In this document: piece after piece, positions 1 through 64,000 of the stretch
Position numbering within the stretch: the stretch's first letter is position 1
Layout of the letters: each line of letters begins with the position of its first letter
Assembly: GCA_009995595.1 (NCBI GenBank)
Contig: JAACPE010000003.1
Span: 12,871-76,870 of the forward strand
Length of the DNA stretch: 64,000 bases
Origin: Alphaproteobacteria bacterium
GTDB lineage: Bacteria; Pseudomonadota; Alphaproteobacteria; Micavibrionales; Micavibrionaceae
Reading direction: 5' to 3'
The notes under the pieces: generated by a model
The model's input: the letters and a program-made list of their open reading frames with translations, nothing else
What the model was told of the DNA's origin: nothing
Database searches by the model: none
Position numbers and translations under genes: made by a program

Positions 1-386
1 ATACGGTGAAAGCCGCCTGTGCGGATTGGGTAATGCGTAATAAGCTCATCGGTATAAACGCCAAGTGTGCTGCGCCAAGGCTCTAGCGCCGATTTGATTT
101 CATAGGGATGTAAAGGAAATTGCTCGAAAGAGATAAAATGGAGCTTTTGATCCACCCCCGCGCTTTGGTCGAATTCTTGCCACGCGCAGAGGAAATTCAG
201 CCCTGTGCCAAAGCCTGTCTCGGCAATGACGAAAGGCGTATTTATGGCCTTATTTTCCTTGGTATTTCCTTGCCATTTGGCGATAAGCTCATTACCCTGC
301 AAAAATACATGGCGTGTTTCAGCCAACCCATCATCGGCAGAAAAATAGATGTCGTCAAACTGGGTTGAAGTGGGCGCGCCTTTCAT
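1..386 (-). CDS. mnmC: tRNA 5-methylaminomethyl-2-thiouridine biosynthesis protein MnmC, N-terminal part (gene continues off the left edge)
   Basis: Hand translation of the minus strand from ATG (384..386) gives MKGAPTSTQFDDIYFSADDGLAETRHVFLQGNELIAKW...FVIAETGFGTGLNFLCAWQEF...LHFISFEQFP with no stop down to position 1. This matches the FDDVYFS / E(S/T)GFGTGLNF signature of the MnmC methyltransferase domain. It is absent from the ORF track because it is edge-truncated. Confidence 0.85.
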   Translation of the reverse strand, partial: MKGAPTSTQFDDIYFSADDGLAETRHVFLQGNELIAKWQGNTKENKAINTPFVIAETGFGTGLNFLCAWQEFDQSAGVDQKLHFISFEQFPLHPYEIKSALEPWRSTLGVYTDELITHYPIRTGGFHR

Positions 387-434
387 AAGTCAGACATAAA
401 ACATTTACGCAAAAAAAGATAGAGAGCTTATTCC

Positions 435-2486
435 ATGACCACGCAAAACCCGCTTTTGACCCCTTCCCCTTTGCCGCATAAGGCGCCGCCTTTTAAGGCG
501 ATTAAAGAAGAGCATTTCTTGCCTGCGATTAAAATTGCAATTGAAGAAGCGCGGAAAAATGTTGAGGGGATTAAGGCTGTAAGCGCGCCAGCAGATTTTG
601 ACAATACAATTCTTGCGCTTGAGATGTCATCAGAGACGCTGGGTACGATTACCTCTATTTTTTATAATCAATTATCGGCCTGTGGGACAGATGGGCTGGA
701 AAAATTAGCCGAGGAAATTGGGCCTTTGCAGGCAAATTTTTCTACCGATGTGGCGCTTGATGAGAATTTATTTGCGCGCGTCAAAGCCGTTTATGAGGCG
801 CGCGATAGCCTTGACCTGACTGTGGAGCAGATGACGTTGCTCGATGATACCTATAAAGGGTTTGTGCGCGGCGGGGCGTTATTGGTTGGTGATAAAAAAG
901 CACGCCTGCGTGAGATTAACGAAGAAATGAGCACTATCGGCCCTGCCTTTATGAACAATGCAAAAAAATCTGCCGAGGGATTTGCGCTTATTATCGATAA
1001 TGAAAAGGATTTATCTGGCATCCCTGAAAACGCGGTTAAGGCCGCCGCCCTTGAAGCCGAAGAGCGTGACATGGCGGGCAAGTGGGTCTTTACCCTTGAT
1101 TATCCAAGCTATGGGCCGTTTGCGACCTATGCTGATAACCGTGACTTGCGCGAAAAAATGTGGCGGGCGTTTTCAAACAAAGCCTATAAAGATGAATTTG
1201 ATAACAGTGATAATGTTTTAAAAATTGTGCGTCTTCGTGATGAGCGCGCGAAATTATTAGGCTATGACAGTCACGCTGATTTCGTGCTGGAGCGGCGCAT
1301 GGCAAGATCGCCGCAAAATGTCCTAAGTTTTTTAGAAAAACTATTAGTGGCATATAAGCCCGCGGCAGAAAAAGATTTATCTGATTTGCAAGAATTTGCC
1401 AAAATGCAAAATGGGCCAGAAAAATTAATGCCATGGGACGTTGCGTATTATGCCGAAAAAATGAAAGAAAGTTTGTTTAATTTTTCGAGCGAGGAACTAC
1501 GTCCCTATTTCCAGTTGGACAAGGTCTTAAACGGCGTGTTTGACCATTTCAGCAAGCTCTTTGGGTTAGAGTTTAAAGCCAATGCGGCCTATGACACATG
1601 GCATAAAGATGTGACGGCCTATGATGTCACCGAAAAAGAAAGCGGGAATTTTATTGGCGTGCTTTATGCCGATTTTTATCCGCGCACGGGGAAAAAATCG
1701 GGCGCATGGAAAACAAGTTATCGTAACCAAGGGCTTTATGAGAACAAGATGGAGCGCCCGATTGTGGCGATTGTCTGTAATTTTACCAAACCCAATAAAG
1801 ACACGCCAAGCTTGATAAGCTTTGATGAGGTGACAACCTTATTCCACGAGATGGGGCATGCTATTCATGCGTTGCTTTCTGATGTGACATATTCATCTCA
1901 TGCAGGCACGTCTGTGCTCTGGGATTTTGTGGAGTTGCCATCACAGGTGCAGGAAAATTGGGCGTATGAAAAAGAAACACTTGATCTGTTTGCCGCACAT
2001 TATAAAACAGGCGAGAAAATCCCTGCTGCGCTCATTGAAAAAGTCAATAATGCCAAAAACTTCATGGTGGCTATGGGCGGACTGCGCCAAGTGAGCTTAG
2101 GTCTGATGGATATGCGCTGGCATACGGCAAACCCCGCGGATATTAAAGACGTTGCGGCGTTTGAAGATGAGGCGACAAAAGATACGCGCCTATTCCCGCG
2201 CCTTGCTGGACCGATATCAACATCGTTTTCGCATATTTTTGCGGGCGGATATGCCGCCGGATATTATAGTTATAAATGGGCGGAAGTATTAGACGCCGAT
2301 ACGTTTGAGCTGTTTCAAGAAAAGGGTTTATACGACCAAGACACGGCAAATAAATATAAAGGCGAGATTTTATCGCGCGGGGGGAGTGAGCCGCCAGAGG
2401 TTTTATATAAGCGTTTTCGTGGCCGTGATGCCGACCCTGATGCGCTCTTACGCCGTGAGGGATTGTTAAAGGATAAGGCGGCTTAA
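435..2486 (+). CDS. dcp: M3-family peptidyl-dipeptidase (Dcp / oligopeptidase A-like)
   Basis: 683-aa ORF with the zinc HExxH motif in LFHEMGHAIHALL. Length and overall layout are typical of M3 Dcp. Confidence 0.85.
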   Translation: MTTQNPLLTPSPLPHKAPPFKAIKEEHFLPAIKIAIEEARKNVEGIKAVSAPADFDNTILALEMSSETLGTITSIFYNQLSACGTDGLEKLAEEIGPLQANFSTDVALDENLFARVKAVYEARDSLDLTVEQMTLLDDTYKGFVRGGALLVGDKKARLREINEEMSTIGPAFMNNAKKSAEGFALIIDNEKDLSGIPENAVKAAALEAEERDMAGKWVFTLDYPSYGPFATYADNRDLREKMWRAFSNKAYKDEFDNSDNVLKIVRLRDERAKLLGYDSHADFVLERRMARSPQNVLSFLEKLLVAYKPAAEKDLSDLQEFAKMQNGPEKLMPWDVAYYAEKMKESLFNFSSEELRPYFQLDKVLNGVFDHFSKLFGLEFKANAAYDTWHKDVTAYDVTEKESGNFIGVLYADFYPRTGKKSGAWKTSYRNQGLYENKMERPIVAIVCNFTKPNKDTPSLISFDEVTTLFHEMGHAIHALLSDVTYSSHAGTSVLWDFVELPSQVQENWAYEKETLDLFAAHYKTGEKIPAALIEKVNNAKNFMVAMGGLRQVSLGLMDMRWHTANPADIKDVAAFEDEATKDTRLFPRLAGPISTSFSHIFAGGYAAGYYSYKWAEVLDADTFELFQEKGLYDQDTANKYKGEILSRGGSEPPEVLYKRFRGRDADPDALLRREGLLKDKAA

Positions 2487-3415
2487 GCTATATTATCTAA
2501 AAACCATTGATATGTTTGTGAAAGCCCCTCCCCGAGAGGGGTTTTTGCGTTCCAGCCCAAAGCGTTTATTTTTGAGCAGTCTAAAACTTTACGCATCGTG
2601 CCATCGGGTTTTGAAGAGTCAAATTCTATAGCGCCCTCATAGCCGATGATCTGTTTAAGCATAAGGGCGAGATCATGGATCGTGACCTCTATGCCACTGC
2701 CAATATTGATTGTTAGCGGCGCGTTATAGTCTTTAAGGACATGAACTAAAGCCTGCGCCAAATCATCAACATAAAGAAATTCACGCAAAGGTTTTCCTGT
2801 TCCCCATAAAGTAACAACGGGGTTATTGTTTATTTTTGCCTGATGGATTTTAAGAATGAGTGCGGGGATCACGTGTGATTTATGGGGATCAAAATGATCA
2901 TACGGACCATAAAGATTAGTTGGCATTACAGAAATATAATCAAGGCCGTATTGTTGGTTATAATATTCACAAAGCTTGAGCCCCGCAATTTTGGCCAAGG
3001 CGTAACCTTCATTTGTTGGCTCTAACACCCCAGTTAAAAGAGCTTCTTCCGTCAGCGGTTGAGGGGCGTTTTTGGGATAAATGCAAGATGAACCAAGATA
3101 TAAAAGACGGCCAACCCCCGCTTGATATGCACCGTGAATAACGTTTTGTGCCATGGCGAGGTTTTCATGAAGAAAGCCCGCTTGGTCGGACGCATTGGCA
3201 CCTATACCGCCGACCTTGCCTGCCGCCATGATGATAATATCGGGTTGATGTGTCTTGAGCCAATCATAGGTCTGCGTCTGGTGTGTGAGATCAAGCGCGG
3301 CATGAGTGGCAGGAAGAATTTTGACGTTTTGCGCTTTTAACGCGCGGATAATTGCCCGCCCAACAATGCCTGTTTCCCCTGCCACAAATATTTTTTTATT
3401 GTCTAAGGAAAACAT
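2483..3415 (-). CDS. fcl: GDP-L-fucose synthase (GDP-4-keto-6-deoxymannose 3,5-epimerase/4-reductase)
   Basis: 310 aa with an N-terminal Rossmann motif (GETGIVG) and the extended-SDR YxxxK (YALAK). It starts 5 nt after the gmd stop. Confidence 0.9.
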   Translation of the reverse strand: MFSLDNKKIFVAGETGIVGRAIIRALKAQNVKILPATHAALDLTHQTQTYDWLKTHQPDIIIMAAGKVGGIGANASDQAGFLHENLAMAQNVIHGAYQAGVGRLLYLGSSCIYPKNAPQPLTEEALLTGVLEPTNEGYALAKIAGLKLCEYYNQQYGLDYISVMPTNLYGPYDHFDPHKSHVIPALILKIHQAKINNNPVVTLWGTGKPLREFLYVDDLAQALVHVLKDYNAPLTINIGSGIEVTIHDLALMLKQIIGYEGAIEFDSSKPDGTMRKVLDCSKINALGWNAKTPLGEGLSQTYQWFLDNIA

Positions 3416-3419
3416 ATAA

Positions 3420-4454
3420 TTATGTGCCGTATTTCATGGGCGCTGCATTTTGAACAATACGGTCAGCCTGTACCATTTCGGTGACAAGGTCATCAAAACT
3501 GTGACGCGGTGTCCAGTTTAAAAGATGTTTTGCTTTTGACGCATCACCGATGAGATTATGAATTTCTGTGGGGCGAAACAGCGCAGGATCAATATCAATT
3601 ATGGTTTGGCCAGTTTGCTTATTAATCCCTAGCTCGTTTAAGCCAGCGCCTTTCCAAATAATGTTAACACCAATAACAGCAAAGGCCTTGGCGAGGAAAT
3701 CGCGCACGCTATAGCTTTGCCCCGTTGCAAGAACGTAATCATCAGGCGTTTTTTGTTGGAGCATCGCCCATGCGCCGTGCATATAATCATGGGCGTGTCC
3801 CCAATCACGTTTAGCGTCAAGGTTGCCCAGCGAAACTCTATTGCGCAAGCCTGCTTCGATTTGACCGATGGCTTTCGTGATTTTGCGGGTGACGAATTCT
3901 TCGCCTCTAAGCGCGCTTTCATGGTTAAATAAAATACCGTTACTCGCATGCAAGCCATAGGCTTCGCGATATTGGCGCACCATCCAATAGGCATAGAGTT
4001 TTGATGCGCCGTACGGGCTACAGGGCTCAAACGGCGTTTGTTCACTTTGAGGGGCAGGGGCGCGGCCAAACATTTCGGAGCTTGATGCCTGATAAAACCG
4101 TATTTCTTTTTGTGCGTGCATCAGGCGCATGGCCTCTAAAATCCTGATCGGGCCGAGGCCGTTCACATTTGCGGTTAACTCTGGCATATCAAAACTGACA
4201 TGGACGTGGCTCATCCCTGCGAGGTTATATATTTCATCGGGTTTGATTGTTTCAAGAAGGCGTAAAATGGCACCGCCATCTGTGACATCACCATAATGCA
4301 GTGTGATATCAAGCCCTTCAACCCGCGCCGTATCAGGCACGGCAGAATAAGGGCGCATGCCGTGAACATGATAGTTTTTTTCAAGTAGAATTTGCGCTAG
4401 GACGGCGCCATCTTGGCCTGTTATCCCCGTAATCAACGCCGTTTTTTGAGCCAT
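3420..4454 (-). CDS. gmd: GDP-mannose 4,6-dehydratase
   Basis: 344 aa with ALITGITGQDG Rossmann motif and SPYGASKLYAYW (YxxxK). Very typical Gmd sequence. Confidence 0.95.
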   Translation of the reverse strand: MAQKTALITGITGQDGAVLAQILLEKNYHVHGMRPYSAVPDTARVEGLDITLHYGDVTDGGAILRLLETIKPDEIYNLAGMSHVHVSFDMPELTANVNGLGPIRILEAMRLMHAQKEIRFYQASSSEMFGRAPAPQSEQTPFEPCSPYGASKLYAYWMVRQYREAYGLHASNGILFNHESALRGEEFVTRKITKAIGQIEAGLRNRVSLGNLDAKRDWGHAHDYMHGAWAMLQQKTPDDYVLATGQSYSVRDFLAKAFAVIGVNIIWKGAGLNELGINKQTGQTIIDIDPALFRPTEIHNLIGDASKAKHLLNWTPRHSFDDLVTEMVQADRIVQNAAPMKYGT

Positions 4455-5347
4455 TAAAGTGCTTTCTTTTTTCTCTTGCGGATTAATCCTTTAAAAGGCC
4501 AAGCGAGCTGCGCGATGAAAGTTGGCGGCATTGATTCTGCAATACCAATATCGACAGGCGGCCTGCGCTTTTCATTAAACCATGTGCCAAAAACATGATC
4601 CCATAGCATGATATTTTCGCAATAGTTTTTATTGCCTTCGCGTAAATCACGGCTGTGATGCCAGCGGTGAAGCTCTGGCGTATTGAACACATAGGAAATC
4701 CAGCCAAAACGCATGGTGACGTTGCAATGAGTGAGCATACCAATAAACGCGGTAAGGGCGGAAAGCCATGTAATCACCTCCATGGGCGCGCCAAGAATGA
4801 GCAAGATTGATACGCCAAGCACTATACTAAAAAGAGAGTCGATAAAGTGAAAGCGCCCTGTATTGATAATCCAAAGGCGCGTCACACTATGATGCACGGC
4901 GTGAAAACGCCAAAGTGGGTAATATTCGTGGCTTAAACGGTGTGCCCAATACAAGCCAAATTCTGCCAAGGTAACGCCCATGATCACCTGAATGATAAGC
5001 GGCCAGTCGCGCGGCCAGAGGCCGAACCCATCACTGGTCATTGAGGTGATGATCGCACTTACCCCAACCACACCGCCAAAGATCATAAGCCCCTGCACCA
5101 CGCCCTTACTGGTCAGTGTGTGGGCGATGTTGGCGAAAGTCTGATGATCGTTTTCCAGCCATTTTTTCTCATGCGGCATATATTTTTCAAGGAAAAAAAG
5201 GCTCAGCGCGAGAGTGAGATAAGCAATGTTAAAGCCAATAATAGGATGCCCAGCGACAAAGCCAAAATGGGTTATAACAACACATAAGCAGAGCAAAAAC
5301 GGCCACGCAACCCATGAAAGAGTATGTTTTATGTCTATTGATTCCAT
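4454..5347 (-). CDS. Fatty acid hydroxylase / sterol desaturase family membrane protein
   Basis: 297 aa with several hydrophobic segments and three histidine boxes (HRLSH, HAVHH, HRWHH). Its TAA stop overlaps the gmd ATG by 1 nt (TAATG). Confidence 0.8.
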   Translation of the reverse strand: MESIDIKHTLSWVAWPFLLCLCVVITHFGFVAGHPIIGFNIAYLTLALSLFFLEKYMPHEKKWLENDHQTFANIAHTLTSKGVVQGLMIFGGVVGVSAIITSMTSDGFGLWPRDWPLIIQVIMGVTLAEFGLYWAHRLSHEYYPLWRFHAVHHSVTRLWIINTGRFHFIDSLFSIVLGVSILLILGAPMEVITWLSALTAFIGMLTHCNVTMRFGWISYVFNTPELHRWHHSRDLREGNKNYCENIMLWDHVFGTWFNEKRRPPVDIGIAESMPPTFIAQLAWPFKGLIRKRKKKAL

Positions 5348-5584
5348 TCAATCTGTTTTTTATCTGAATTTTTGTTTATATCCATTCTTAACACTATTCA
5401 GGGGACTTGAAAATACGCGAGCGTGCCACTATGTTAATAAAGTCTAGTTTATCTTTATTTTCTGCTGTTAAGCATAGGATCGCTTCTCATCAGTGTTTTA
5501 CATCACGCCGTTTTTTTGGCGTGGGTTTAGTGCATGTTGAGTTTTCTATACCCTCACTCTTGTTAAGGTTTTGAATTAAAAGCG

Positions 5585-6151
5585 ATGGACACGCGTATCA
5601 ATAATACTCTACTCGCCAGTTTATTGGCTTCCAACACTTCTGGAACGACGCCTAATCAGGCGGGTAATAATTCGGCTAATCAAAATGCAAATAAAGAGCG
5701 CCGCGCCAATGCCGCGCCGCAGGATTTGGTTGCTTTATCCAATGCCGGAGCGCCCGCCAATATACAAATACCGCGCACGCGCCTGATTGCCGAGACAACC
5801 GATCAATTAGAAAATGGATATCGCCGCACGCAGCAATTTGAAAATAGTGAGAGGCGTCAATTTACCCGCATCGAAGAATTTACAAGTCAGGGCAATCGGG
5901 CAACACGGAGTGTTGTTGAACAAAATGCATCGGGCAGTACAACATTATTGGAAGATGTTTTTGATCGGCGCGGCGATGGCTCTTTTCGCCTGACGCAACG
6001 TTTCACAAATGAAATTGGCGAAACGGTGGTGAATATTGACCCCAATGCAAACCCGCGCAATGCCGATATTGTTTTAGGGCGCGCGCCGCGCACCGATTCT
6101 CCACCTGCCAATATATCATTGCGCGGGACTGAGCTTAATTTGCTTACTTAG
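5585..6151 (+). CDS. Hypothetical protein with an Asn/Ala/Thr-rich N-terminus
   Basis: 188-aa ORF in an otherwise empty gap. I recognise no motif, so this is called from ORF length and context only. Confidence 0.45.
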   Translation: MDTRINNTLLASLLASNTSGTTPNQAGNNSANQNANKERRANAAPQDLVALSNAGAPANIQIPRTRLIAETTDQLENGYRRTQQFENSERRQFTRIEEFTSQGNRATRSVVEQNASGSTTLLEDVFDRRGDGSFRLTQRFTNEIGETVVNIDPNANPRNADIVLGRAPRTDSPPANISLRGTELNLLT

Positions 6152-6159
6152 AAAAAGGA

Positions 6160-7083
6160 TTAAAAAAGCTCCAGCAACATACAGCGTGCAGAGCCACCGC
6201 CATATTTTTCGATTGTTGGAATATCAGGCGTAATCACTGTTTTGTAATATTTTCTGATTTTTTCAATTTGCTCCTGATTGAGAGCATTAAAACCAGAGGC
6301 GGACATCACCAGCATTTCTTGTGCTTTTTTACCATCAGGGTATCCAATTACCTGAAGGGAGTTCCCGCAGAAATGTTCCATTTGTTCGTTGGTAAATTCA
6401 ATAACGTCATGCGTTTGCGTGAGCTTGGCAATGACATCACGGGTTTCAAGACATTCAGAACATATCCCCGCAAGCTCTGTCCCGATCCACATCACAACAT
6501 CGGTATGATAGACGGGTTTGCCGCGGTGCATTGTATCAAAAGGCACGTGTTCAAAGCCATTCATCTTGCACCACATTTTGGCAAGGTCGTCATGGCTGCG
6601 CTCTGATCTTGCGTGGTAGGCGATACGGTTGACGCGGTCTAAACACAGCGCCCCTGTGCTTTCCAGATATTTATGATGTTGCTCATGGAGTGAGAAATCT
6701 TGCACGTCTTTGTAGCTGCGCTTTAGAAATTCGATGAGATCGGCGCGGCGTTCAAGCTGACGGTTGGGCGCAAGCATCGGATAAAGCACCATACGCGGTT
6801 TGCCCGTTTCGGTCATATGAGTGGACACCCAGTTATTACAGAAAATATCATCCGGGCTATCGGGAACGCCTTTCACGGTTGTGATGATCACGCCTTTTTC
6901 AGCCAGCATGTCGCGAAACGTCCTAAACTCCATAACGGCTTTTTGATGGATTGTGCGTGTATCGGCATCATCTTCGTGCTGATATGAATTTGTCGGCATG
7001 GTTTGTGGGTTGGCATGAAAGAGCCCTGGCTCCATCACCATTATATGATTGGTTGATTGTTTGTTTTTAGCCGTACCAGACAT
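6160..7083 (-). CDS. Guanidino-group-modifying enzyme superfamily protein (arginine deiminase / amidinotransferase-related)
   Basis: The C-terminal GGGSARCM catalytic-Cys motif is typical of this superfamily. I place the start at ATG 7083 (MSGTAKNK...), 6 nt after an AAGGA Shine-Dalgarno, rather than at the ORF-track start 7125. Confidence 0.65.
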   Translation of the reverse strand: MSGTAKNKQSTNHIMVMEPGLFHANPQTMPTNSYQHEDDADTRTIHQKAVMEFRTFRDMLAEKGVIITTVKGVPDSPDDIFCNNWVSTHMTETGKPRMVLYPMLAPNRQLERRADLIEFLKRSYKDVQDFSLHEQHHKYLESTGALCLDRVNRIAYHARSERSHDDLAKMWCKMNGFEHVPFDTMHRGKPVYHTDVVMWIGTELAGICSECLETRDVIAKLTQTHDVIEFTNEQMEHFCGNSLQVIGYPDGKKAQEMLVMSASGFNALNQEQIEKIRKYYKTVITPDIPTIEKYGGGSARCMLLELF

Positions 7084-7247
7084 TATTATTCCTTTTAATT
7101 GCGTAAAATTGCTCATGAACCACAAGAGTTGACTTTAGCACTTGACGGGGGATGATATTCCGTGCGAAAGCACTGCGAACAGTGTACCTTGGAATGAACA
7201 AGAGTTCACTTATTTTATTAAATCTTTTGCGTTGAATTGACCCCATA

Positions 7248-8519
7248 ATGATTAATATCCTAAACAAATCGTGGCCACTCTTTTTTGGCCTTGCGCTTAT
7301 CATGATTGGCAATGGTTTGCAGGGCACATTGTTGGGTGTGCGGGCGTCGATAGAAGATTTCAACACGGCGGCGACCGGTTTTATGATGTCGCTTTATTAT
7401 GTGGGGTTTGTCGGTGGCTCTTACCTTGTGCCCAAAATGGTCAGCCGCGTCGGACATATTCGTGTGTTTACGGCGCTGGCTTCGCTGGCTTCGACCATGG
7501 TTTTGCTCCACGGGCTTTTTGTTGATGTGAATCTATGGATTATTATTCGTATGCTCACAGGGTTTAGTTATGCGGGTTTGTTTATTGTTGTTGAAAGCTG
7601 GCTGAATGATACATCGACCAATAAAACACGCGGCAAGATTTTATCTATCTATCAAGTGATTACCTATGGCGGTCTTGTTGCGGGACAGTTTTTGCTCACC
7701 GTTGCTGATCCGTCTGGTATTACTCTTTTTGTGCTGACGTCTATTTTGGTGTCAGTGGCGTTATTGCCAATATCATTAAGCTCACGCCCTGCGCCAGCCT
7801 TTGCCGAACCTGAAACCATATCGCTCAAAACATTGCTTGATCGCTCCCCCCTTGGAATTGTGGGCGCGTTTGGAAGCGGGCTTGGTGCGAGTATTTTATT
7901 CAGTCTGGGCGCGGTCTATGCCGCCGAGATTGGATTGTCTTTGGCGCAAATCTCAACATTCATGGCGGCCTATATGATTGGCGGGGTTGCCTTCCAAATC
8001 CCGATTGGCTGGTTGTCGGATAAATATGACCGTCGCAAGATTATTATTGGCATTTGCTTTTTGGCCTTTTTATCAGCGATTAGCTGTTATTTCGCGGCGG
8101 GATCTTCGGCGATATTTTATATCTCCTTTTTCTGCCTTGGTGGTATGAGCCTTTCAATTTATGGGCAATGTTTGGCGCATATGAACGATCATATTTCTGA
8201 AAAACAATATGTTGCGGCGGGATCAACGCTTATTTTTGTTAACGGTGTCGGCTCGGCGATTGGCCCGTTTGCGATTTCGCTGTTTATGAGCAAAATAGGC
8301 ATTAATGTTTTCTTCCCCATTATTGCGCTTATTTTTGGTGGTTTATTTGCCTATGGGGTTTATCGCACAAGCCGCCGCCCCCCTGTGCCGCTGGATCAGC
8401 AAACAGATTCTATTACGATGCCGGCCCGATCAACGCCGTTTGTCATGAATATCATGGAAGAAAGCGCGCCGACCATGAAAGACATGAACTCAAAGGACTC
8501 GCCTGAAAAAAATCGTTAG
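7248..8519 (+). CDS. MFS transporter
   Basis: 423 aa with about 12 hydrophobic helices and an MFS loop motif (LSDKYDRRK). Confidence 0.85.
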
Positions 8520-8671
8520 TTTTTTGCGCGGCGGCATTTTTCAGAGCAATAAAGCACACTATCCCAATTCTTTTCCCATTTTTTTCGCCATGTGAAGGGC
8601 AGACTACAAACGGGGCAAGTTTTTGAGGGCAAGGCGCCTTTTTGAATAATTTTTCCTTTAGACGATTTCAT
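8516..8671 (-). CDS. DUF2256-type small zinc-ribbon protein (51 aa, below the ORF-track cutoff)
   Basis: Hand translation gives [51 protein letters not shown]. The pattern CxxC...FxWRKKW...W..V.YCSxxCR is the DUF2256 signature as I recall it. The ATG overlaps the photolyase stop (aATGAAATCGTCTAA). Confidence 0.7.
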
Positions 8672-10196
8672 TGTTTTCTATCGCCTTAAAAAAGCGTTGT
8701 GCGTCACTTTTTATGGCGGTGATTTTATCATCATCCATTTTGGCCAAAGTGCGATAACCCATACCGATACGCGGATTATTGGATAGTTGATCTTCGTTAC
8801 GCAAAAAGAAGTCCCAATACAGATAATTAAACGGGCAGGCTTGAGGGCCATTTTTCTTGGTCACAGAATATTTACACCCCTTGCAGTAATCAGACATTTT
8901 GTTGATGTAAGCGCCGCTTGCGGCGTAAGGCTTACTGGCAAGATAGCCGCCATCCGCATACAGAATCATGCCGCTCACATTGGGAAGCTCTACCCATTCA
9001 TAGGCATCAGCATAGACAATCAAATACCATTCATTCACATATTTGGGATCAATCCCAGCGATGAGGGCAAAATTACCGAGCACCATGAGGCGCTGTATAT
9101 GATGGGCATAGGCATTTTCTTTTGTCTCTTTAATGCATTGTTTAAGGCAGTTCATATGCGTTGGCGCGCCCCAGAAAAAGTTAGGGAGTTTGCGCTTTGC
9201 CTCAAGAAAATTTTCCTGCGCATAGTCAGGCATTTTCATCCAATAAATACCGCGGATATATTCGCGCCAGCCCATAATTTGGCGGATAAACCCTTCGGTA
9301 GCGTTCAATGGCGCTTTGCCCTTTTTATAAGCATCTTGCGCTTTTTGAATACATTCTAAGGGTTTAAGCAGGCCACAATTCAGATAAAAACTGATATGGG
9401 CATGGAACATCCATGGCTCGCCCTCGACCATCGCATCTTGGTAATCGCCAAATTTTTGCAAGCGCTCGGTGATAAATTTATCAAGAGCATGGAGCGCCTG
9501 ATCGCGAGTGACGGCAAAATAAAAAGGCTCAAGATCGCCAAAGTGATTACCAAATCGCGTGGCGACTAAATCTATGACCTCGCGCGTGATGTCATCAATT
9601 TGGGCGGTATAGGTGGGAGGCACAAGCAACCCCTCTTTAGGGGGTTTGCGATTTTCGCTATCATAATTCCACTCCCCGCCTTCAGGTTTGTCGCCGTCCA
9701 TCAGGATGTTGTAATCGCGGCGCATGTCACGATAGAAAAACTCCATCCGAAGGCTTTTGCGCCCCTGCGCCCATTGTTCAAATTTTTCTGGAGTGCAAAG
9801 AAAGCGGTTATCTTCGCGGATATCAACGGGGATTTCAAACGCAGATTCCCATTTAATCATATCTTGTAAAACGCGATATTCGCCAGGGAAAGTAACAATA
9901 ATCTCATCGGGTTTATATGCCTTTATCGCGCGCTCTATTTCACCCCTAAAAGACCCAGTGTTTTTTTCATCATCAAGTTTCGTGTAATGAACGCTGTAGC
10001 CTTTATCTTGTAACTCCGCCGCAAAATGGCGCATGGCGGAAAAGAGGAAAGCGATTTTTTTTTTGTGGTGATGGACATAGGTGGCCTCATCCCAAACCTC
10101 TACCATCAGAATAATATCATTGTCTTTATCGCACCCTTTAAGCGCCGCGATATCGTGGCTGAGTTGATCGCCAAGGATAAGTCGCAAAGTGGTCAT
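8658..10196 (-). CDS. FeS-BCP class cryptochrome / (6-4) photolyase family protein (CryB/PhrB-like)
   Basis: 512 aa. The C-terminal segment [28 protein letters not shown] (C-x2-C-x12-C) plus an upstream Cys is typical of the 4Fe-4S photolyase-related family. Confidence 0.88.
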
Positions 10197-10936
10197 TACG
10201 CAGGCACTTCTTGGCCAGCGTAATCAAAGCATTTACCTGTGTCTTGCGCGGTTAAGCCATTGAGCGTTTGAAGCATGCCTTGCGCTGCATACTCAGGTGT
10301 AAAAAGCTTGTGCTCTGGCACATTGCCTTGGAAAGGCGCAGAAAGATCCGTTTTGACCGTCCCTGGATGCAGACCGACGATAACGGCTTCTTTATAACGG
10401 CGGCCAAATTCGATAGAGGCATTTTTGATGAGCATATTCAGCGCGGCCTTTGACGCGCGATAGGCGTACCAACCGCCCATTTCATTATCGGAAATACTGC
10501 CCACACGCGCCGATAGAGCGGCGAAGAATGATTTTCCCTCACGCGGCAAAAGCGGCAAGAAATATTTTGCCACAACAATGGGCGCTGTTGCATTGACCGC
10601 AAATATTTTTTCAAAGCTAGCCGCATTAATGTCCCGCATTGATTTTTCAGGTGCAATAGCTGCGCCATCGTTATGGAGCATGCCTGTAGCAACGATCACT
10701 CCATCGATTCCGGCATCGCTTTTGATTGCTTCGGCAATCGCCGCGATGTCATCTTCTTTAAGAATATCCATCGTATGATTGGATGTTTTAGGATTTGAAA
10801 AATCTGTGCCTGAGCGGGAAATGGCGTAGATTTTATCCACTGCGCTTGCAGCCTCCAGATGGGCAACAAAGGCCTGACCGATACCGCCCGAAGCCCCGAT
10901 GACAGCAATTTTTAACCCTTGTTTATACTCTAACAT
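10196..10936 (-). CDS. SDR-family oxidoreductase
   Basis: VIGASGGIGQA Rossmann motif and YRASKAALN (YxxxK). The stop overlaps the photolyase start by 1 nt. Confidence 0.85.
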   Translation of the reverse strand: MLEYKQGLKIAVIGASGGIGQAFVAHLEAASAVDKIYAISRSGTDFSNPKTSNHTMDILKEDDIAAIAEAIKSDAGIDGVIVATGMLHNDGAAIAPEKSMRDINAASFEKIFAVNATAPIVVAKYFLPLLPREGKSFFAALSARVGSISDNEMGGWYAYRASKAALNMLIKNASIEFGRRYKEAVIVGLHPGTVKTDLSAPFQGNVPEHKLFTPEYAAQGMLQTLNGLTAQDTGKCFDYAGQEVPA

Positions 10937-11144
10937 TTTATGGCGTTCCCCTTTGTTTATAATATAAAAAATACAATACGCGGTGATTTAAGGCAAAAAC
11001 AGTTAATCCTGTGTAATCTTATAAAACGTAACCCTCTGATTTTACAGTATTTTTATTTTCAATCGTTAAATAAGTAAGGATTTGTTATCCGTTTTTTGAT
11101 ACCATTAAAGAGTAAAAGGATTTTATGAATAATATACCTTGTAA

Positions 11145-11160
11145 TGGCACATCTATTGCA
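11145..11160 (+). promoter_or_regulatory. Sigma54 (-24/-12) promoter upstream of flagellin paralogue 1
   Basis: TGGCAC-ATCTA-TTGCA is an exact match to the TGGCAC-N5-TTGCW consensus. The -12 GC lies about 30 nt upstream of the ATG at 11189. Confidence 0.6.
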
Positions 11161-11188
11161 ATGCTAGGATAGCGGGTAGATATGAAAC

Positions 11189-12766
11189 ATGATTAAAGAC
11201 GTCAATTTAGGCGGTTCCCTCGGCGGAACATTAAACAGCATCAAGCGAGCGAGCGCGCAAGTTGAGCAGACTTCCTTGCGCCTGAATACTGGCAAGCGTG
11301 TTAATTCCGTTTTAGATCAGCCCCAAAATTTCTTTAACGCCTTTTCCCTTAATAACGATGCCAGTGATTATTCAAGATTGATTGATGGCCTAAGCATGGG
11401 CACGCGCACTGTCCAAGCATCATTATCGGGTTTAGAGGCGATTGAAAAAGTATTGCGCCTTGCTGAAAATAGAGCGCTTGAGGCGGCAACAACTTTAGAA
11501 AATACTAAATCGGCTCTACCCAATGCGATTTTGGCCGACAACCCGGTTGGATATTATCAGCTTTATGATGCAGATCGCATCGAGGCGGTGAATATTGGAT
11601 CACTCGCAGGGGATCCCAATGGCAATGGAACGTATATTAACGGTGTTTCCCAAGGCAAAGAGATTTTATTTTATGGCGCAGGCGGTCTCGCCGCAAAATT
11701 TGACGGTAACCAACAATATATTGGAATCTTGCCTAACGACTCCATCAATACCGCTGGGCCTTATGATGAAAAGACAATTGAGCTGACGTTTAATGCCGAC
11801 ACAGTTGCAGGGCGGCAAGTCTTGTTTGAAGAAGGGGGGCCCGTTAATAACCTTAATATTTATATTGATAATGGGCAGGTCTATGTGAATGGTCGTTCAA
11901 CTTTCGGCGGCGGATGGGGACCATTTAATATTAGCGCGCCAATCGAAGCGGGTGTGACCTATCAGGTTGCACTTGTGCTTGATGCCAATAACAACCGATT
12001 TTCCGGCGTGTTGAACGGCGAAGAATTTGGGTCAGCCTTCCTACCCGCCCCCATCGGAAGCCACCCCAATAGAAACGCAATTGGCGCGATTAATCAGGAT
12101 ATTTATTTCCATGATGACGGGCCAGGCAATGCACCAACGAACCGCCCCGATGGATCGTTCGCGTTTCGCGGCGAGATATCCGATGTCGCTTTTTATAACG
12201 ATGTGATTTCATTAGAAGGCTTACGCGCACGCTATGAGGCAACGTCCCTGCCCCTTGCTGAGCGTTTTCGGACCGAGATCATCGAGTTTATGAACCAGAT
12301 TAGCGGCATTGTCGAAGATAGCGCGTTTCGGGGTGTGAACTTACTTCAAGAAGATGAGTTACGTGTTGACTTAAACCAAGACCGATCGAATAAATTAGAA
12401 ATTAAAGGCGGTAATTTTTCATTAGAGTCGTTGGGTCTTGATGAAATTTCATTCCAAAAGCCATCACAAACCGAAGCGTCCATCCGAAAAATTCGTGAGG
12501 CGATTGAAACAATCCGTGAGTACACGTCAAAACTGACGAGCGATATTAATATCATTAATATGCGTGAAACATTCACGCGTGAGAAAATAAATACCCTTAA
12601 AGCGGGCGCTGATGATTTAACGCTCGCGGATATTAATGAAGAGGCGGCCAATCAACTCTCAGCGCAAACACGCTTGGAGCTTAGTGTGACGGCACTCTCA
12701 CTCGCTACTGCCTCGCAACAGAGCATTCTCACCCTTTTTAGCAATGGAACAGGGCAGGTTATCTAA
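11189..12766 (+). CDS. Flagellin-family protein with an inserted LamG/concanavalin-like central domain
   Basis: The N-terminus (LNTGKRVNSVLDQPQNFFNA...) and C-terminus (DDLTLADINEEAANQLSAQTRLELSVTALSLATASQQSIL) match the Bradyrhizobium-type flagellin D0/D1 helices. The centre (PVGYYQLYDAD...DPNGNGTYINGV...AAKFDGNQQYIGI...TIELTFNAD...FRGEISDVAFYN) reads like a Laminin_G_3 jelly-roll. Confidence 0.8.
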   Translation: MIKDVNLGGSLGGTLNSIKRASAQVEQTSLRLNTGKRVNSVLDQPQNFFNAFSLNNDASDYSRLIDGLSMGTRTVQASLSGLEAIEKVLRLAENRALEAATTLENTKSALPNAILADNPVGYYQLYDADRIEAVNIGSLAGDPNGNGTYINGVSQGKEILFYGAGGLAAKFDGNQQYIGILPNDSINTAGPYDEKTIELTFNADTVAGRQVLFEEGGPVNNLNIYIDNGQVYVNGRSTFGGGWGPFNISAPIEAGVTYQVALVLDANNNRFSGVLNGEEFGSAFLPAPIGSHPNRNAIGAINQDIYFHDDGPGNAPTNRPDGSFAFRGEISDVAFYNDVISLEGLRARYEATSLPLAERFRTEIIEFMNQISGIVEDSAFRGVNLLQEDELRVDLNQDRSNKLEIKGGNFSLESLGLDEISFQKPSQTEASIRKIREAIETIREYTSKLTSDINIINMRETFTREKINTLKAGADDLTLADINEEAANQLSAQTRLELSVTALSLATASQQSILTLFSNGTGQVI

Positions 12767-12769
12767 GCC

Positions 12770-14104
12770 TTACTTTATACGGCTTTGAACGGCTTTTGCG
12801 GGATCGAGATAATTATAGATATCCTCTGTAATATCGGCGCAGGCGCTCTGCATATCGGCAAGCGCCAGATCAGACAGTTTAGAGTTTTTTTCCTCTGCCA
12901 TTTTCACAATACGCCCTGTGACATGATGTGCCTCGCGGAATGGCATTTTGAGATGACGCACAAGCCAGTCAGCAATCTCGGTGGCTGTGGCATAACCATC
13001 TTCGGCAGCGGCGCGCATGCACGGTAAGTCAAAAACGGCGCTTTCCATCATCCCTGCCATCGCTTTAAGGCAAAGTGTGAGGGTATCAAAGGAGTTAAAG
13101 ACGCTTTCTTTATCTTCTTGCATGTCTTTGTTATAGGCAAGTGGCAAGGCCTTCATAACGGTCATGAGTTGCACCAGATTTCCTGTTAAACGCCCCGTTT
13201 TGGCGCGAACCAATTCGGCGGCATCGGGATTTTTCTTTTGCGGCATAATGGAGGAGCCTGTTGACCAGTCATCGGAGAGTTGAATAAAGCCAAATTGCGG
13301 GGTCGCCCAGATAATAATTTCTTCAGCCAAGCGCGACAAATTCAGGCCGCATTGCGCGGCGCAGAATAAAAATTCTGTTGCAAAATCACGTGCAGAGACG
13401 GCGTCCATTGTGTTGCTCATCGCGCTATCAAAGCCGAGCGCCTTGGCGGTCATATCGCGGTTTGTGTCAAAGCCCGTCCCCGATAATGCACACGCCCCAA
13501 GGGGAGATTTATTGAGCCGCGCACGGCAATCTTGAAAGCGGGTTTTGTCACGATCCAGCATGTGCCAATAACTATCCATGTGCATGCCAAGGGTGACAGG
13601 TTGCGCCACCTGCAAATGGGTAAAGCCGGGCATGATGTCATTTTTATGCTTATGGCTGAGTGTTTCAAATATCTTTTGAAGCGCCTCTATTTCGTCAATC
13701 AGTTGGTCACAGGCGCCGCGCACCCAAAGTTTAAAATCTGTCGCCACTTGGTCATTGCGCGAGCGCGCCGTATGAAGTTTACCGGCAACGTCACCAATCA
13801 GGTCTTTGAGGCGGCTTTCGATATTCATGTGAATATCTTCAAGAGTTTCTTTAAATTCGAATGTGCCGCTTTCAATTTCGGCGGCGATGAGGTCAAGGCC
13901 TTTGATGATGGCATCGGCATCGGCCTGATCAATAATTTTTTGCGCGGCGAGCATTGTGCAATGTGCCTTTGATCCTGCAATGTCTTGAGCCCAAAGGCGT
14001 TTATCAATCCCGATAGATGCATTGATCTGCGTCATGACATCAGAGGGCGCGGCGTCAAAACGACCACCCCACATTTGATTGCTGCTTTTTTTATCTTTTT
14101 TCAT
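12770..14104 (-). CDS. argH: Argininosuccinate lyase
   Basis: MWGGRFDAAPSD N-terminus and the fumarate-lyase signature GSSIMPQKKNPD. Confidence 0.95.
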   Translation of the reverse strand: MKKDKKSSNQMWGGRFDAAPSDVMTQINASIGIDKRLWAQDIAGSKAHCTMLAAQKIIDQADADAIIKGLDLIAAEIESGTFEFKETLEDIHMNIESRLKDLIGDVAGKLHTARSRNDQVATDFKLWVRGACDQLIDEIEALQKIFETLSHKHKNDIMPGFTHLQVAQPVTLGMHMDSYWHMLDRDKTRFQDCRARLNKSPLGACALSGTGFDTNRDMTAKALGFDSAMSNTMDAVSARDFATEFLFCAAQCGLNLSRLAEEIIIWATPQFGFIQLSDDWSTGSSIMPQKKNPDAAELVRAKTGRLTGNLVQLMTVMKALPLAYNKDMQEDKESVFNSFDTLTLCLKAMAGMMESAVFDLPCMRAAAEDGYATATEIADWLVRHLKMPFREAHHVTGRIVKMAEEKNSKLSDLALADMQSACADITEDIYNYLDPAKAVQSRIK

Positions 14105-14189
14105 ACAACTTTTGCGCCTTTGTTATCCATATCGTGTAATAAAGGAAAGCCTTTAAACTCGCAAGTATTTTGGGATTATAGGCCTCGAA

Positions 14190-17100
14190 TTAACCGTTTT
14201 GCGCGACTTGTAGCGCCTGTGTGCGCGGTGGCACCCAAACCTCCATGGCGCAAAATACACCCTGATCGAGGAACATTTCGCAGCGCCGATGAAGCGCGGC
14301 AAAGCTGTTATCATGGCCTGTGAAATAGGTTTCGGCGTCTTGCTCCAGCGAGGCAAGTTTTTGCAAGCCCTGATAGGTTTCAGGCGATAGTCTGGATTTT
14401 GCCAGTTTGGAGAGAAGCCCTTGAATTTTTGATTGCCCTTTTTGACCCACTTTAATTGTATAAAATGGTTGATCCATAAAAGGGGCATCAAACAAAGTTG
14501 GTTTTTTATAGCTCACATGAATTGCCACATTTTTACGGTCTTCGAGTAGCTCGATATTTTGGGCGTAAAGCGTATCTCCTTCGTATCCTACGTTGATAAC
14601 GCGCGGACTGGGGGCTGCCGCGCCGAAACGTTTGGCTGTTTTATGACTGACTTGCATTAAATATTGGCCCGGCGGGATTTTTGGTACAACGAAGAAACCA
14701 TCAATCGCAATGGGCGCTTTCACAATATTGTTTTTTCCATCCTTGAGCGAGAGCAATTCAATCTCCCCGCCTTTCATTGTTTTGACAGTGCCATTTTTAC
14801 CACGGATCATCACTGTTCCATCAATCTCACCTGACATGTGGACAGGAAATTCAATTTCGACAATTTCTCCTGCGCTCGGGAAGATTGACGCGCCTTCAAA
14901 ACCTGAAATCATATAAGGGTCAGGCAAGGTTTGATCATCTACAACGATATCTGTTGCCCGTACGCTCGGCAGGTTACGAATGAGGGAATAGCCTTTGTCG
15001 TTAGTCTCAGCGCGGCGGCGCACGTTAACACTTTCAACGATAACTTCTGGCAAAGGCTCATCATTTTCATCAAAAATTTTATTGCCGTTTTTATCATGAT
15101 AAACAAAGGCAGAGACAAGGCCGCGCCCAACGGTTTGTTCACTGGTGATAAGAGGCATAGAAGAGTCAGGTTGGTCGATGATATTAAAGTTAAGATTCAC
15201 CCCTGCGAAAATTTCATCATCTGAATCAATTTCAATAAAGGGCGAAGTTCTAAAGTTTTTGTGTGTGTAGTTTAAGTTTAAACGCGCCTCGGAAAAATCA
15301 CGATCTGGCTCATGATCAAGGAAAAGGTCGCTTGAAAATTTTTGGCTGGGGCGGTAGCTGAATTGTGAAAAATAACGATCAACGCCCTGCTCTGGTTTGA
15401 TTTCATAAGTAACACCGCCCCGCGCAAAAACACGTCCCATATTTGCCCGCAAGGATAATGTATTATCAAGACGATCTTCAGTGGCAAGCACATCATCAGA
15501 ATCAAATTTTTCATGCACTGTCGTGTTGCTGATATTATATTGCTTAAATTGATGAGAGAGGCCAAGGCGGTTTTCTATTAATTTTTGCCCCCCTGCATTT
15601 TCGGAATACCCCGATTGAACAGATATGTTTGATCTTGTTTGCGGTGAAATTTCGAAATTCTTTTGGGCGTTTAAGGACACATCAAGCACGCGTGGATTTG
15701 TGCTTTCATCGGCTTGATAATTTTCATCTTGCACAAGGCCGCGCAAGGCCAAGTTCCAGTCATTGATATTCTTACGGGCAACGAGCTGAGCGGCGGTATT
15801 GGCTTCATTATCGATCCCTGTATTCAAATCGAAAATGGTGTTGTTCCAGATTTTAGTACCACCGGCGGCGATAAAAGTTCTATTATCCCCTTCAATATCA
15901 CGGTTACGCACACCAACATAAGCGAGCGTATCGCCAATCACTTTATTAAAACGTCCCACAAAGTGGGGACTATCTTCATCAACATCGCCGTTGCTTATTT
16001 TTTGATAGGTTTGAGAGTCAGACAAAGACGCAGACACATCATAAGTATTGTTCTGACTGGCGAGTAATGCTTCGGTTACTGGGATATTAATTTTACGGTT
16101 TCTAATTTCCCCTTGCGGGCCATAGAAGAAGATCTCAAATAAGTTATCGCCAGCAAAAAGCTGTACATCAGAAAATTCATAACGGCCATCATTATCGACC
16201 AAAATTGAATCAACCAAAACGCCGTTACGATACAACTCAATATCCCATCCCGGTATGGCATCACCGTTAATATCAGTGGTTTCAAATTGTGTGTTGACCA
16301 GTTCACTGTTGCTGACGCGAAAGCCCAGCTCTTGGCGGGCATCGCCCGTCAGGGGAAGATCGGTTAAATCTGTATCCCCGATAGAATAGGATCGCGCCTG
16401 AAGCGGACCAAGCAACACAGGGTTTTCATTGCGTTTAGAAAGGCGCGTTCTAATCGCGCTGATTTGATCGCGGTCATTATAACTGGCGAGCGCGTAGGCT
16501 TCGTGTTTTAACGCCTGCCCTTCTATGGTAACGTTTGCATCATAGCGCGTATTGGCCTGTGCATTTTTTTGGCGGCGATACCGTGAGCCAAGACGCACAT
16601 CAGCCGTGTTAATATCAAACCAGTCATATTTGATTTCTTGGCGGGGCAAAATTGCCTCATTGTTATTGCCGCTTCCACTTGCATTTTTTTGAAGGCGGTA
16701 ATTACGCGCAACGCCCGGTAAAGGATACGGGCTTTCTATTTCTAAATATTGCTGTGAAACGTCTGCAATAAAAGACATATAAAGCCATTTGGATAAAGCC
16801 TCTTGGGAGACAAATATCTCTGACCCGTCTTTGAAATAATCTGCACCGGCAATTGCAAATTTTTGTTCCCGCGATTGAACGTCGCCTGATTGAAAATCAA
16901 GGTTAATTTCCCAATCTTCGCGCAAGAACCAGCCTTTGCCTTGCTCAGTATCTTCATCCCAATCAATAGCAAGTTCGAGAATGTCGATCATATCAAGGAA
17001 AGAGAAATATAAAGTATTATTTTTCTTAATTGCATAAATATCAAATTCATAGACCAAATTGCCAATTCGGGGGCGCAATAAAAGGGATTGCCCATCTGGT

Positions 17101-17348
17101 ATTTGGCTTAAAGCGCGGCGATTTTTATCAGCATTATTATCGCTATTATTTAGCGCGTTATTATAGACATAATTACTTTTTGTTTTTTGAACAAATTGCT
17201 TGGCAAGGTTCAATAATTTTGTCTGCTCTGGCGTATTTTGAGTCAAATTTTGGGCAAATGAAGTCGAAACACGAAGCACGATCGTGTTCATTGCCAACAA
17301 TATTAAAAAAAGCATGGCCGCTTTTTTGAGGGGCAGACGGTAAATCAT
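14190..17348 (-). CDS. Large secreted outer-membrane protein, candidate atypical usher / platform of the DUF4402 fibre locus
   Basis: The likely start is ATG 17348, giving the signal peptide MIYRLPLKKAAMLFLILLAMNTIVLRVSTSFA|QN; the ORF-track start 17510 adds an unlikely 54 aa. The centre is rich in alternating beta-strand sequence, consistent with a barrel. It also carries SdrD-B / CarboxypepD_reg-like modules (VYHDKNGNKIFDENDEPLPEV..., GEIDGTVMIRGKNG...) and a SPOR-like C-terminus. It is divergent from the subunit/chaperone genes. Confidence 0.55.
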   Translation of the reverse strand: MIYRLPLKKAAMLFLILLAMNTIVLRVSTSFAQNLTQNTPEQTKLLNLAKQFVQKTKSNYVYNNALNNSDNNADKNRRALSQIPDGQSLLLRPRIGNLVYEFDIYAIKKNNTLYFSFLDMIDILELAIDWDEDTEQGKGWFLREDWEINLDFQSGDVQSREQKFAIAGADYFKDGSEIFVSQEALSKWLYMSFIADVSQQYLEIESPYPLPGVARNYRLQKNASGSGNNNEAILPRQEIKYDWFDINTADVRLGSRYRRQKNAQANTRYDANVTIEGQALKHEAYALASYNDRDQISAIRTRLSKRNENPVLLGPLQARSYSIGDTDLTDLPLTGDARQELGFRVSNSELVNTQFETTDINGDAIPGWDIELYRNGVLVDSILVDNDGRYEFSDVQLFAGDNLFEIFFYGPQGEIRNRKINIPVTEALLASQNNTYDVSASLSDSQTYQKISNGDVDEDSPHFVGRFNKVIGDTLAYVGVRNRDIEGDNRTFIAAGGTKIWNNTIFDLNTGIDNEANTAAQLVARKNINDWNLALRGLVQDENYQADESTNPRVLDVSLNAQKNFEISPQTRSNISVQSGYSENAGGQKLIENRLGLSHQFKQYNISNTTVHEKFDSDDVLATEDRLDNTLSLRANMGRVFARGGVTYEIKPEQGVDRYFSQFSYRPSQKFSSDLFLDHEPDRDFSEARLNLNYTHKNFRTSPFIEIDSDDEIFAGVNLNFNIIDQPDSSMPLITSEQTVGRGLVSAFVYHDKNGNKIFDENDEPLPEVIVESVNVRRRAETNDKGYSLIRNLPSVRATDIVVDDQTLPDPYMISGFEGASIFPSAGEIVEIEFPVHMSGEIDGTVMIRGKNGTVKTMKGGEIELLSLKDGKNNIVKAPIAIDGFFVVPKIPPGQYLMQVSHKTAKRFGAAAPSPRVINVGYEGDTLYAQNIELLEDRKNVAIHVSYKKPTLFDAPFMDQPFYTIKVGQKGQSKIQGLLSKLAKSRLSPETYQGLQKLASLEQDAETYFTGHDNSFAALHRRCEMFLDQGVFCAMEVWVPPRTQALQVAQNG

Positions 17349-17635
17349 AAATGGGGCAAACGTTTGAGAGAAGAAAAGTGCAAACCGAAGAAAACTCTTA
17401 TATATCAAGGGTATGTTACCTGACATTTCTGTCAATAACAAATGTTTCGTTGATAACTGGCAAATCATCTTCATAGAACTTACATAAAATTTTTTATTAA
17501 TTTTAGGCAAGTTAATAATGTCTTAAATATTTTAGTATGATATTAATAGAGGAGTTATTAGTCGTCAGTGCGACAAATCGCAAAGTATTGCTATCGTTTA
17601 TTCATTAAGTATCATTTAGGAAGGAACCCTACACA

Positions 17636-18220
17636 ATGAAAAATACATCAAGATTTCTATTACTATCAGCGTGCGCGCTTGGTTTTGTCGCTTTTGGCAA
17701 TGATGCCAAGGCACAAACAGCAAACATGACTGCTACGGCAACTGTTCAAAACACTTTGACACTTGCAACACCTTTACAACTTAACTTTGGGTCATTTGCC
17801 GCCGTCCGTGACGCCGCGCAAACAGCCAGTATCACAGTAAGTGCGGCAGGCGTTGAATCTGTTGCGACAACTGGGGGTACTGCTGTGACAGCGGTTGTTG
17901 ATAACACGGCTGTTTCACAAGGTCAGATTACGGTTGCTGATGGTGCTGATGGCGCGGCCATAAATATCGTTATCAATAACGTGGTTGATCCGATTAACGG
18001 CGCTGAAAGCTTTGTCCTTGCTGGTTTTAGCACACGTTGGAATGGTGGCGCCCCTGTCGCAAGAACAGCAGCAACGCCATTTTCACAAACTTTTGATGCC
18101 GCTATTGGCCCAAACTTAAACGTGCTTGATATCGGTGCAACATTGACAACAACATTAGGCGCAGTGCCTTATACAGATGGTGTCTATAACGGTACATATG
18201 ACGTGGTGTTTAGCTACTAA
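17636..18220 (+). CDS. Secreted DUF4402-type fibre subunit (probable major subunit)
   Basis: Signal peptide ...AFGNDAKA|QT, an N-terminal LNFGSF motif, Thr/Ala/Val/Gly-rich composition without Cys, and the C-terminus GVYNGTYDVVFSY. This pattern is characteristic of DUF4402 and reminiscent of SCPU/Csu pilins. A strong terminator follows. Confidence 0.65.
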   Translation: MKNTSRFLLLSACALGFVAFGNDAKAQTANMTATATVQNTLTLATPLQLNFGSFAAVRDAAQTASITVSAAGVESVATTGGTAVTAVVDNTAVSQGQITVADGADGAAINIVINNVVDPINGAESFVLAGFSTRWNGGAPVARTAATPFSQTFDAAIGPNLNVLDIGATLTTTLGAVPYTDGVYNGTYDVVFSY

Positions 18221-18255
18221 TTACCTACCATAATATTTAAAATCGTAATAATAGA

Positions 18256-18282
18256 CCCCGCGCGTATGCAGCGGGGTTTTTT
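18256..18282 (+). terminator. Rho-independent terminator / attenuator after the first fibre subunit gene
   Basis: CCCCGCGC-GTAT-GCaGCGGGG stem followed by TTTTTT. Confidence 0.7.
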
Positions 18283-18339
18283 ATTTATTGCGCCCGTCAA
18301 ATTGTGATAAGAATAAAACATATCAGCGAGGGAAAAAAT

Positions 18340-19140
18340 ATGAAAACACTTAAGCTTCTTTTTGTCTTTATGGCAATCACCATCGGTTTACCACAAGCCG
18401 CGCAAGCCCGTATCGATATTTTGCCGCGCATTGTCATTATCGACAGTCGCGATCGCTCTGGTGAACTCACGATTTTGAACCTGTTTAATGAAACATCGAC
18501 TTTTCGTATGGATTTATTGAATTACCGTCAAAATGAAGACGGGGTCTATGCAGAGTTAGAAACACCGCTTAATCCCGCCTTTGATCCGGCGGAAGTGGTC
18601 CGTTTTTCACCACGCCAGTTTGAACTGACACGTGGCGGGCGGCAAAAAATTCGTTTGTCCATTCGTAAACCAGCCGATTTACCAGAAGGCGAATATCGTT
18701 TTCATATTAAGGCACTCCGCCTTGCCAATATTGATACGAGCCAAAGTGATAACAGTGTTGTTCAAATGTTTGCCAATGTGGGCGTTGCCATCCCCGTGAT
18801 TGTTCGCCATGGTAATGTGCAAGCCAGAGCCGCCCTTAAAAACCCGCGCATCATTGACCATACACGCACAGACAATGGCCGCCCTGCCTTACAGATAGAG
18901 ATAGAGCGCACGGGTAATGCGAGCGCTATTGGGGCTTTAGAAGTGTTATGGGAGCAGCCAGGAGAAAAACCGAAAAAAATTGGCGGTATTGCCAACATGA
19001 ATGTATTTACGGAAATTTCAAAAAGAATAGTCACTGTTCCCCTCTCTGAGTTACCATACGGGCAAGGCGCTTTGAAAGTACGCTACAGCAAGGGTGAAAA
19101 CAAAGGGGACGTTTACGATGAAATCATTGTTCAGCGGTAA
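18340..19140 (+). CDS. PapD-like periplasmic pilus chaperone
   Basis: I place the start at ATG 18340 after a GAGGGA Shine-Dalgarno, giving signal peptide MKTLKLLFVFMAITIGLPQAAQA. RIVIIDSRDRSGELTILN and FSPRQFELTRGGRQKIRLSIRKPADLPEGEYRFHIKA resemble the two conserved PapD N-domain segments. Confidence 0.7.
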   Translation: MKTLKLLFVFMAITIGLPQAAQARIDILPRIVIIDSRDRSGELTILNLFNETSTFRMDLLNYRQNEDGVYAELETPLNPAFDPAEVVRFSPRQFELTRGGRQKIRLSIRKPADLPEGEYRFHIKALRLANIDTSQSDNSVVQMFANVGVAIPVIVRHGNVQARAALKNPRIIDHTRTDNGRPALQIEIERTGNASAIGALEVLWEQPGEKPKKIGGIANMNVFTEISKRIVTVPLSELPYGQGALKVRYSKGENKGDVYDEIIVQR

Positions 19141-19606
19141 AAAATACATCGGCGCAGCCTTTATCCTGTTTTTAGGATTAGGGTCGCTTAGTGTGACAAA
19201 GCACAGCCACGCACAAACAATTACTGAAAATATCCCCCTTAGCTTTGGGAGATTTGTTTTGGTTGATAATAATGCCGTGCGGCGCTTACGTATTCGGACG
19301 AATTGTACAGAAAATGCCGATCCTGAATATATGTTCATCATTGATCCGCAATGTGGCAATTATACAGTAACAGGATACCCGCCGTTCACGCCGCTGACTG
19401 TGACGCTTGCGAACGGTGCGCTCAATGGCCCGGGTGCTAATATTTTTCGATTACGCGCTTTAGCAACCGTCCCCACAACCATTACAACCGATGCCACGGG
19501 TGAAGCCACATTTGAAGTGCGTGGGCGTCTCGATAGCTCGGGTAATGGCGGTGGTTATATTGATGGCGGTTACACTGGCAGTTTTACGATGACTGTGACA
19601 GATTAA
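19118..19606 (+). CDS. Secreted DUF4402-type fibre subunit 2 (minor or tip subunit candidate)
   Basis: Start at ATG 19118 (MKSLFSGKKYIGAAFILFLGLGSLSVTKHSHA|QT), overlapping the chaperone gene by 23 nt. It has the LSFGRF motif, one Cys pair and the C-terminus GGYTGSFTMTVTD. Confidence 0.6.
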   Translation: MKSLFSGKKYIGAAFILFLGLGSLSVTKHSHAQTITENIPLSFGRFVLVDNNAVRRLRIRTNCTENADPEYMFIIDPQCGNYTVTGYPPFTPLTVTLANGALNGPGANIFRLRALATVPTTITTDATGEATFEVRGRLDSSGNGGGYIDGGYTGSFTMTVTD

Positions 19607-19739
19607 TATCTTCTAATTCCCTGATATTATTTAATATTTTTTAAAATAATACACGCATAATTTGACTTAAACCCCAAATCAGCTTTATTTTTAACGTGGA
19701 GCGGTGTTTCTCATCGCACTTTCTAAAAGGGTACAGCGT

Positions 19740-20687
19740 ATGTCTATATGCCCCCCTTCGCGTTTCTTTGGTCTAAAGAGAATAAGAAGGTTAACATTAT
19801 TAAACATAACAATGTGTTTGCTCGCGCTCAACACAACAGCGTGTCATTTTGACTTTTTCTCCTCGAATGATCGCGCCCCAAAAGCAATGCCCCCTAAACC
19901 GATACAAACGGCAGTGTCTTATGACGAAGCCAGCGATCTCGCCCTGCCCGCGACAAGCGCCGACGGGTTTGGTGATGCGCCTCAAATTAATATTGAACGT
20001 GGTAATTTAAAGGGTGCTCTCACAGTAAATGACACACTTTTATTCGAAGAAAATATTTCCAATGAAGGCAAACGCTTTGACCGCGTCGAAGACATCGTCC
20101 AGCGTATTTCCGATAAGATGAACAAGATGGAACCAACCGTTGATCGTCTTGCCAAGGTAGAGCAGGATTTAGAAGGTCTTACAGAACAGCTGGAAGTTTT
20201 AGTCAACCAAGAAACAATGACAATGCGCCAACACGGATCATACGATAGCAGTGCCAAGGTAGAGGGAGTGGTTCCGATTGCAGATGCGGCGCAACAACAA
20301 AATATTGGCAATGTTCCATTTGCGGGAAATATGACCTTTGCGACCGATGCAAGTTTACGCAATATTGTTCAAGGCATTCGCACCGCCGACCATAAGACCA
20401 AAACGCGTATTGTTTTGGAAACCAGTGAGCTGATGCATTACATCACGGCGATCAATAATAATAAATTTACTTTCACTGTGGCCTATTACGGCAATGTGCC
20501 GCAGATGGATTTAAACAGCCTGACGAATTCTTCCAAAGAGATTGTTTCTGTTATGGCGCAGCAAAATGGGCCAGAGGCGACAATTACGTTTCAATTGAGC
20601 GATCCAACAGTGCTGATGAAAGAAGGGCGCATTCATCCAAATAAAGATAACGCGCAACACCGCATTTATTTGGACATCAAACGCTAG
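19740..20687 (+). CDS. Hypothetical envelope protein: hydrophobic, lipoprotein-like N-terminus, coiled coil and AMIN-like C-terminal domain
   Basis: The N-terminus is ...MCLLALNTTAC, the centre is a heptad-rich segment (EPTVDRLAKVEQDLEGLTEQLEVL), and the C-terminus (IRTADHKTKTRIVLETSELMHY...RIYLDI) resembles AMIN. The start is uncertain (GTG 19704 or ATG 19740). Confidence 0.45.
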   Translation: MSICPPSRFFGLKRIRRLTLLNITMCLLALNTTACHFDFFSSNDRAPKAMPPKPIQTAVSYDEASDLALPATSADGFGDAPQINIERGNLKGALTVNDTLLFEENISNEGKRFDRVEDIVQRISDKMNKMEPTVDRLAKVEQDLEGLTEQLEVLVNQETMTMRQHGSYDSSAKVEGVVPIADAAQQQNIGNVPFAGNMTFATDASLRNIVQGIRTADHKTKTRIVLETSELMHYITAINNNKFTFTVAYYGNVPQMDLNSLTNSSKEIVSVMAQQNGPEATITFQLSDPTVLMKEGRIHPNKDNAQHRIYLDIKR

Positions 20688-21589
20688 GCGCTCTCGCCAT
20701 CTTCAAGCATTTCATGAGGGAGTAAAACATCGGCGCTACGGGCTACGAATTCGGGGTTGAGAAATTTAGGATCTGCACCGCCATAGGTCAGATCATTACC
20801 GTTCATATCCGTGAGTTTCCCGCCCGCACCCAGCAAAACGGCGTGCCCTGCCGCCGTGTCCCATTCACATGTCGGGCCAAAGCGCGGATACATATCCGCT
20901 TTACCCGCCGCAATTGAGCATATTTTGAGAGAGCTGCCCCGTTTGATTTGTTTTTTGACCATATAGTGTGCCAAAAAATTATCCAATTCTTGGCCACTGC
21001 CATGGGATTTACTCGACACAATTGTTAGCCCCTCAAGCGGCATAGGGCGCACATGAATCGGTTTTTCTTTTTCGGTATCATCCATATATTTAAGGGCTGT
21101 TCCTTCACCGTGAGCAGCATAAAGCTCGCCAGGGACTGGCGCATAAACAACACCTAAAATAGGCATTCCGTTTTTAATAAGAGCAATATTAACGGTATAA
21201 TCACCGCTTCCTGAAATAAATTCTTTTGTCCCATCCAATGGATCAACAAGCCAGAAGTACTCTTCGGCGCTCAGATCAGGGCGGTATCCATCAGAAGCCG
21301 CCTCTTCACCCACGACCATCACATCGGGGGTAATATCTTTGAACGCTTTTTCGATGAGCTCTTCTGCCTTTTGATCGGCGAGCGTCACGGGCGAGCCATC
21401 CCCCTTAAAATCCGCACCATCATAGCCCGCATCATCAAAGTAATTGAGAGTGAGCTCCCCCGCTTCTAGTGCAAGACGGCGAATCTGGTTGCAAAGCGCT
21501 TGAGGGTAATTCAAGATTTTGCTCGTATATGTCTTTTGGGCAATATTATTTGAGGACACGTAAGTTTCCTTTGGTTTGTTTTTGAGCAT
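20684..21589 (-). CDS. cysQ: 3'(2'),5'-bisphosphate nucleotidase
   Basis: Inositol-monophosphatase family motif [12 protein letters not shown]. It sits last in the cysD-cysNC operon. The start is ATG 21589 or TTG 21592, overlapping the end of cysNC. Confidence 0.85.
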
Positions 21590-23453
21590 CAATCAAGACA
21601 TTCATCTCAATATAATCCACAATTTGCGTGACGCAGGTTTGGACATCATTTTTTGCCGTATCCACAACTAGATCTGGGTTATGTGGTGGCTCATAAGGAG
21701 AGTCAATCCCTGTAAATTCTTTAATCTCACCGCTTCGTGCTTTTTTATAAAGCCCCTTTGGGTCACGTGCTTCGCAGGTTTTTAAATCTGCTTTAACGTA
21801 TATTTCATGAAAATGCTGCGGCGCGGCGCGGCGCGCGCGGTCACGGTCTGCCTGATAGGGAGAGATAAACGCAGACAAAACAATAATGCCCGCATTGGCC
21901 TGCAACGCGGCGACCTCACCGACACGGCGGATATTCTCTGTGCGGTCTTCGGGGGAAAAACCCAAATCAGAATTAAGGCCGTGGCGCACATTATCCCCAT
22001 CAAGCACGTAAATGTTTTTGCCGCGTTCAAAGATAGTCCTTTCAACTTCGATCGCAAGCGTCGATTTACCAGAGCCTGACAACCCCGTCAGCCAGAAAAT
22101 GCCGCCATAATGCCCAAACATTGCCGCGCGCATATCGGGCGTGACGGAGTGACTTACTTTATAAATATTTTTTGATTTAGGATTATTGGATTTTCGTTGA
22201 TCAGGATAAGCGCTCATATCAATCAAGCCGCCGCCCACAACATCATAATCTTCGTAAATTACAAGACGCCCCAACTTAGTATTTTCAACGTAGCCATCAA
22301 TAGGCATAATGGCGCGTGATCGTAGTGTAATTTGTGCAACAGCATTTTTCACAACTTGCGCGGCGTTTTCTTCTTTGCCAAGGTCCTGCGTATCGACCAG
22401 CGTATCAATGGATTGCACACTTACCCGAACCTCATTTGTACCAAAGCGGGCGCGGTAAGTATTACCCACCTTCATCGGTTTTTCAGACAGCCAAAAAATA
22501 TTGGCTTGAAAGACATTGGATAAAACAGGAAGTGTATCTTCGTGACTTGCGACATGGCCGCGCTCAACAAATATAGGCTCAGATAAAGTAATACCAATAG
22601 ATTGCCCAGCGCTTGCGGTCACACGATCACTTTTTTGAGGCCAGCTTTCAATACTTGTCACAACCGCTTTTTCATTGGTGGGAGAAAAAAACAGTGTGTC
22701 ACCAACGTGTAAAACCCCTGTTTCCACGCGCCCAACCAAAATACGTTTTTCTTCAAAACGATAGACATCTTGAATCGGAAAGCGTAAGGGCTTTGATACC
22801 AGCGGGCTTGAGATATCAAAACTATCCAGCGCCTCGATCAATGTCTTTCCTTTATACCATTGCATTTTATCGCTACGAGCGGCAAGCATATCACCATCAC
22901 GCGCGGCCATCGGAATTATAAAATGTGCCTGAAGGCCAATTGATTGCAGATAGGCGGCGCATTCTTTTGATACCGCATCAAAGCGTTTAGGGTCATAGCC
23001 AACCTTATCCATTTTATTAACGGCAACGGCAATTTGTTTCATGCCAAGTAAATGAAGCATATAGGCGTGACGGCGTGTTTGCTCTTTAACGCCTTCATCG
23101 GCATCCACAACCAAAACGGCGGCGTCAGCCTGCGCCGCGCCGGAGATCATGTTTTTTAAAAATTCACGATGACCGGGCGCATCAATAATGACGTAATCAC
23201 GATTGTCCGTGGAGAAGAAAATCTGGGTTGTATCAATGGTCACTGCTTGGTCACGCTCTGCCTGAAACGCATCAAGGACGAATGAGTATTCAAACGGCAC
23301 ACCCCGACGCGCGCATACGGATTTTATATCTTCCAGCTTGCCATCTTCCAAGCTATTCGTGTCATGTAACAAGCGCCCAATAAGCGTTGATTTACCATGG
23401 TCAACATGCCCCACAATAACAACATTCAATTTTTGTGCGTTTTTGTTACTCAT
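21546..23453 (-). CDS. cysNC: Bifunctional sulfate adenylyltransferase subunit 1 / adenylylsulfate kinase
   Basis: N-terminal translational-GTPase P-loop (GHVDHGKST) and a C-terminal APS-kinase P-loop (GLSGSGKST). 635 aa. Confidence 0.95.
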
Positions 23454-23456
23454 GCT

Positions 23457-23957
23457 TTATCGACCTAAAAATTTAACCATGTGTTTTTCATCATAATAAC
23501 GCCCATCGACGCAGATGGCGCGCTCTTCGATGCCCCATATTTTAAAGCCTGCTTTTTCATATGTGCTTTGCGCGGCTTCGTTACCCTCAACAACACAAAG
23601 CTGAACCAGTTTGGCGGTATCGGGAAGATTTTTAATCGCCTCAACAAGTAAATCATAACTCAGCCCCTGCCCGCGATATTCTGGCTTCACGTATAAACCC
23701 CAAATCATCGCTTTATGTTTGGCATTGTCATGAGGTTGCATAAAAAATCCAGTGGTCGCAATAATTTCATTATTGTCAAAAGCCGCAAAAATAGCGCCGT
23801 TATTAATGCGGTACAAAAAGAAATCATCATTTTGTTTACGCGTATTATTGTAACTGTCGGCATAGGCCTCTGGATGATTTTTGAGCATCTCAAGACGGAT
23901 ATACCGATATCCCGAAACATCATCATCATTCAATTGGCGGATTTTAATTTTACTCAC
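23457..23957 (-). CDS. GNAT-family N-acetyltransferase
   Basis: 166 aa with the acetyl-CoA motif region YRGQGLSYDLL and the C-terminal YEKAGF. The GTG start overlaps the cysD TGA (GTGA), and the stop lies 3 nt before the cysNC ATG. Confidence 0.85.
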   Translation of the reverse strand: MSKIKIRQLNDDDVSGYRYIRLEMLKNHPEAYADSYNNTRKQNDDFFLYRINNGAIFAAFDNNEIIATTGFFMQPHDNAKHKAMIWGLYVKPEYRGQGLSYDLLVEAIKNLPDTAKLVQLCVVEGNEAAQSTYEKAGFKIWGIEERAICVDGRYYDEKHMVKFLGR

Positions 23958-24751
23958 ATGTACCCCTGACTGCGTAGTTTTTCAAAACTATCTTCTGTTT
24001 CTTTATCCATGCTGCGCCCCGCACGCTCTGACGTGTTTGTGGTTTCTAGTTCATGGATAATTTTCTCAATTGTATCAGCGTCACTGGGTACGGGCTTGGT
24101 GATATTTTTCTCACCCAAAGAGCGGTAGCGCATCCCATCACGCGCAAAATATAAATCACAAAGCGGAATATTTTCTTTTTGCGTATAGCGCCAGATATCA
24201 AGCTCTGTCCAGTGCAAGATCGGATGGACGCGCACATGACAGCCCTCGGGAAATTCTGTTTTATACTGATCCCAAAATTCTGGTGGCTGATCTTTAAAAT
24301 CCCATGACCCATCCAGAGAGCGGGGAGAAAACACACGTTCTTTTGCGCGAAGTCCTTGCTCATCACGGCGGATACCGCATAAAATTCCTTTAAATTGGTG
24401 TTCCGCTAGCAGTGTTTTTAACCCTTCTGTTTTTCGCATGGCGCTTCGGGTTGCAGGGGGGAGCGTTTGATCCATTTCTTCTTCTGGCGGGCAAAGATGA
24501 TTGATGACATCTAAATCCCAGTCTTTGGCCAGCTTATCGCGAAAGGCGTAGACCTCATCCATCTCCATCCCTGTATCAAGCAAGATCAGGGGAAACGGGA
24601 CGCGGCCAAAAAATGCTTTACGCACAAGCCAGAGCATCGCCGTTGAATCTTTACCAATCGACCAAAGCATGCCGAGCGGATTAATACGCGCATATGCCTC
24701 ACGAATAATGTAAAGAGAGCGAGATTCAAGGTCATCTAAATGATGTGACAT
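23954..24751 (-). CDS. cysD: Sulfate adenylyltransferase subunit 2 (short form)
   Basis: PP-loop SIGKDS, HWTELDIW and C-terminal SERAGR...QGYM motifs shared with CysD. It is about 35 aa shorter than E. coli CysD. Confidence 0.9.
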   Translation of the reverse strand: MSHHLDDLESRSLYIIREAYARINPLGMLWSIGKDSTAMLWLVRKAFFGRVPFPLILLDTGMEMDEVYAFRDKLAKDWDLDVINHLCPPEEEMDQTLPPATRSAMRKTEGLKTLLAEHQFKGILCGIRRDEQGLRAKERVFSPRSLDGSWDFKDQPPEFWDQYKTEFPEGCHVRVHPILHWTELDIWRYTQKENIPLCDLYFARDGMRYRSLGEKNITKPVPSDADTIEKIIHELETTNTSERAGRSMDKETEDSFEKLRSQGYM

Positions 24752-24769
24752 AGAGCAGGCGCCTTTTGT

Positions 24770-26128
24770 TTATGAAACAACTTTTAGGGTTTTGTTTTCT
24801 TCAGCAAACTGTTTAGAGAGAACATCAGGGCGACCAATCGACACATAATGAAAACCCAATTCATTCATAACATGCGGTTTATAGATATTGCGTAAATCAA
24901 TCAGGCGTTTTGTTTTCATGCTGTCGCCGATACGTTTTAGGTTTAAGGCGCGGTACTCATTCCACTCAGTAATAATAACAACCGCGTCGGCATTCTGCGC
25001 GGCGGCGTAGGCTTCATCAGCCCATGTGATATTATGCAGCTGCTTTTGGGCTTCCTCGCGGGCTTCGGGATCGTGCGCAACAATAGTGGCACCCGCTTGT
25101 TGTAAAGCAGGAATAATGACTAGGCTCGGCGCATCACGCACATCATCTGTATTGGGTTTAAAGGCAACACCTAAAACAGCAATCGTCATTCCCGACACAT
25201 CACCGCCGCACGCTTCAATAACGCGCTGCGCCATTTTCTTTTGGCGGTTATTATTGACCTGCACAACGGATTCAACAATACGCTGCGGCGCGCCCAAAAG
25301 CTCACCCGTATGAGTCAGCGCCAATGTGTCTTTAGGGAAACATGACCCGCCGTAACCAGGGCCAGCATGAAGGAATTTTGACCCGATACGACCATCAAGC
25401 CCCATGGCCTTTGACACGTCCTGAACATTCCCGCCAGAGGCTTCGCATAAATCAGCAATTTCGTTGATGAATGAAATCTTGGTCGCCAAAAACGCATTAG
25501 CGGCATATTTAATAATCTCTGAACTTTCCGGCGAGGTGACAACCATCGGCGTTTCATTGATATAAAGCGGGCGATAAACCTCCTTCATCACCTCAACAGC
25601 GCGGGCGCTGTCCGTCCCGATCACAACGCGGTCAGGGCGCATAAAGTCATTCACTGCAGCCCCTTCACGTAAAAATTCAGGGTTTGAGCAGACATCAATT
25701 TGACCTTCTTTACCGCCCTCTTTAACAATTTTTTCTACTTCACGCGCCGTGCCAACAGGCACAGTCGATTTGGTCACAATGACCGTATAGCCTTTGGCGG
25801 CAGCAACCACCTCACGTGCAGCAGCATAGACATATTGAAGATCAGCATGGCCATCACTGGCGCGCGGGGGCGTCCCCACCGCAATAAACACAACATCCGC
25901 TTTTTCAACACTTGATGCGAGCTGCGTTGTAAAGGATAAGCGCCCCGCTTTCACTTGCTTGGCGACAAGGTCTTCAAGACCTGGTTCAAAAATTGGAATA
26001 ATACCCTGTTTCAGTTTTTCGATTTTGGCCGCGTCTTTATCAACGCACGTGACTTCAATACCGAATTCAGCAAAACACGCTCCCGAGACAAGGCCAACAT
26101 ATCCTGTACCAATCATCGCTAAACGCAT
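24770..26128 (-). CDS. ugd: UDP-glucose 6-dehydrogenase
   Basis: MIGTGYVGLVSG Rossmann motif and the catalytic GGSCFPKD. 452 aa. Confidence 0.9.
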   Translation of the reverse strand: MRLAMIGTGYVGLVSGACFAEFGIEVTCVDKDAAKIEKLKQGIIPIFEPGLEDLVAKQVKAGRLSFTTQLASSVEKADVVFIAVGTPPRASDGHADLQYVYAAAREVVAAAKGYTVIVTKSTVPVGTAREVEKIVKEGGKEGQIDVCSNPEFLREGAAVNDFMRPDRVVIGTDSARAVEVMKEVYRPLYINETPMVVTSPESSEIIKYAANAFLATKISFINEIADLCEASGGNVQDVSKAMGLDGRIGSKFLHAGPGYGGSCFPKDTLALTHTGELLGAPQRIVESVVQVNNNRQKKMAQRVIEACGGDVSGMTIAVLGVAFKPNTDDVRDAPSLVIIPALQQAGATIVAHDPEAREEAQKQLHNITWADEAYAAAQNADAVVIITEWNEYRALNLKRIGDSMKTKRLIDLRNIYKPHVMNELGFHYVSIGRPDVLSKQFAEENKTLKVVS

Positions 26129-26343
26129 TGCAAACTCTCCAAATCTTGTTTTTATTCAATCAGTTAAACACTCATGCCTATAAAATAGCGCCAACACGCA
26201 AAAAACAAGTGTTTATTACTTTAAAAACAGACTTATTAATCGGTTTTAGCGTACCAAATTAAAGAAAAAATTGCATGTTCCACCCTTTTTTGATTAGAGT
26301 ATGATCCAGCAAGACATAAATAAAACCTTAAGGATATTTTCTC

Positions 26344-27099
26344 ATGGCCGAAACAGACGCCAAAGCCGTGCCACTACCCCTCTTTTATTCAAAGCCAATA
26401 CCGCTTGATGCAAAAAAGCACGTAGACTTGGCTCTTGTTCAAGATTTTGGGTTAGGCTTTACAAGAAATGTGAACGCGGTTCCGGTAAACCTTATTGAAT
26501 TGCCGCAAATCTGCCATTTCTATCCGATCGCTTTTTCTCCTGATGAAAGCGCAACCCCCGTTGCAATATGCGGCCTAAGGGATAATGAAAACCTGTTTCT
26601 ACGTAAAGACAACACATGGGAGGAGGATACCTATATTCCTGCCTATATCCGCCGTTATCCATTTATTTTTTCTGAAATGCCCGATAGCGACCAGTTATCG
26701 CTTTGCATTGATATGAATGACACCGTCACTGAAGAAGGCGGCGAGCAAAAATTCTTTACAACAGATGGTAAACCGACACAGCTCGCGCAAAATGCGCTTG
26801 AGTTTTGTAAATCTTACCACGCCGCCGCGCAACAAACGGTTCAATTTGGGCAAGCATTAGCAAAATCTGGGCTTTTGGTGGAGCGTCAGGCCGAAATTAA
26901 TATTGGGGGCGGCAAGAAGATTAATTTTTCTGGTTTCCGTATTATTGATGAGGAGAAACTGGCCGCCCTTGACGATGCGACCTATCTAGAATGGCGCAAA
27001 AAGGGCTGGATTCCCTTCCTTTACGCACATTTATTCTCTGGCTCGCAATGGCAAAGATTGACGCGCTTGTTAAATGAGCGTAATAAGAATAATAATTAA
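26344..27099 (+). CDS. SapC-family protein
   Basis: The ELPQICHFYPIAF and YIPAYIRRYPFIF motifs are typical of the SapC family. Confidence 0.75.
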   Translation: MAETDAKAVPLPLFYSKPIPLDAKKHVDLALVQDFGLGFTRNVNAVPVNLIELPQICHFYPIAFSPDESATPVAICGLRDNENLFLRKDNTWEEDTYIPAYIRRYPFIFSEMPDSDQLSLCIDMNDTVTEEGGEQKFFTTDGKPTQLAQNALEFCKSYHAAAQQTVQFGQALAKSGLLVERQAEINIGGGKKINFSGFRIIDEEKLAALDDATYLEWRKKGWIPFLYAHLFSGSQWQRLTRLLNERNKNNN

Positions 27100-27128
27100 G
27101 GAAAATAACTGTAGTTAAGGAGCAGGCA

Positions 27129-27707
27129 ATGGCGAAAGTCGGGGCGCAGCGCGCAGCAGAGTTAACGGGTAAATCTAAGTCCACTATTCAACGATCCATG
27201 AACAATGGAAAGCTGTCTTACGAACTTGATAGCAATAATCGTCGTCTCATTGATGTATCTGAGCTTGAGCGTGTTTTCGGCCTTGAACCACAGGGGAATA
27301 CAAAATCCATGGAAGCCACCCAGCACAGCATCGAAGCCGAACTTAAGAAGGCTGCCGATATGCTCGAGATGGAGCGCATGAAGATGAAAGTTAAAGCGCT
27401 CGAAGACCAACTCGACACCGCCGAAACGACGATCGAAGACTTAAAAGGTCAGCGTGACCAATGGCAAAAACAAGCCCAACAAGTCCTCATCACCAGCCAA
27501 TACAGCCAAAAGCAGGCCGAAGAATTAAAGGCAGAGTTGAAAGAGCGTGAAGAAAAAGCGCGTAAACGCCGCGAAGAAATGTTGCAAGAGCGCATGAAAC
27601 GCCTTCAAGGACAAAACCAAAACCAAAAGCAACAAGAAGAGCAAGCCTCAAGCGCGTTTGATTTTGGTGGCCTTTGGAAAAAACTTAAAGGCGACAAAGC
27701 AGCGTAG
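27129..27707 (+). CDS. Hypothetical DNA-binding (HTH-like N-terminus) coiled-coil protein
   Basis: The N-terminal segment AAELTGKSKSTIQRSMNNGKL looks like a helix-turn-helix. The remainder is a Glu/Lys/Gln-rich heptad sequence. The protein ends in -DKAA. Confidence 0.5.
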   Translation: MAKVGAQRAAELTGKSKSTIQRSMNNGKLSYELDSNNRRLIDVSELERVFGLEPQGNTKSMEATQHSIEAELKKAADMLEMERMKMKVKALEDQLDTAETTIEDLKGQRDQWQKQAQQVLITSQYSQKQAEELKAELKEREEKARKRREEMLQERMKRLQGQNQNQKQQEEQASSAFDFGGLWKKLKGDKAA

Positions 27708-27735
27708 TTTTTATAGCGCACGAAATTAAAAGAAG

Positions 27736-27758
27736 CGGCCTCATGGGGCCGTTTTTTT
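27736..27758 (+). terminator. Rho-independent terminator
   Basis: CGGCC-TCATGG-GGCCG stem-loop followed by TTTTTTT. Confidence 0.6.
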
Positions 27759-27802
27759 ATATCCTTTTTACATTCCTTAAATAAATGTGATAAAATCGAT
27801 TA

Positions 27803-28375
27803 ATGAATAAATTATTGTTTTTATTGGCTTTTATCCTTATCGCTGTGGCCGCCACGGCGGGCCCTGCGTTTGCATATTACGAAGTGAAAAACAGCTATTA
27901 CTTTATGAAAGATGACGGCGAATTTTCAGATGATGAAAAAGATCAAGAAGCCATGTATGTCTATGAGCAGTGTCAGGGCAATGCCTTGCGCGCGATCTAT
28001 TTTGATTGCGCGTGTATTGCAGGGGCGTTCCGTCAAATTCGCGATGAAGATGAATTCATCCGCCCGCAAGAAACCATTTTGCAGACTTTATTTGATGATG
28101 ATTCAAGAGGCTGCGTCAACGAAGAGCGTATCGCCGGGCAGGCTTATCTTAATTGCTCTGAATATGCCGCCGCTATGCGTCATCGCCGCAAAGATAACGA
28201 AGAATTTTGTGAATGCGTCGCCAATGATGTCGCTAGGAAATTTTCAGATGACCCGCGTTTAAGATCGCTTCATATTCAAAATCTGCAAACGAATGCCTAT
28301 TCGCAGTGCAACCCAGCAACGCGCGAAGCCTTGCGTATTATTGAAGAGAGAAATGCAAAAGCACGTGCTAAATAA
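27803..28375 (+). CDS. Secreted Cys-rich hypothetical protein
   Basis: Signal peptide MNKLLFLLAFILIAVAATAGPAFA|YY and eight Cys in the mature part. No motif recognised. Confidence 0.5.
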   Translation: MNKLLFLLAFILIAVAATAGPAFAYYEVKNSYYFMKDDGEFSDDEKDQEAMYVYEQCQGNALRAIYFDCACIAGAFRQIRDEDEFIRPQETILQTLFDDDSRGCVNEERIAGQAYLNCSEYAAAMRHRRKDNEEFCECVANDVARKFSDDPRLRSLHIQNLQTNAYSQCNPATREALRIIEERNAKARAK

Positions 28376-28393
28376 TTTTCAACCATATTATTT

Positions 28394-30112
28394 TTAAAAC
28401 TGTGCCAGTTTAACGCTTTGCGCCCCATGGATAACGGTTTCTTTATGCGCCATAGCAAGAGGAAGCAAGTGGGTCATATAAAATTCTGCCGTATTTATTT
28501 TTTCTGCATAGAATATCTTGTCTGAGGCGCCCGCTGCAATTTGCTTTTGGGCCTTATCGGCTGATTTTTTCATCATCACGCCCATGGCCGTCAAACCGAA
28601 ACATTTAAGATAGGGCACGCTTGAGGCCGCGGTTAAATCCAAATCACGTCCCGCCGATTCAATCATCCAATGGGTTGCATCAGATAAAGCCGCTATAGCG
28701 TTTTCAAGGGCCGCATGACCGCTTGCTCTTATTTTTAAATCTGCAATGTAGGCCTTCACACTTGCCCCGCCATCGCGCAGGGTTTTTCGAAAAGCCAAAT
28801 CCATCGCCTGAATACCGTTTGTGCCCTCATAAATGGGAAGAATACGCGCATCGCGATAATATTGCGCCGCCCCTGTTTCTTCAACAAAGCCCATGCCGCC
28901 ATGAATCTGCAGCCCTGTCGAGGTGACATCAAGGGACATATCCGTGCAGCATGCTTTGACGATAGGGGTCAAAATATCAACTTTAGCCTGCGCGGTCTCA
29001 TCCCCATTTGCCGCCATATCCAGCGCCAAGGCCGCCTCATAAGTCAGCGCGCGCGCCGCCTCAATTTGCGCCTTCATACTCATGAGCATACGTTTGACAT
29101 CGGCATGTTCAGAAATTGTGATACGTTTTGTTTTATCCGTCAGCGCCGCGCCTTGTTCGCGATCTTTCGCATAATACAGAGCATGCTGATACGCCCGCTC
29201 AGCGATTGCAACGCCTTGAAGACCAACAGAAAGCCGCGCATTGTTCATCATGGTGAACATATATTTCAGGCCCTCATTCTCAGTGCCAACCAAATACCCA
29301 ATCGCGCCCCCTTTATCGCCAAACTGCATCGTGCATGTGGGGGAGGCATGAATGCCCAGTTTGTGCTCAATCCCTGTGCAGATTACATCATTGCGCGTGC
29401 CGTCTTGTAATATCTTTGGCACGATAAAAAGCGATATGCCTTTCACCCCTTCGGGCGCATCAGGTGTGCGCGCAAGCACAAGGTGGATAATGTTTTCCGC
29501 CATATCATGCTCACCATAGGTAATATAAATTTTTTGCCCAAAAACCTTGTAAGAACCATCATCCTGTGGCTCTGCTTTGGAGCGTATCGCGGATAAATCT
29601 GATCCCGCTTGTGGCTCAGTCAAGTTCATTGTTCCTGTCCATTGTCCAGAGATTAGTTTTTCAAGGTAATAGTCTTTTTGTTCTTGCGATCCATGATGAT
29701 GGATAGCCTCGACCGCGCCTTGATTAAGAAGTGGGCATAAACCAAAAGACATATTTGCCCCTTGCCACATTTCTTGTAAGGGAAATGCAACCAACCACGG
29801 AAGGGCTTGCCCACCATAGTTGCTATCAAATGGTACGGCGTTCCAACCGCCATCACGATATTGCGCGTAGGCTTCTTTAAAACCTGTCGCTGTTTTAACG
29901 TGACCGTCTGTCAACGTGCACCCTTCTTGATCGCCGGTCCAATTGAGCGGGGCGAGCACTTCGCTTGCAAGTTTAGCCGCAGGCTCTAACACGCTATCAA
30001 TCATATCGCCATCAAGCCGGCCCAAATCCGGATGCTCTGGCAGGCTCTCAAGCCCCACAACATGATCGAGGATAAAACGCATATCTTTTAGCGGCGGGTG
30101 GTAATCGGACAT
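28394..30112 (-). CDS. Long-form acyl-CoA dehydrogenase (with extra C-terminal domain)
   Basis: 572 aa with ACAD core motifs (TEPQAGSD, YEGTNGIQ) and the N- and C-terminal extensions typical of this subfamily. Confidence 0.9.
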   Translation of the reverse strand: MSDYHPPLKDMRFILDHVVGLESLPEHPDLGRLDGDMIDSVLEPAAKLASEVLAPLNWTGDQEGCTLTDGHVKTATGFKEAYAQYRDGGWNAVPFDSNYGGQALPWLVAFPLQEMWQGANMSFGLCPLLNQGAVEAIHHHGSQEQKDYYLEKLISGQWTGTMNLTEPQAGSDLSAIRSKAEPQDDGSYKVFGQKIYITYGEHDMAENIIHLVLARTPDAPEGVKGISLFIVPKILQDGTRNDVICTGIEHKLGIHASPTCTMQFGDKGGAIGYLVGTENEGLKYMFTMMNNARLSVGLQGVAIAERAYQHALYYAKDREQGAALTDKTKRITISEHADVKRMLMSMKAQIEAARALTYEAALALDMAANGDETAQAKVDILTPIVKACCTDMSLDVTSTGLQIHGGMGFVEETGAAQYYRDARILPIYEGTNGIQAMDLAFRKTLRDGGASVKAYIADLKIRASGHAALENAIAALSDATHWMIESAGRDLDLTAASSVPYLKCFGLTAMGVMMKKSADKAQKQIAAGASDKIFYAEKINTAEFYMTHLLPLAMAHKETVIHGAQSVKLAQF

Positions 30113-30223
30113 AATTTTCTTTCAAGGTTTTGGAAATTCAAATCATTTGGAAAAGTATAAATCAAGATGAAGAGCGGGCAAACCCTAACTGGCACAGCAT
30201 TTGAAAGTATATCATAGAGTATT

Positions 30224-31168
30224 TTGGACAATAACCACGATGGACCTATGACTAACGCCTTAAAATCATTACAAAACAATACCTTAGCCGCCCTCGCTCA
30301 GCGTGCTCCCAGTGGCGTTTTAAAAGCCATAAAATCGGCAAGCGCCAAAACAGGGGTCGATTTTGCCTATCTCATGGAAAAAGCCGCCGCCGAAAGCAGC
30401 TTTAAACCTGACGCCAAGGCCAAAACCAGTTCTGCAACGGGGCTGTTTCAGTTCATTGAGAGCACGTGGATGGGCATGGTCAAAGAGCACGGTGCAAAAT
30501 ATGGGATTGATACGACCCTTGATAAAAAAAGCCTCTTGGAGCTGCGTAAAGACCCGCAAATCGCCTCTTTCATGGCCGCCGAATTTGCCAAGGACAATCA
30601 GACATATTTGGAAAAAACCGTTGGTGGAGATATTGGCAATACGGAGCTTTATTTCGCACATTTTATGGGCGCAGGGGGTGCGAGTGCCTTTTTATCACAG
30701 CTCAAGAAAAATCCCATGGCGAGCGGCGCTGATCTTTTCCCTGCAGCCGCTCATGCAAACCGTAATGTTTTTTATGACACGCAAACGGGTACACCCAAAA
30801 CATTACAAGCCATCTATGATTTTTTTGATAAAAAGTTTCAAGCGGGATCAGGCGACACGACAATCGAAACGCCGCTTCGCGTTGCAAAAAATGATACGGC
30901 GCAGACCAATTCTTTAGTTCAAAACACGACCGCAAAAGAGGGATATCAACACATCCCCCCCTCACTTAAAAAGCCAATTGAAATTATTGATGGGCGCGGC
31001 AATCGCGTTTATGAATTTGCCAATGGGAATAACCGTCATATCGGATCGCTCTATCAAATTCAAAATGAGCTTGATACATTTTTCAGCCAAAGAGCAAGCG
31101 TATTGCCCACGTCACTTTACGACAATAAAACAAACGCAACATCCATCTTGCTGAGTATTTTAGAATAA
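30224..31168 (+). CDS. SLT-like (lytic transglycosylase-related) protein without an obvious signal peptide
   Basis: AAAESSFKPDAKAKTSSATGLFQFIESTW resembles the catalytic-Glu / GLxQ block of SLT domains. The start could also be Met9 (30248). Confidence 0.55.
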   Translation: MDNNHDGPMTNALKSLQNNTLAALAQRAPSGVLKAIKSASAKTGVDFAYLMEKAAAESSFKPDAKAKTSSATGLFQFIESTWMGMVKEHGAKYGIDTTLDKKSLLELRKDPQIASFMAAEFAKDNQTYLEKTVGGDIGNTELYFAHFMGAGGASAFLSQLKKNPMASGADLFPAAAHANRNVFYDTQTGTPKTLQAIYDFFDKKFQAGSGDTTIETPLRVAKNDTAQTNSLVQNTTAKEGYQHIPPSLKKPIEIIDGRGNRVYEFANGNNRHIGSLYQIQNELDTFFSQRASVLPTSLYDNKTNATSILLSILE

Positions 31169-31171
31169 CGC

Positions 31172-32158
31172 TTAGCGTCCTTGCGCGGCACGTTTAAGAC
31201 GGTCATTAATCGCAATGCCAAGCCCGTGATCTGGGATATTCATCACCGCTATGCCTTTGTTTTCAGGCACATCCAGATCACGCAGCATGGTAAATAAATT
31301 TGCCGCCGCTTGCGTTAAATCTGTTTCCTCACTTAAATTTCGAAGGGCGTGATCCGGCATATCAGCCGCATGCCCGCCCCCTTCAATACCCATAAATTTT
31401 AACCCGCCAAACGCAAGAAGCGCCTCGCCTTTTTTGACATCTATGGCGTTGAGGCGAACAGGTATAGACGGCGCATAATGTTTAAGCAACTGCCCCGGAG
31501 ATTTTGGTTTTTCATGATTATCCAAATCATAGCCAACCACGCCCAAAAGCGGTTTTAAATCCTCCGCCGTTATCGCGCCCGGCCTTAAAATAACAGGGAC
31601 ATCACCGCTCATATCCAGCACAGTGGATTCTAACCCAACATCACACGCCCCTGCCGCCAAGATAAAGGGAGCATTTTCTCCAAGGCTTTGCTGTACATGG
31701 CGCGGCGTTGTGGCGGAAGGCTCACCGGAGCTATTGGCGCTTGGCGCGGCGATGGGCACACCCGATTTTTCAATAAGTGCGCGGGCAATTTTATGGGCAG
31801 GAATACGCAAGGCAATCGTTTCAAGACCCGCCGTGACCAAATCGCTAATGCCGCAATCTGCGCGGCGCGGCAGTATAAGAGTAAGAGGCCCAGGCCAGAA
31901 TTCACGCGCGACGCTCATGGCCTCATCCGAAAAATAGGCGAGCTTTTGCGCATTCTCTAGGCTTTCAATATGCGTAATCAGCGGATTAATACTAGGGCGT
32001 TTTTTCGCGGCAAAAATTTTTGCCACCGCCAGACTGTTAAACGCATTAGCGCCCAGCCCATAAACAGTTTCCGTTGGCAAGGCAACAATCTCCCCCGCTT
32101 GTATAAGCGCGGCGGCCTCTGCAATCGTTTCATCGGTGGCAATTTTTATAATGCTCAT
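31172..32158 (-). CDS. tsaC: L-threonylcarbamoyladenylate synthase (YrdC + Sua5 domains)
   Basis: 328 aa. The PTETVYGLGANA and SANSSGEPS motifs belong to the YrdC fold, followed by a Sua5-type C-terminal domain. Confidence 0.9.
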   Translation of the reverse strand: MSIIKIATDETIAEAAALIQAGEIVALPTETVYGLGANAFNSLAVAKIFAAKKRPSINPLITHIESLENAQKLAYFSDEAMSVAREFWPGPLTLILPRRADCGISDLVTAGLETIALRIPAHKIARALIEKSGVPIAAPSANSSGEPSATTPRHVQQSLGENAPFILAAGACDVGLESTVLDMSGDVPVILRPGAITAEDLKPLLGVVGYDLDNHEKPKSPGQLLKHYAPSIPVRLNAIDVKKGEALLAFGGLKFMGIEGGGHAADMPDHALRNLSEETDLTQAAANLFTMLRDLDVPENKGIAVMNIPDHGLGIAINDRLKRAAQGR

Positions 32159-32196
32159 AGGCTCTATTAACCAAATTTAGCGTTATCAATAAAGCG

Positions 32197-33300
32197 CTAT
32201 TTGGTATTGGCCGCCAAAAAAGAACGCGTCACAAAAGGTGTATAAAGCGCGCCGCCTGTTAAAGGCTCTGGCACGCCTGTTGTTGTGGGAAGGGTTAAGG
32301 CAAGGCCCAAAAGCGAGCGCACTGCAAGATAGCCAAATCCTTGCGCCTCTAGCGCATCGCCGTTCCAGCCAATATCTTCAACAGGCAGTACAGGATAATC
32401 CAGTGCCTCATTGAGCCATGTCATCATGGCCTTATTATGCCGCCCGCCGCCTGCCACATAAAGGGCATGAGGTTTTGCTGGTAAATGCTTGAGGGACTTT
32501 AAAACGCTTTGCACGCTAAATTGCGCGAGCGTGGCAATCGCATCATTCAAATCAAACTCCGCAACCGCCGACACGTCCCATTGATTTCGATCAAGCGATT
32601 TTGGCGGGGTTTTATCAAAAAACGGATGAGAGAGCCAATCATCAATCAGCGATTGTAAAGGCCTTCCTGCCAAAGCGCGCGCGCCATTTGAATCATAGGC
32701 CTGACCCGTTTTGGCCTGTACAAGGTCATCAATCGGGGCGTTTGCGGGGCCCGTATCAAAAGCCAAAATATCCATGCGGTCTCGCCCGAGCCATGTGATA
32801 TTCCCCACCCCGCCCAAATTTAAAATGGCGATAGGTTTTTGTGTAGTGGCGGCAAAAGAGCGATGACAAAGCGGGAGTAAGGGTGCGCCCTGCCCTCCCG
32901 CCGCAATATCCGCTTGGCGCATATCAGCAATCACAGGGGTCTGGGTTTCATCGGCAATAATTTGGGCATCACCAATTTGCCATGTAAATTTTTGTGCGGG
33001 GTTATGCGATATTGTCTGGCCGTGAAAGCCAATCACATCGGCCTTATGACCAAATTCCCTGAGCGCCCTAATGTGGGCCTGCGTCACCGCATTTTCGGCC
33101 TTTAAGACCTTTTTGGAAGGCTTTGTTGCGCCAAAAACATCTTTAATGGCCTGCTTTTCGGCCAGTTTATAGTCAAAAGTCTTAAAATCCAGCAAAGTGG
33201 TTAAATCTTTGCCATCCGTTTCAATCAACGCCACATCCACCCCATCCAGGGACGTTCCCGACATCATGCCAATTGCGGTATAGACTTTATTTTTACTCAT
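32197..33300 (-). CDS. anmK: Anhydro-N-acetylmuramic acid kinase
   Basis: GMMSGTSLDGVD N-terminal motif. I place the start at ATG 33300 (MSKNKVY...), which removes the overlap with tyrS that the ORF-track start 33324 creates. Confidence 0.9.
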   Translation of the reverse strand: MSKNKVYTAIGMMSGTSLDGVDVALIETDGKDLTTLLDFKTFDYKLAEKQAIKDVFGATKPSKKVLKAENAVTQAHIRALREFGHKADVIGFHGQTISHNPAQKFTWQIGDAQIIADETQTPVIADMRQADIAAGGQGAPLLPLCHRSFAATTQKPIAILNLGGVGNITWLGRDRMDILAFDTGPANAPIDDLVQAKTGQAYDSNGARALAGRPLQSLIDDWLSHPFFDKTPPKSLDRNQWDVSAVAEFDLNDAIATLAQFSVQSVLKSLKHLPAKPHALYVAGGGRHNKAMMTWLNEALDYPVLPVEDIGWNGDALEAQGFGYLAVRSLLGLALTLPTTTGVPEPLTGGALYTPFVTRSFLAANTK

Positions 33301-33315
33301 GGTTATAAATTCCTT

Positions 33316-34620
33316 ATGACACATAACTATAAATCAGAATTTCTTAATATCCTAGAAGAACGCGGCTTTATTCACCAATGTAGTGATTTTGAAGCCCTTG
33401 ATGCCAAACTCATGGAAGGTGTGCAGAGCGCCTATATTGGGTTTGATGCGACGGCAAAAAGCCTGCATGTTGGTAACCTCACAGGCATCATGATGCTCTA
33501 TTGGTTTCAGGCATGCGGCCATAAGCCAATCACGCTTATGGGCGGGGGCACATCAAAAATTGGCGATCCGTCTTTTAAAGATGAACAGCGTAAGCTGCTA
33601 GATGATGAAACTATAGAAACAAATATGAAGCATATCCAAGACACATGCTTTAGACAATTTTTGAAATATGGTGAAGGGGAAACAGACGCGCAGATGGTCA
33701 ATAATAATGATTGGCTGTCTGAGCTTAAATATCTCGATTTCCTGCGTGATTATGGGCGTCATTTTACGGTGAACCGTATGCTATCTTTTGACTCAGTCAA
33801 AACCCGTCTTGAGCGAGAAAGTCCTCTCAGTCTTCTTGAATTTAATTATATGATCATGCAAGGCTATGATTTTTTAGAACTTCACAGACGTTATGAAACC
33901 ATTCTACAAATGGGGGGTTCAGACCAGTGGGGCAATATTATCAACGGCGTTGAGCTTACTAGAAAAGTATGTAATGAGGGTGCCTCGCTAGAAAGACGAG
34001 ATGATGGTGTCTTGGTAAGAGGAAGTGGACCTGTTTTTGCGCTCACCGCGCCGCTTCTTACTACCCCTGATGGGCGTAAGATGGGCAAGACTGAAAGTGG
34101 CGCGGTTTGGCTTAATGCAGATATGCTGTCGCCATACGATTATTACCAATTCTGGCGTAATGTTGATGATGTCATGGTTGGTACATTGCTGCGTCGTTTT
34201 ACGGTTTTATCAATGGATGAGATCAAGAAACTTGAGGCTTTAGAGGGCGCAGAAATTAATGAGGCGAAGAAGATCCTTGCCTTTAACGCCACCAAAATGT
34301 GCCACGGAGAACAAGCCGCCATCGATGCCGAAGCCACCGCGAAAAAAGTGTTCGAGAAAGGCATTATTGGTGATGACCTGCCTAGAATTACTATAAAAGT
34401 TATAGACGCTAAAGAAAAACTAATAGCAGATCTTTTTATCGAAGCTGGTCTATGCGATAGTAAAGGGGATTTTAAAAGATTAGTTAAGCAAAATGGTGCA
34501 AAACTAGGTGGCAAAACTATAATTGATGTTCATGCAATATTGGGCATCAGTCATCCAGACCAACTCATGCTATCCGCAGGTAAGAAAAAACACGCAATTT
34601 TAGAGGTTATATTAAAGTAA
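33316..34620 (+). CDS. tyrS: Tyrosine--tRNA ligase
   Basis: HIGH motif (HVGNL), KMSKS motif (KMGKT) and an S4-like C-terminal domain. It carries an insertion of about 17-19 aa before the KMSKS loop. Confidence 0.95.
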   Translation: MTHNYKSEFLNILEERGFIHQCSDFEALDAKLMEGVQSAYIGFDATAKSLHVGNLTGIMMLYWFQACGHKPITLMGGGTSKIGDPSFKDEQRKLLDDETIETNMKHIQDTCFRQFLKYGEGETDAQMVNNNDWLSELKYLDFLRDYGRHFTVNRMLSFDSVKTRLERESPLSLLEFNYMIMQGYDFLELHRRYETILQMGGSDQWGNIINGVELTRKVCNEGASLERRDDGVLVRGSGPVFALTAPLLTTPDGRKMGKTESGAVWLNADMLSPYDYYQFWRNVDDVMVGTLLRRFTVLSMDEIKKLEALEGAEINEAKKILAFNATKMCHGEQAAIDAEATAKKVFEKGIIGDDLPRITIKVIDAKEKLIADLFIEAGLCDSKGDFKRLVKQNGAKLGGKTIIDVHAILGISHPDQLMLSAGKKKHAILEVILK

Positions 34621-34624
34621 TCAC

Positions 34625-37600
34625 TCAATTCCCTGCTTTTTGCGGTTTTGAAAAATCAGTTTTATTCTCATTGGCCGGCACATTTTGAGACGGGTTTTTA
34701 TTTTCTGGCAATTTGGATTCAACACCGCCTTCAAATAAAATCTTTCTAAAGATACCCGGCGTCAAAACAGAAAGTGGATTCACGATCACTTTGGGGTCTT
34801 TTGACGGGCCGCTCATTGTATAAGTAGCGGCAAATAAACCGCCCGCAGACCCGCCCGTTAAAATATCTCCAATAAGGGGAATGTCCCCAATCACTTTATT
34901 GACGCCTGATAAGGGAATAACTGTGCCAGAAATATCAATAGTTTCCGCGCCCATATCATTCACCCCTTCGAATGTAAGCCCCAGTGAGGAGCCTGATGTG
35001 CGGCCATCTTTAATTACAAGCAAGTTACCCTCATCCCGAAAGCGCCATTCAAACCCCGCCTCAAGTTTTGTAAACGATACCCCTTTTGTGCTCAACGTAT
35101 CTTGAACACCGCTCAGGCTCATCGCGCCAAGCAAACGCGCCAAGGCAGGAGCGTTCACGACACTAAAATTTTCAATCTGCGCCGTGCCATAAATATCCCC
35201 TTTGAAATCCCCGCGCTGTGGTCTGCCGTAAATAAGAATAGAGCCACCGCGCATATCTTTATATAGATCAAACGCCTTGAGTGTTGCCCCCGCATCGGAT
35301 GATTCAAGGCGGAAAGTCCGCTGGCCCACATCCCCTTCGGGTTTGAAGCGCACATAAAAATCACCCTGATCACCAACCTTGGCATCAATTTCGATGCGGG
35401 TGATATCGCTCTCCCCGTCTGTTTCAACGTAAAATTGCGCCCCGCGAATAAATTCATCTTTAACGGTAAATACTTTATCGGCCTTGAACGATATTTTCAT
35501 CGCTTGGCCATTACTCTCTTTTGGATTTTGCCATACGGGGTTCGTCTTTTTATCTTGATCTAAAAACGCAGACAAATCGACAACAGGGCCATTGGCGACA
35601 ACTTTTAAAACATTATCTGGTGTGACTTCAAAATCAACCTTGGCCTTTGTCCGCCCAAGAATGGCGCTTGTAATATTACCCCGCGCAATCTCGACCTCAT
35701 TATTGTTGAGGGTACGAAATAAAATACGTGCGTCGTTTAATTCCAGCCCCGTTGTTTTAAGATTAAAACGATCAATCTCTTGGATCACATCATTTTTGAC
35801 AATCGCTTGCAGGCTAAAATCACCGGCTACCCCCGGCTCTTTGCGGTATTGAAAGGGCTCAATATGGACAATTGTTGGCGCCATGACGCCTTTGACATCA
35901 ATAACGGCGTTGCCCTTGCCTTTGTCGGTATAAATAACGTCAATCGGCACTTCACCGCTTATATAATCATCCAGATCAATTCCAAAAACGTCGCGTAGCT
36001 CCTTATCCGCAGAAAGGCTTGCTGTTACTTTCGTATCAAAATCCTTACCCGTTGGGTCAAGAAATTGTTGATAATCCAAATCAATAGCGCGGCCCGATAA
36101 CTGACCTTTGCCTGAGAGGGACACTTTTCCTTTTTCAAAACCCAATTGATACGGCCCGCCTGTTAATTCCAAACTGCGCACAATATTGGGCAATTTAATG
36201 TCACTCAGCGTCCCGTTAATCACAACGGTCACTTCCTCTTTGGGTAAATCTTTTAAGGTTGGAAATTCTAAAGCCAAATCAAAGGAGATGTTGCCCGCCA
36301 CTGCCTTGGCATCAATACCAATTTCTTTCTCATTCAAGGCAATCGGCTCCGCAGCGATATAGGTCAAAATTGTTTTAAGCGGGCCTTGCCCTTTAACTTT
36401 AATTTTTGCAAAACCGCCGCCTTCAACCGCCAAATCAGTGAGTGTTACATTAACATCCGTTCCCTTCACCTCTCCGATAAAACCGCTTTGTGCGGTAATC
36501 GTCAGCGAGTCATTCTCATAAACACCGCTCCCGATAGATTGCGTAACAGGCATAAGCGTATCACTATATTTGACCGTTAAATCTTCAAACTTAAATTCTG
36601 CGCGCGGCGCATCAAGGGTAACAACACGCTCGCTGGTTTCAGGATCGCGCATTACCTTTAAGGTTGAGCTTACCACAACATCATATGTTCGCCCCCCGAT
36701 AAGACGATTGCTTATCCAATCAGCGGCAGAGCTCTCACGCTCAGATTTAGGAAAGAGCTTGGCGATATTATCAAATTGCACTTCATCAATTTTTGCGCTC
36801 AACGGTAAATGAATAAGACCTTTTTCAAATGACCCTGCACCTGTAACCGCTATAGGAATACCGCCAATATTGGCGTTCAGCGCATTCAGGATAATTTTTT
36901 TATCCAGACGATGAAAGGCAACATCAATTGCCGCATCATTAATCGAAATCGGCGCGTCATATTCATGAGGGATATTTATTTCACCCTCTGGTATTTTAAT
37001 ATTCAGGACTGCATTTTCGATTTTCATATCAGGATTCAAAGACGCTTTTAATGTACCATTAAGCAGAATTTTCTGGTTTGCAATAACTGCATCACTACCA
37101 AACAAATCTGCAAACTGCGCCGGATTAACATCAATAAGCTGGCCATTAAATGTCAGATCTTTTTGTTTTTTTCGGTATGATAAATCAGCTCTCATGCTCG
37201 ATTTTCTCTCATCCGCGCCGACAAGCCCTGTCGCTAAATTACCATCAAGCCCAAGGCTTGTTCGCCGCAGATTTAGGTCCAGCGCGACCAAATAATTTTT
37301 TTCGATATAAGAGGGATAATGTGTTTCCACCTCAATAACGGCATCTTTTAAAACAATTTCTTTAAGGGCAGAAAAACGACCAAACTCTGCTTCCGTAGGT
37401 TTAGCAATTTGCGCCAAGGTATAAGCCAGTTTTTGTTGAATATCATTTTTGTTTAAAGGCTCTTTATTCTCTATAGCTTTCTTATTTTGCAAACGATCAT
37501 CATCTTTTTCCCAAAAAAGATCATACGCACCATTGGTTTTTACCAAATTAAGAACAGGCCCCTCAATCAGCAAGGTTGTGGGGCGCACTTCACCTACGAG

Positions 37601-37927
37601 TAAAAAAGGTAATGAGAGACCAAGGCGCGCCTTTTCAATTTTTAAATCCTGCACCGCCTTGCCCTGTGATAGACCCAAATCATCTAGGGTGAGCAAAAGC
37701 GCGTTCTCGTTACGCTCCCATTCCAGATATAAACTGCTCATCGTGACTGTATAGCCTGCCTGCTTATCGCTTAGGGCCGCTTGGATATACTCTTTGGCAA
37801 AATCGAGGTTAATCGGGCCTTTTGATAGCGTAAAAATCGCTGCGCCCGCGCAAATCATTATAAAAATAAGAAAAACAAGAAGGATTTTGGTCAGGCTAGA
37901 AAGGCTTTTGAGCGCAATGTGTTTCAT
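34625..37927 (-). CDS. AsmA/YhdP-like giant envelope protein
   Basis: About 1100 aa with a single N-terminal TM helix (MKHIALKSLSSLTKILLVFLIFIMICAGAAIF) and a long repetitive beta-rich body, as in the AsmA-like/DUF3971 family. The start at ATG 37927 avoids overlap with bcp. Confidence 0.7.
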   Translation of the reverse strand: MKHIALKSLSSLTKILLVFLIFIMICAGAAIFTLSKGPINLDFAKEYIQAALSDKQAGYTVTMSSLYLEWERNENALLLTLDDLGLSQGKAVQDLKIEKARLGLSLPFLLVGEVRPTTLLIEGPVLNLVKTNGAYDLFWEKDDDRLQNKKAIENKEPLNKNDIQQKLAYTLAQIAKPTEAEFGRFSALKEIVLKDAVIEVETHYPSYIEKNYLVALDLNLRRTSLGLDGNLATGLVGADERKSSMRADLSYRKKQKDLTFNGQLIDVNPAQFADLFGSDAVIANQKILLNGTLKASLNPDMKIENAVLNIKIPEGEINIPHEYDAPISINDAAIDVAFHRLDKKIILNALNANIGGIPIAVTGAGSFEKGLIHLPLSAKIDEVQFDNIAKLFPKSERESSAADWISNRLIGGRTYDVVVSSTLKVMRDPETSERVVTLDAPRAEFKFEDLTVKYSDTLMPVTQSIGSGVYENDSLTITAQSGFIGEVKGTDVNVTLTDLAVEGGGFAKIKVKGQGPLKTILTYIAAEPIALNEKEIGIDAKAVAGNISFDLALEFPTLKDLPKEEVTVVINGTLSDIKLPNIVRSLELTGGPYQLGFEKGKVSLSGKGQLSGRAIDLDYQQFLDPTGKDFDTKVTASLSADKELRDVFGIDLDDYISGEVPIDVIYTDKGKGNAVIDVKGVMAPTIVHIEPFQYRKEPGVAGDFSLQAIVKNDVIQEIDRFNLKTTGLELNDARILFRTLNNNEVEIARGNITSAILGRTKAKVDFEVTPDNVLKVVANGPVVDLSAFLDQDKKTNPVWQNPKESNGQAMKISFKADKVFTVKDEFIRGAQFYVETDGESDITRIEIDAKVGDQGDFYVRFKPEGDVGQRTFRLESSDAGATLKAFDLYKDMRGGSILIYGRPQRGDFKGDIYGTAQIENFSVVNAPALARLLGAMSLSGVQDTLSTKGVSFTKLEAGFEWRFRDEGNLLVIKDGRTSGSSLGLTFEGVNDMGAETIDISGTVIPLSGVNKVIGDIPLIGDILTGGSAGGLFAATYTMSGPSKDPKVIVNPLSVLTPGIFRKILFEGGVESKLPENKNPSQNVPANENKTDFSKPQKAGN

Positions 37928-38024
37928 AAAGTCATTATTAAAGATATTTAACGAATTGTCAGTGTGTATTTTACACCAAATGCAGTAAAAATGAAGTGAG
38001 CAACATATAAAAGAGGAACAAAGC

Positions 38025-38504
38025 ATGAGCATCTTAAAAACAGGCGACAAAGCCCCTGATTTCACCTTACCGACCGATGGGGATGGCGAAATCACTTTAT
38101 CAGGCTTTAAAGGGCAAAAAGTCGTTCTTTATTTCTACCCCAAAGATGATACCCCCGGATGCACCAAAGAATCGTGTAGCTTTAATGAAAACCTGACAAA
38201 GCTGAATAAGATAAACGTCCAAGTAATTGGCGTATCAAAGTGCAGCGTTAAAAAGCACGATAAGTTTAAAGCAAAGTATGATTTGAAATTCCCCCTTGCC
38301 TCTGATGAAAATTCGGATGTATGCGAGCGTTATGGTGTTTTCAAAGAAAAAAGCATGTATGGAAAAACATATATGGGAATTGAGCGGTCAACGTTTTTGA
38401 TTGATGAAAACGGAAAAATTGAACACGCATGGTATAATGTCAAAGTCCCCGGCCACGTCGAAGCCGTGATGGAGACGATTAAAGCCCATGCAAAAGCCGC
38501 CTAG
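38025..38504 (+). CDS. bcp: Thioredoxin-dependent peroxiredoxin Bcp
   Basis: FYPKDDTPGCTKE peroxidatic-Cys motif. 159 aa. Confidence 0.9.
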   Translation: MSILKTGDKAPDFTLPTDGDGEITLSGFKGQKVVLYFYPKDDTPGCTKESCSFNENLTKLNKINVQVIGVSKCSVKKHDKFKAKYDLKFPLASDENSDVCERYGVFKEKSMYGKTYMGIERSTFLIDENGKIEHAWYNVKVPGHVEAVMETIKAHAKAA

Positions 38505-38524
38505 TATTATCCACGCAATAAAAT

Positions 38525-38553
38525 AAAAGCCGCTGATAAAAGCGGCTTTTTTT
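38525..38553. terminator. Bidirectional rho-independent terminator between convergent bcp and the hydrolase gene
   Basis: AAAA-GCCGCT-GATAAA-AGCGGC-TTTTTTT, with an A-tract on one side and a T-tract on the other. Confidence 0.75.
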
Positions 38554-38575
38554 ATTGGGATAAGACGAAAAAGAT

Positions 38576-39259
38576 TTACGCCGCTTTGGTCTTTTTGATA
38601 TTCACAGGGACATTCATTCCTGCAAATTCGGCCTTGTTCATGTGGTCATGGATATGGGCGATCAAATCATCGGTCTTATCATGGAAGAAATGATTTGCCC
38701 CGCCAATTGTGCGGTAATCAAGATCAATTCCTTTTTGCTCATCTAGTTTTTCAACGAGCTTTAATGTCGATTCCTCAGAAATGAAATCATCGCGCTCCCC
38801 GCGAATAATCAGTCCTGATGATGGGCATGGCGCAAGGAAGCTAAAATCATATTGATGGGTTGGCGGCGCAACAGAGATAAAACCCTCAATCTCTGGACGG
38901 CGCATCAAAAGCTGCATGCCGATCCACGCACCAAAGGAAAAGCCCCCAATCCAGACATAGGGTGCATTTTTATTTAATTCCTGCATCCAATCGAGCGCGC
39001 AAGCCGCATCAGACAGCTCACCCTCACCACGATCAAAAACCCCTTGAGAATTACCAACACCGCGAAAGTTAAAACGTAAGACTGAAAAACCACGATCTTT
39101 CATGGCCTGAAACATCATATAGGTGATACGGTTATTCATCGTACCGCCGCGCTCAGGATCTGAGTGTAACACCATCGCAAGCGGCGCATTGGGTGTTTTT
39201 GAGTGATGGTAACGGCCTTCGAGGCGGCCTGCAGGTCCATTAAAGATAATCTCTGGCAT
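38576..39259 (-). CDS. Alpha/beta hydrolase
   Basis: 227 aa with the nucleophile elbow GFSFGA. Confidence 0.8.
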   Translation of the reverse strand: MPEIIFNGPAGRLEGRYHHSKTPNAPLAMVLHSDPERGGTMNNRITYMMFQAMKDRGFSVLRFNFRGVGNSQGVFDRGEGELSDAACALDWMQELNKNAPYVWIGGFSFGAWIGMQLLMRRPEIEGFISVAPPTHQYDFSFLAPCPSSGLIIRGERDDFISEESTLKLVEKLDEQKGIDLDYRTIGGANHFFHDKTDDLIAHIHDHMNKAEFAGMNVPVNIKKTKAA

Positions 39260-39387
39260 TGATAAAGCTTCCCAATAGTAAAACTGTTAATTTATTCGTT
39301 ATTTTATGGTAATGATATATACAAATGAAAAACAAAAGTCTATTTTTATCTTATAAGCCTTTGATATAATTGTGAATAATTGATGTT

Positions 39388-40485
39388 ATGCCCATTTATC
39401 TAGATTACAACGCCACCGCGCCCATGCGTCCAGAAGTCCGTGATTTGGTTATTCGTGTCATGGAAGGCGTGGGTAATGGCTCATCCGTCCATGCCTATGG
39501 CCGCGCTGCACGAAAATATATTGAAGACGCCCGCGCCCAAGTGGCCGATCTATGCGTCGCAACCCCTGAGCAAGTGACCTTTACCAGCGGCGCGACAGAA
39601 AGCATTAACACCGTCCTTCATCATTTTCGCGGTAAGCGCATTTTGGTCTCAAGTATCGAACACCCCGCCGTTTTACAATCGGCGCCCGATAGCGAGCAAA
39701 TCCCCGTTACTACAAATGGCGTGATTGATTTAAATGCGCTTGAGGCGTTATTGAAAGCAGAGCCAACCGCGCTTGTTTGCGTCATGCTGGTTAATAGTGA
39801 AACAGGCGTGATCCAGCCCGTCGCCGAGGCCGCGCAATTAGCACATGATCACGGCGCACTTTTATTCGTAGACGCCGTGCAGGCCGCAGGGCGCATTAAT
39901 ATCTCTCTCAACAAACTCGGCGCAGATTACATGGCGCTGTCAGCGCATAAAATGGCAGGGCCGCAAGGCGTTGGTGCGCTCATCACGAAATCAGGATTAG
40001 AGACTCCGCGCTTTATGCTTGGCGGAGGCCAAGAGAAAAATTGCCGCGCAGGGACGCATAATACCGCAGGGATTGCAGGCATGGGTTTGGCCGCGCAGAT
40101 CGCAAAAGATAGCATCACGCACTATGATGAAACCATTACAAAAATGCGCGATGACATGGAAGAAAAAATCCGCGCGCTCACCAATGGCATTAAAATTTAT
40201 GGCGATCATATGCCGCGTGTCGGTAATACATCAAATATCGGCCTTCACGGCGTACCCGCACAAACGCAAATGATGGCGCTTGATCTTGATGGCATTGCTG
40301 TATCCAGCGGATCAGCATGCTCTAGCGGTTCTTTTAAGCCCTCGCACGTGCTCACCGCCATGGGCGCCGATGAAAGCGAGGCCAAAAGTGCCTTGCGCAT
40401 TTCGATGGGGTGGAATACAACGCAACACGATATAGATACGTTTTTAAACAGCTACACCAAGATCATAAAAAGAACACAAGCATAA
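39388..40485 (+). CDS. Cysteine desulfurase (class V aminotransferase, NifS/IscS-like)
   Basis: PLP-Lys motif SAHKMAGPQG and catalytic-Cys loop SSGSACSSG. Confidence 0.9.
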   Translation: MPIYLDYNATAPMRPEVRDLVIRVMEGVGNGSSVHAYGRAARKYIEDARAQVADLCVATPEQVTFTSGATESINTVLHHFRGKRILVSSIEHPAVLQSAPDSEQIPVTTNGVIDLNALEALLKAEPTALVCVMLVNSETGVIQPVAEAAQLAHDHGALLFVDAVQAAGRINISLNKLGADYMALSAHKMAGPQGVGALITKSGLETPRFMLGGGQEKNCRAGTHNTAGIAGMGLAAQIAKDSITHYDETITKMRDDMEEKIRALTNGIKIYGDHMPRVGNTSNIGLHGVPAQTQMMALDLDGIAVSSGSACSSGSFKPSHVLTAMGADESEAKSALRISMGWNTTQHDIDTFLNSYTKIIKRTQA

Positions 40486-40494
40486 GGAAGACCA

Positions 40495-40833
40495 ATGCCA
40501 AAAATTCATTTCATCATGAAAGACGCAAGCACCAAGGACGTCGATGCCCCTCTTGGCTTATCCCTCATGGAAGTTGCTGTGAAAGAGAAGATTGAGGCCA
40601 TTGAGGGCGCATGTGGCGGCGGCTTGGCCTGTGCCACCTGTCATCTTTATGTTGATCCCAAGTTTAAAGATAAAACCATGCCGATTGACGGCGAGATTTC
40701 CGAAGACGAAGAAGACATGCTCGACCTCGCCTTCGATGTGCGAGATGAATCACGCCTATGCTGTCAGATTATTATCACGGAAGACCTAGACGGCCTTAGA
40801 GTGGCAATGCCGGGCGCTGAGGTAGAGTGGTAG
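40495..40833 (+). CDS. fdx: Adrenodoxin-type 2Fe-2S ferredoxin
   Basis: CGGGLACATCH plus the downstream C in LCCQI. 112 aa. Confidence 0.9.
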   Translation: MPKIHFIMKDASTKDVDAPLGLSLMEVAVKEKIEAIEGACGGGLACATCHLYVDPKFKDKTMPIDGEISEDEEDMLDLAFDVRDESRLCCQIIITEDLDGLRVAMPGAEVEW

Positions 40834-40852
40834 ATATACTGCTTAAAGCCTC

Positions 40853-41878
40853 TTAGTTAGGTCGCTTATTATCTTGCCTAATATCTGCACAGACACCGCA
40901 TGCTTTTTTACCAACCTCTATGATTTTTTCATTCTGCCCTTTTCGAATTTCTTGCCAGCCCAGTATCTTTTCAGGTGTTACATAATTAAAAAGAGGGTCG
41001 CCACTCCAAACACCCGATGACTGCCTGTCTGCTTTTTTGCTTCCGCCCAGATGTATTAAAGTCCCGCCCAAAGCTTCTTTTTGGCCCCATTGTTTTAGCA
41101 TTACTTCGTCAGCATCCGGGTTAGAGCCCATAGGTAAACATACATATACTCTATTCATCCATTGTAAATGTGAGGTTGCATCAAAGGCTTTTTCAAAGGG
41201 GCGCATTTCTATTTCACTTGTAATATGGCCTTTTGATTTTTGGCGTAAAAAATGACTATATATATTTTGTAAAACCTGTGGATCTGGATGCGTGAACACA
41301 ATTTTTTGTGCCGCCCCTTTTCTGTTATTGCTTAAATACTTCACGATATTTTCTGTAAGATCATCAGGCTTTGATCTGGATTTATCGGAATTAACAACAA
41401 CTAAAACGGTATCCGCTCCAGTTTGTTGTGATAACTCATGTGCACAAGCCTCATAAAAGGCAGGCTTTAAGTTATACGTAACAATGTTCCTTACCAGACC
41501 ATTGTCATGGATGATACTTCTATAGAAACGATTAAATTCTGTCGCTAAAGCTGGTGCTCTATCATGCCATTCACGATAAGCCCCTTTAAATTGCGATACA
41601 ATTTGGCTCTCACCTCTCGTGCGACTAATAAGACCAGTGACATAGGTAAGCATATGTTTGTAGGCATCTCTTCCCGTATAGACAACAACACCTTCATGAT
41701 TTTCAGGCAAAAAGCGTAAAGCATCGATACGGCCTAACAAAACTTCTCTTCTGCATCCTTTAAGATACATTAAATCTTGTTCGTCGCGTAACCGTCTAAA
41801 TTCATCAGAGAAAGACTGCGGTTTGATATCAAGCAATACTAGCTCTCTGGTGACAGGTTTTTTTTCTCTAATGTTCAT
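40853..41878 (-). CDS. Divergent glutamyl-tRNA reductase (HemA)-like protein lacking the NADPH glycine loop
   Basis: The following segments align by eye to GluTR motifs: YLKGCRREVLL to STCNRxEiY (catalytic Cys), TRGESQIVSQFKGAY to GExQILGQVKxA, and TVLVVVNSDKS to the VLViGAGEMG position, with no Gly. The start at ATG 41878 follows an AAGGA Shine-Dalgarno. The gene looks AT-rich compared with its neighbours. Confidence 0.5.
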   Translation of the reverse strand: MNIREKKPVTRELVLLDIKPQSFSDEFRRLRDEQDLMYLKGCRREVLLGRIDALRFLPENHEGVVVYTGRDAYKHMLTYVTGLISRTRGESQIVSQFKGAYREWHDRAPALATEFNRFYRSIIHDNGLVRNIVTYNLKPAFYEACAHELSQQTGADTVLVVVNSDKSRSKPDDLTENIVKYLSNNRKGAAQKIVFTHPDPQVLQNIYSHFLRQKSKGHITSEIEMRPFEKAFDATSHLQWMNRVYVCLPMGSNPDADEVMLKQWGQKEALGGTLIHLGGSKKADRQSSGVWSGDPLFNYVTPEKILGWQEIRKGQNEKIIEVGKKACGVCADIRQDNKRPN

Positions 41879-42203
41879 TAATTTTATCCTTGTGAAGGAC
41901 AAATTATCTTTATTTAAGAAATATGTCAATAAAAAGTACTTTTTAATGATTATATTCCTATAAATAGTCACACTATTCAGTTATACTTTGTACATGTAAA
42001 CACCCCCGCAAAACGCATCACCCCGCTCCTATCCCCCCAAAAAACGAACTAAACGAGAATCGTTTTATATCAAGGGCTTCACCCCCCACCCTATGCTTGT
42101 CAGCCGAACGAACTAAAGGAAGCATTACGCGCGCGTTAAATCAGGACCAAATCGTATCGTTTTTCTTGCTTTTTGGGCACTCTTGCCCTTATAAAAGGCC
42201 ATA

Positions 42204-43361
42204 ATGAATAGTTTAGGCATCAACAAAGACCCAAAAGACACACGCGTTGTCGTCGCCATGAGCGGCGGCGTTGATAGCTCTGTCACGGCTGCGCTGCTCC
42301 ATGAGCAAGGTTATGATGTTGTGGGTGTCACGCTCCAACTTTATGATTACGGCAAAGCGGTGGAGCGCAAAGGCGCGTGCTGCGCGGGCCAGGATATCTA
42401 TGATGCCAAGCGCGTCGCCGAAGAAAAAGGCTTCCCGCATTATGTCCTCAATTACGAGGATAATTTCCGTGAAAGTGTCATGGATGATTTCGCCGATAGT
42501 TATATGAAAGGCGAAACGCCAATCCCTTGCGTGCGCTGTAACCAAACCGTCAAATTCCGTGACCTGTTCAAGGTCGCCCAAGATTTAGGCGCCGATTGTA
42601 TGGCAACAGGGCATTACATTAAGCGCGTTATCAACGAGCAAACAGGCCAAGCCGAGCTGCACCGCGCGGTTGATGGCGGCAAAGATCAAAGCTATTTCCT
42701 TTTTGCCACAACGCAAGACCAGCTTAACTTCTTACGCTTTCCCCTTGGCGCGTGGACAAAAGATGTTACGCGCGAGCATGCGCAGCGCCTCGGCCTTTTG
42801 GTTTGTGACAAACCCGATAGCCAGGACATTTGCTTTGTTCCCAATGGCGATTATGCCTCTGTCGTTAAGAAAATAAGACCAGAGGCCGAAAAGCATGGCA
42901 CGATCGTGGATATGAACGGCGCGGTCATGGGCGCGCATCAAGGCGTTATTCATTACACCATCGGACAGCGCCGCGGCCTTGGTATTGGCGGGGGTCATAA
43001 TGATGACAACTCCCCTTTTTATGTCGTTAAAGTTGACCCGATTGCCAACCAAGTCATTGTTGGCCCAAAAGAGGCTCTTGCTCGTGACATTATAACGATT
43101 AATCAATGCAATTGGCTGATTGAAATCCCTCATGATGGCCTTGATGTCATGGTGAAATTGCGCTCAGTCAGTAAGCCCTCACCTGCGCGCCTGCACAATA
43201 ACGCCGATGGTACCGCCCAGATCCACTTGCAAAACCCACAATACGGTATTGCGCCCGGTCAGGCCGGCGTTTGTTATGGCGTCGACGACATGGATGACCG
43301 CGTTTTAGGCGGCGGCTGGATTATCGAAAGCCAAAATTCATCGATGCCGATTGCCGCTTGA
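42204..43361 (+). CDS. mnmA: tRNA 2-thiouridine(34) synthase
   Basis: PP-loop [10 protein letters not shown] and conserved Cys residues (PCVRCN, DICF). 385 aa. Confidence 0.95.
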
Positions 43362-43406
43362 CAAAAAGGCGGCTTATAGGCCATAACTTCGCAACAAAAT
43401 ATCCGT

Positions 43407-43482
43407 GGCGGTGTAGCTCAGTGGTTAGAGCAGAGGAATCATAATCCTTGTGTCCGGAGTTCAAATCTCTGCACCGCCACCA
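43407..43482 (+). tRNA. tRNA with CAU anticodon (elongator Met; a lysidine-modified Ile2 cannot be excluded)
   Basis: Hand-folded cloverleaf: acceptor GGCGGTG/CACCGCC, D arm GCTC-AGTGGTTA-GAGC, anticodon arm GAGGA-ATCATAA-TCCTT, T arm CGGAG-TTCAAAT-CTCTG, discriminator A and an encoded CCA. Total 76 nt. There is no 1:72 mismatch and no GGG/CCC anticodon stem, so it is not an initiator. Confidence 0.9.
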
Positions 43483-43599
43483 ATTTTCTTATTTAATTTC
43501 AATTCTCTATGTCTTTTTAGCCGCAAGACGGAAATACAATTTTTCGTCCAAGGTAACATATGGGTAACAAAACTTTCTTTAATGAAGTAAAAAGGTTGT

Positions 43600-44667
43600 A
43601 TGCGCACAACAGAAGAAGAAAACATAGGTATTTTAAAAACCATCTGGAAAAAGGGTGAAAATGGCTCTTGGTCTGGTCATGATTTGCAAGGAATTGATCT
43701 AAAACCTCGTGAAGGATTTGAAAAGGACTATTTCAAAATCGAAAGTGAAATGACCCTAATGACTCAAAGTCCTGGTCCTATTATGGACAATCTCTTCGCA
43801 ACATTTGGTATGACTGAATTTTTAGTTCGACAAAGTATCGTGCCTATCGTTGCGTGGAATGATGGTGATAAAGAAATGCGTTGTATCGGCACGGGTTTTT
43901 TTATTAGTGCTTCGGGTTTACTTCTAACTGCGGCACACGTAATTCGTGATCCAGTTGATGAAAATTATACAAATCTAACGCAGGTTGGTGAAAAATCACA
44001 AAGACTTGGAAATGATTTGCGCTATGGAATTTTATTACCTGCCAACCCTGCAATGAAGGGCGCACCTTTTCTTAAGCCTTCACCAATGCATGATGCAAAA
44101 TGGTTTATGTGCCCGTTTGAATGGGCGCTTCACTGGGGTAAAGATCACGAAAGCCCTTTACCATCTCAAAAACCAGAATTTAAATTAGATATAGATATCG
44201 CGGTTTGTAAAGTAAGTGAACACGACTTCATAGGTCCCTATCAACCATTGAATATAGGATTACACAATCTAAAACTTGATGATAAAGCCGTGGCAATTGG
44301 TTACCCTGAAATGAGAAATATTCGACTAAACGGTGACGATTATCAACCTGAACTAACAGTTTCTGTTGGCTCGGTGACAGCCATTTATCATGATAACATT
44401 ACAGAAAAACAAAATTCAACGGACGGACCAAATTTTGAATTTAACGCAAAGATACCTGGCAAAATGAGCGGTAGTCCTATTTTAGTTGGTGGTGGAATTA
44501 TAACGAAAGGTGTTGTTAGTAGAAGCTTAGGTAGTGAAGCAAACCACGCTACTGGATGTTTGATTTCCTCTATGATGGAACTGCCTTTAATGAAAGGAAA
44601 AAGACTCTTAAATTTAATGGACGATGGCACAGAGGGTATTGCCAAGTTTGTAGGTAGTGGGCTTTAA
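43600..44667 (+). CDS. Trypsin-like (S1/PA clan) serine protease without a signal peptide
   Basis: Catalytic triad contexts GLLLTAAHV (His), DIDIAVCKV (Asp) and PGKMSGSPIL (Ser). There is an N-terminal extension of about 90 aa. The gene is AT-rich and lies directly after the tRNA. Confidence 0.75.
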   Translation: MRTTEEENIGILKTIWKKGENGSWSGHDLQGIDLKPREGFEKDYFKIESEMTLMTQSPGPIMDNLFATFGMTEFLVRQSIVPIVAWNDGDKEMRCIGTGFFISASGLLLTAAHVIRDPVDENYTNLTQVGEKSQRLGNDLRYGILLPANPAMKGAPFLKPSPMHDAKWFMCPFEWALHWGKDHESPLPSQKPEFKLDIDIAVCKVSEHDFIGPYQPLNIGLHNLKLDDKAVAIGYPEMRNIRLNGDDYQPELTVSVGSVTAIYHDNITEKQNSTDGPNFEFNAKIPGKMSGSPILVGGGIITKGVVSRSLGSEANHATGCLISSMMELPLMKGKRLLNLMDDGTEGIAKFVGSGL

Positions 44668-45249
44668 AGTTCCGCTAAGTGGAAGTGTCCTTTTGACCAT
44701 TATTCAAATTTAACCGATTGAAATACATAGGTTTTTTCATTATTAGCGCTTTTATCTATTTTTAGCACTGGCGCTAATTTTAAAAACTCATTGATTTTAC
44801 TGGGTTTTTTGTACTTTTTTATAAATTAGCACCCGTCTGGAAGGTGGTAAGACGCTTTTTTGTTTTTAAGCCATTGCCCTGAGACATTTACGAAAAAAAT
44901 ACGGGCATCAAGATTGTAATAATCAAAAAATGTTACAGGCACGCGCTAATCATTGTGAGCCATAATGGTATCAAAGAGGGTTTCTTCTAAAAAATAGTTA
45001 TAAGCTGTATTACTTGAACTTAATGACAGATAAAGTTATTTGCCCTGAGAGCTCCAGTAAAAAAAATCATATGTCACCTCAATAAATCCCCTAATCATAA
45101 TCTTGAGCGTCAGCCTCAATAATTACTGTTGTTTTAATTTTACAATGAGAGGTTTAGATTGATTTTATGCACGAGTCTTACAGAGACTGTCTCGTGAAAA
45201 CGCTCTACAGTTAATCGCAATTAATAGGGTTTTTTATATAATTCTCAGA

Positions 45250-46002
45250 TTAGAAAGACATAAAGAAGCCGCCATTGACCCCAAGATTGGTTCCAGAGAT
45301 ATAGCTAGCACGTTCATCGCAGAGCGCCAGAACGGCATAGGACACTTCCTCTGGTCTGGCCATACGCCCCATCGGCACGTGACCGACAATTTTATCAAGG
45401 ATTTCGGCATTCATTTGACCAACTGTCATATCCGTTTCAACATAACCGGGAGAGATTGTATTCACTGTTACGTTTTTGCGGGACATTTCCTGAGCTAAGG
45501 CCATTGTAAAACCATGCACCCCTGCCTTTGCGGCCGAATAGTTGGTTTGTCCAAACTGCCCCTTTTGCCCGTTAACAGAGGAGATATTTATAATACGCCC
45601 AAATTCATTGTCATGCATACCATCAATAAATTGCTTGGTGACGTTATAAACACCCGTCAAGTCAATATTAATAACAAGATTCCACATATCGGGTTCCATT
45701 TTACGCAAGGTTTTATCGCGTGTCACACCGGCACAATTAATTAGTGTATCAACAAAATCATGGTCTTTTTTGATGATTTCCGCCATTTTGACGCAAGAGT
45801 CAAAATCAGCAACATCCCCCGGAACAATGAAGACTCTGCCTTCATGTCCCGATTGATGTTTTTTGAGCCACTCCTGTGCGTGCTTTTCTTCAGCAGGATA
45901 GTAATTGGCTATCACCGTGTAGCCATTTTCAAGGAAATCCTTACAAATGGCTGATCCGATTCCGCCAACGCCACCAGTCACAAGAGCAGTTCTTTTTCTC
46001 AT
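45250..46002 (-). CDS. phaB: Acetoacetyl-CoA reductase
   Basis: TALVTGGVGGIGSAI and YSAAKAGVHGF motifs. The start is ATG 46002 after a GGAG Shine-Dalgarno; the ORF-track start is a TTG at 46017. Confidence 0.9.
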   Translation of the reverse strand: MRKRTALVTGGVGGIGSAICKDFLENGYTVIANYYPAEEKHAQEWLKKHQSGHEGRVFIVPGDVADFDSCVKMAEIIKKDHDFVDTLINCAGVTRDKTLRKMEPDMWNLVINIDLTGVYNVTKQFIDGMHDNEFGRIINISSVNGQKGQFGQTNYSAAKAGVHGFTMALAQEMSRKNVTVNTISPGYVETDMTVGQMNAEILDKIVGHVPMGRMARPEEVSYAVLALCDERASYISGTNLGVNGGFFMSF

Positions 46003-46017
46003 AATAAATCGCTCCAA

Positions 46018-46398
46018 TTACGCTGCTTTTTTCGCTACATTGGCAACAGAAGAGGCTGCTTTGTTGGCAGCATCCATGTTGGCTTCAAACATTTCCGCAT
46101 AGGATTTGCTTGCTTCAGCAAGAATGTCCGCGCAAGAGCGTGCTGATTTCATAATCTGTTTGCCTGTTTCTTCAGCCATAGCAGATTGCTTTTTCATGAT
46201 GTCCTGTGGATCTTTGGAAGAAGACATAGTTTCCATCATCTTTGCGCCATCAGCAGCCATTGATTTACAGAGATTCATTTGCTCTTGTATCAATTTCTCG
46301 CTCATACGCATGTTGTTTTCTGTCAGTTTTTTGATGGCTTCAAAAGAGGACTTGTTCCAGTTCATTAAATACTCGAATGCTTCGTTTGTGTTTGTCAT
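46018..46398 (-). CDS. phaP: Phasin-family PHA granule protein
   Basis: 126 aa, helical and rich in Ala/Glu/Lys/Met, sitting between phaR and phaB. Confidence 0.7.
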   Translation of the reverse strand: MTNTNEAFEYLMNWNKSSFEAIKKLTENNMRMSEKLIQEQMNLCKSMAADGAKMMETMSSSKDPQDIMKKQSAMAEETGKQIMKSARSCADILAEASKSYAEMFEANMDAANKAASSVANVAKKAA

Positions 46399-46420
46399 GA
46401 TATTCTCCTAAAAGTATGAG

Positions 46421-46443
46421 GCAACAATATTGTTGCACTGCAC
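46421..46443. promoter_or_regulatory. Candidate PhaR operator upstream of phaP
   Basis: The perfect 16-bp palindrome GCAACAATATTGTTGC (46421..46436) overlaps TGTTGCACTGCAC (46431..46443). The same TGTTGC-NN-TGCAC 13-mer recurs upstream of phaE. Confidence 0.45.
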
Positions 46444-46484
46444 AATAATAGAAGAAAAATAGAAAATTTCAAGGAAAATAAGGA

Positions 46485-47006
46485 TTATTTTTTAGTTTTT
46501 TTATCAGATTCTGTTGATTTGTCAGAATGCGCCCCAACCGATTTGAAGAAATTTTCCTGCATTTTCTGCCAAAAATCAAGGTTGCCTTGGGCAATATCAG
46601 TCAAAGTGTTGATAGCCTGTTTTCCGACCAGCTTGTCCATCTGATTCTGGAACAAATTCTGTTGCTCCGTGAAAAGTTTGAAATTGCGCTCCAGAAACTC
46701 TGAAAAAACGAGCCGTGTTCCCTCATCATAATGACGAATAAAATCGGAGAGCATATCCGTGGTAAAAAGCGGACGCTCCCCGCTTTCCTGCTCGATAATA
46801 ATCTGCACCAGGACGCTTCGGGTGATATCCTCGTCTGTCTGGGCATCCAGAACTTGAAAAGACTCTCCCCTGCGAATCAAAGCGAGAATATCAGAAAGGA
46901 CAATATACCGGCTTTCGGCTGTATCATACAGACGGCGATTGGCATATTTCTTAATGAGTCGGGGCTGATCAGACAATGAAAATTTAATCCATATGCTGTC
47001 CGCCAT
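46485..47006 (-). CDS. phaR: PHA synthesis repressor PhaR
   Basis: LIKKYANRRLYDT N-terminal motif. The likely start is ATG 47006 (MADSIW...), which overlaps the end of phaB2 by 23 nt. Confidence 0.85.
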   Translation of the reverse strand: MADSIWIKFSLSDQPRLIKKYANRRLYDTAESRYIVLSDILALIRRGESFQVLDAQTDEDITRSVLVQIIIEQESGERPLFTTDMLSDFIRHYDEGTRLVFSEFLERNFKLFTEQQNLFQNQMDKLVGKQAINTLTDIAQGNLDFWQKMQENFFKSVGAHSDKSTESDKKTKK

Positions 47007-47778
47007 TGGCGGCAATATTTGAGCCTGTGATAAAGCCAGATGAATCGGAGACAAGAAATTCAATGATATGCGCTATCTCTTCCGGCTTACCCAAACGACC
47101 CACTGGAATTTGTGCAATAATATTGTTACGCACATCTTCAGGCACGGCCATCACCATATCAGTGGCGATATATCCGGGGGAAATGGTGTTGACCGTAATA
47201 CCCTTGCGAGCGACCTCCTGAGCCAATGCCTTGGTAAATCCATGCATACCAGCTTTTGCAGCGGAATAGTTGGTTTGTCCGAACTGTCCTTTTTGGGCGT
47301 TAATTGAAGAAATATTGATGACACGGCCATAACCGCGATCCAGCATGCTTTCAATGACACACCGCGTGACATTGAAGACACTGTCTAGATTGCAGGTCAT
47401 CACATCACGCCATTGCTGGACATTCATTTTCTTAAATGTTGAATCCTTTGTAATACCAGCATTATTCACCAGAATATTGATAGGGCCGTAATCTTGCTCA
47501 ATCAGGGAGACCATGGACTGACAGGATGCAAAATCAGAAACATCACAGGCCTTTACAATCGGCTCATAGCCCATTTGGCGCATTTCCTCTTGCCATGCTT
47601 TTGCTTTTTCTTCGTTCCGGTAAGTTGTTATGACCAGACAGCCCATATCACACAGTTTTTTACAGATGGCAGAGCCTATTCCCCCTGTCCCTCCTGTCAC
47701 CAGAGCAATTTTACGAACGGGCTCAGCCTTGGGAGGAGCTTGGGTATCATTAGCAATTTTTTTGAGGGCTACGGTCAT
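46984..47778 (-). CDS. Second acetoacetyl-CoA reductase-like SDR
   Basis: IALVTGGTGGIGSAI and YSAAKAGMHGF motifs. It is a paralogue of the 45250..46002 product with a 20-aa N-terminal extension. Confidence 0.85.
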   Translation of the reverse strand: MTVALKKIANDTQAPPKAEPVRKIALVTGGTGGIGSAICKKLCDMGCLVITTYRNEEKAKAWQEEMRQMGYEPIVKACDVSDFASCQSMVSLIEQDYGPINILVNNAGITKDSTFKKMNVQQWRDVMTCNLDSVFNVTRCVIESMLDRGYGRVINISSINAQKGQFGQTNYSAAKAGMHGFTKALAQEVARKGITVNTISPGYIATDMVMAVPEDVRNNIIAQIPVGRLGKPEEIAHIIEFLVSDSSGFITGSNIAANGGQHMD

Positions 47779-47896
47779 GGGAAGGCGTCCTTTTTAAAAA
47801 AAAATTTAAATAAAAAATTTACAGGATGTTGATTTAGAAATACCTTACAAACACGCAGAAATGCAAGGAAAAAAGCTGTATGTAACGAATATAATA

Positions 47897-47909
47897 TGTT
47901 GCGATGCAC
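47897..47909. promoter_or_regulatory. Second copy of the TGTTGC-NN-TGCAC motif, in the phaB2/phaE divergent promoter
   Basis: TGTTGCGATGCAC lies 50 nt upstream of the phaE ATG and is flanked by ATAT-rich sequence like the copy at 46431. Confidence 0.4.
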
Positions 47910-47958
47910 CATTATATGGTCTAAAGATAATTGAATAATTCTCAAAAAAGGAAACATC

Positions 47959-49053
47959 ATGTCAGAGGCAAAAAATTTTAATGCAAACGATATTCTTAAT
48001 TCACAACGCGCTTTTATGGAGGGCTGGCTGTCTATGATGGGGGGCGCGCCGTCACAAGCAAAAAATTCAGAAGAACAAAAAGATGGCAACTGGCATTCAT
48101 TTATGGCGCAGATCAGACAAGCTAGCCAGACTTATTTTGAGATGGCGCAGCGTTTTACATCACTTTCCAATGATAATCTATCTATTGATCAGATTGCACA
48201 GGATTGGATAAACCAAATGACAGCCCTCTTTTCAGGTATGATAAATCAACCCGCCCCCCGTGCGGAAGACATGATGAAAAATCCAAACAGTTTTTCTTTC
48301 CTGTTTCCATTTACAGGAAACGCCTTTAACAAAATCTATCGCTCAGGTGATTTTTCCGTCGTGCAAGGATTTTTCGAAGAACAGATAGAACAATATCTGG
48401 CCATGCCTTCCCTTGGCTATAACCGCAAGTCACAAGATGAATACAAAAAATTTATCGCGCTCATGATGTCATATCAAAAGACTACGAATGACTACAATAA
48501 GGCTATGGGGAAAGTCGGGTTAGAGGCGCTGGCGGCGTTTCAGCTGAAGCTGGTTCAGGAAATGAACAAGGAGGAGAAAAACCTCTCTTTAAAAGATATC
48601 TATGATCTTTGGACCATGGCAGCAGAAGAGGTTTACGGCGCCTATGTCGTCACAGAGGCTTACACGGTTCTTTACGGCCAGATGATCAATAGTATGATGG
48701 CGCTCAAGCAACAGGCATCCCTCATGATGGATGGTGTATTGGAGTCCATGAATATCCCGACCCGCACAGAGGTCGATACCCTCAGCAAAAAAGTTCACGC
48801 AATCAAAACAACTTGTGACCGCTTGATTCCCGATGAATTTGAAAAGATGCAACAGCAGATTGAAGCACTGCAAAAGCAAATGGGAGTAAAGCGGGCTGTG
48901 ATCAAAGCAGCGCCCGCAGCAAAACCAGGCGTGAAAAAGTCTACAAAGAAAATTGTTAAGGCATCGGCAAAAACAGCCGTAAAAAAAGCAGCGCCTAAAA
49001 ATCAGCCTGCATCCAGCAAACAATCCAGAAACACAAAAAAGAAAGGGAAGTAA
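47959..49053 (+). CDS. phaE: Class III PHA synthase subunit PhaE
   Basis: LAMPSLGYNRKSQDEYKKF and DLWTMAAEEVYGAYVVTEAYTVLYGQMINSMMALKQQ...MNIPTRTEVDTL align closely with my recollection of Allochromatium vinosum PhaE. The tail is Lys/Ala/Pro-rich. Confidence 0.8.
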   Translation: MSEAKNFNANDILNSQRAFMEGWLSMMGGAPSQAKNSEEQKDGNWHSFMAQIRQASQTYFEMAQRFTSLSNDNLSIDQIAQDWINQMTALFSGMINQPAPRAEDMMKNPNSFSFLFPFTGNAFNKIYRSGDFSVVQGFFEEQIEQYLAMPSLGYNRKSQDEYKKFIALMMSYQKTTNDYNKAMGKVGLEALAAFQLKLVQEMNKEEKNLSLKDIYDLWTMAAEEVYGAYVVTEAYTVLYGQMINSMMALKQQASLMMDGVLESMNIPTRTEVDTLSKKVHAIKTTCDRLIPDEFEKMQQQIEALQKQMGVKRAVIKAAPAAKPGVKKSTKKIVKASAKTAVKKAAPKNQPASSKQSRNTKKKGK

Positions 49054-49056
49054 TCC

Positions 49057-50127
49057 ATGATACAGTCCGGATATTTTAACCCTCAGCAATTGGCTCAGGA
49101 AATCACCAGCTTTAATCAGAAATTTGTAAAAGGCCTGGATAATCTGAAAAAAATTCAAAATATTCCTGCCGGTGTGACCGAAAAAGAAATCGTCTTTCAA
49201 AAAGACAAGGTGACACTGTATCACTACAAACCCCATATTAAACAAAAGCAAAAGAATAATCGTCCTCTATTAATTTGTTATGCGCTGGTGAACCGTCCTT
49301 ACATGACAGATATTCAGGAAAACCGCTCAACCGTTCGCGGATTGATGGAGGCAGGTCAGGATGTTTATCTCATTGACTGGGGGTATCCTGATCGAACAGA
49401 CAAATATCTGACCATGGATGATTACATCAACGGTTATCTTGATTTATGCGTCAAGGAACTATGCAAACGTCACAATCTTGACGCGATTGATCTTTTAGGG
49501 ATCTGTCAGGGAGGAGCGTTCAGCTTATGCTACGCCGCCATGCATCCGCAAAACATTCATAAGCTAATTACCATGGTAACACCGGTTGATTTTCATACGC
49601 CCGATAATACCCTGACGCACTGGATCAAAAATGTTGATGTGGATTTATTAGTCGACACCATGGGAAATATTTCTGGGGATGATATGAACTGGACATTTTT
49701 ATCCATGAAGCCGTTTGAGCTGATGGGGCAAAAATATCTGAACATGGTCGAAATTATGCAAGACGAGGCCACATTGCAAAATTTTATGCAGATGGAACAA
49801 TGGATCTTCGATAGCCCCGATCAGGCAGGCGAAACCTACCGCCAATTTATCAAGGATTTTTATCAAAAAAATCTCCTGATCAAGGGTGAGGTAAAAATCG
49901 GTGCTCATCAGGTGGATTTGAAAAATATCACCATGCCTGTCCTTAATATTTATGCCAAGGATGACCATCTGGTTCCACCCAGCGCGTCTATGGCGCTAAA
50001 AAAATATGTTGGAACAAAAGATTATACCGAATTATCATTCAATGGCGGTCATATCGGGATCTATGTCAGTGGCAGGGCGCAAAAGGAAGTTCCGCCCGCT
50101 ATCGGCAAATGGTTAAACGCAGCATAG
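49057..50127 (+). CDS. phaC: Class III PHA synthase catalytic subunit PhaC
   Basis: 356 aa with the lipase-box GICQGG. Long identical stretches to A. vinosum PhaC as I recall it (YALVNRPYMTDIQE, DVYLIDWGYPD, WIFDSPDQAGET, GGHIGIYVSG). Confidence 0.9.
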   Translation: MIQSGYFNPQQLAQEITSFNQKFVKGLDNLKKIQNIPAGVTEKEIVFQKDKVTLYHYKPHIKQKQKNNRPLLICYALVNRPYMTDIQENRSTVRGLMEAGQDVYLIDWGYPDRTDKYLTMDDYINGYLDLCVKELCKRHNLDAIDLLGICQGGAFSLCYAAMHPQNIHKLITMVTPVDFHTPDNTLTHWIKNVDVDLLVDTMGNISGDDMNWTFLSMKPFELMGQKYLNMVEIMQDEATLQNFMQMEQWIFDSPDQAGETYRQFIKDFYQKNLLIKGEVKIGAHQVDLKNITMPVLNIYAKDDHLVPPSASMALKKYVGTKDYTELSFNGGHIGIYVSGRAQKEVPPAIGKWLNAA

Positions 50128-50154
50128 AAAAAATCGGAAACAGGAAAGAGTGAT

Positions 50155-51333
50155 ATGAAATCTGTCTACATAGTTGAGGCTCGCCGCACGCCTATTGGAG
50201 CCTTTCAAAAAGGATTATCCTCTCTAACTGCTGCGGAGCTTGGCGCCAGCATTATTGAAGGTCTTTTGAATAAAACTGGACTAGATCCTGCGGCGATTGA
50301 GCTGTGTATCATGGGTCAGGTGTTACAGGCCGGATACGGGATGAACCCCGCCCGTCAGGCAGCCTTGAAAGGCGGCCTGAAACAGGAAACAACCGCTTAC
50401 ACCATCAATCAGGTTTGCGGGTCAGGCATGCGCAGCATTTTTGACGGAGCTGGGCAGATTATGACGGGGCAGGTTGACCTTGCGCTTGTCGGCGGTATGG
50501 AAAGTATGTCCCGCGCCCCCCACGTGGCGGAGCTGCGCCCAGGGTGCAAATTCGGCTCCGTTGAAATGAAAGACACCATGCTGATTGATGGCTTGTGGGA
50601 CATCTTCAATGATTACCACATGGGCATAACAGCAGAAAATCTTGCCGAAAAATTCGGCATCTCACGCGAGGCACAGGATCAATTCTCTGCCGACTCACAG
50701 ACAAAAGCAGCCAAGGCGCAATCCGAGGGACGCTTTCGGGATGAAATCATCCCCGTCACAATAAAAACCCGTAAGGAGGATATAGTCGTTACAGAGGATG
50801 AATCCATACGCGCCGATACCACAGCAGACTCCCTTGCGGCTTTGAAGCCTGCCTTTAAAAAAGATGGTACGGTAACAGCAGGTAATGCCTCCACGCTTAA
50901 TGATGGTGCTGCGGCTTTAATCCTTGCTAGTGAAGAGGCTATAAAAAAATATAATTTAACGCCTTTGGCGCGTATTGTATCAATTGGGCAGGCAGGGGTG
51001 GACCCTGCTATTATGGGTCACGGCCCTGTTCCTGCCTCCCGCTCTACTCTTGAAAGGGCTGGGTGGAAAGTCAATGATCTTGATCTGGTTGAGAGTAACG
51101 AGGCGTTTGCCGTTCAATCCTTGTGCGTTATGAAGGAAATGGACTTTGACCCGTCTAAAGTCAATGTCAATGGTGGCGCGATTGCCTTGGGCCACCCGAT
51201 CGGGTGTAGTGGATCACGGATTGTAGTCACACTTATTCATGAAATGCATAAGCGTAACGCGGCCAAGGGACTTGCGACTTTATGCATAGGCGGTGGAATG
51301 GGAATTGCGCTGACGGTTGAAATAGCAAAATAA
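50155..51333 (+). CDS. phaA: Acetyl-CoA C-acetyltransferase (beta-ketothiolase)
   Basis: Thiolase active-site Cys context [10 protein letters not shown] and the C-terminal [17 protein letters not shown]. Confidence 0.9.
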
Positions 51334-51423
51334 TACATCGCTTATATATTTTGCATCAGTCATGCTTATATTTATAAGACTTTGGGTAATATTGATTCAA
51401 CTTTAAGACAGCCAGTAATTTTC

Positions 51424-51840
51424 TTATTTTTCCATGACGATGTCGGCGGCTTCTATGTTGTTTTTACGTAAAAATGCCATGACATGAAGCAGTTTTTCTA
51501 TTGAAACCTCTTTGTCGCCTATAATCATGACTTTATTGTTACCTTGCGCTTTTTCTTTGAGAGCGGATTTAAAATCTTGCTCCCTTGTGAAGGACAAATC
51601 ATTGATTTTCCAGCCCTGATCGTCGGGCAGTAAAGTGACCGAGAGCAAATCAGGATCTTCGACTGCGCGTGTGATGGATTCTGGATCAGTTGGTAAATTC
51701 ACATCCATTGCGTAAGGCACGGCATTTGCCGTTAGGAGAAAAAACACAATCAACATAAACATCACATCCAATAAAGGCGTGAGGTCTGGCATGAGATCAG
51801 AAGCAATATTGCCCCGTTTTTGATTTGGAATATCAATCAT
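51424..51840 (-). CDS. exbD: ExbD/TolR-family biopolymer transport protein
   Basis: 138 aa with a single N-terminal TM helix (LTPLLDVMFMLIVFF). Overlaps the end of exbB. Confidence 0.85.
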   Translation of the reverse strand: MIDIPNQKRGNIASDLMPDLTPLLDVMFMLIVFFLLTANAVPYAMDVNLPTDPESITRAVEDPDLLSVTLLPDDQGWKINDLSFTREQDFKSALKEKAQGNNKVMIIGDKEVSIEKLLHVMAFLRKNNIEAADIVMEK

Positions 51841-52375
51841 TCAGCTGCGCGCCTTCGATTTTTAAGCTTTGTGCATTTAAGTGTTTTTGAAAAAGGCCAA
51901 GGCGTTTTTCGGCCATGCGGGTATATAAAAACGCCGCAAATAAACAAGGCAAGGCTATGGATAACCCATAAGCGGTAGTGAGCATCGCGCTCCATAAACC
52001 ATCGGCAATCATCGCGGGTACAACGGGCCCTGTTTGCCCTGCTATATCTTTAAAGGCCTTGATCATACCAAGCACCGTGCCTAATAACCCGACCATGGGA
52101 CTCAAAATAGCAATCAGGCGCAAAAAGTGAAGGCCATGGGTGAGTGTGGCCTGCAGATCCAAGAGACGAAAAGACATCAGCTCATCACGTACGGTTTTAT
52201 TTAAATGTTTATTAGCCTCTAATTCAGTGGTAAGCGCCATATAACTTTCAGATTTGTGGAGCGCAGGAAGCCTTATAAAAAAAATAAAACGATCAACAAT
52301 AAGGATTGCCCCCATCAGCGATAGCCCCAAAAGGGGATAGAGCAAAGGGCCGATTTGTGTGATGATGTCGTTCAT
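51833..52375 (-). CDS. exbB: MotA/TolQ/ExbB proton-channel protein
   Basis: 180 aa with 3 TM helices and the conserved SPMVGLLGTVLGMI block. Confidence 0.85.
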   Translation of the reverse strand: MNDIITQIGPLLYPLLGLSLMGAILIVDRFIFFIRLPALHKSESYMALTTELEANKHLNKTVRDELMSFRLLDLQATLTHGLHFLRLIAILSPMVGLLGTVLGMIKAFKDIAGQTGPVVPAMIADGLWSAMLTTAYGLSIALPCLFAAFLYTRMAEKRLGLFQKHLNAQSLKIEGAQLND

Positions 52376-52400
52376 GATGCGCTTTCATTTTTAATGTGAC

Positions 52401-53039
52401 TTATTGGATTTTAAATTCAATTGGGATTTCAACCCAGCTTTGGGTGGCGCGGCCATTGATCATATAGGGATCAAACGACCATTTTTTAACCGCCTTTATC
52501 GCAGCTTGGTTAAGCAGAGCAAATTGGGATGGTGCGTGCAGTTTGATATCTTGACGCATTCCCTCTTCGTCGATGAGAACGTGTATTAAAACAACGCCCT
52601 CTTGGCGCATTTTTAAGGCGAGGTCGGGATATTCGGGCGCAACGCGGTGACCTGTTATAGTTCTATCGGATATAACGGGAATGGCTTGCGCTGTTATTAA
52701 TTCTGGCGGGGTGATGATTTCAGGTTCTGGCGTTGCTCTCACTGGCGGCGCGGCGGCAGGCTCTATTTTATTTAAAGATTGAGGTTCTGCAGGGGCAGGC
52801 TTTGGGGCTTTCGCGACTTTTTTCTTTTGAACTGGCTCTACTGGTTTTGCCGTTATGGGAGATACAAAACTAATACTTATATTAGTCGCCGTACTGAACA
52901 CGTCAGCGGGCATTATTTTTTGGTGAGGCGAGAAGGAAAAATACACAAACACAGCACTGTGCAACAGCAAAGCGGCCCCGATCGCAAGGATGAGCCGTGA
53001 TTTGTTGCCGTCGTTTAAAAATATATTATCCACAATCAT
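52401..53039 (-). CDS. tonB: TonB energy transducer
   Basis: N-terminal TM helix, a Pro/Ala/Lys-rich spacer (PVEPVQKKKVAKAPKPAPAEP) and a TonB C-terminal domain (YPDLALKMRQEGVV...). ATG at 53039 (a TTG lies at 53042). Confidence 0.8.
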   Translation of the reverse strand: MIVDNIFLNDGNKSRLILAIGAALLLHSAVFVYFSFSPHQKIMPADVFSTATNISISFVSPITAKPVEPVQKKKVAKAPKPAPAEPQSLNKIEPAAAPPVRATPEPEIITPPELITAQAIPVISDRTITGHRVAPEYPDLALKMRQEGVVLIHVLIDEEGMRQDIKLHAPSQFALLNQAAIKAVKKWSFDPYMINGRATQSWVEIPIEFKIQ

Positions 53040-53054
53040 CAAATAAACCTAAAT

Positions 53055-53073
53055 GAGAATGATTTTCATTATT
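53055..53073. promoter_or_regulatory. Fur-box-like site 1 in the tonB / receptor divergent promoter
   Basis: GAGAATGATTTTCATTATT matches the consensus GATAATGATAATCATTATC at 15 of 19 positions. Confidence 0.5.
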
Positions 53074-53110
53074 GACACTGTACCTGCTCGGTTTTATAAG
53101 TCCTCATTCT

Positions 53111-53129
53111 TGTATTGATAATCATTATC
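53111..53129. promoter_or_regulatory. Fur-box-like site 2
   Basis: TGTATTGATAATCATTATC matches the consensus at 16 of 19 positions, including 13 consecutive matches (GATAATCATTATC). Confidence 0.6.
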
Positions 53130-53176
53130 ATTTGCAAGTCTATATCACCGTTAACCATAAATTGGGGCCCATTCAA

Positions 53177-55399
53177 ATGACAAACACGACTAAAAAAGCG
53201 CTTTTACTGACGACAATTCTTACAACGTCAACCCTCAGTCAATTGGCGCACGCGCAAGATAACGTACAAAACCATGCAAACACGGTCATGGAACGCGTTA
53301 TGGTTATTGGCAGTGCAGATAGCGCAAGCGATCTTACTGGATCAGGCCAATTTATTGATAAAGAGACCCTTGATAAAAATAACTACACGGATATTAATCG
53401 CGTCTTGCGCCAAGTTCCCGGCGTCAACATTCAAGAAGAAGAAGGATACGGGAACCGCCCTAATATCGGCCTTCGTGGCGGACGCTCAGAGCGCAGCGCG
53501 GATATTACGCTTATGGAAGACGGCATCTTGATTGCCCCCGCCCCTTATGCGTCCCCATCTGCTTATTATTTTCCGCGTGTGAGCCGCATGGAAGCCGTTG
53601 AGGTCAGAAAAGGATCCAGCACAATTAAATTTGGCCCCCGCACAACAAGCGGCGCCGTGAATTTAATCTCAAGCTCTGTCCCTGAAACGCGCGAGATTGA
53701 GGGACTTGTGGGGTATGGCACGGATAACACAAAGCGCGTGCAAGGGCATTACGGCGATAGCGCCGCATTTGGATCAGGGAATATTGGGTTTGTGATTGAT
53801 GCCAGTCATGACCAAACGGATGGTTTTAAGTCCATTGATATTGTCGGCGGCGATACGGGATATTCGATCCAAGATTTGATGGGGAAAGTCAAAATCAGCA
53901 CTGACGAGGCGGCAGATGTTTACCAATCTCTTGAAGTGAAATTTGGCGCAACCGAAGAAGACTCAGATGAAACTTATTTAGGCTTAACGCAAGATGATTT
54001 CGATAATGATCCTTTCCGCCGTTATGCCTCAACCCAAAATGACAATATGGACGCAAGTCATCGTAGCTATCATATTCGACACTTTGCAGACTTTGGCAAT
54101 TTTGATGCAACGACCACATTATATCACAATCAATTTGCACGGAATTGGTACAAGCTTGACGACGTTACCATTGGCGGCGTTACGCGCAGTTTAGGCGCGG
54201 CACTTAATGATCCGACTTATCTTGCGGCGCTTCGCGGGGAAGCAAATTTAGACGGCAGCGCCGCCAATAATTTGACCATCCGGGCCAATAATCGGAACTA
54301 CTACGCCACAGGTATTCAAAGTGATTTAGCAACCCGATTTGCAACAGGTGACGTGGATAATTCATTAGAATTTGGCGCGCGTTATCATTACGACAAAGAA
54401 GATCGTTTTCAGAACGAGGATCTATACGCCATCAATAATGGCGTTATGGCGCTTACTAGAGAGGGCGCCCCTGGATCAAATGCAAACCGTCATGCCAGTG
54501 CTAAGGCAACTGCGCTTTACCTGCTTAATGAAATGTCTTATCAGAACTGGACGATTGTTCCGGGCGTGCGATACGAGTATATCGACTTAAAACGTGAAGA
54601 TTTCAACAATGGGCAAGTTATTGAAAGCTCTGTTGATGCACTTGTGCCTGGTATTGGTCTTGGCTATGCGTTTACTGACACATTTAGCATGTTTGGCGGA
54701 ATCCATAAGGGCTTTGCCCCCCCTGGACCAGGGAACGTCAATAATGATATCGAAGAGAGTATCAATTATGAACTTGGTGGGCGTTACAACGGACAAGGGT
54801 TGAACTTTGAGCTAGTCGGGTTTTTTAATGATTATTCGAACCTTTTGGGCGAATGTACGCTCTCTTCTGGCTGTTCAGGCGGCGCAACGGGCGATCAATT
54901 TAATGCGGGCGAAGTCGATGCCTATGGCGCCGAGTTTTCAGTTGGTTATGACGCCGCACCTCTGTTTAATATGTCACAATTTAGTCTGCCGCTTCATTTC
55001 AACTACACTTATACCAAGGCCGAATTCCAAAATAGCTTTGTCAGTGGATTTGATGAATGGGGCAATGTGACGGCAGGGGATGAATTGCCCTATATTCCTG
55101 AACATCAGTTCTTTGTTTCGGCAGGAATTGTGGCGCCGTTATGGGAGCTTAATGTATCGGGTAAATATGTAGATGAAATGCGTACCCAAGCAGGCACAGG
55201 GTCTATTGCACGTGGTCAAGGGACAGATTCTCATTTTATTGTTGATCTTGCAGGAGAGTACGAAGTGATAGAAAACACGCGCTTGTTTTTTACCGCTGAC
55301 AATATCTTCGATACAGAATATGTCGCATCGCGCCGCCCTGCAGGGGCTAGACCAGGCAAGCCAATGACGGCGCTTGCGGGTATAAAATTTGAGTTTTAA
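53177..55399 (+). CDS. TonB-dependent outer-membrane receptor (iron/siderophore type inferred from the Fur boxes)
   Basis: Start at ATG 53177 with signal peptide MTNTTKKALLLTTILTTSTLSQLAHA|QD. It has a plug domain (NIRGG-like GLRGGRSERS), a long beta-barrel and the C-terminal ...AGIKFEF. Confidence 0.9.
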   Translation: MTNTTKKALLLTTILTTSTLSQLAHAQDNVQNHANTVMERVMVIGSADSASDLTGSGQFIDKETLDKNNYTDINRVLRQVPGVNIQEEEGYGNRPNIGLRGGRSERSADITLMEDGILIAPAPYASPSAYYFPRVSRMEAVEVRKGSSTIKFGPRTTSGAVNLISSSVPETREIEGLVGYGTDNTKRVQGHYGDSAAFGSGNIGFVIDASHDQTDGFKSIDIVGGDTGYSIQDLMGKVKISTDEAADVYQSLEVKFGATEEDSDETYLGLTQDDFDNDPFRRYASTQNDNMDASHRSYHIRHFADFGNFDATTTLYHNQFARNWYKLDDVTIGGVTRSLGAALNDPTYLAALRGEANLDGSAANNLTIRANNRNYYATGIQSDLATRFATGDVDNSLEFGARYHYDKEDRFQNEDLYAINNGVMALTREGAPGSNANRHASAKATALYLLNEMSYQNWTIVPGVRYEYIDLKREDFNNGQVIESSVDALVPGIGLGYAFTDTFSMFGGIHKGFAPPGPGNVNNDIEESINYELGGRYNGQGLNFELVGFFNDYSNLLGECTLSSGCSGGATGDQFNAGEVDAYGAEFSVGYDAAPLFNMSQFSLPLHFNYTYTKAEFQNSFVSGFDEWGNVTAGDELPYIPEHQFFVSAGIVAPLWELNVSGKYVDEMRTQAGTGSIARGQGTDSHFIVDLAGEYEVIENTRLFFTADNIFDTEYVASRRPAGARPGKPMTALAGIKFEF

Positions 55400-55406
55400 A
55401 GGATGC

Positions 55407-56735
55407 TTAAATAAGGCTCTGTAATAAATCAGCGATAGAAGTATCTTGCTGCGAGAGGATAGAGATTTGTATGGATTGACGGGTTTGAAGGGAGATCATC
55501 TCTGCTCCCGCCTCGTTCAAATCCGTTAAGGTTAAATCCTCACTGCCGTTTTTGAGAGTGTTAATTGATTTTTGTGTAAAATCGAGCCGAGTTTGGATGA
55601 TGTTTAAATCACTCGCGATTGTGGCGTTATATTCGCGTAAAGTTTCCCGCGCCTCGCGCACTTGCCCGAGGGATGTTCTTAAACGGTTTAAGCTTTGAAA
55701 GCTGCGATCTGTCAAGCCAAGGCCGAGTGAAGTCCCATCTATCCCTTCCGTTTCAAGAAAATTTGTGCGCGGCGCGTTAAAATCTGTTCGAAGATCATCT
55801 GAATCAAGCAAATTAATGCCGCGATAACTGGCATCTTCGACCAGCGCATCAAGCTGATTGAGAATTTCATTATATTGAGCCTCATATTGCGCGGCGCGTT
55901 CCTGTTTGTCGCGGGGCAAAAGCACGTCATTGCCTTCAAAAAAAGTCACGTTAGTAAAGGTTGCGTTTCCATTGGCGGGCGCTGCGTCATGGTCATTGAT
56001 GAAGGTGATAAAGTTAAAATCACCTGTAAAAAACTGCCCCACGGGAATTTCAATTGAGACAACATCGCCAGAGCGATCATATTCAAAAGTTGGTTGAGGC
56101 GCGGCGTAAGAAATTCCGCCATTTTGTGTTCCGTTTAAGAAAAAGAAATTAGGGTTATTGGAAAAATTATTATCATTATCAAAGCCAATAGCAGAAATTT
56201 CCGGCAATATCGTGCTTTGATAATCAAACCTCAAAATCGTATTTTCTGTGATGGTGTATCCAAAATCAAGGCGCTTCCAGTTATTGCCCGAAAACGTGAT
56301 ATCTAAACCGCCATTGGCCAGCGACACTGTCCCGCCCCCGTCTTGAGCCCCTGCGTAAGGAATAAAATCAGCGATGCTGTCAGGGATAATTGTAGGTTCA
56401 GGTTCGCCGCCACTGGGAAAAAGTTCAATTTCAGCCTCAATCAATAACGCCTCTGCTTGATCAATCAGTTTTTGTACGGCGCGAATGGCGATGTCCGTTT
56501 CTTGTATCGTACGGGTACTTTGACCGATTGTATCAAGGAGCCTGTTTAAATCCGAGGCGGAGCTTGTTAAAGATTTAGCATTAAAAAAATTACTCGGGTT
56601 ATCAAGAGCTTTATTGACGTCTTTACCACTGGCAAGTTTAAGCTGCGTGGTGTCAATGTCACGCTGTACATTCTTAATTGCCGTGAGCTGTTTTGATTGA
56701 GCCCCCGACAGAATGTTGCCAATTTTGTTTATCAT
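55407..56735 (-). CDS. Flagellin-family protein 2 with a different inserted beta-sandwich domain
   Basis: The N-terminus (LASGKDVNKALDNPSNFFNAKSL...) and C-terminus (EDLTLTDLNEAGAEMISLQTRQSIQISILS) are of the same flagellin type as the 11189 gene. The centre (LDITFSGNNWKRLDFGYTITENTILRFDYQS...EISAIGFDNDNN...) is unrelated to the LamG insert. Confidence 0.8.
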   Translation of the reverse strand: MINKIGNILSGAQSKQLTAIKNVQRDIDTTQLKLASGKDVNKALDNPSNFFNAKSLTSSASDLNRLLDTIGQSTRTIQETDIAIRAVQKLIDQAEALLIEAEIELFPSGGEPEPTIIPDSIADFIPYAGAQDGGGTVSLANGGLDITFSGNNWKRLDFGYTITENTILRFDYQSTILPEISAIGFDNDNNFSNNPNFFFLNGTQNGGISYAAPQPTFEYDRSGDVVSIEIPVGQFFTGDFNFITFINDHDAAPANGNATFTNVTFFEGNDVLLPRDKQERAAQYEAQYNEILNQLDALVEDASYRGINLLDSDDLRTDFNAPRTNFLETEGIDGTSLGLGLTDRSFQSLNRLRTSLGQVREARETLREYNATIASDLNIIQTRLDFTQKSINTLKNGSEDLTLTDLNEAGAEMISLQTRQSIQISILSQQDTSIADLLQSLI

Positions 56736-56767
56736 ATTTTTTCTAAAACGCTTTTTAAATGCACTGT

Positions 56768-56783
56768 AGCCATTTAAACGCCA
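56768..56783 (-). promoter_or_regulatory. Possible sigma54 promoter for flagellin paralogue 2
   Basis: The minus strand reads TGGCGT-TTAAA-TGGCT. The GG and GC dinucleotides are at the correct -24/-12 spacing, with 3 mismatches to the consensus. It lies about 32 nt upstream of the ATG, the same geometry as at paralogue 1. Confidence 0.4.
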
Positions 56784-56911
56784 ATCTTTTTATGGCGTTT
56801 GTGTCATACCAATGTCATGCTATGCATATATCATACCACTTGTTCATTATACTTTAAGTGGGATTAATAATGAATTAGCTATTCAAATCATGATGTTAAA
56901 GGAGTGCCCTT

Positions 56912-57169
56912 ATGTCCGATTCCCCAAGCCAAGTAAAAATTGCCGCAAAATATCCTGTTGAAGTGGAATTGGAGAAAGGCAAGCTCTACTCTTTTTGCAC
57001 CTGCGGTCATTCCAGTAAACAGCCCTTTTGCGATGGGGCGCACCGCGAAAAAGCGCCTGATTATAAATCTTTTAAATTCGAAGCCGAAAAAGACGGCAAG
57101 GTTTGGCTTTGTCAGTGCAAACAAACAGGCGGTCAGCCTTTCTGTGATGGAGCGCATAAAAAACTATAA
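56912..57169 (+). CDS. CDGSH iron-sulfur domain protein (two CDGSH motifs)
   Basis: CTCGHSSKQPFCDGAH and CQCKQTGGQPFCDGAH. Confidence 0.85.
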   Translation: MSDSPSQVKIAAKYPVEVELEKGKLYSFCTCGHSSKQPFCDGAHREKAPDYKSFKFEAEKDGKVWLCQCKQTGGQPFCDGAHKKL

Positions 57170-57897
57170 TGACGCTCAAAAAAATAAGACCCCACCAGCT
57201 TGTGCCACTTGATATATTTGAAGGCATTGAGCCCGTTAAAATTGATGTGGTTTATAAAAATGCCGATCACAAAGATAATATTTTTGGAAAAATATACCAT
57301 GATCAGGCGCGGCTTTGGGTGTTTCATGATTTAGCACTCATTACCATTAAGGCAGCAAGGATAGTTAAGAAACGCTACGGCTTGAATTTATTAATATATG
57401 ATAGCTTACGCACCGTTGATTCCCAAAAAGTGATGCAGGAAACGCCTATTGTTAAAGCGCATCCTGAATGGATGATAGAGCCGCGTATGCTCGCACCGCC
57501 CGGCGCTGGCGGTCATCCGCGCGCCATGGCGATTGACCTCACCTTGATTAATCATAAGGGTGAGTTAGTCGACATGGGCACACCTTTTGATGGTATGGAG
57601 AAGAGCTCTTGGCGACATTACAAAGGCTTGAGTGACGACATTTTAAACAACCGAAAAATACTTGAGGACGCCATGTTGGAGGCCGCTCGCATTTTTAATC
57701 TGCCCCTTTTGCCCATCCCTCAAGAATGGTGGGATTTCAGATTTCCACCAGAAACATATAATCAATACGCCCCTTTAAGCGATGCGGACTTGCCGCCACA
57801 AATGCGTATGACCACCCGTGAAGGGCCCGATATTGAAGATTTGCCGCCTACGGCTTTTGAAAATCTAAAAAAGGATATACTTCAAAGCCTGAATTGA
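57169..57897 (+). CDS. M15D D-alanyl-D-alanine dipeptidase (VanX/DdpX-like)
   Basis: LLIYDSLRT, GGHPRAMAIDLTLINHKGELVDMGTPFD and EWWDFR align with the DdpX/VanX motifs. The ATG overlaps the CDGSH stop (TAATG). Confidence 0.85.
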   Translation: MTLKKIRPHQLVPLDIFEGIEPVKIDVVYKNADHKDNIFGKIYHDQARLWVFHDLALITIKAARIVKKRYGLNLLIYDSLRTVDSQKVMQETPIVKAHPEWMIEPRMLAPPGAGGHPRAMAIDLTLINHKGELVDMGTPFDGMEKSSWRHYKGLSDDILNNRKILEDAMLEAARIFNLPLLPIPQEWWDFRFPPETYNQYAPLSDADLPPQMRMTTREGPDIEDLPPTAFENLKKDILQSLN

Positions 57898-57911
57898 TTA
57901 AAACGCTTGGC

Positions 57912-58832
57912 ATGGAGATTTTTAGTGACATATCAGCAATACCGCACCACGCCAAAGGCAGCGTAATTGCGATTGGTAATTTTGATGGTGTTCATAAAGG
58001 GCATCAAGAATTAATTAAACAGGCGAGCCATATAGCCAAAGAGCATGGCTGTCAGCTCGGCATTTTAACGTTTGAGCCCCATCCGCGCCGGCTTTTTCAG
58101 CCCGATCAACCACCAGGGCGCATCACCCCTGCCGCCATGAAGGCAAGGCGTTTGAGCGCGCAAGGAGCAGATTACTTATTCTCCCTTCCTTTTGATTGGG
58201 AATTTGCAAGCCAGACAGCGGAAGACTTTATCCAAAACGTGCTTCTTAATGGGCTGAAGGCCGCACACGTTGTTGTGGGCGAAAACTTTTGTTTTGGACA
58301 ATTGCGTAAGGGCTCACCAGCGACAATTAAAGAGGCAGGAATAAAAGTAACACTTGTTGCCCCAGTATTAGACAGCCTGAATGAGGTGATTTCCTCTAGC
58401 CGAACGCGCGAAGCCCTTCGCACTGGACAAATTGAGAAGGCTAATGCCTTGCTCGGATGGGAATGGGAAATTGAAGGAATTGTTTTTCGTGGGGATCGCC
58501 GCGGGCATGAACTGGGCTATCCGACCGCCAATATTTTGATGAAAGACACCATTCACCCCGCTTATGGTATTTATGCCACGCGTGTACAGATTGAAGGTGA
58601 AGATGAATGGCATCCTGCGGCAACAAATATTGGAATCCGGCCGATGTTTGAAGTGAAAGAAGGGCAAGTTGAGGCGCATATCCTTAATTTCCCCGATCGT
58701 GATATTTACGATAAAACCATCCGAGTGCGCCCTATTAAGCGCCTTAGAGGGGAGGCAAAGTTTAACTCGCTTGATGATTTAATCATCCAAATGGAAAAAG
58801 ATTGTACCAAAGCACTTGAAATTTTGTCATAA
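57912..58832 (+). CDS. ribF: Bifunctional riboflavin kinase / FMN adenylyltransferase
   Basis: IGNFDGVHKGH motif and a C-terminal riboflavin kinase domain (GYPTANI). I prefer ATG 57912 over TTG 57894. Confidence 0.9.
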   Translation: MEIFSDISAIPHHAKGSVIAIGNFDGVHKGHQELIKQASHIAKEHGCQLGILTFEPHPRRLFQPDQPPGRITPAAMKARRLSAQGADYLFSLPFDWEFASQTAEDFIQNVLLNGLKAAHVVVGENFCFGQLRKGSPATIKEAGIKVTLVAPVLDSLNEVISSSRTREALRTGQIEKANALLGWEWEIEGIVFRGDRRGHELGYPTANILMKDTIHPAYGIYATRVQIEGEDEWHPAATNIGIRPMFEVKEGQVEAHILNFPDRDIYDKTIRVRPIKRLRGEAKFNSLDDLIIQMEKDCTKALEILS

Positions 58833-58900
58833 TTTTCTTGTAATGATTACCATAATAAAATAGAACATCTCTCATAAAAAATAATTATAGGGTGTGTCTT

Positions 58901-59572
58901 ATGTTTCAACAAATCGCTGATCGTTTTTCAAGTGCCATCAAATATGCGCAAGTAGGCGCTCTTAAGGAAGCTTTTGAAATCATTCTTTTTGGTGATTTTG
59001 AGGATGACCCATCTGTCGATACCCAAAATCCCATTATACAAAATGAGAATTTTTATGCCCTCATAAATGATATAGGCCTCCAAATCCCAGATAGCGATTT
59101 TGACCCCGGGCATCACGTTAAATATGATTTAGGCGATTGCGATCAAATGACTTTGCATATTGATACATCAGATAAATTTCCCTCTGTCTCGCTTTTTTTA
59201 TCGGGCAGAACCGTGAATGCCTATTTAGCCATTCGTCAAAATCCAGAAACAAATCTTTATCAGGTCGATCAAGCGCTTATTGGTTTAACAAACCCACAAA
59301 ATGATGAAGATGACGCGTCATACCCTATCCCGACTGAGGATTACCCAGAGGGCAGAGAATTGCTTGGGGCTTTTTTAAGCGCCTTTGCAACATGTGCAAA
59401 TCATACTGTGCATGATGATTGGAAAATATCACCGCAATTGGCTGAATCAAATCTTGTGAAGGGCTTTAATCCTATCATACGAAGAATTGAGGAAATTGAT
59501 GCCGAGGCTGAGCGGAAACAGGCCCAAGAGGCGTATGAAGCGCGCCTAAATAAACCCACGGCCACGCCTTAA
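58901..59572 (+). CDS. Hypothetical acidic protein
   Basis: About 223-aa ORF from ATG 58901. No motif recognised. Confidence 0.45.
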   Translation: MFQQIADRFSSAIKYAQVGALKEAFEIILFGDFEDDPSVDTQNPIIQNENFYALINDIGLQIPDSDFDPGHHVKYDLGDCDQMTLHIDTSDKFPSVSLFLSGRTVNAYLAIRQNPETNLYQVDQALIGLTNPQNDEDDASYPIPTEDYPEGRELLGAFLSAFATCANHTVHDDWKISPQLAESNLVKGFNPIIRRIEEIDAEAERKQAQEAYEARLNKPTATP

Positions 59573-59696
59573 GGCATTGATTTTTTTATTAAATTAAAAT
59601 AATCCACAGACCTGTGGAAAACATTTGACATAGCAGGTCAAAAATGACACTTTGCGCGGCCTTTAAAAAGAACAAATAGAGAAAAACTTTAAGATA

Positions 59697-60134
59697 ATGA
59701 AACAAATAACACCCGCTTCAGCGCTAAAAACAGCTGCTACATTGGTACCAGATGACCCTATAGCTGATGCGCCTTTGGGCAGAGTGATACAATTATTCCC
59801 TCCTCAAAGTATTGTCGACACAGTAGATACACAAACGGCGCTTTCGGCATTATTCGGTATTCCTGCAAATAATGGAGAATTAAAACAACATCAATTTGAG
59901 AGACAAAAAGCGCTGCAAGACGCTGTGATCGCTTTTTCTCAAGCTGTTTTAACAGAAATCAAACCAATTATAGCTGTCAGGGATTTGCCACTCCAAATCA
60001 TGCAACAACAGCAGCAAAGAGGGAGCTTGCTTAAAATGACGCCAGATGAGCGAGCAGCGTTGCAAGAAAGGCAAATCAATGCGCAAAGAGCACTGTTGAG
60101 CGATAATCGTACCGCGCTACGAAAAAGCTTTTAA
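59697..60134 (+). CDS. Hypothetical protein
   Basis: 145-aa ORF followed by a strong terminator. No motif recognised. Confidence 0.45.
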   Translation: MKQITPASALKTAATLVPDDPIADAPLGRVIQLFPPQSIVDTVDTQTALSALFGIPANNGELKQHQFERQKALQDAVIAFSQAVLTEIKPIIAVRDLPLQIMQQQQQRGSLLKMTPDERAALQERQINAQRALLSDNRTALRKSF

Positions 60135-60146
60135 ATAAATTTATAA

Positions 60147-60170
60147 AGCGTCTGCACAGACGCTTTTTTT
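60147..60170 (+). terminator. Rho-independent terminator
   Basis: AGCGTCTG-CA-CAGACGCT followed by TTTTTTT. Confidence 0.8.
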
Positions 60171-60188
60171 ACCTCTATAGTCTTTGGC

Positions 60189-61118
60189 ATGATTGATATT
60201 ATTTCCCTTCTGATAGCCAATATTATTCCCCTTTATATCCTGATTGCCCTTGGCTATATCGCGGGGCGGTGGATGGATGTGAATTTGCCGTCTATGGCGA
60301 CCATAGCCATTTATATTCTTGCGCCAATTGTAAACTTTGGGGCGATGGCGCAGATGAATTTTACCCCTGAATATGTGGCATTACCGATCATATTCTTTTT
60401 AGGCTCATGCACGATCGGGCTTATTAGCTATAATATAGCGATACGCGTTTGGAAGAACAACACCGCCAATCTTATTGGCATGGGGTCTGTTACGGGCAAT
60501 ACCATGTATTTTGGCCTGCCCGTTATCCTTGCGCTCCTTGGCCCAGAGTGGGTTGGGGTTTATGCGCTTTTAAACCTTGGGACGTTTTTAAATGAAATTG
60601 GCCTTGGCTATTTCTTTGGTGCGCGGGGCAATGCGACGCTAAAAGGTGCGCTCTTAAAAGTCATTAAACTGCCCGTTATTCATGCAATATGGCTGGGGCT
60701 TTTATATAATCTGAGTGGGTTGCCGCTTCCCTCCTCTTTCACTCGGTATTGGGATTATAGTATTGGCGCATGGGTGATTATTGGGATGATGATTATTGGC
60801 GTGGCGCTGTCCAAACAATCTAAATTGGAGATTGATTGGAAATTAGTGGCGAGCATGTTTGCGCCCAAATTCGTCCTCTGGCCGCTTTTTGGGCTCATGG
60901 TAATTATCCTTGATCGCCTTTATTTTGGGGCGTTCCCGCGTGAAGTCCATTTGATGTTGGCGGTGATGACCACTGTCCCACTGGCAGGGAATTTGGTGGC
61001 CTATGCCGCGACCTTAAACCTGCATCCTGAACGCGCAGCGGCAACAGTGTTACTCAGCACCATTTTCGCGTTTTTAAGCGTCCCTTCAGCCGTTGTTTTA
61101 TTTGAATACTTCTATTAA
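60189..61118 (+). CDS. AEC-family (auxin efflux carrier-like) transporter
   Basis: 309 aa with about 10 TM helices. Typical N-terminus MIDIISLLIANIIPLYILIALGYIAGR. Confidence 0.8.
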   Translation: MIDIISLLIANIIPLYILIALGYIAGRWMDVNLPSMATIAIYILAPIVNFGAMAQMNFTPEYVALPIIFFLGSCTIGLISYNIAIRVWKNNTANLIGMGSVTGNTMYFGLPVILALLGPEWVGVYALLNLGTFLNEIGLGYFFGARGNATLKGALLKVIKLPVIHAIWLGLLYNLSGLPLPSSFTRYWDYSIGAWVIIGMMIIGVALSKQSKLEIDWKLVASMFAPKFVLWPLFGLMVIILDRLYFGAFPREVHLMLAVMTTVPLAGNLVAYAATLNLHPERAAATVLLSTIFAFLSVPSAVVLFEYFY

Positions 61119-61162
61119 GAGCAGCCTTGATTTAAAAGCCATTTTCGCCCATATTCGCGGGC

Positions 61163-64000
61163 ATGAGCGATATACAAGACAATAAAGATAAATTCAAAGA
61201 CACCGTCTTTTTACCCAAAACAGAATTTCCGATGCGCGGTAATTTACCAGCGGCAGAGCCAGAAATGGTTCAACTGTGGAAAGATATGGATTTATACGCG
61301 AAAATTCGCGCCAAAAGCGCAGGGAAGCCACGCTGGATTTTGCATGATGGCCCGCCTTATGCGAACGGTAACATCCATATGGGTCATGCGCTGAATAAAA
61401 TTCTTAAAGATGTGATTAACAAAAGCTGGCAGATGATGGGCTATGACGCGCCGTACGTTCCCGGATGGGATTGCCATGGCCTTCCGATTGAATGGAAAAT
61501 CGAAGAAAAATACCGCGCCGAAGGGAAAGACAAAGACGAAGTTGATCCAATTGATTTTCGGGGGGAATGCCGTGAATTTGCCCAAAGCTGGGTTGATATA
61601 CAGGCCGAGCAGTTTCAGCGCCTTGGTGTGATCGGGGATTGGAAAAACCCCTACCGCACGATGACCAAACCCGCCGAAGCCCAAATTGCGCGGGAGATTC
61701 ACAAATTCGCGCTCAATCGTGGTTTATACAAGGGGCTGAAACCCGTCATGTGGTCAACGGTGGAGAAAACTGCCCTCGCCGAGGCGGAAGTGGAATATCA
61801 TGAGCATAAATCCATCACCATCTGGGTGAAGTTTCCTGTTATGAACTCCTTCAACCCCGCCCTTGAAGGGGCAAGCATTGTGATCTGGACAACCACACCA
61901 TGGACCATGCCATCCAACCGCGCCATTGCGTGCGGTGCAGAGATTGATTATGGCGTTTATCAGATTTCTGCCGTTGCCGATGACAGTAAAATTATAGTCG
62001 GCGATAAATTAGTGATTGCCAATAAACTTGTTGATGATGTCAAAGAAAAAGCAAAAATTACAGATGCTATAAAATTGGCTGATTTTAAAGGGTCCGACAT
62101 TGCAGGAGCAATATGCGCCCACCCGCTACGCGGTCAGGGCTATGACTTTGACGTCCCCGTCCTGCTTGCAGACTTTGTCGAAGATACAGCAGGGACAGGG
62201 TTCGTGCATATTGCCCCGTCCCATGGAGCGGATGATTTTAATCTTGTGCAATCTTACAATACTCTAAAAGAGCACGGCCAAAGCATTATTCAAAATGGCT
62301 GGGTAAATGAAACTATTCAGCCTTTAGACTTTATAATACAAATTACTGATTTTGTCACGGATGACGGGAAATTCCGTGAAACTGTTCCCCTGTTCGGCGG
62401 GATGGAAATTTACGACAAAAACGGCAAGATGGCAGAGGGAAACTTCGCCCCGATCAGAGCAATTGACGAGGCGGGAATGTTGGTTGCCAAAGGCTCCCTC
62501 AAGCATGAGTATCCACATAGCTGGCGCTCCAAGGCACCCGTTATTTTCCGCGCCACACCACAATGGTTTATCGCGATGGATGTTAGTTTTAGAACAGACC
62601 GCAACGACTCTTCAGCAAGAACATTGAGAGAGAGATCTCTGCAAGCGATTAAAGATACAAACTGGTATCCTGCCAAGGGACAGGCTCGAATTACTGCCAT
62701 GATTGAAGGGCGCCCTGATTGGTGTATTTCGCGCCAACGGGCGTGGGGGGTTCCGATCGCGCTTTTTATCTCAAAATCCAATGGCGAGGTGTTGAACGAT
62801 GAAGCGGTTTTCAATCGTATTGCCGATGCGTTTGAAGTGGACGGCGCCGATGCGTGGTGGTCCCGCGACCCACAGGAATTTTTAGGCAGCGCGTATAAAG
62901 CCGATGACTATGAGCAGATTTTTGACATTGTTGATGTTTGGTTTGAATCAGGATCGACACATAGCTTTGTTGTTGATGCCCGGCAAGACCTTGGCAATGG
63001 TGAAGACAAGCAGGTTGATCTTTATCTTGAAGGATCAGACCAGCACCGTGGTTGGTTCCATTCGTCCCTTCTTGAGTCCTGCGGCACAAAAGGGCGCGCG
63101 CCTTATAAAAATGTGCTGACCCATGGATTTGTCCTCGATGAAAAGGGCTATAAGATGTCCAAATCATTGGGCAATGTTGTTGACCCGCTTAAAATTATGG
63201 ATCAAACGGGGGCGGATATCTTGCGCCTTTGGACGATGACATCGGATTACGCCGAAGATATTCGTATTGGTAAAGACACGCTCAAAAACACATCGGACAT
63301 GTATCGCCGCCTACGTAATACGTTGCGCTTTTTATTGGGCGCGATTGATGGATATACGCAAGCGGAAGCGGTTGCGCTTCATAGCAAAGAAGATGTCCAA
63401 AAATTACCCGAGCTTGAGCAATGGATGTTAAACCGCCTCGCCGAAATGGATTCCCAAATTCGTGGGTTTATCGAAAATTACGATTACGGGAAGATGGCCA
63501 AGCTCCTTTATAATTTTTGCAACGAGGATTTAAGCTCATTCTATTTTGACATTCGTAAAGACCGTCTGTATTGCGATGCGCCCGATAGTTTTGATCGCCG
63601 CGCCGCGCGCACCGTCATGGCCACAATTTTTGATTGTCTGGTCGCATGGCTTGCCCCTGTTCTCTCTTTCACCACAGAAGAAGCATGGAGCCATAGACCA
63701 ACCGGCGTTTTTGAAGATGTTGACAGTGTACATTTACGTGAGTTTACTGCTGTCCCAGCGATTTGGAAGAATGAATCTCTTACTAAGAAATGGCTTATTA
63801 TAAGCGGCGTTCGTGATGGAGTGTTGCACACTCTGGAGCAAATGCGTACTCAGAAAAAAATTACATCATCTCTGGAGGCGGTTCCACATATAGCTTTTAC
63901 TAGAAAACAAAAAGAAGCTTTTAGCAGCCTAACAAAAAACGAGATTGCTGATATATTTATAACTTCTGAAGTCATAATTATCGATGAAGTATTAGAAGAT
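61163..64000 (+). CDS. ileS: Isoleucine--tRNA ligase (3'-truncated by the window edge)
   Basis: Hand translation from ATG 61163 gives MSDIQDNKDKFKDTVFLPKTEFPMRGNLP...PPYANGNIHMGHALNK (HIGH motif) and THGFVLDEKGYKMSKSLGN at 63119 onward (KMSKS motif). The frame stays open to position 64000 (946 codons). It is absent from the ORF track. Confidence 0.95.
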   Translation, partial: MSDIQDNKDKFKDTVFLPKTEFPMRGNLPAAEPEMVQLWKDMDLYAKIRAKSAGKPRWILHDGPPYANGNIHMGHALNKILKDVINKSWQMMGYDAPYVPGWDCHGLPIEWKIEEKYRAEGKDKDEVDPIDFRGECREFAQSWVDIQAEQFQRLGVIGDWKNPYRTMTKPAEAQIAREIHKFALNRGLYKGLKPVMWSTVEKTALAEAEVEYHEHKSITIWVKFPVMNSFNPALEGASIVIWTTTPWTMPSNRAIACGAEIDYGVYQISAVADDSKIIVGDKLVIANKLVDDVKEKAKITDAIKLADFKGSDIAGAICAHPLRGQGYDFDVPVLLADFVEDTAGTGFVHIAPSHGADDFNLVQSYNTLKEHGQSIIQNGWVNETIQPLDFIIQITDFVTDDGKFRETVPLFGGMEIYDKNGKMAEGNFAPIRAIDEAGMLVAKGSLKHEYPHSWRSKAPVIFRATPQWFIAMDVSFRTDRNDSSARTLRERSLQAIKDTNWYPAKGQARITAMIEGRPDWCISRQRAWGVPIALFISKSNGEVLNDEAVFNRIADAFEVDGADAWWSRDPQEFLGSAYKADDYEQIFDIVDVWFESGSTHSFVVDARQDLGNGEDKQVDLYLEGSDQHRGWFHSSLLESCGTKGRAPYKNVLTHGFVLDEKGYKMSKSLGNVVDPLKIMDQTGADILRLWTMTSDYAEDIRIGKDTLKNTSDMYRRLRNTLRFLLGAIDGYTQAEAVALHSKEDVQKLPELEQWMLNRLAEMDSQIRGFIENYDYGKMAKLLYNFCNEDLSSFYFDIRKDRLYCDAPDSFDRRAARTVMATIFDCLVAWLAPVLSFTTEEAWSHRPTGVFEDVDSVHLREFTAVPAIWKNESLTKKWLIISGVRDGVLHTLEQMRTQKKITSSLEAVPHIAFTRKQKEAFSSLTKNEIADIFITSEVIIIDEVLED

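Follow-up and report, generated by a model that had tools for sequence, protein, structure and literature searches.

Organization and conservation of the locus

The locus lies between positions 14,190 and 20,687 of the window, the whole 64,000-nt stretch of DNA that was analyzed, and the sequence check confirmed its five ORFs at their earlier coordinates. The initial annotation had read it as an uncharacterised chaperone-usher-like fibre locus, which structure prediction, fold searches, profile comparison, and synteny bear out. The genes and the elements between them are as follows.

14190..17348, minus strand: usher gene, 1052 aa from the ATG at 17348, with TTG 17510 as a possible upstream start
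17349..17635: AT-rich, divergent usher/subA intergenic region, presumed to hold the promoters of both transcription units
17636..18220, plus strand: subA, 194 aa, divergent DUF4402 subunit by sequence
18253..18289, plus strand: intrinsic terminator/attenuator after subA, a GC-rich hairpin (about 18253-18279) with a T-run
18340..19140, plus strand: gene for a predicted periplasmic chaperone of non-classical type, 266 aa, two Ig-like domains
19118..19606, plus strand: subB, 162 aa, DUF4402 subunit by sequence
19704..20687, plus strand: gene 5, 327-aa ORF with ATG 19740 as the probable start, lipoprotein

Promoters in the intergenic region are presumed from the gene arrangement only, promoter-like matches being found there at no more than chance frequency. 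The five products would all be Sec-exported, four of them via signal peptidase I sites and that of gene 5 via a lipobox.

Because all five genes were present in 24 of the 28 sources—contig ends cut three others, and subB was absent from one—their grouping is far beyond chance, and the arrangement does recur in other genomes, as a functional unit had been expected to. The module was also kept at loci with differing flanking genes, and the usher-chaperone-DUF4402 trio was found in all five distant loci from other phyla (four other lineages). The source organisms are uncultured MAGs throughout, so that any fibre is a predicted one, which was counted against the reading.

Two operon signals, both noticed at the outset, are conserved, like the module itself, across 27 related loci. 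The terminator after subA is strong (dG -21.3 kcal/mol, z -3.1), and of 26 distinct loci, 24 had an equivalent hairpin, 5-30 nt past the stop codon of subA and built from differing stem sequences. The overlap between the chaperone gene and subB is exactly 23 nt in the window, and an in-frame ATG at -23 was observed in 18 of 25 distinct loci. The former would provide an excess of the major-subunit transcript, and the latter would couple the chaperone gene and subB in translation.

The divergent gene encodes a predicted usher

By its modelled fold, the 1052-aa protein is an usher with canonical topology, that is, a 24-stranded barrel with a plug in the beta6-beta7 loop and the domains CTD1 and CTD2 (PMC4356140). 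The AlphaFold model (pLDDT 86.1) shows 24 long strands (6 + 18), a beta-sandwich after strand 6, and two C-terminal beta-sandwiches. From the N to the C terminus, the protein is composed of a Sec signal peptide, a helical region (residues 42-81), and the following parts, whose limits were taken from the model.

16734..17087, minus strand: periplasmic NTD, residues 88-205
16311..16619, minus strand: barrel strands 1-6, residues 244-346, six long strands
16086..16280, minus strand: plug-like beta-sandwich between strands 6 and 7, residues 357-421
15177..16046, minus strand: barrel strands 7-24, residues 435-724, eighteen long strands
14511..15125, minus strand: periplasmic beta-sandwiches equivalent to CTD1 and CTD2, residues 742-850 and 855-946
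14235..14465, minus strand: SPOR-like C-terminal tail, residues 962-1038, beta-alpha-beta-beta-alpha-beta

The beta-barrel centre that had been suspected from the sequence is thus present in the model, and the three Ig-like modules described with it correspond to the plug, CTD1, and CTD2. Sub-threshold matches were seen to CarboxypepD_reg at the plug, whose position agrees with that of the canonical plug (PMC4356140), and to SdrD_B and EMC7-like domains at the CTD1/CTD2 region. In the Foldseek search, the top 18 PDB matches, all of them FimD or PapC, had E values from 5.3e-29 (an alignment of 921 columns) to 1e-13, against 1.9e-8 for the best match outside the ushers; the translocation pores of PapC and FimD matched the barrel at about E 1e-15. 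Comparison by hhalign with five E. coli ushers gave a probability of 80% and an E of 1.4e-5, the alignment being collinear across 534 columns. A separate hhalign segment, in the CTD1/CTD2 region, paired residues 778-838 with residues 735-794 of FimD. Pfam Usher matched neither the 1052-aa protein nor its family in the family-level search, so the initial statement that this protein does not resemble a canonical FimD/PapC usher stands for the sequence but not for the fold. The family comprises about 2,900 cluster representatives; an usher annotation was absent from every one checked: it is a widespread usher family that the databases do not recognise as a pilus system.

The NTD appears to be of the 'stalk'/Cu_amine_oxidN1 type and not of the PapC_N type, as PF07833 matched at this position in 8 of 44 family members (best E 1.3e-7) and P0430 scored 25.2 bits against a cut-off of 24.2. 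In known ushers, the NTD recruits the chaperone-subunit complexes, and its seemingly different domain family here was counted against a chaperone-usher reading. At the other end of the protein, two cysteines, Cys1023 and Cys1033, occupy invariant positions (79 and 89) of A4, the tail alignment. Only one of 38 usher tails matched Pfam SPOR (E 1e-4), and that of the window is below the threshold, which likewise counts against the reading; in distant members of the usher family, however, the protein ends in a true SPOR domain (E 6e-19 to 4e-11). The SPOR-like character proposed for the tail, as a degenerate domain, is supported only through these relatives.

The chaperone is of non-classical type

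The product of the gene at 18340 had been said to read like a PapD-fold chaperone, and it does model as one, with two domains (pLDDT 88). Its top Foldseek matches were CfaA, Caf1M, CsuC, FimC, and PapD (E 8e-9 to 1e-6), with CfaA as the best single match (E 7.8e-9), so that chaperones of all three chaperone-usher pathways are represented. A WxLIP two-Ig-domain protein was also among the matches. In the family alignment, Pro91 (kinked D1) and Arg120 (F1) are invariant and the classical A1 Arg is not conserved; the D1 proline is a hallmark of the whole superfamily and the F1 arginine is typical of non-classical chaperones (PMC4654587). The window chaperone had no Pfam match but is linked transitively to PapD_N, which its homologue in L030 reached (31.9 bits, cut-off 23), and hhalign of the family against six E. 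coli chaperones gave 91% (E 9e-7). These weak sequence links of usher and chaperone (no Pfam match; hhalign 80-91%) were counted against our reading.

With DUF4402 as the sole diagnostic Pfam match among the window proteins, and with the WxLIP protein among the fold matches, the genes might be functionally unrelated neighbours, one encoding some generic porin or adhesin of the outer membrane that has Ig domains, another a generic Ig-fold periplasmic protein. This is extremely improbable, since the match to the usher fold surpasses that to any other barrel by about 20 orders of magnitude, 24 of 28 sources keep the five genes together, some of them amid differing flanks, the trio is found in every distant locus, and the gene overlap is conserved. 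Synteny and fold evidence effectively refute it.

DUF4402 subunits

By sequence, the two small proteins are homologous to DUF4402. Their families both conserve the L-x-F-G motif, first noticed in the pair, together with a C-terminus of the form G-x-Y-x-G-x-[YF]-x-V-x-[FV]. The window subB matched Pfam DUF4402 with 27.7 bits (cut-off 25.2), as did 21 of the 22 members of its family (best 7e-29). The window subA alone had no such match and 4 of 33 members of its family did, but hhalign of the two families gave a probability of 99% (E 9e-18). The pattern had been described as fitting DUF4402 and as reminiscent of SCPU/Csu pilins; SCPU (PF05229) matched none of the 33 + 22 subunit sequences. No paper mentioning DUF4402 or PF14352 was found in the literature searched, in agreement with the earlier remark that no DUF4402 fibre has been characterised.

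The signal peptide of subA comprises residues 1-26, and the protein ends in ...GTYDVVFSY. Its mature form starts with an extension that is predicted to be an amphipathic strand with alternating residues.

17714..17758, plus strand: N-terminal extension of subA, mature residues QTANMTATATVQNTL

This extension was found in all subA homologues and in no subB homologue, and the same split was observed in distant loci; mature subB begins at the strand aligned with residue 42 of subA. The extension is thereby a candidate donor strand and subA the presumed major polymerising pilin, while the lack of it in subB suggests that this is the tip (first-incorporated) subunit.

Neither classical pilins, EcpA, and SCPU nor any solved structure resembled the subunit profiles significantly, which was counted against a pilus-like reading. 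This would also suit a reading in which the usher-like barrel is a secretion pore for monomeric DUF4402 proteins and the PapD-like protein a simple holdase, with neither donor-strand exchange nor polymerisation; the former is a proposed step here, and the NTD appears to be of a different family. We consider such a pore very unlikely. A strongly conserved amphipathic N-terminal strand in subA and not in subB, a split kept across phyla, is what one would expect of a polymerising subunit and a tip, and the excess of subA transcript that the terminator would bring about is in keeping with a major structural subunit.

Gene 5 and the putative peptidoglycan-binding modules

Gene 5, present in the module at nearly all loci, encodes the coiled coil and, at the C terminus, the AMIN domain that had been supposed from the sequence, together with a variable linker. 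The lipobox Cys (residue 47 of the 327-aa ORF) was found in every homologue with a complete N-terminus and never varies in A5, an alignment of 21 sequences. Pfam AMIN matched 12 of 21 family members (best E 2.5e-6); the window domain is below the threshold, a further point counted against the reading. SPOR domains were also seen in accessory proteins at the loci of relatives. Denuded (septal or polar) peptidoglycan is the target of both domain types (PMC5285504), for which reason the SPOR-derived tail of the usher and the AMIN lipoprotein would probably tether the machine to the cell wall and/or position it there.

The best PDB match of the AMIN region, although weak, was that of PilQ, the fibre-export pore of type IVa pili, which (with TsaP) is tethered or targeted to such peptidoglycan by AMIN-type domains (PMC5285504). 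Both systems have an outer-membrane fibre-export pore with an AMIN-type link, but the pore is a secretin there and an usher here, and the assembly mechanism differs; the resemblance is a functional analogy only.

Proposed assembly and comparison with known systems

Subunit homology, PapD fold, barrel, and co-occurrence, on which the initial annotation had made its proposal depend, were each found. The locus probably specifies a chaperone-usher system that is complete, non-classical, and highly divergent, and that most likely builds a thin surface fibre from DUF4402 subunits. In the periplasm, the chaperone would cap each subunit, its G1 strand (V149-I151-V153-V155) filling the subunit groove and the invariant F1 arginine R120 anchoring the C-terminal carboxylate, as in archaic and alternative systems. 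The complexes would then dock on the usher, a predicted 24-stranded gated barrel; subB, unable to donate a strand because it has no N-terminal extension, would enter first and become the distal tip, and subA would polymerise by donor-strand exchange through its conserved amphipathic extension.

The same machinery could instead make a product other than a pilus, such as an amorphous or short polymer, a capsule-like polyadhesin (Caf1), or a coat, as does the archaic chaperone-usher system that exports the Myxococcus spore-coat U protein. The locus has one polymerising subunit type, one cap, and no two-domain adhesin, and the long, low-confidence F1-G1 loop of the chaperone model (residues 129-147) recalls the FGL chaperones, which build capsule-like fibres. 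The computed results fit a rod or a thin flexible polymer alike, and the mechanistic evidence is common to both readings, which differ in product morphology only. The peptidoglycan-tethering modules, however, suggest an anchored, load-bearing structure, and we give the non-pilus product a small chance in comparison with the thin fibre.

With the classical systems (FimD/FimC of type 1 and PapC/PapD of P pili), the locus shares the usher topology (24 strands, plug after strand 6, CTD1, and CTD2), the two-domain chaperone fold, and a major subunit followed by a terminator. In contrast, neither of the classical carboxylate anchors (A1 Arg and G1 Lys) is conserved, sequence similarity is seen by profile-profile comparison only, and the usher is divergently transcribed, about 200 aa longer, and equipped with peptidoglycan-binding-type modules. 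To our knowledge, such modules are undescribed for any usher, and the literature search found no paper combining an usher with a SPOR domain in this sense.

The alternative systems (CFA/I CfaA, E. coli ECP EcpB/EcpC) provide the top chaperone fold match, CfaA, and their chaperones likewise anchor through an F1 arginine (PMC4654587), but hhalign gave 0.2% for EcpC alone and 40% for EcpB/EcpE, and these systems have another subunit family, another gene order, and other accessory proteins. The archaic systems (Acinetobacter Csu, Pseudomonas CupE) differ in that the window subunits are DUF4402 and not SCPU (PF05229) by Pfam matches, the window usher is undetected by Pfam Usher and has a helical region at its N terminus, an NTD of apparently another type, and a SPOR-type domain at its C terminus, an AMIN lipoprotein is present, and a two-domain tip adhesin like CsuE is absent from the locus. 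They nevertheless have in common with it the invariant F1 Arg in domain 1 and the D1 proline (PMC4654587), subunits ending in an aromatic residue (...SY in subA, Phe in CsuA/B), a wide distribution outside enteric bacteria, and CsuC among the best fold matches of the chaperone.

Organization of the locus

The locus encodes a complete chaperone-usher system that is divergent and non-classical; its pilins are of the DUF4402 type, and it has peptidoglycan-binding modules in addition. It consists of the following five open reading frames, whose products all begin with a signal peptide:

Genes of the locus (window positions)
14190..17348, minus strand: usher gene, divergently transcribed, 1052 aa; the frame can be extended to 17510
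17636..18220, plus strand: subA, the presumed major polymerizing subunit
18340..19140, plus strand: chaperone gene, 266 aa
19118..19606, plus strand: subB, the presumed tip subunit, sharing 23 nt with the chaperone gene
19704..20687, plus strand: gene 5, whose product carries a lipobox

Only one of the five products, that of subB, reached a Pfam threshold. NCBIfam and PDB sequence searches with the locus proteins were uninformative, and searching the PDB sequences directly with all five proteins and four family profiles gave nothing useful. The start codon of the usher gene is ambiguous (17349..17510): the frame reaches a TTG at 17510 (1106 aa), the database entry P0121 has 1094 aa, and a normal signal peptide is read only from the ATG at 17348.

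The usher

The usher was modeled with AlphaFold on an alignment of 44 homologs (pLDDT 86.1). From the N terminus, the model consists of a helical stretch, an N-terminal domain (NTD, residues 88–205), six long strands, a beta-sandwich (357–421), and eighteen long strands, which gives a barrel of 24 strands, followed by two further beta-sandwich domains (742–850 and 855–946) and a tail of beta-alpha-beta-beta-alpha-beta order (962–1038). As modeled, this is the published layout of ushers, in which an NTD precedes a 24-stranded outer membrane barrel, whose beta6-beta7 loop holds an Ig-like plug, and the C-terminal periplasmic sandwiches CTD1 and CTD2 (PMC4356140). When the model was compared with the PDB by Foldseek, the top 18 matches were all FimD or PapC, the best being FimD (E 5.3e-29, aligned over 921 columns); matches other than ushers began at 1.9e-8, with porins near 1e-6. 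On this gap of about 20 orders of magnitude in E-value, LptD, porins, and TonB receptors were rejected as identities of the barrel. With a 24-stranded barrel, plug, CTD1, and CTD2, and with FimD and PapC as its fold matches, the protein thus has the structure by which an usher is defined.

The initial annotation had regarded the 1052-aa protein as unlike a FimD/PapC usher, which holds for its sequence but not for its fold. The Pfam Usher family (PF00577) gave no match to the window usher at E <= 1 and matched one of the 44 family members (E 0.0078); P0384, a distant usher-family protein, scored 22.2 bits, under the 27.1 cut-off. A faint sequence link came from hhalign, in which the usher family aligned with five E. 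coli ushers at 80% (E 1.4e-5), collinear over 534 columns. Signals of this kind arose only with small multi-sequence E. coli profiles, and the family profiles compared with single FimD and FimC sequences scored 2.8% and 0.8%, which is not significant. In the same small test, the classical and alternative E. coli ushers scored only 2% against each other, so the distance between this family and the classical ushers is about that among the recognized pathways, which share little sequence homology (PMC4654587).

No PapC_N match was found in the NTD region of the usher, and the alignments with the E. coli ushers begin past it. NTDs of the PapC_N type recruit chaperone-subunit complexes. The copper amine oxidase N-terminal or "stalk" family (Cu_amine_oxidN1, PF07833) matches this region (residues 88–205, 16734..17087) in 8 of the 44 members, with a best E-value of 1.3e-7, and the NTD therefore appears to resemble this domain rather than PapC_N. 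One relative is named "stalk domain-containing protein."

The chaperone

That the product of the 266-aa frame has a PapD fold, as first proposed, was borne out by its model, which has two beta-sandwich domains (pLDDT 88.1). Its full-length Foldseek matches were led by CfaA (7.8e-9), Caf1M (2.2e-8), and CsuC (4.2e-8) and went on with CupB2, DraB, FimC, EcpB, and PapD, the whole range being E 8e-9 to 1e-6; all three known pathways are represented among these periplasmic chaperones. The window chaperone itself gave no match to Pfam PapD_N (PF00345). However, its homolog at the distant locus L030, on a Thermoanaerobaculia contig, was found by the window-family HMM (E 5.5e-43) and also matches PapD_N (31.9 bits, cut-off 23), thereby linking the chaperone transitively to the PapD family by sequence. 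The homolog at another distant locus, L031, scored 22 bits against the same cut-off. In hhalign, the chaperone family aligned with six E. coli chaperones at 91% (E 9e-7).

Conservation among 43 homologs was then placed on the predicted strands. Pro91 is invariant (43/43) and lies between the half-strands 87–90 and 93–96 of the model; it is the proline that kinks strand D1, and no other residue is invariant throughout the chaperone superfamily (PMC4654587). Also invariant (43/43) is Arg120, within the predicted strand F1 (residues 117–128). A super-conserved F1 arginine of domain 1 anchors the subunit carboxylate in archaic and alternative chaperones (PMC4654587), and Arg120 corresponds to this anchor, an assignment made from predicted secondary structure rather than by superposition. 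The same F1 arginine and D1 proline are found in the archaic chaperone CsuC, where they are 30 residues apart (Pro59 to Arg89), compared with 29 in the window chaperone. In CsuC, the anchor is completed by Tyr196 and Arg174 of domain 2; in domain 2 of the window chaperone family, R190 and R229 are invariant and Y249 nearly so.

Classical chaperones (the beta, gamma, kappa, and pi clades), in contrast, hold the carboxylate by an arginine in A1 and a lysine in G1. In the window family, the A1 position, R30, is variable (arginine in 25, glutamine in 13, histidine in 3, and lysine in 2 of the 43 sequences), and strand G1 (residues 148–157) has no lysine; this pair is thus absent as a conserved feature, and the anchor is not of the classical kind. 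Strand G1 does show alternating hydrophobic residues (V149, I151, V153, and V155).

The subunits

SubB matched DUF4402 (PF14352) at 27.7 bits (Pfam cut-off 25.2), as did 21 of 22 subB-type sequences, the best at 7e-29. The family was matched by only 4 of 33 subA-family members, and by window subA not at all. The subA and subB families are nonetheless homologous, as they aligned with each other in hhalign at 99% (E 9e-18, 129 columns); BLASTP of subA against subB was not significant, and the homology emerged only at the profile level. Both subunits had been described as DUF4402 proteins reminiscent of SCPU pilins. The first part can be kept, for subA by way of its family. As to the second, SCPU (PF05229) gave no Pfam match at E <= 1 in the window subunits, the 33 subA-family members, or the 22 subB-family members. 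Compared with EcpA and 11 classical pilins of E. coli, the subunit profiles reached probabilities of 0.4–42%, and neither significant similarity to E. coli pilins nor a solved relative was found by profile comparison and PDB search. Type V pili, those of Bacteroidia, were rejected on the signal peptidase I sites of the subunits, which are not lipoboxes.

The alignment of the two families starts at subA residue 42, from which it follows that mature subA has about 15 extra N-terminal residues (QTANMTATATVQNTL). In this amphipathic extension, small hydrophobic and polar residues alternate. It is kept in every subA homolog and missing from every subB homolog, and a division into extended and non-extended subunits is also seen in distant loci of other lineages. 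Chaperone-usher pilins have an incomplete Ig fold that a donor strand completes; polymerizing subunits supply this strand as an N-terminal extension, which the subunit at the distal tip does not have. By analogy, the extension of subA is a candidate donor strand and subB a candidate tip subunit, and the putative fiber would be built by donor-strand exchange.

In three related loci, a tandem pair of subA-type genes, for proteins of about 195 and 215–219 aa, takes the place of the single gene (L020 5547..6888, L021 5589..6905, and L024 5591..6884), which suggests that the major subunit was duplicated and has diverged.

Transcriptional and translational signals

Two signals reported from the window sequence proved to be widely conserved. 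The terminator after subA, a hairpin followed by a T-run, folds at -21.3 kcal/mol (z = -3.1, direct folding); a consensus terminator scan missed it because its loop is longer than the limit of the scan. In 24 of 26 distinct loci, subA is followed by a comparable terminator 5–30 nt past its stop codon, and as the stem sequences differ between loci, it is the structure that is conserved and not the sequence. The other signal is the 23-nt overlap of subB with the chaperone gene: in 18 of 25 distinct loci, subB has an in-frame ATG that lies exactly 23 nt ahead of the stop codon of the chaperone gene. Terminator and overlap fit a surplus of transcript for the major subunit and a translation of the tip subunit that is coupled to that of the chaperone. 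Matches in a promoter scan were no commoner than chance, and no promoter is claimed.

Putative peptidoglycan-binding modules

The product of gene 5 is predicted to be a lipoprotein: the lipobox cysteine is found in every family member with a complete N terminus and is invariant in a 21-sequence alignment, and the residue before it is A, G, or S in all members. These proteins have a coiled coil and a variable linker. The AMIN-like domain ascribed to the window protein together with the coiled coil was recovered for its family, as AMIN (PF11741) was matched by 12 of the 21 members (best E 2.5e-6), while the window protein itself scored 13.5–13.9 bits, below the cut-off of 20.5.

A similar situation was met at the C terminus of the usher, which had been called SPOR-like. 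The modeled tail has the order of strands and helices of a SPOR domain, along with two invariant cysteines, but SPOR (PF05036) gave no Pfam match in the window tail and matched only 1 of 38 usher tails of the Micavibrio clade (E 1e-4), leaving 37 without. True C-terminal SPOR domains are present in distant members of the usher family, namely P0392 (6e-19), P0402 (5e-14), P0438 (2e-12), and P0384 (4e-11), and one such relative, from Desulfobacter, is named "SPOR domain-containing protein." At the distant loci L029 and L031, the ushers (977 and 970 aa) lack a C-terminal tail, and SPOR was found in a neighboring accessory protein (L031 9998..10996, 24.8 bits against a cut-off of 21; L029 3375..4847, 20.3 bits). 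The peptidoglycan-binding module thus seems to move between usher and accessory protein.

AMIN and SPOR domains bind denuded septal or polar peptidoglycan, and such binding by the AMIN domains of PilQ both positions the type IV pilus secretin and anchors it (PMC5285504). The modules of the locus may tether the usher to peptidoglycan in a like manner. A literature search combining usher with SPOR found no paper on an usher bearing such a domain.

Distribution and gene order

The chaperone and the usher each have more than 100 homologs in uncultured Alphaproteobacteria, and all 23 GTDB loci are from Micavibrio, Micavibrionaceae, or alphaproteobacterial MAGs. The expected co-occurrence of the genes was observed: 24 of 28 sources have all five in one and the same order, and of the other four, three are cut by contig ends and one is without subB. 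Among the related loci, L011 has no subB frame between the chaperone gene and gene 5 (7801..7821), in L014 about 1.4 kb is inserted to separate subA from the chaperone gene (689..2068), and in L021 gene 5 is inverted (8423..9346).

When the usher profile was searched exhaustively with HMMER, 2,895 cluster representatives were obtained at E <= 1e-30, from Alphaproteobacteria, Gammaproteobacteria, Desulfobacterota, and Acidobacteriota. All five distant members examined (from Alteromonadaceae, Thermoanaerobaculia, Desulfobacter, a Pseudomonadota MAG, and one unclassified contig) have a PapD_N-like gene and DUF4402 genes beside the usher gene. No sampled relative carries an usher annotation. Within the literature library searched, neither DUF4402 nor PF14352 is mentioned, and a search for Micavibrio with chaperone-usher found nothing relevant.

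Relation to the known pathways

Chaperone-usher pili belong to the bacterial adhesins that are understood best, and the division into classical, alternative, and archaic pathways is regarded as complete. The present locus fails the sequence definitions of the classical and archaic families (Pfam Usher, SCPU, and the classical chaperone anchors) and has the structure that defines the superfamily; we therefore rate it as a variant of the chaperone-usher pathway. Its folds, domains, homologies, and gene order are shown by the analysis, and from these a fiber, donor-strand exchange, a tip position of subB, and tethering to peptidoglycan are inferred. There is a reasonable chance that these loci are a separate fourth pathway. 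In its full form, this proposal is tentative, and we lean somewhat against it: a phylogenetically broad pathway would stand apart from the other three in that its pilins are DUF4402 proteins, its usher NTD is of the stalk type, and SPOR domains together with AMIN/SPOR accessory lipoproteins tether the usher to denuded peptidoglycan, septal or polar. Such tethering would install the fibers at division sites or poles, and in Micavibrio-like epibiotic predators, a polar fiber could serve for attachment to prey.

The results point to a large usher family of about 2,900 cluster representatives, consistently tied to DUF4402 and peptidoglycan-binding modules, that goes unrecognized as such by Pfam and NCBI. 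Should the finding be borne out, a function could be assigned to DUF4402, the chaperone-usher superfamily would be extended, and the largely uncultured Micavibrio-like lineage would have a candidate attachment organelle. The usher would also be, to our knowledge, the first that is anchored to the cell wall, which raises testable questions on how the machine is positioned and bears load.

Neighboring genes

The genes around the locus are unrelated housekeeping genes: upstream lie a flagellin-like gene and argH, downstream a cysQ-like gene and cysNC. The latter two directly follow gene 5 both in the window (20684..23453) and in the related locus L003 (10456..13205), and in the window the end of the cysQ-like frame convergently overlaps the gene 5 stop codon by 4 nt. 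Because the flanking genes vary between loci, this adjacency is local synteny outside the module. In two distant loci, L036 of Desulfobacter (2004..6812) and L037 of Pseudomonadota (1..6785), the usher gene adjoins polysaccharide-related genes (a GNVR chain-length determinant, a CbiA/AAA_31 tyrosine-kinase-like protein, and glycosyltransferases), which hints at a link of the usher with exopolysaccharide loci there. The flagellin-like protein of the window (11189..12766, plus strand, 525 aa) has the N- and C-terminal helical regions of flagellin around a central domain of the concanavalin-A-like/Laminin_G_3 type, which scored 26.9 bits in Pfam and so narrowly missed the cut-off of 27.6; for a flagellin, this insert is unusual.

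Follow-up and report, generated by a model that had tools for sequence, protein, structure and literature searches.

The window (the whole 64-kb stretch of DNA analyzed in this study) contains a gene for a 341-aa protein similar to glutamyl-tRNA reductase (GluTR). It is located on the reverse strand between convergent and divergent neighbors, and its reading frame was assigned on the basis of orthologue N-termini, the ribosome binding site (RBS) and purifying selection. The following features were identified at the locus:

39388 to 40485, forward strand: nifS-like cysteine desulfurase gene, convergent neighbor in a syntenic context
40495 to 40833, forward strand: 2Fe-2S ferredoxin gene fdx, convergent neighbor in a syntenic context
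40853 to 41878, reverse strand: GluTR-like CDS (341 aa), start codon ATG at 41878-41876, stop codon TAA at 40855-40853
41887 to 41891, reverse strand: RBS AAGGA, 8 nt 5′ of the ATG
41901 to 41929, reverse strand: sigma-70-type promoter, −35 TTGACA at 41929-41924, 17-nt spacer, −10 TAATTT at 41906-41901
41948 to 41962, reverse strand: conserved upstream element TATAGGAATATAATC
42204 to 43361, forward strand: mnmA (tRNA 2-thiouridylase), divergent neighbor, syntenic in four genomes
43407 to 43482: tRNA-Met, 1.5 kb from the start of the GluTR-like gene
43600 to 44667: low-GC gene beyond the tRNA-Met

The ATG was favored over a GTG located upstream at position 41971 because of the orthologue N-termini and the AAGGA motif. 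The −35 box was found to be invariant across four syntenic loci. The upstream element TATAGGAATATAATC, which was defined by invariant columns in the alignment of the syntenic loci, may act as an UP element or be bound by a regulator. Driven by this conserved predicted sigma-70-type promoter, the GluTR-like gene would form its own transcription unit. No riboswitch or T-box was detected in the intergenic region using Rfam, and the tRNA was the sole Rfam match in the window.

The GC content of the gene is 0.395 and its GC3 of 0.313 is the second lowest of 51 ORFs, compared with window means of 0.458 (sd 0.03) and 0.45 (sd 0.053), respectively. The five most GC-rich ORFs include its neighbors fdx, mnmA and the nifS-like gene. 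The first-pass annotation had described the gene as more AT-rich than fdx and mnmA and as lying about 1.5 kb from a tRNA gene that borders another AT-rich islet, and both observations are accurate in that a low-GC gene follows the tRNA. The idea that composition and tRNA together mark a foreign islet was not borne out by the comparison with related loci. At each of the seven other loci tested, including that of a 28%-identical member, the family gene ranked last or nearly last in GC3, so that the gene does not represent a recent islet. The block tyrS-YhdP-bcp-hydrolase-nifS-fdx-X-mnmA, in which X is the GluTR-like gene, was found in relatives at 69–71% identity, and its fdx-X-mnmA part is still intact at 60% identity. 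In three related genomes, the divergence of the gene lies inside the range of its neighbors. The pS values of 0.74–0.85 (saturated) vs. pN values of 0.19–0.33 indicate strong purifying selection. A duplicated tRNA 3′-end marking the boundary of an integrated element was not found.

A survey of the neighborhoods of homologues, as proposed earlier, showed that the conserved arrangement is confined to close relatives, whereas the distant loci differ. Since the neighborhoods vary beyond the close relatives, no partner or acceptor is indicated by them. A membrane protein encoded beside distant members was considered as a conserved partner and rejected, as no homologue occurs in the window or at the other loci. 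None of the hem genes is present in the 64-kb window, where ALA synthase (ALAS), hemL and a canonical GluTR are likewise absent, and at 10 further distinct loci of the family none adjoins the gene. At two independent loci, the GluTR-like gene lies beside a tRNA-modification gene, namely mnmA and a gene for a TrmA-like m5U methyltransferase. The mnmA product has tRNA-Glu among its substrates.

The N-terminal domain of GluTR binds glutamate and the acceptor end of the tRNA. In the 341-aa protein, its homologue and the two motifs aligned to GluTR were located as follows:

41474 to 41878, reverse strand: homologue of the N-terminal catalytic domain, residues 1-135 (Pfam GlutR_N, hhalign, AF2 and Foldseek)
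41738 to 41764, reverse strand: LKGCRREVL, aligned by hhalign to GluTR LSTCNRVEI, with the Cys42 codon at 41755-41753
41588 to 41635, reverse strand: GLISRTRGESQIVSQF, aligned to GluTR GL(D/S)SMVxGExQIxxQ (Pfam, profile and hhalign), holding Gly82, Ser85, Glu90, Gln92 and Gln96

The relationship to GluTR, which had been proposed from an alignment by eye, was recovered by profile and structure searches. Pfam GlutR_N matched residues 61-124 with 32.5 bits (cut-off 27; E 9e-8), a partial match covering positions 80-142 of the 151 in the model. The family profile aligned to PDB 1gpj, the GluTR of M. kandleri, with an E-value of 3e-4, placing ‘tvlvvvntd’ over TVLVVGAGE and His75 over His84 of 1gpj. 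Using hhalign, the broad family was aligned to nine canonical GluTRs with a probability of 98.3% (E 1.4e-14) over 245 columns. The AF2 model of the protein (pLDDT 90) was used in a Foldseek search and matched 1gpj (E 4.6e-9, TM 0.62) and 5che_B (E 2.3e-9).

The pairing of KGCRREV with TCNRxE, which had also been drawn by eye, was reproduced by hhalign (LKGCRREV with LSTCNRVE) at a structurally equivalent position, and Arg44 is the counterpart of the TCNR Arg. The same holds for the GExQI motif, for which Pfam, the profile and hhalign agree: GESQIVSQF aligns to GExQIxxQ of GluTR and GLISRTRGESQIVSQFK pairs with GLSSMVIGENQIVSQFK. With respect to GLxS, GExQIxxQ and the conserved His, Ser85, Gly89-Glu90-Ser-Gln92-Ile and Gln96 were aligned and His75 was placed on His84 of 1gpj. 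In work on the M. kandleri and E. coli enzymes, the equivalents of Ser85, GExQI and His75 are assigned to glutamate recognition. Gln92 and His75 are kept in the close clade and variable across the wider family.

In the second half of the protein, the following features were located:

40979 to 41458, reverse strand: Rossmann-like domain, residues 141-300, a homologue of the NADPH domain of GluTR and shikimate dehydrogenase in which the cofactor motifs are replaced (hhalign, reaching residue 297, and Foldseek matches to shikimate dehydrogenases)
41363 to 41410, reverse strand: strand beta-1 and loop TVLVVVNSDKSRSKPD at the position of VLxxGAGxMG, with no glycine and a lengthened loop in the alignments
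41282 to 41302, reverse strand: IVFTHPD at the position of the NADPH 2′-phosphate motif xxxxNRT (hhalign), T-H-P-D being a family signature
40874 to 40975, reverse strand: long C-terminal helix, residues 302-335 (AF2, hhalign and conservation), holding Asn316 and Arg334 (96% conserved)
40880 to 40903, reverse strand: Cys pair ACGVCADI, residues 326-333, within the C-terminal helix and clade-specific in the alignments

The glycine-free TVLVVVNSD in place of VLxxGAGE, already noted in the first-pass annotation, was confirmed by hhalign (VLVVVNSD paired with VLLVGAGE) and by the profile on 1gpj. In addition, the NRT motif is gone, as IVFTHPD is paired with LFVTNRT. Thus, VVNSDKSRSKPD and T-H-P-D stand where GxGxxG and N-R-T of the NADPH domain belong. 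Pfam Shikimate_DH gave no match in the 341-aa protein, and the NCBIfam hemA equivalog TIGR01035 scored 19.2 bits vs. a cut-off of 209.55, with all other models, including PRK, at 17 bits or less. Just one of 139 full-length family members was found to have a loop rich in glycine at the Rossmann position. GxGxx[GA] was present there in 2 of 162 retrieved sequences, both belonging to a clade of short GluTRs, and 114 of 140 members carry Gly or Ala at position 162.

Pfam GlutR_dimer was not matched, and after domain 2 the AF2 model has just a 34-residue helix. Since the hhalign alignment ends at residue 297 and this helix compares with about 120 further residues in canonical GluTR, the dimerization domain is absent, in line with the earlier description. 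The single helix of residues 302-335 is what remains of the spinal helix of GluTR. The Cys pair reported by the first-pass annotation is present in it, but does not form the very C-terminal end, as RQDNKRPN comes after. Cys327 is invariant in the close clade alone, and family-wide Cys327 and Cys330 were found in 31% and 61% of the sequences.

The protein is thus very likely derived from GluTR and devoid of its NADPH motifs. It belongs to an unnamed, widespread and monophyletic family descended from glutamyl-tRNA reductase, which comprises at least 150 clusters at 50% identity matching over nearly full length (214 clusters at E ≤ 1e-10). Conservation was determined from 140 aligned family sequences with identities down to about 20%. 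The Cys at the nucleophile position, Cys42, was found in 138 of 140 sequences (99%) and Arg44 in 118 (84%). Among the other pocket residues, Glu/Asp90 was conserved in 95%, Ser85 in 73% and Gln96 in 79%. For the family-specific residues, conservation was 99% for Tyr73, 99% for Asp125, 93% for Trp264, 91% for Trp291 and 96% for Arg334.

No curated NCBIfam family covers any member, no source supplies a name for the proteins, and nothing relevant was found in the literature on GluTR-like or GlutR_N proteins. The 572-aa member P0077 has no recognizable extra domain. Net charge was uninformative as a sign of RNA binding, with a pI of 9.2 for the window protein and a family median of 7.6. The PADLOC defense models matched neither the target nor two family members, plasmids contained no match to the gene, and viral contigs contained none to the close-clade alignment. 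Scans of metagenomes and genomes with the same alignment yielded one genome-resolved relative, in a MAG labeled Alphaproteobacteria. The other matches were canonical hemA genes (Aquificota where identifiable), and no new family locus was obtained.

A related clade consists of short GluTRs of 281-319 aa (P0144, P0156, P0173-P0187), which retain GAG and NR[ST] and match Pfam GlutR_N and Shikimate_DH. In the NJ tree, the NADPH-less family (139 of 139) and the short forms (17 of 17) are each monophyletic. Both have the hallmark residues Tyr73, Asp125, Trp264, His276, Trp291 and Arg334, and thereby share residues that are missing from canonical GluTR. The short-form member P0181 occupies the hemA position of a hemA-hemC-hemB...hemL...hemE arrangement and adjoins hemH. 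Because of this occurrence in a hemA-hemC-hemB...hemL operon, the short forms are predicted to be reductases. They score under the cut-offs of the NCBI hemA equivalog models. The clade carries no name and no literature on it was found; short GluTRs devoid of the dimerization domain in heme operons are newly uncovered here.

For canonical GluTR, catalysis through a Cys thioester has been described (PMC7242693, PMC3778395, PMC6399207), and when NADPH is not accommodated the enzyme shows esterase activity (PMC4726326). The 341-aa product is a functional family member with a predicted role: judged from its sequence, it probably acts with charged tRNA by something other than reduction. It would retain binding of the glutamyl-CCA end of Glu-tRNA, and Cys42 would attack the ester to form a glutamyl-thioester. 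As no hydride could be delivered, the acyl-enzyme would be resolved non-reductively. The outcome could be hydrolysis by water, which would make the protein a Glu-tRNA deacylase or esterase, or transfer of the glutamyl group to an acceptor nucleophile in the remodeled second domain, which would make it a glutamyl transferase. This non-reductive acyl-enzyme mechanism is plausible, though somewhat short of probable. A physiological rationale for a Glu-tRNA hydrolase is not obvious, which speaks against the first outcome. A new aminoacyl-tRNA-dependent class, in which glutamate would pass from Glu-tRNA via Cys42 to an acceptor in the Rossmann domain, is rather unlikely; metabolites, proteins and even tRNA nucleosides are conceivable acceptors. 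The first-pass annotation had speculated that the enzyme may act on tRNA in a new role. This proposal, still tentative, is now better founded because the related clade consists of short GluTRs of the working type, found in a heme operon. As a whole, the account of a GluTR-derived family whose thioester is resolved without reduction is the best explanation, held tentatively at just under an even chance.

Two other explanations are each clearly less probable than that. The protein could be a non-catalytic binder or regulator, i.e., a pseudoenzyme that senses or sequesters Glu-tRNA, glutamate, heme or a partner protein (HemL, for example), the Cys being retained to bind a ligand or sense redox state instead of transferring acyl groups. 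The loss of the cofactor site is typical of pseudoenzymes, the gene stands alone under its own promoter in a variable neighborhood, and the low GC3 at every locus would fit an accessory or regulatory gene with weak expression. However, the retention of Cys (99%), Cys-x-Arg and GE at about 20% identity is unusual for a dead enzyme, and a conserved partner gene is absent. We regard this reading as improbable.

A similarly low probability applies to an enzyme whose Cys and glutamate-type pocket serve a non-tRNA substrate, with acyl phosphates, peptides and glutamyl or acyl thioesters as candidates, tRNA binding having been lost together with the dimerization domain. This would agree with the absence of that domain and of the greater part of the spinal helix, and with the family-specific residues Tyr73, Asp125, Trp264, Trp291 and Arg334, which differ from canonical GluTR. 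Identical hallmarks and the same truncation, however, occur in the short GluTRs of the C5 heme operon with hemL, which must use Glu-tRNA. The use of tRNA is thus not contradicted by either feature.

That the protein has remained a reductase is very unlikely. It would then be a minimal GluTR that supplies glutamate-1-semialdehyde for heme, either binding NAD(P)H non-canonically or taking electrons from another protein. The related clade is a working-type short GluTR, position 162 is mostly Gly or Ala as given above, and Asp199 lies at the end of strand beta-2, at a position that we take to be that of the ribose-binding Asp of NAD-dependent Rossmann enzymes. Against this, GxGxxG is absent and the loop lengthened, H-P-D replaces N-R-T with an Asp that would repel the NADPH 2′-phosphate, Shikimate_DH is not matched, the hemA equivalog score of 19 bits is far below 209.55, and none of the 11 distinct loci inspected for the family has a hem gene alongside.

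A recently acquired foreign gene or decaying relic without function in its host can practically be dismissed, because the low GC and GC3 and the nearby tRNA-Met and AT-rich gene are outweighed by the intact frame under strong purifying selection, the synteny and neighbor-range divergence in three related genomes, the conserved promoter, the low GC3 as a family trait even in the 28%-identical member, and the lack of a repeated tRNA 3′-end and of plasmid, viral-contig or defense-system matches. Of the two alternatives raised in the first-pass annotation, a relic or a neofunctionalized copy, the latter thus fits far better, given the purifying selection and the near-invariant Cys42.

To our knowledge, aminoacyl-tRNA is a substrate of very few enzymes outside translation. 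The best-known case is GluTR, for which reduction is the sole known chemistry. The family described here is old, diversified and under selection, and has kept the apparatus for attacking the tRNA ester while discarding the reductant site. It would thus point to a role of charged tRNA-Glu that has gone unrecognized, or to a new paralogue that regulates the step at which tetrapyrrole synthesis begins. If the transferase reading were true, tRNA-dependent glutamyl transfer would take place outside translation and heme synthesis. Annotation transfer from the GlutR_N domain would mislabel the family genes as GluTR and over-predict the C5 pathway.

Compared to canonical GluTR (HemA/GtrR; TIGR01035; 1gpj, 5che), the protein shares the N-terminal fold, the nucleophilic Cys-x-Arg, GLxS...GExQIxxQ, the His84 equivalent, the Rossmann topology of the second domain and the start of the long helix. 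In contrast, it lacks GxGxxG and the dimerization domain, and has H-P-D for N-R-T. The S-T-x-A and D-x-x-x-P-R loops of canonical GluTR correspond to P-M-G and H-L-x-G, the residues Tyr73, Asp125, Trp264, Trp291 and Arg334 are present, and no hem genes adjoin it at the loci examined. The short-form clade is similar to the family in its hallmark residues, the [S/T/G]-C-x-R motif and the absence of the dimerization domain, whereas the G-A-G loop and N-R-[ST] retained there are lost in the family. The fold of the second domain is also similar to that of shikimate/quinate dehydrogenase (AroE/YdiB; Foldseek E 4e-4 to 1e-2), but a sequence-level match and the cofactor motifs are absent and the N-terminal domain is a different one. 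The esterase activity of GluTR without NADPH (PMC4726326) is the chemistry expected for a Cys thioester without hydride. It is a side reaction in GluTR, whereas in the 341-aa protein it would, by analogy, operate constitutively or give way to transfer of the glutamyl group to an acceptor.

The reading frame at 40853-41878 (minus strand, 341 codons) is real, and its product is very probably a descendant of glutamyl-tRNA reductase (GluTR, HemA) without an NADPH site. In GluTR, a cysteine attacks the aminoacyl ester, NADPH from the second domain reduces the thioester and the third domain is the dimerizing domain (PMC7242693, PMC3778395, PMC6399207). The Pfam model GlutR_N matched the protein above its gathering threshold (32.5 vs. 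27 bits, E = 9e-8); the NCBIfam hemA equivalog stayed at 19 bits, below its cut-off of 209.55. Searching the PDB with a profile of 15 close relatives resulted in one informative match, the M. kandleri GluTR 1gpj (E = 3e-4), in which His75 was placed on His84 and the strand tvlvvvntd on TVLVVGAGE. An AF2 model from the same alignment (pLDDT 90, pTM 0.79) was compared to the PDB using Foldseek. The top two matches were GluTR structures, 5che_B (E = 2.3e-9) and 1gpj (E = 4.6e-9, TM 0.62 across the whole query), followed by shikimate dehydrogenases with E ~1e-3. When the profile of 140 family members was aligned with that of nine canonical GluTRs, the probability reached 98.3% and the E-value 1.4e-14 over 245 columns. 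The motifs that the first-pass annotation had equated with GluTR by eye were all found at equivalent positions; the aligned segments were:

LKGCRREV (window), LSTCNRVE (canonical GluTR)
GLISRTRGESQIVSQFK (window), GLSSMVIGENQIVSQFK (canonical GluTR)
VLVVVNSD (window), VLLVGAGE (canonical GluTR)
IVFTHPD (window), LFVTNRT (canonical GluTR)
VCLPMG (window), IFSTSA (canonical GluTR)
LIHLGG (window), VFIDIS (canonical GluTR)

The alignment stops at residue 297 and the AF2 model adds only one helix (302-335) before it ends, so that little of the spinal helix remains and the dimerization domain, already described as absent in the annotation, is missing. The GluTR relationship was thus recovered by both profile and structure searches, which supports the annotation's structural interpretation.

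A word-indexed search identified only 14 relatives, all of them without a name. When 1.84 billion cluster representatives were searched exhaustively with an HMM, 706 matched with E ≤ 1e-3, 214 with E ≤ 1e-10 and 83 with E ≤ 1e-30, and nearly all of the best 150 were about 350 aa in length and matched across almost their full length. A GxGxx[GA] loop at the Rossmann position was found in only 2 of 162 retrieved sequences (P0144 and P0156). The family is derived from GluTR and has lost the reductant site. It is not covered by any model in Pfam, NCBIfam or PADLOC, and the literature search found no paper mentioning a GluTR-like family without NADPH site.

Conservation was determined on 140 full-length sequences, with identities to the window protein down to only about 20%. 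Cys42, Tyr73, Gly82 and Asp125 were each found with a frequency of 99%, followed by Arg334 (96%), Glu/Asp90 (95%), Trp264 (93%), Trp291 (91%), Arg44 (84%), His276 (83%), Gln96 (79%) and Ser85 (73%). The residues T-H-P-D (196-199) were conserved in 66-84% per position. The CxxC pair on the last helix, noted earlier at the C-terminus, is present in the window protein but is not a family-wide trait.

The two loop-bearing exceptions belong to a clade of proteins of 281-319 aa (P0144, P0156, P0173-P0187), here called short forms. These match Pfam GlutR_N and Shikimate_DH, reach only 64-77 bits on the hemA equivalog (cut-off 209.55), keep G-A-G and N-R-[ST] and have no dimerization domain. They carry Y73, D125, W264, H276, W291 and R334 (numbering of the window protein), whereas canonical GluTRs are without these hallmarks. 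The short form P0181 (L040:8001-8876) takes the place of hemA in a C5 haem cluster: its stop codon overlaps with the start of hemC, hemB, hemL (NF000818, 565 bits) and hemE come next, and hemH and hemW lie on the upstream side. This setting makes it almost certain that the short forms are working reductases; they are probably minimal GluTRs missed by NCBI's hemA equivalog models. Since the hallmarks are common to these working enzymes, they are no argument against Glu-tRNA as the ligand. What sets the NADPH-less family apart is how its cofactor site has been remodelled (H-P-D, P-M-G, H-L-x-G). Each of the two groups was monophyletic in a crude NJ tree (NADPH-less family 139/139, short forms 17/17). 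The simplest history is a short GluTR lineage without dimerization domain, in which the NADPH site was lost once, followed by wide diversification.

The window protein is still homologous to the GluTR catalytic domain and has both nucleophile and pocket motifs, and it has lost the cofactor motifs and the dimerization domain. We take the pocket residues to be those for glutamate recognition, following the work on M. kandleri and E. coli GluTR. A non-reductive mechanism via an acyl-enzyme is our tentative reading: the protein would bind the glutamyl-CCA end of Glu-tRNA and form a thioester at Cys42, and with no hydride donor the glutamate would be released or given to an acceptor in the remodelled second domain. 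GluTR was described to act as an esterase when NADPH is not accommodated (PMC4726326). A non-catalytic binder or regulator is unlikely, and a similarly low probability is given to an enzyme on a non-tRNA substrate. A cryptic reductase is very improbable.

The gene itself is a functional resident gene. Its surroundings include the following features:

41948-41962 (minus strand): TATAGGAATATAATC, about 20 nt 5′ of the −35 box
8 nt 5′ of ATG 41878: ribosome-binding site AAGGA
43407-43482: tRNA-Met

A start at GTG 41971 is mechanically possible, but the aligned orthologue N-termini match ATG 41878. In the 120 bp 5′ of the gene an invariant TTGACA with a 17-nt spacer and a TAATTT-like −10 box were found in all four loci compared. 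TATAGGAATATAATC is nearly invariant in the four syntenic loci, the intergenic remainder around it being divergent, and may be a regulator site. G-rich runs (GGTGGGGGGTGAAGCCC; TTGGGGGGATAGGAGCGGGGTG) at 42020-42110, in the intergenic half nearer mnmA, are conserved with locus L037 and had no match in Rfam.

The GC content of the gene is 0.395 and its GC3 0.313, the second lowest among 51 window ORFs (window means 0.458 and 0.45), and its neighbours fdx, the nifS-like gene and mnmA rank within the top five by GC, which agrees with the AT-richness noted previously. Among its neighbours, the family gene ranked last or nearly last by GC3 in each of the seven other loci tested (L001, L003, L012, L016, L033, L035, L037), e.g., 0.35 vs. 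0.51-0.63 in L012 and 0.28 vs. 0.29-0.50 in L016; one of these members is only 28% identical. Low GC therefore persists across the family and does not indicate recent transfer; weak expression is the simplest guess at its cause. Orthologue comparisons resulted in pS of 0.74-0.85 (saturated) and pN of 0.19-0.33. The block tyrS-YhdP-bcp-hydrolase-nifS-fdx-X-mnmA (X, the gene studied) is kept in two relatives (X 71% and 69% identical) and fdx-X-mnmA in a third (60%), the divergence of X being intermediate between YhdP (56-74%) and mnmA (83-94%). No att-like repeat of the tRNA-Met 3′ end was found, nor was the gene found on the plasmids or viral contigs searched. With pN far below pS, conserved synteny, family-wide low GC3 and no such repeat, the islet and relic overtones of the annotation are unsupported, and a relic or a recent foreign acquisition is hardly credible.

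The window shows a free-living Gram-negative bacterium of aquifer, groundwater and spring metagenomes, and encodes flagellins, a TonB-dependent receptor and class III PHA synthase genes. The sole genome-resolved close homologue is from a MAG labelled Alphaproteobacteria, and no hem gene is located within the 64-kb window. Further features are:

6160-7125 (minus strand): match to the eukaryotic-type dimethylarginine dimethylaminohydrolase family (DDAH_eukar, 251 bits)
11189-12766 (plus strand) and 55407-56735 (minus strand): atypical flagellin-like proteins with the flagellin N-terminal region only, one with a weak Laminin_G_3 match below the Pfam cut-off (26.9 vs. 27.6 bits)
43600-44667 (plus strand): Trypsin_2-type serine peptidase directly after tRNA-Met, GC3 0.278 (window minimum), weak PADLOC matches to protease parts of RT-Protease_XI and LmuA (E ~1e-6)
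45250-51333: PHA cluster with two acetoacetyl-CoA reductase-like SDRs, PhaR-like regulator, thiolase, PhaE (class III synthase subunit), PhaC-like hydrolase and a small helical ORF (46018-46398), phasin-like by eye

More distant family members have unrelated neighbours (FtsH; MscS and Der; GreA; an arg cluster beside a membrane protein; a TrmA-like gene), so no operon partner emerges. In the distant branch a polytopic membrane protein of 321-325 aa without Pfam match (L012:6822-7799, L014:6879-7844, L039:3095-4060) is encoded divergently from the family gene in every case, with argH directly after in L012 and L014 and osmC between in L039; since the three loci are close relatives, the pairing counts as one observation. 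A 226-aa tRNA (uracil-5)-methyltransferase-like gene (TrmA-like, m5U) is located 57 bp 5′ of the gene for P0014, a member 44% identical to the window protein, on the same strand (L038:2072-2752 and 2809-4080), and is the second tRNA-modification neighbour besides mnmA. The segment 39388-43361 groups the genes for a nifS-like cysteine desulfurase and a 2Fe-2S ferredoxin with mnmA; the GluTR-like gene is inserted between them on the opposite strand. This cluster resembles the dedicated desulfurase-MnmA pairs for tRNA 2-thiolation.
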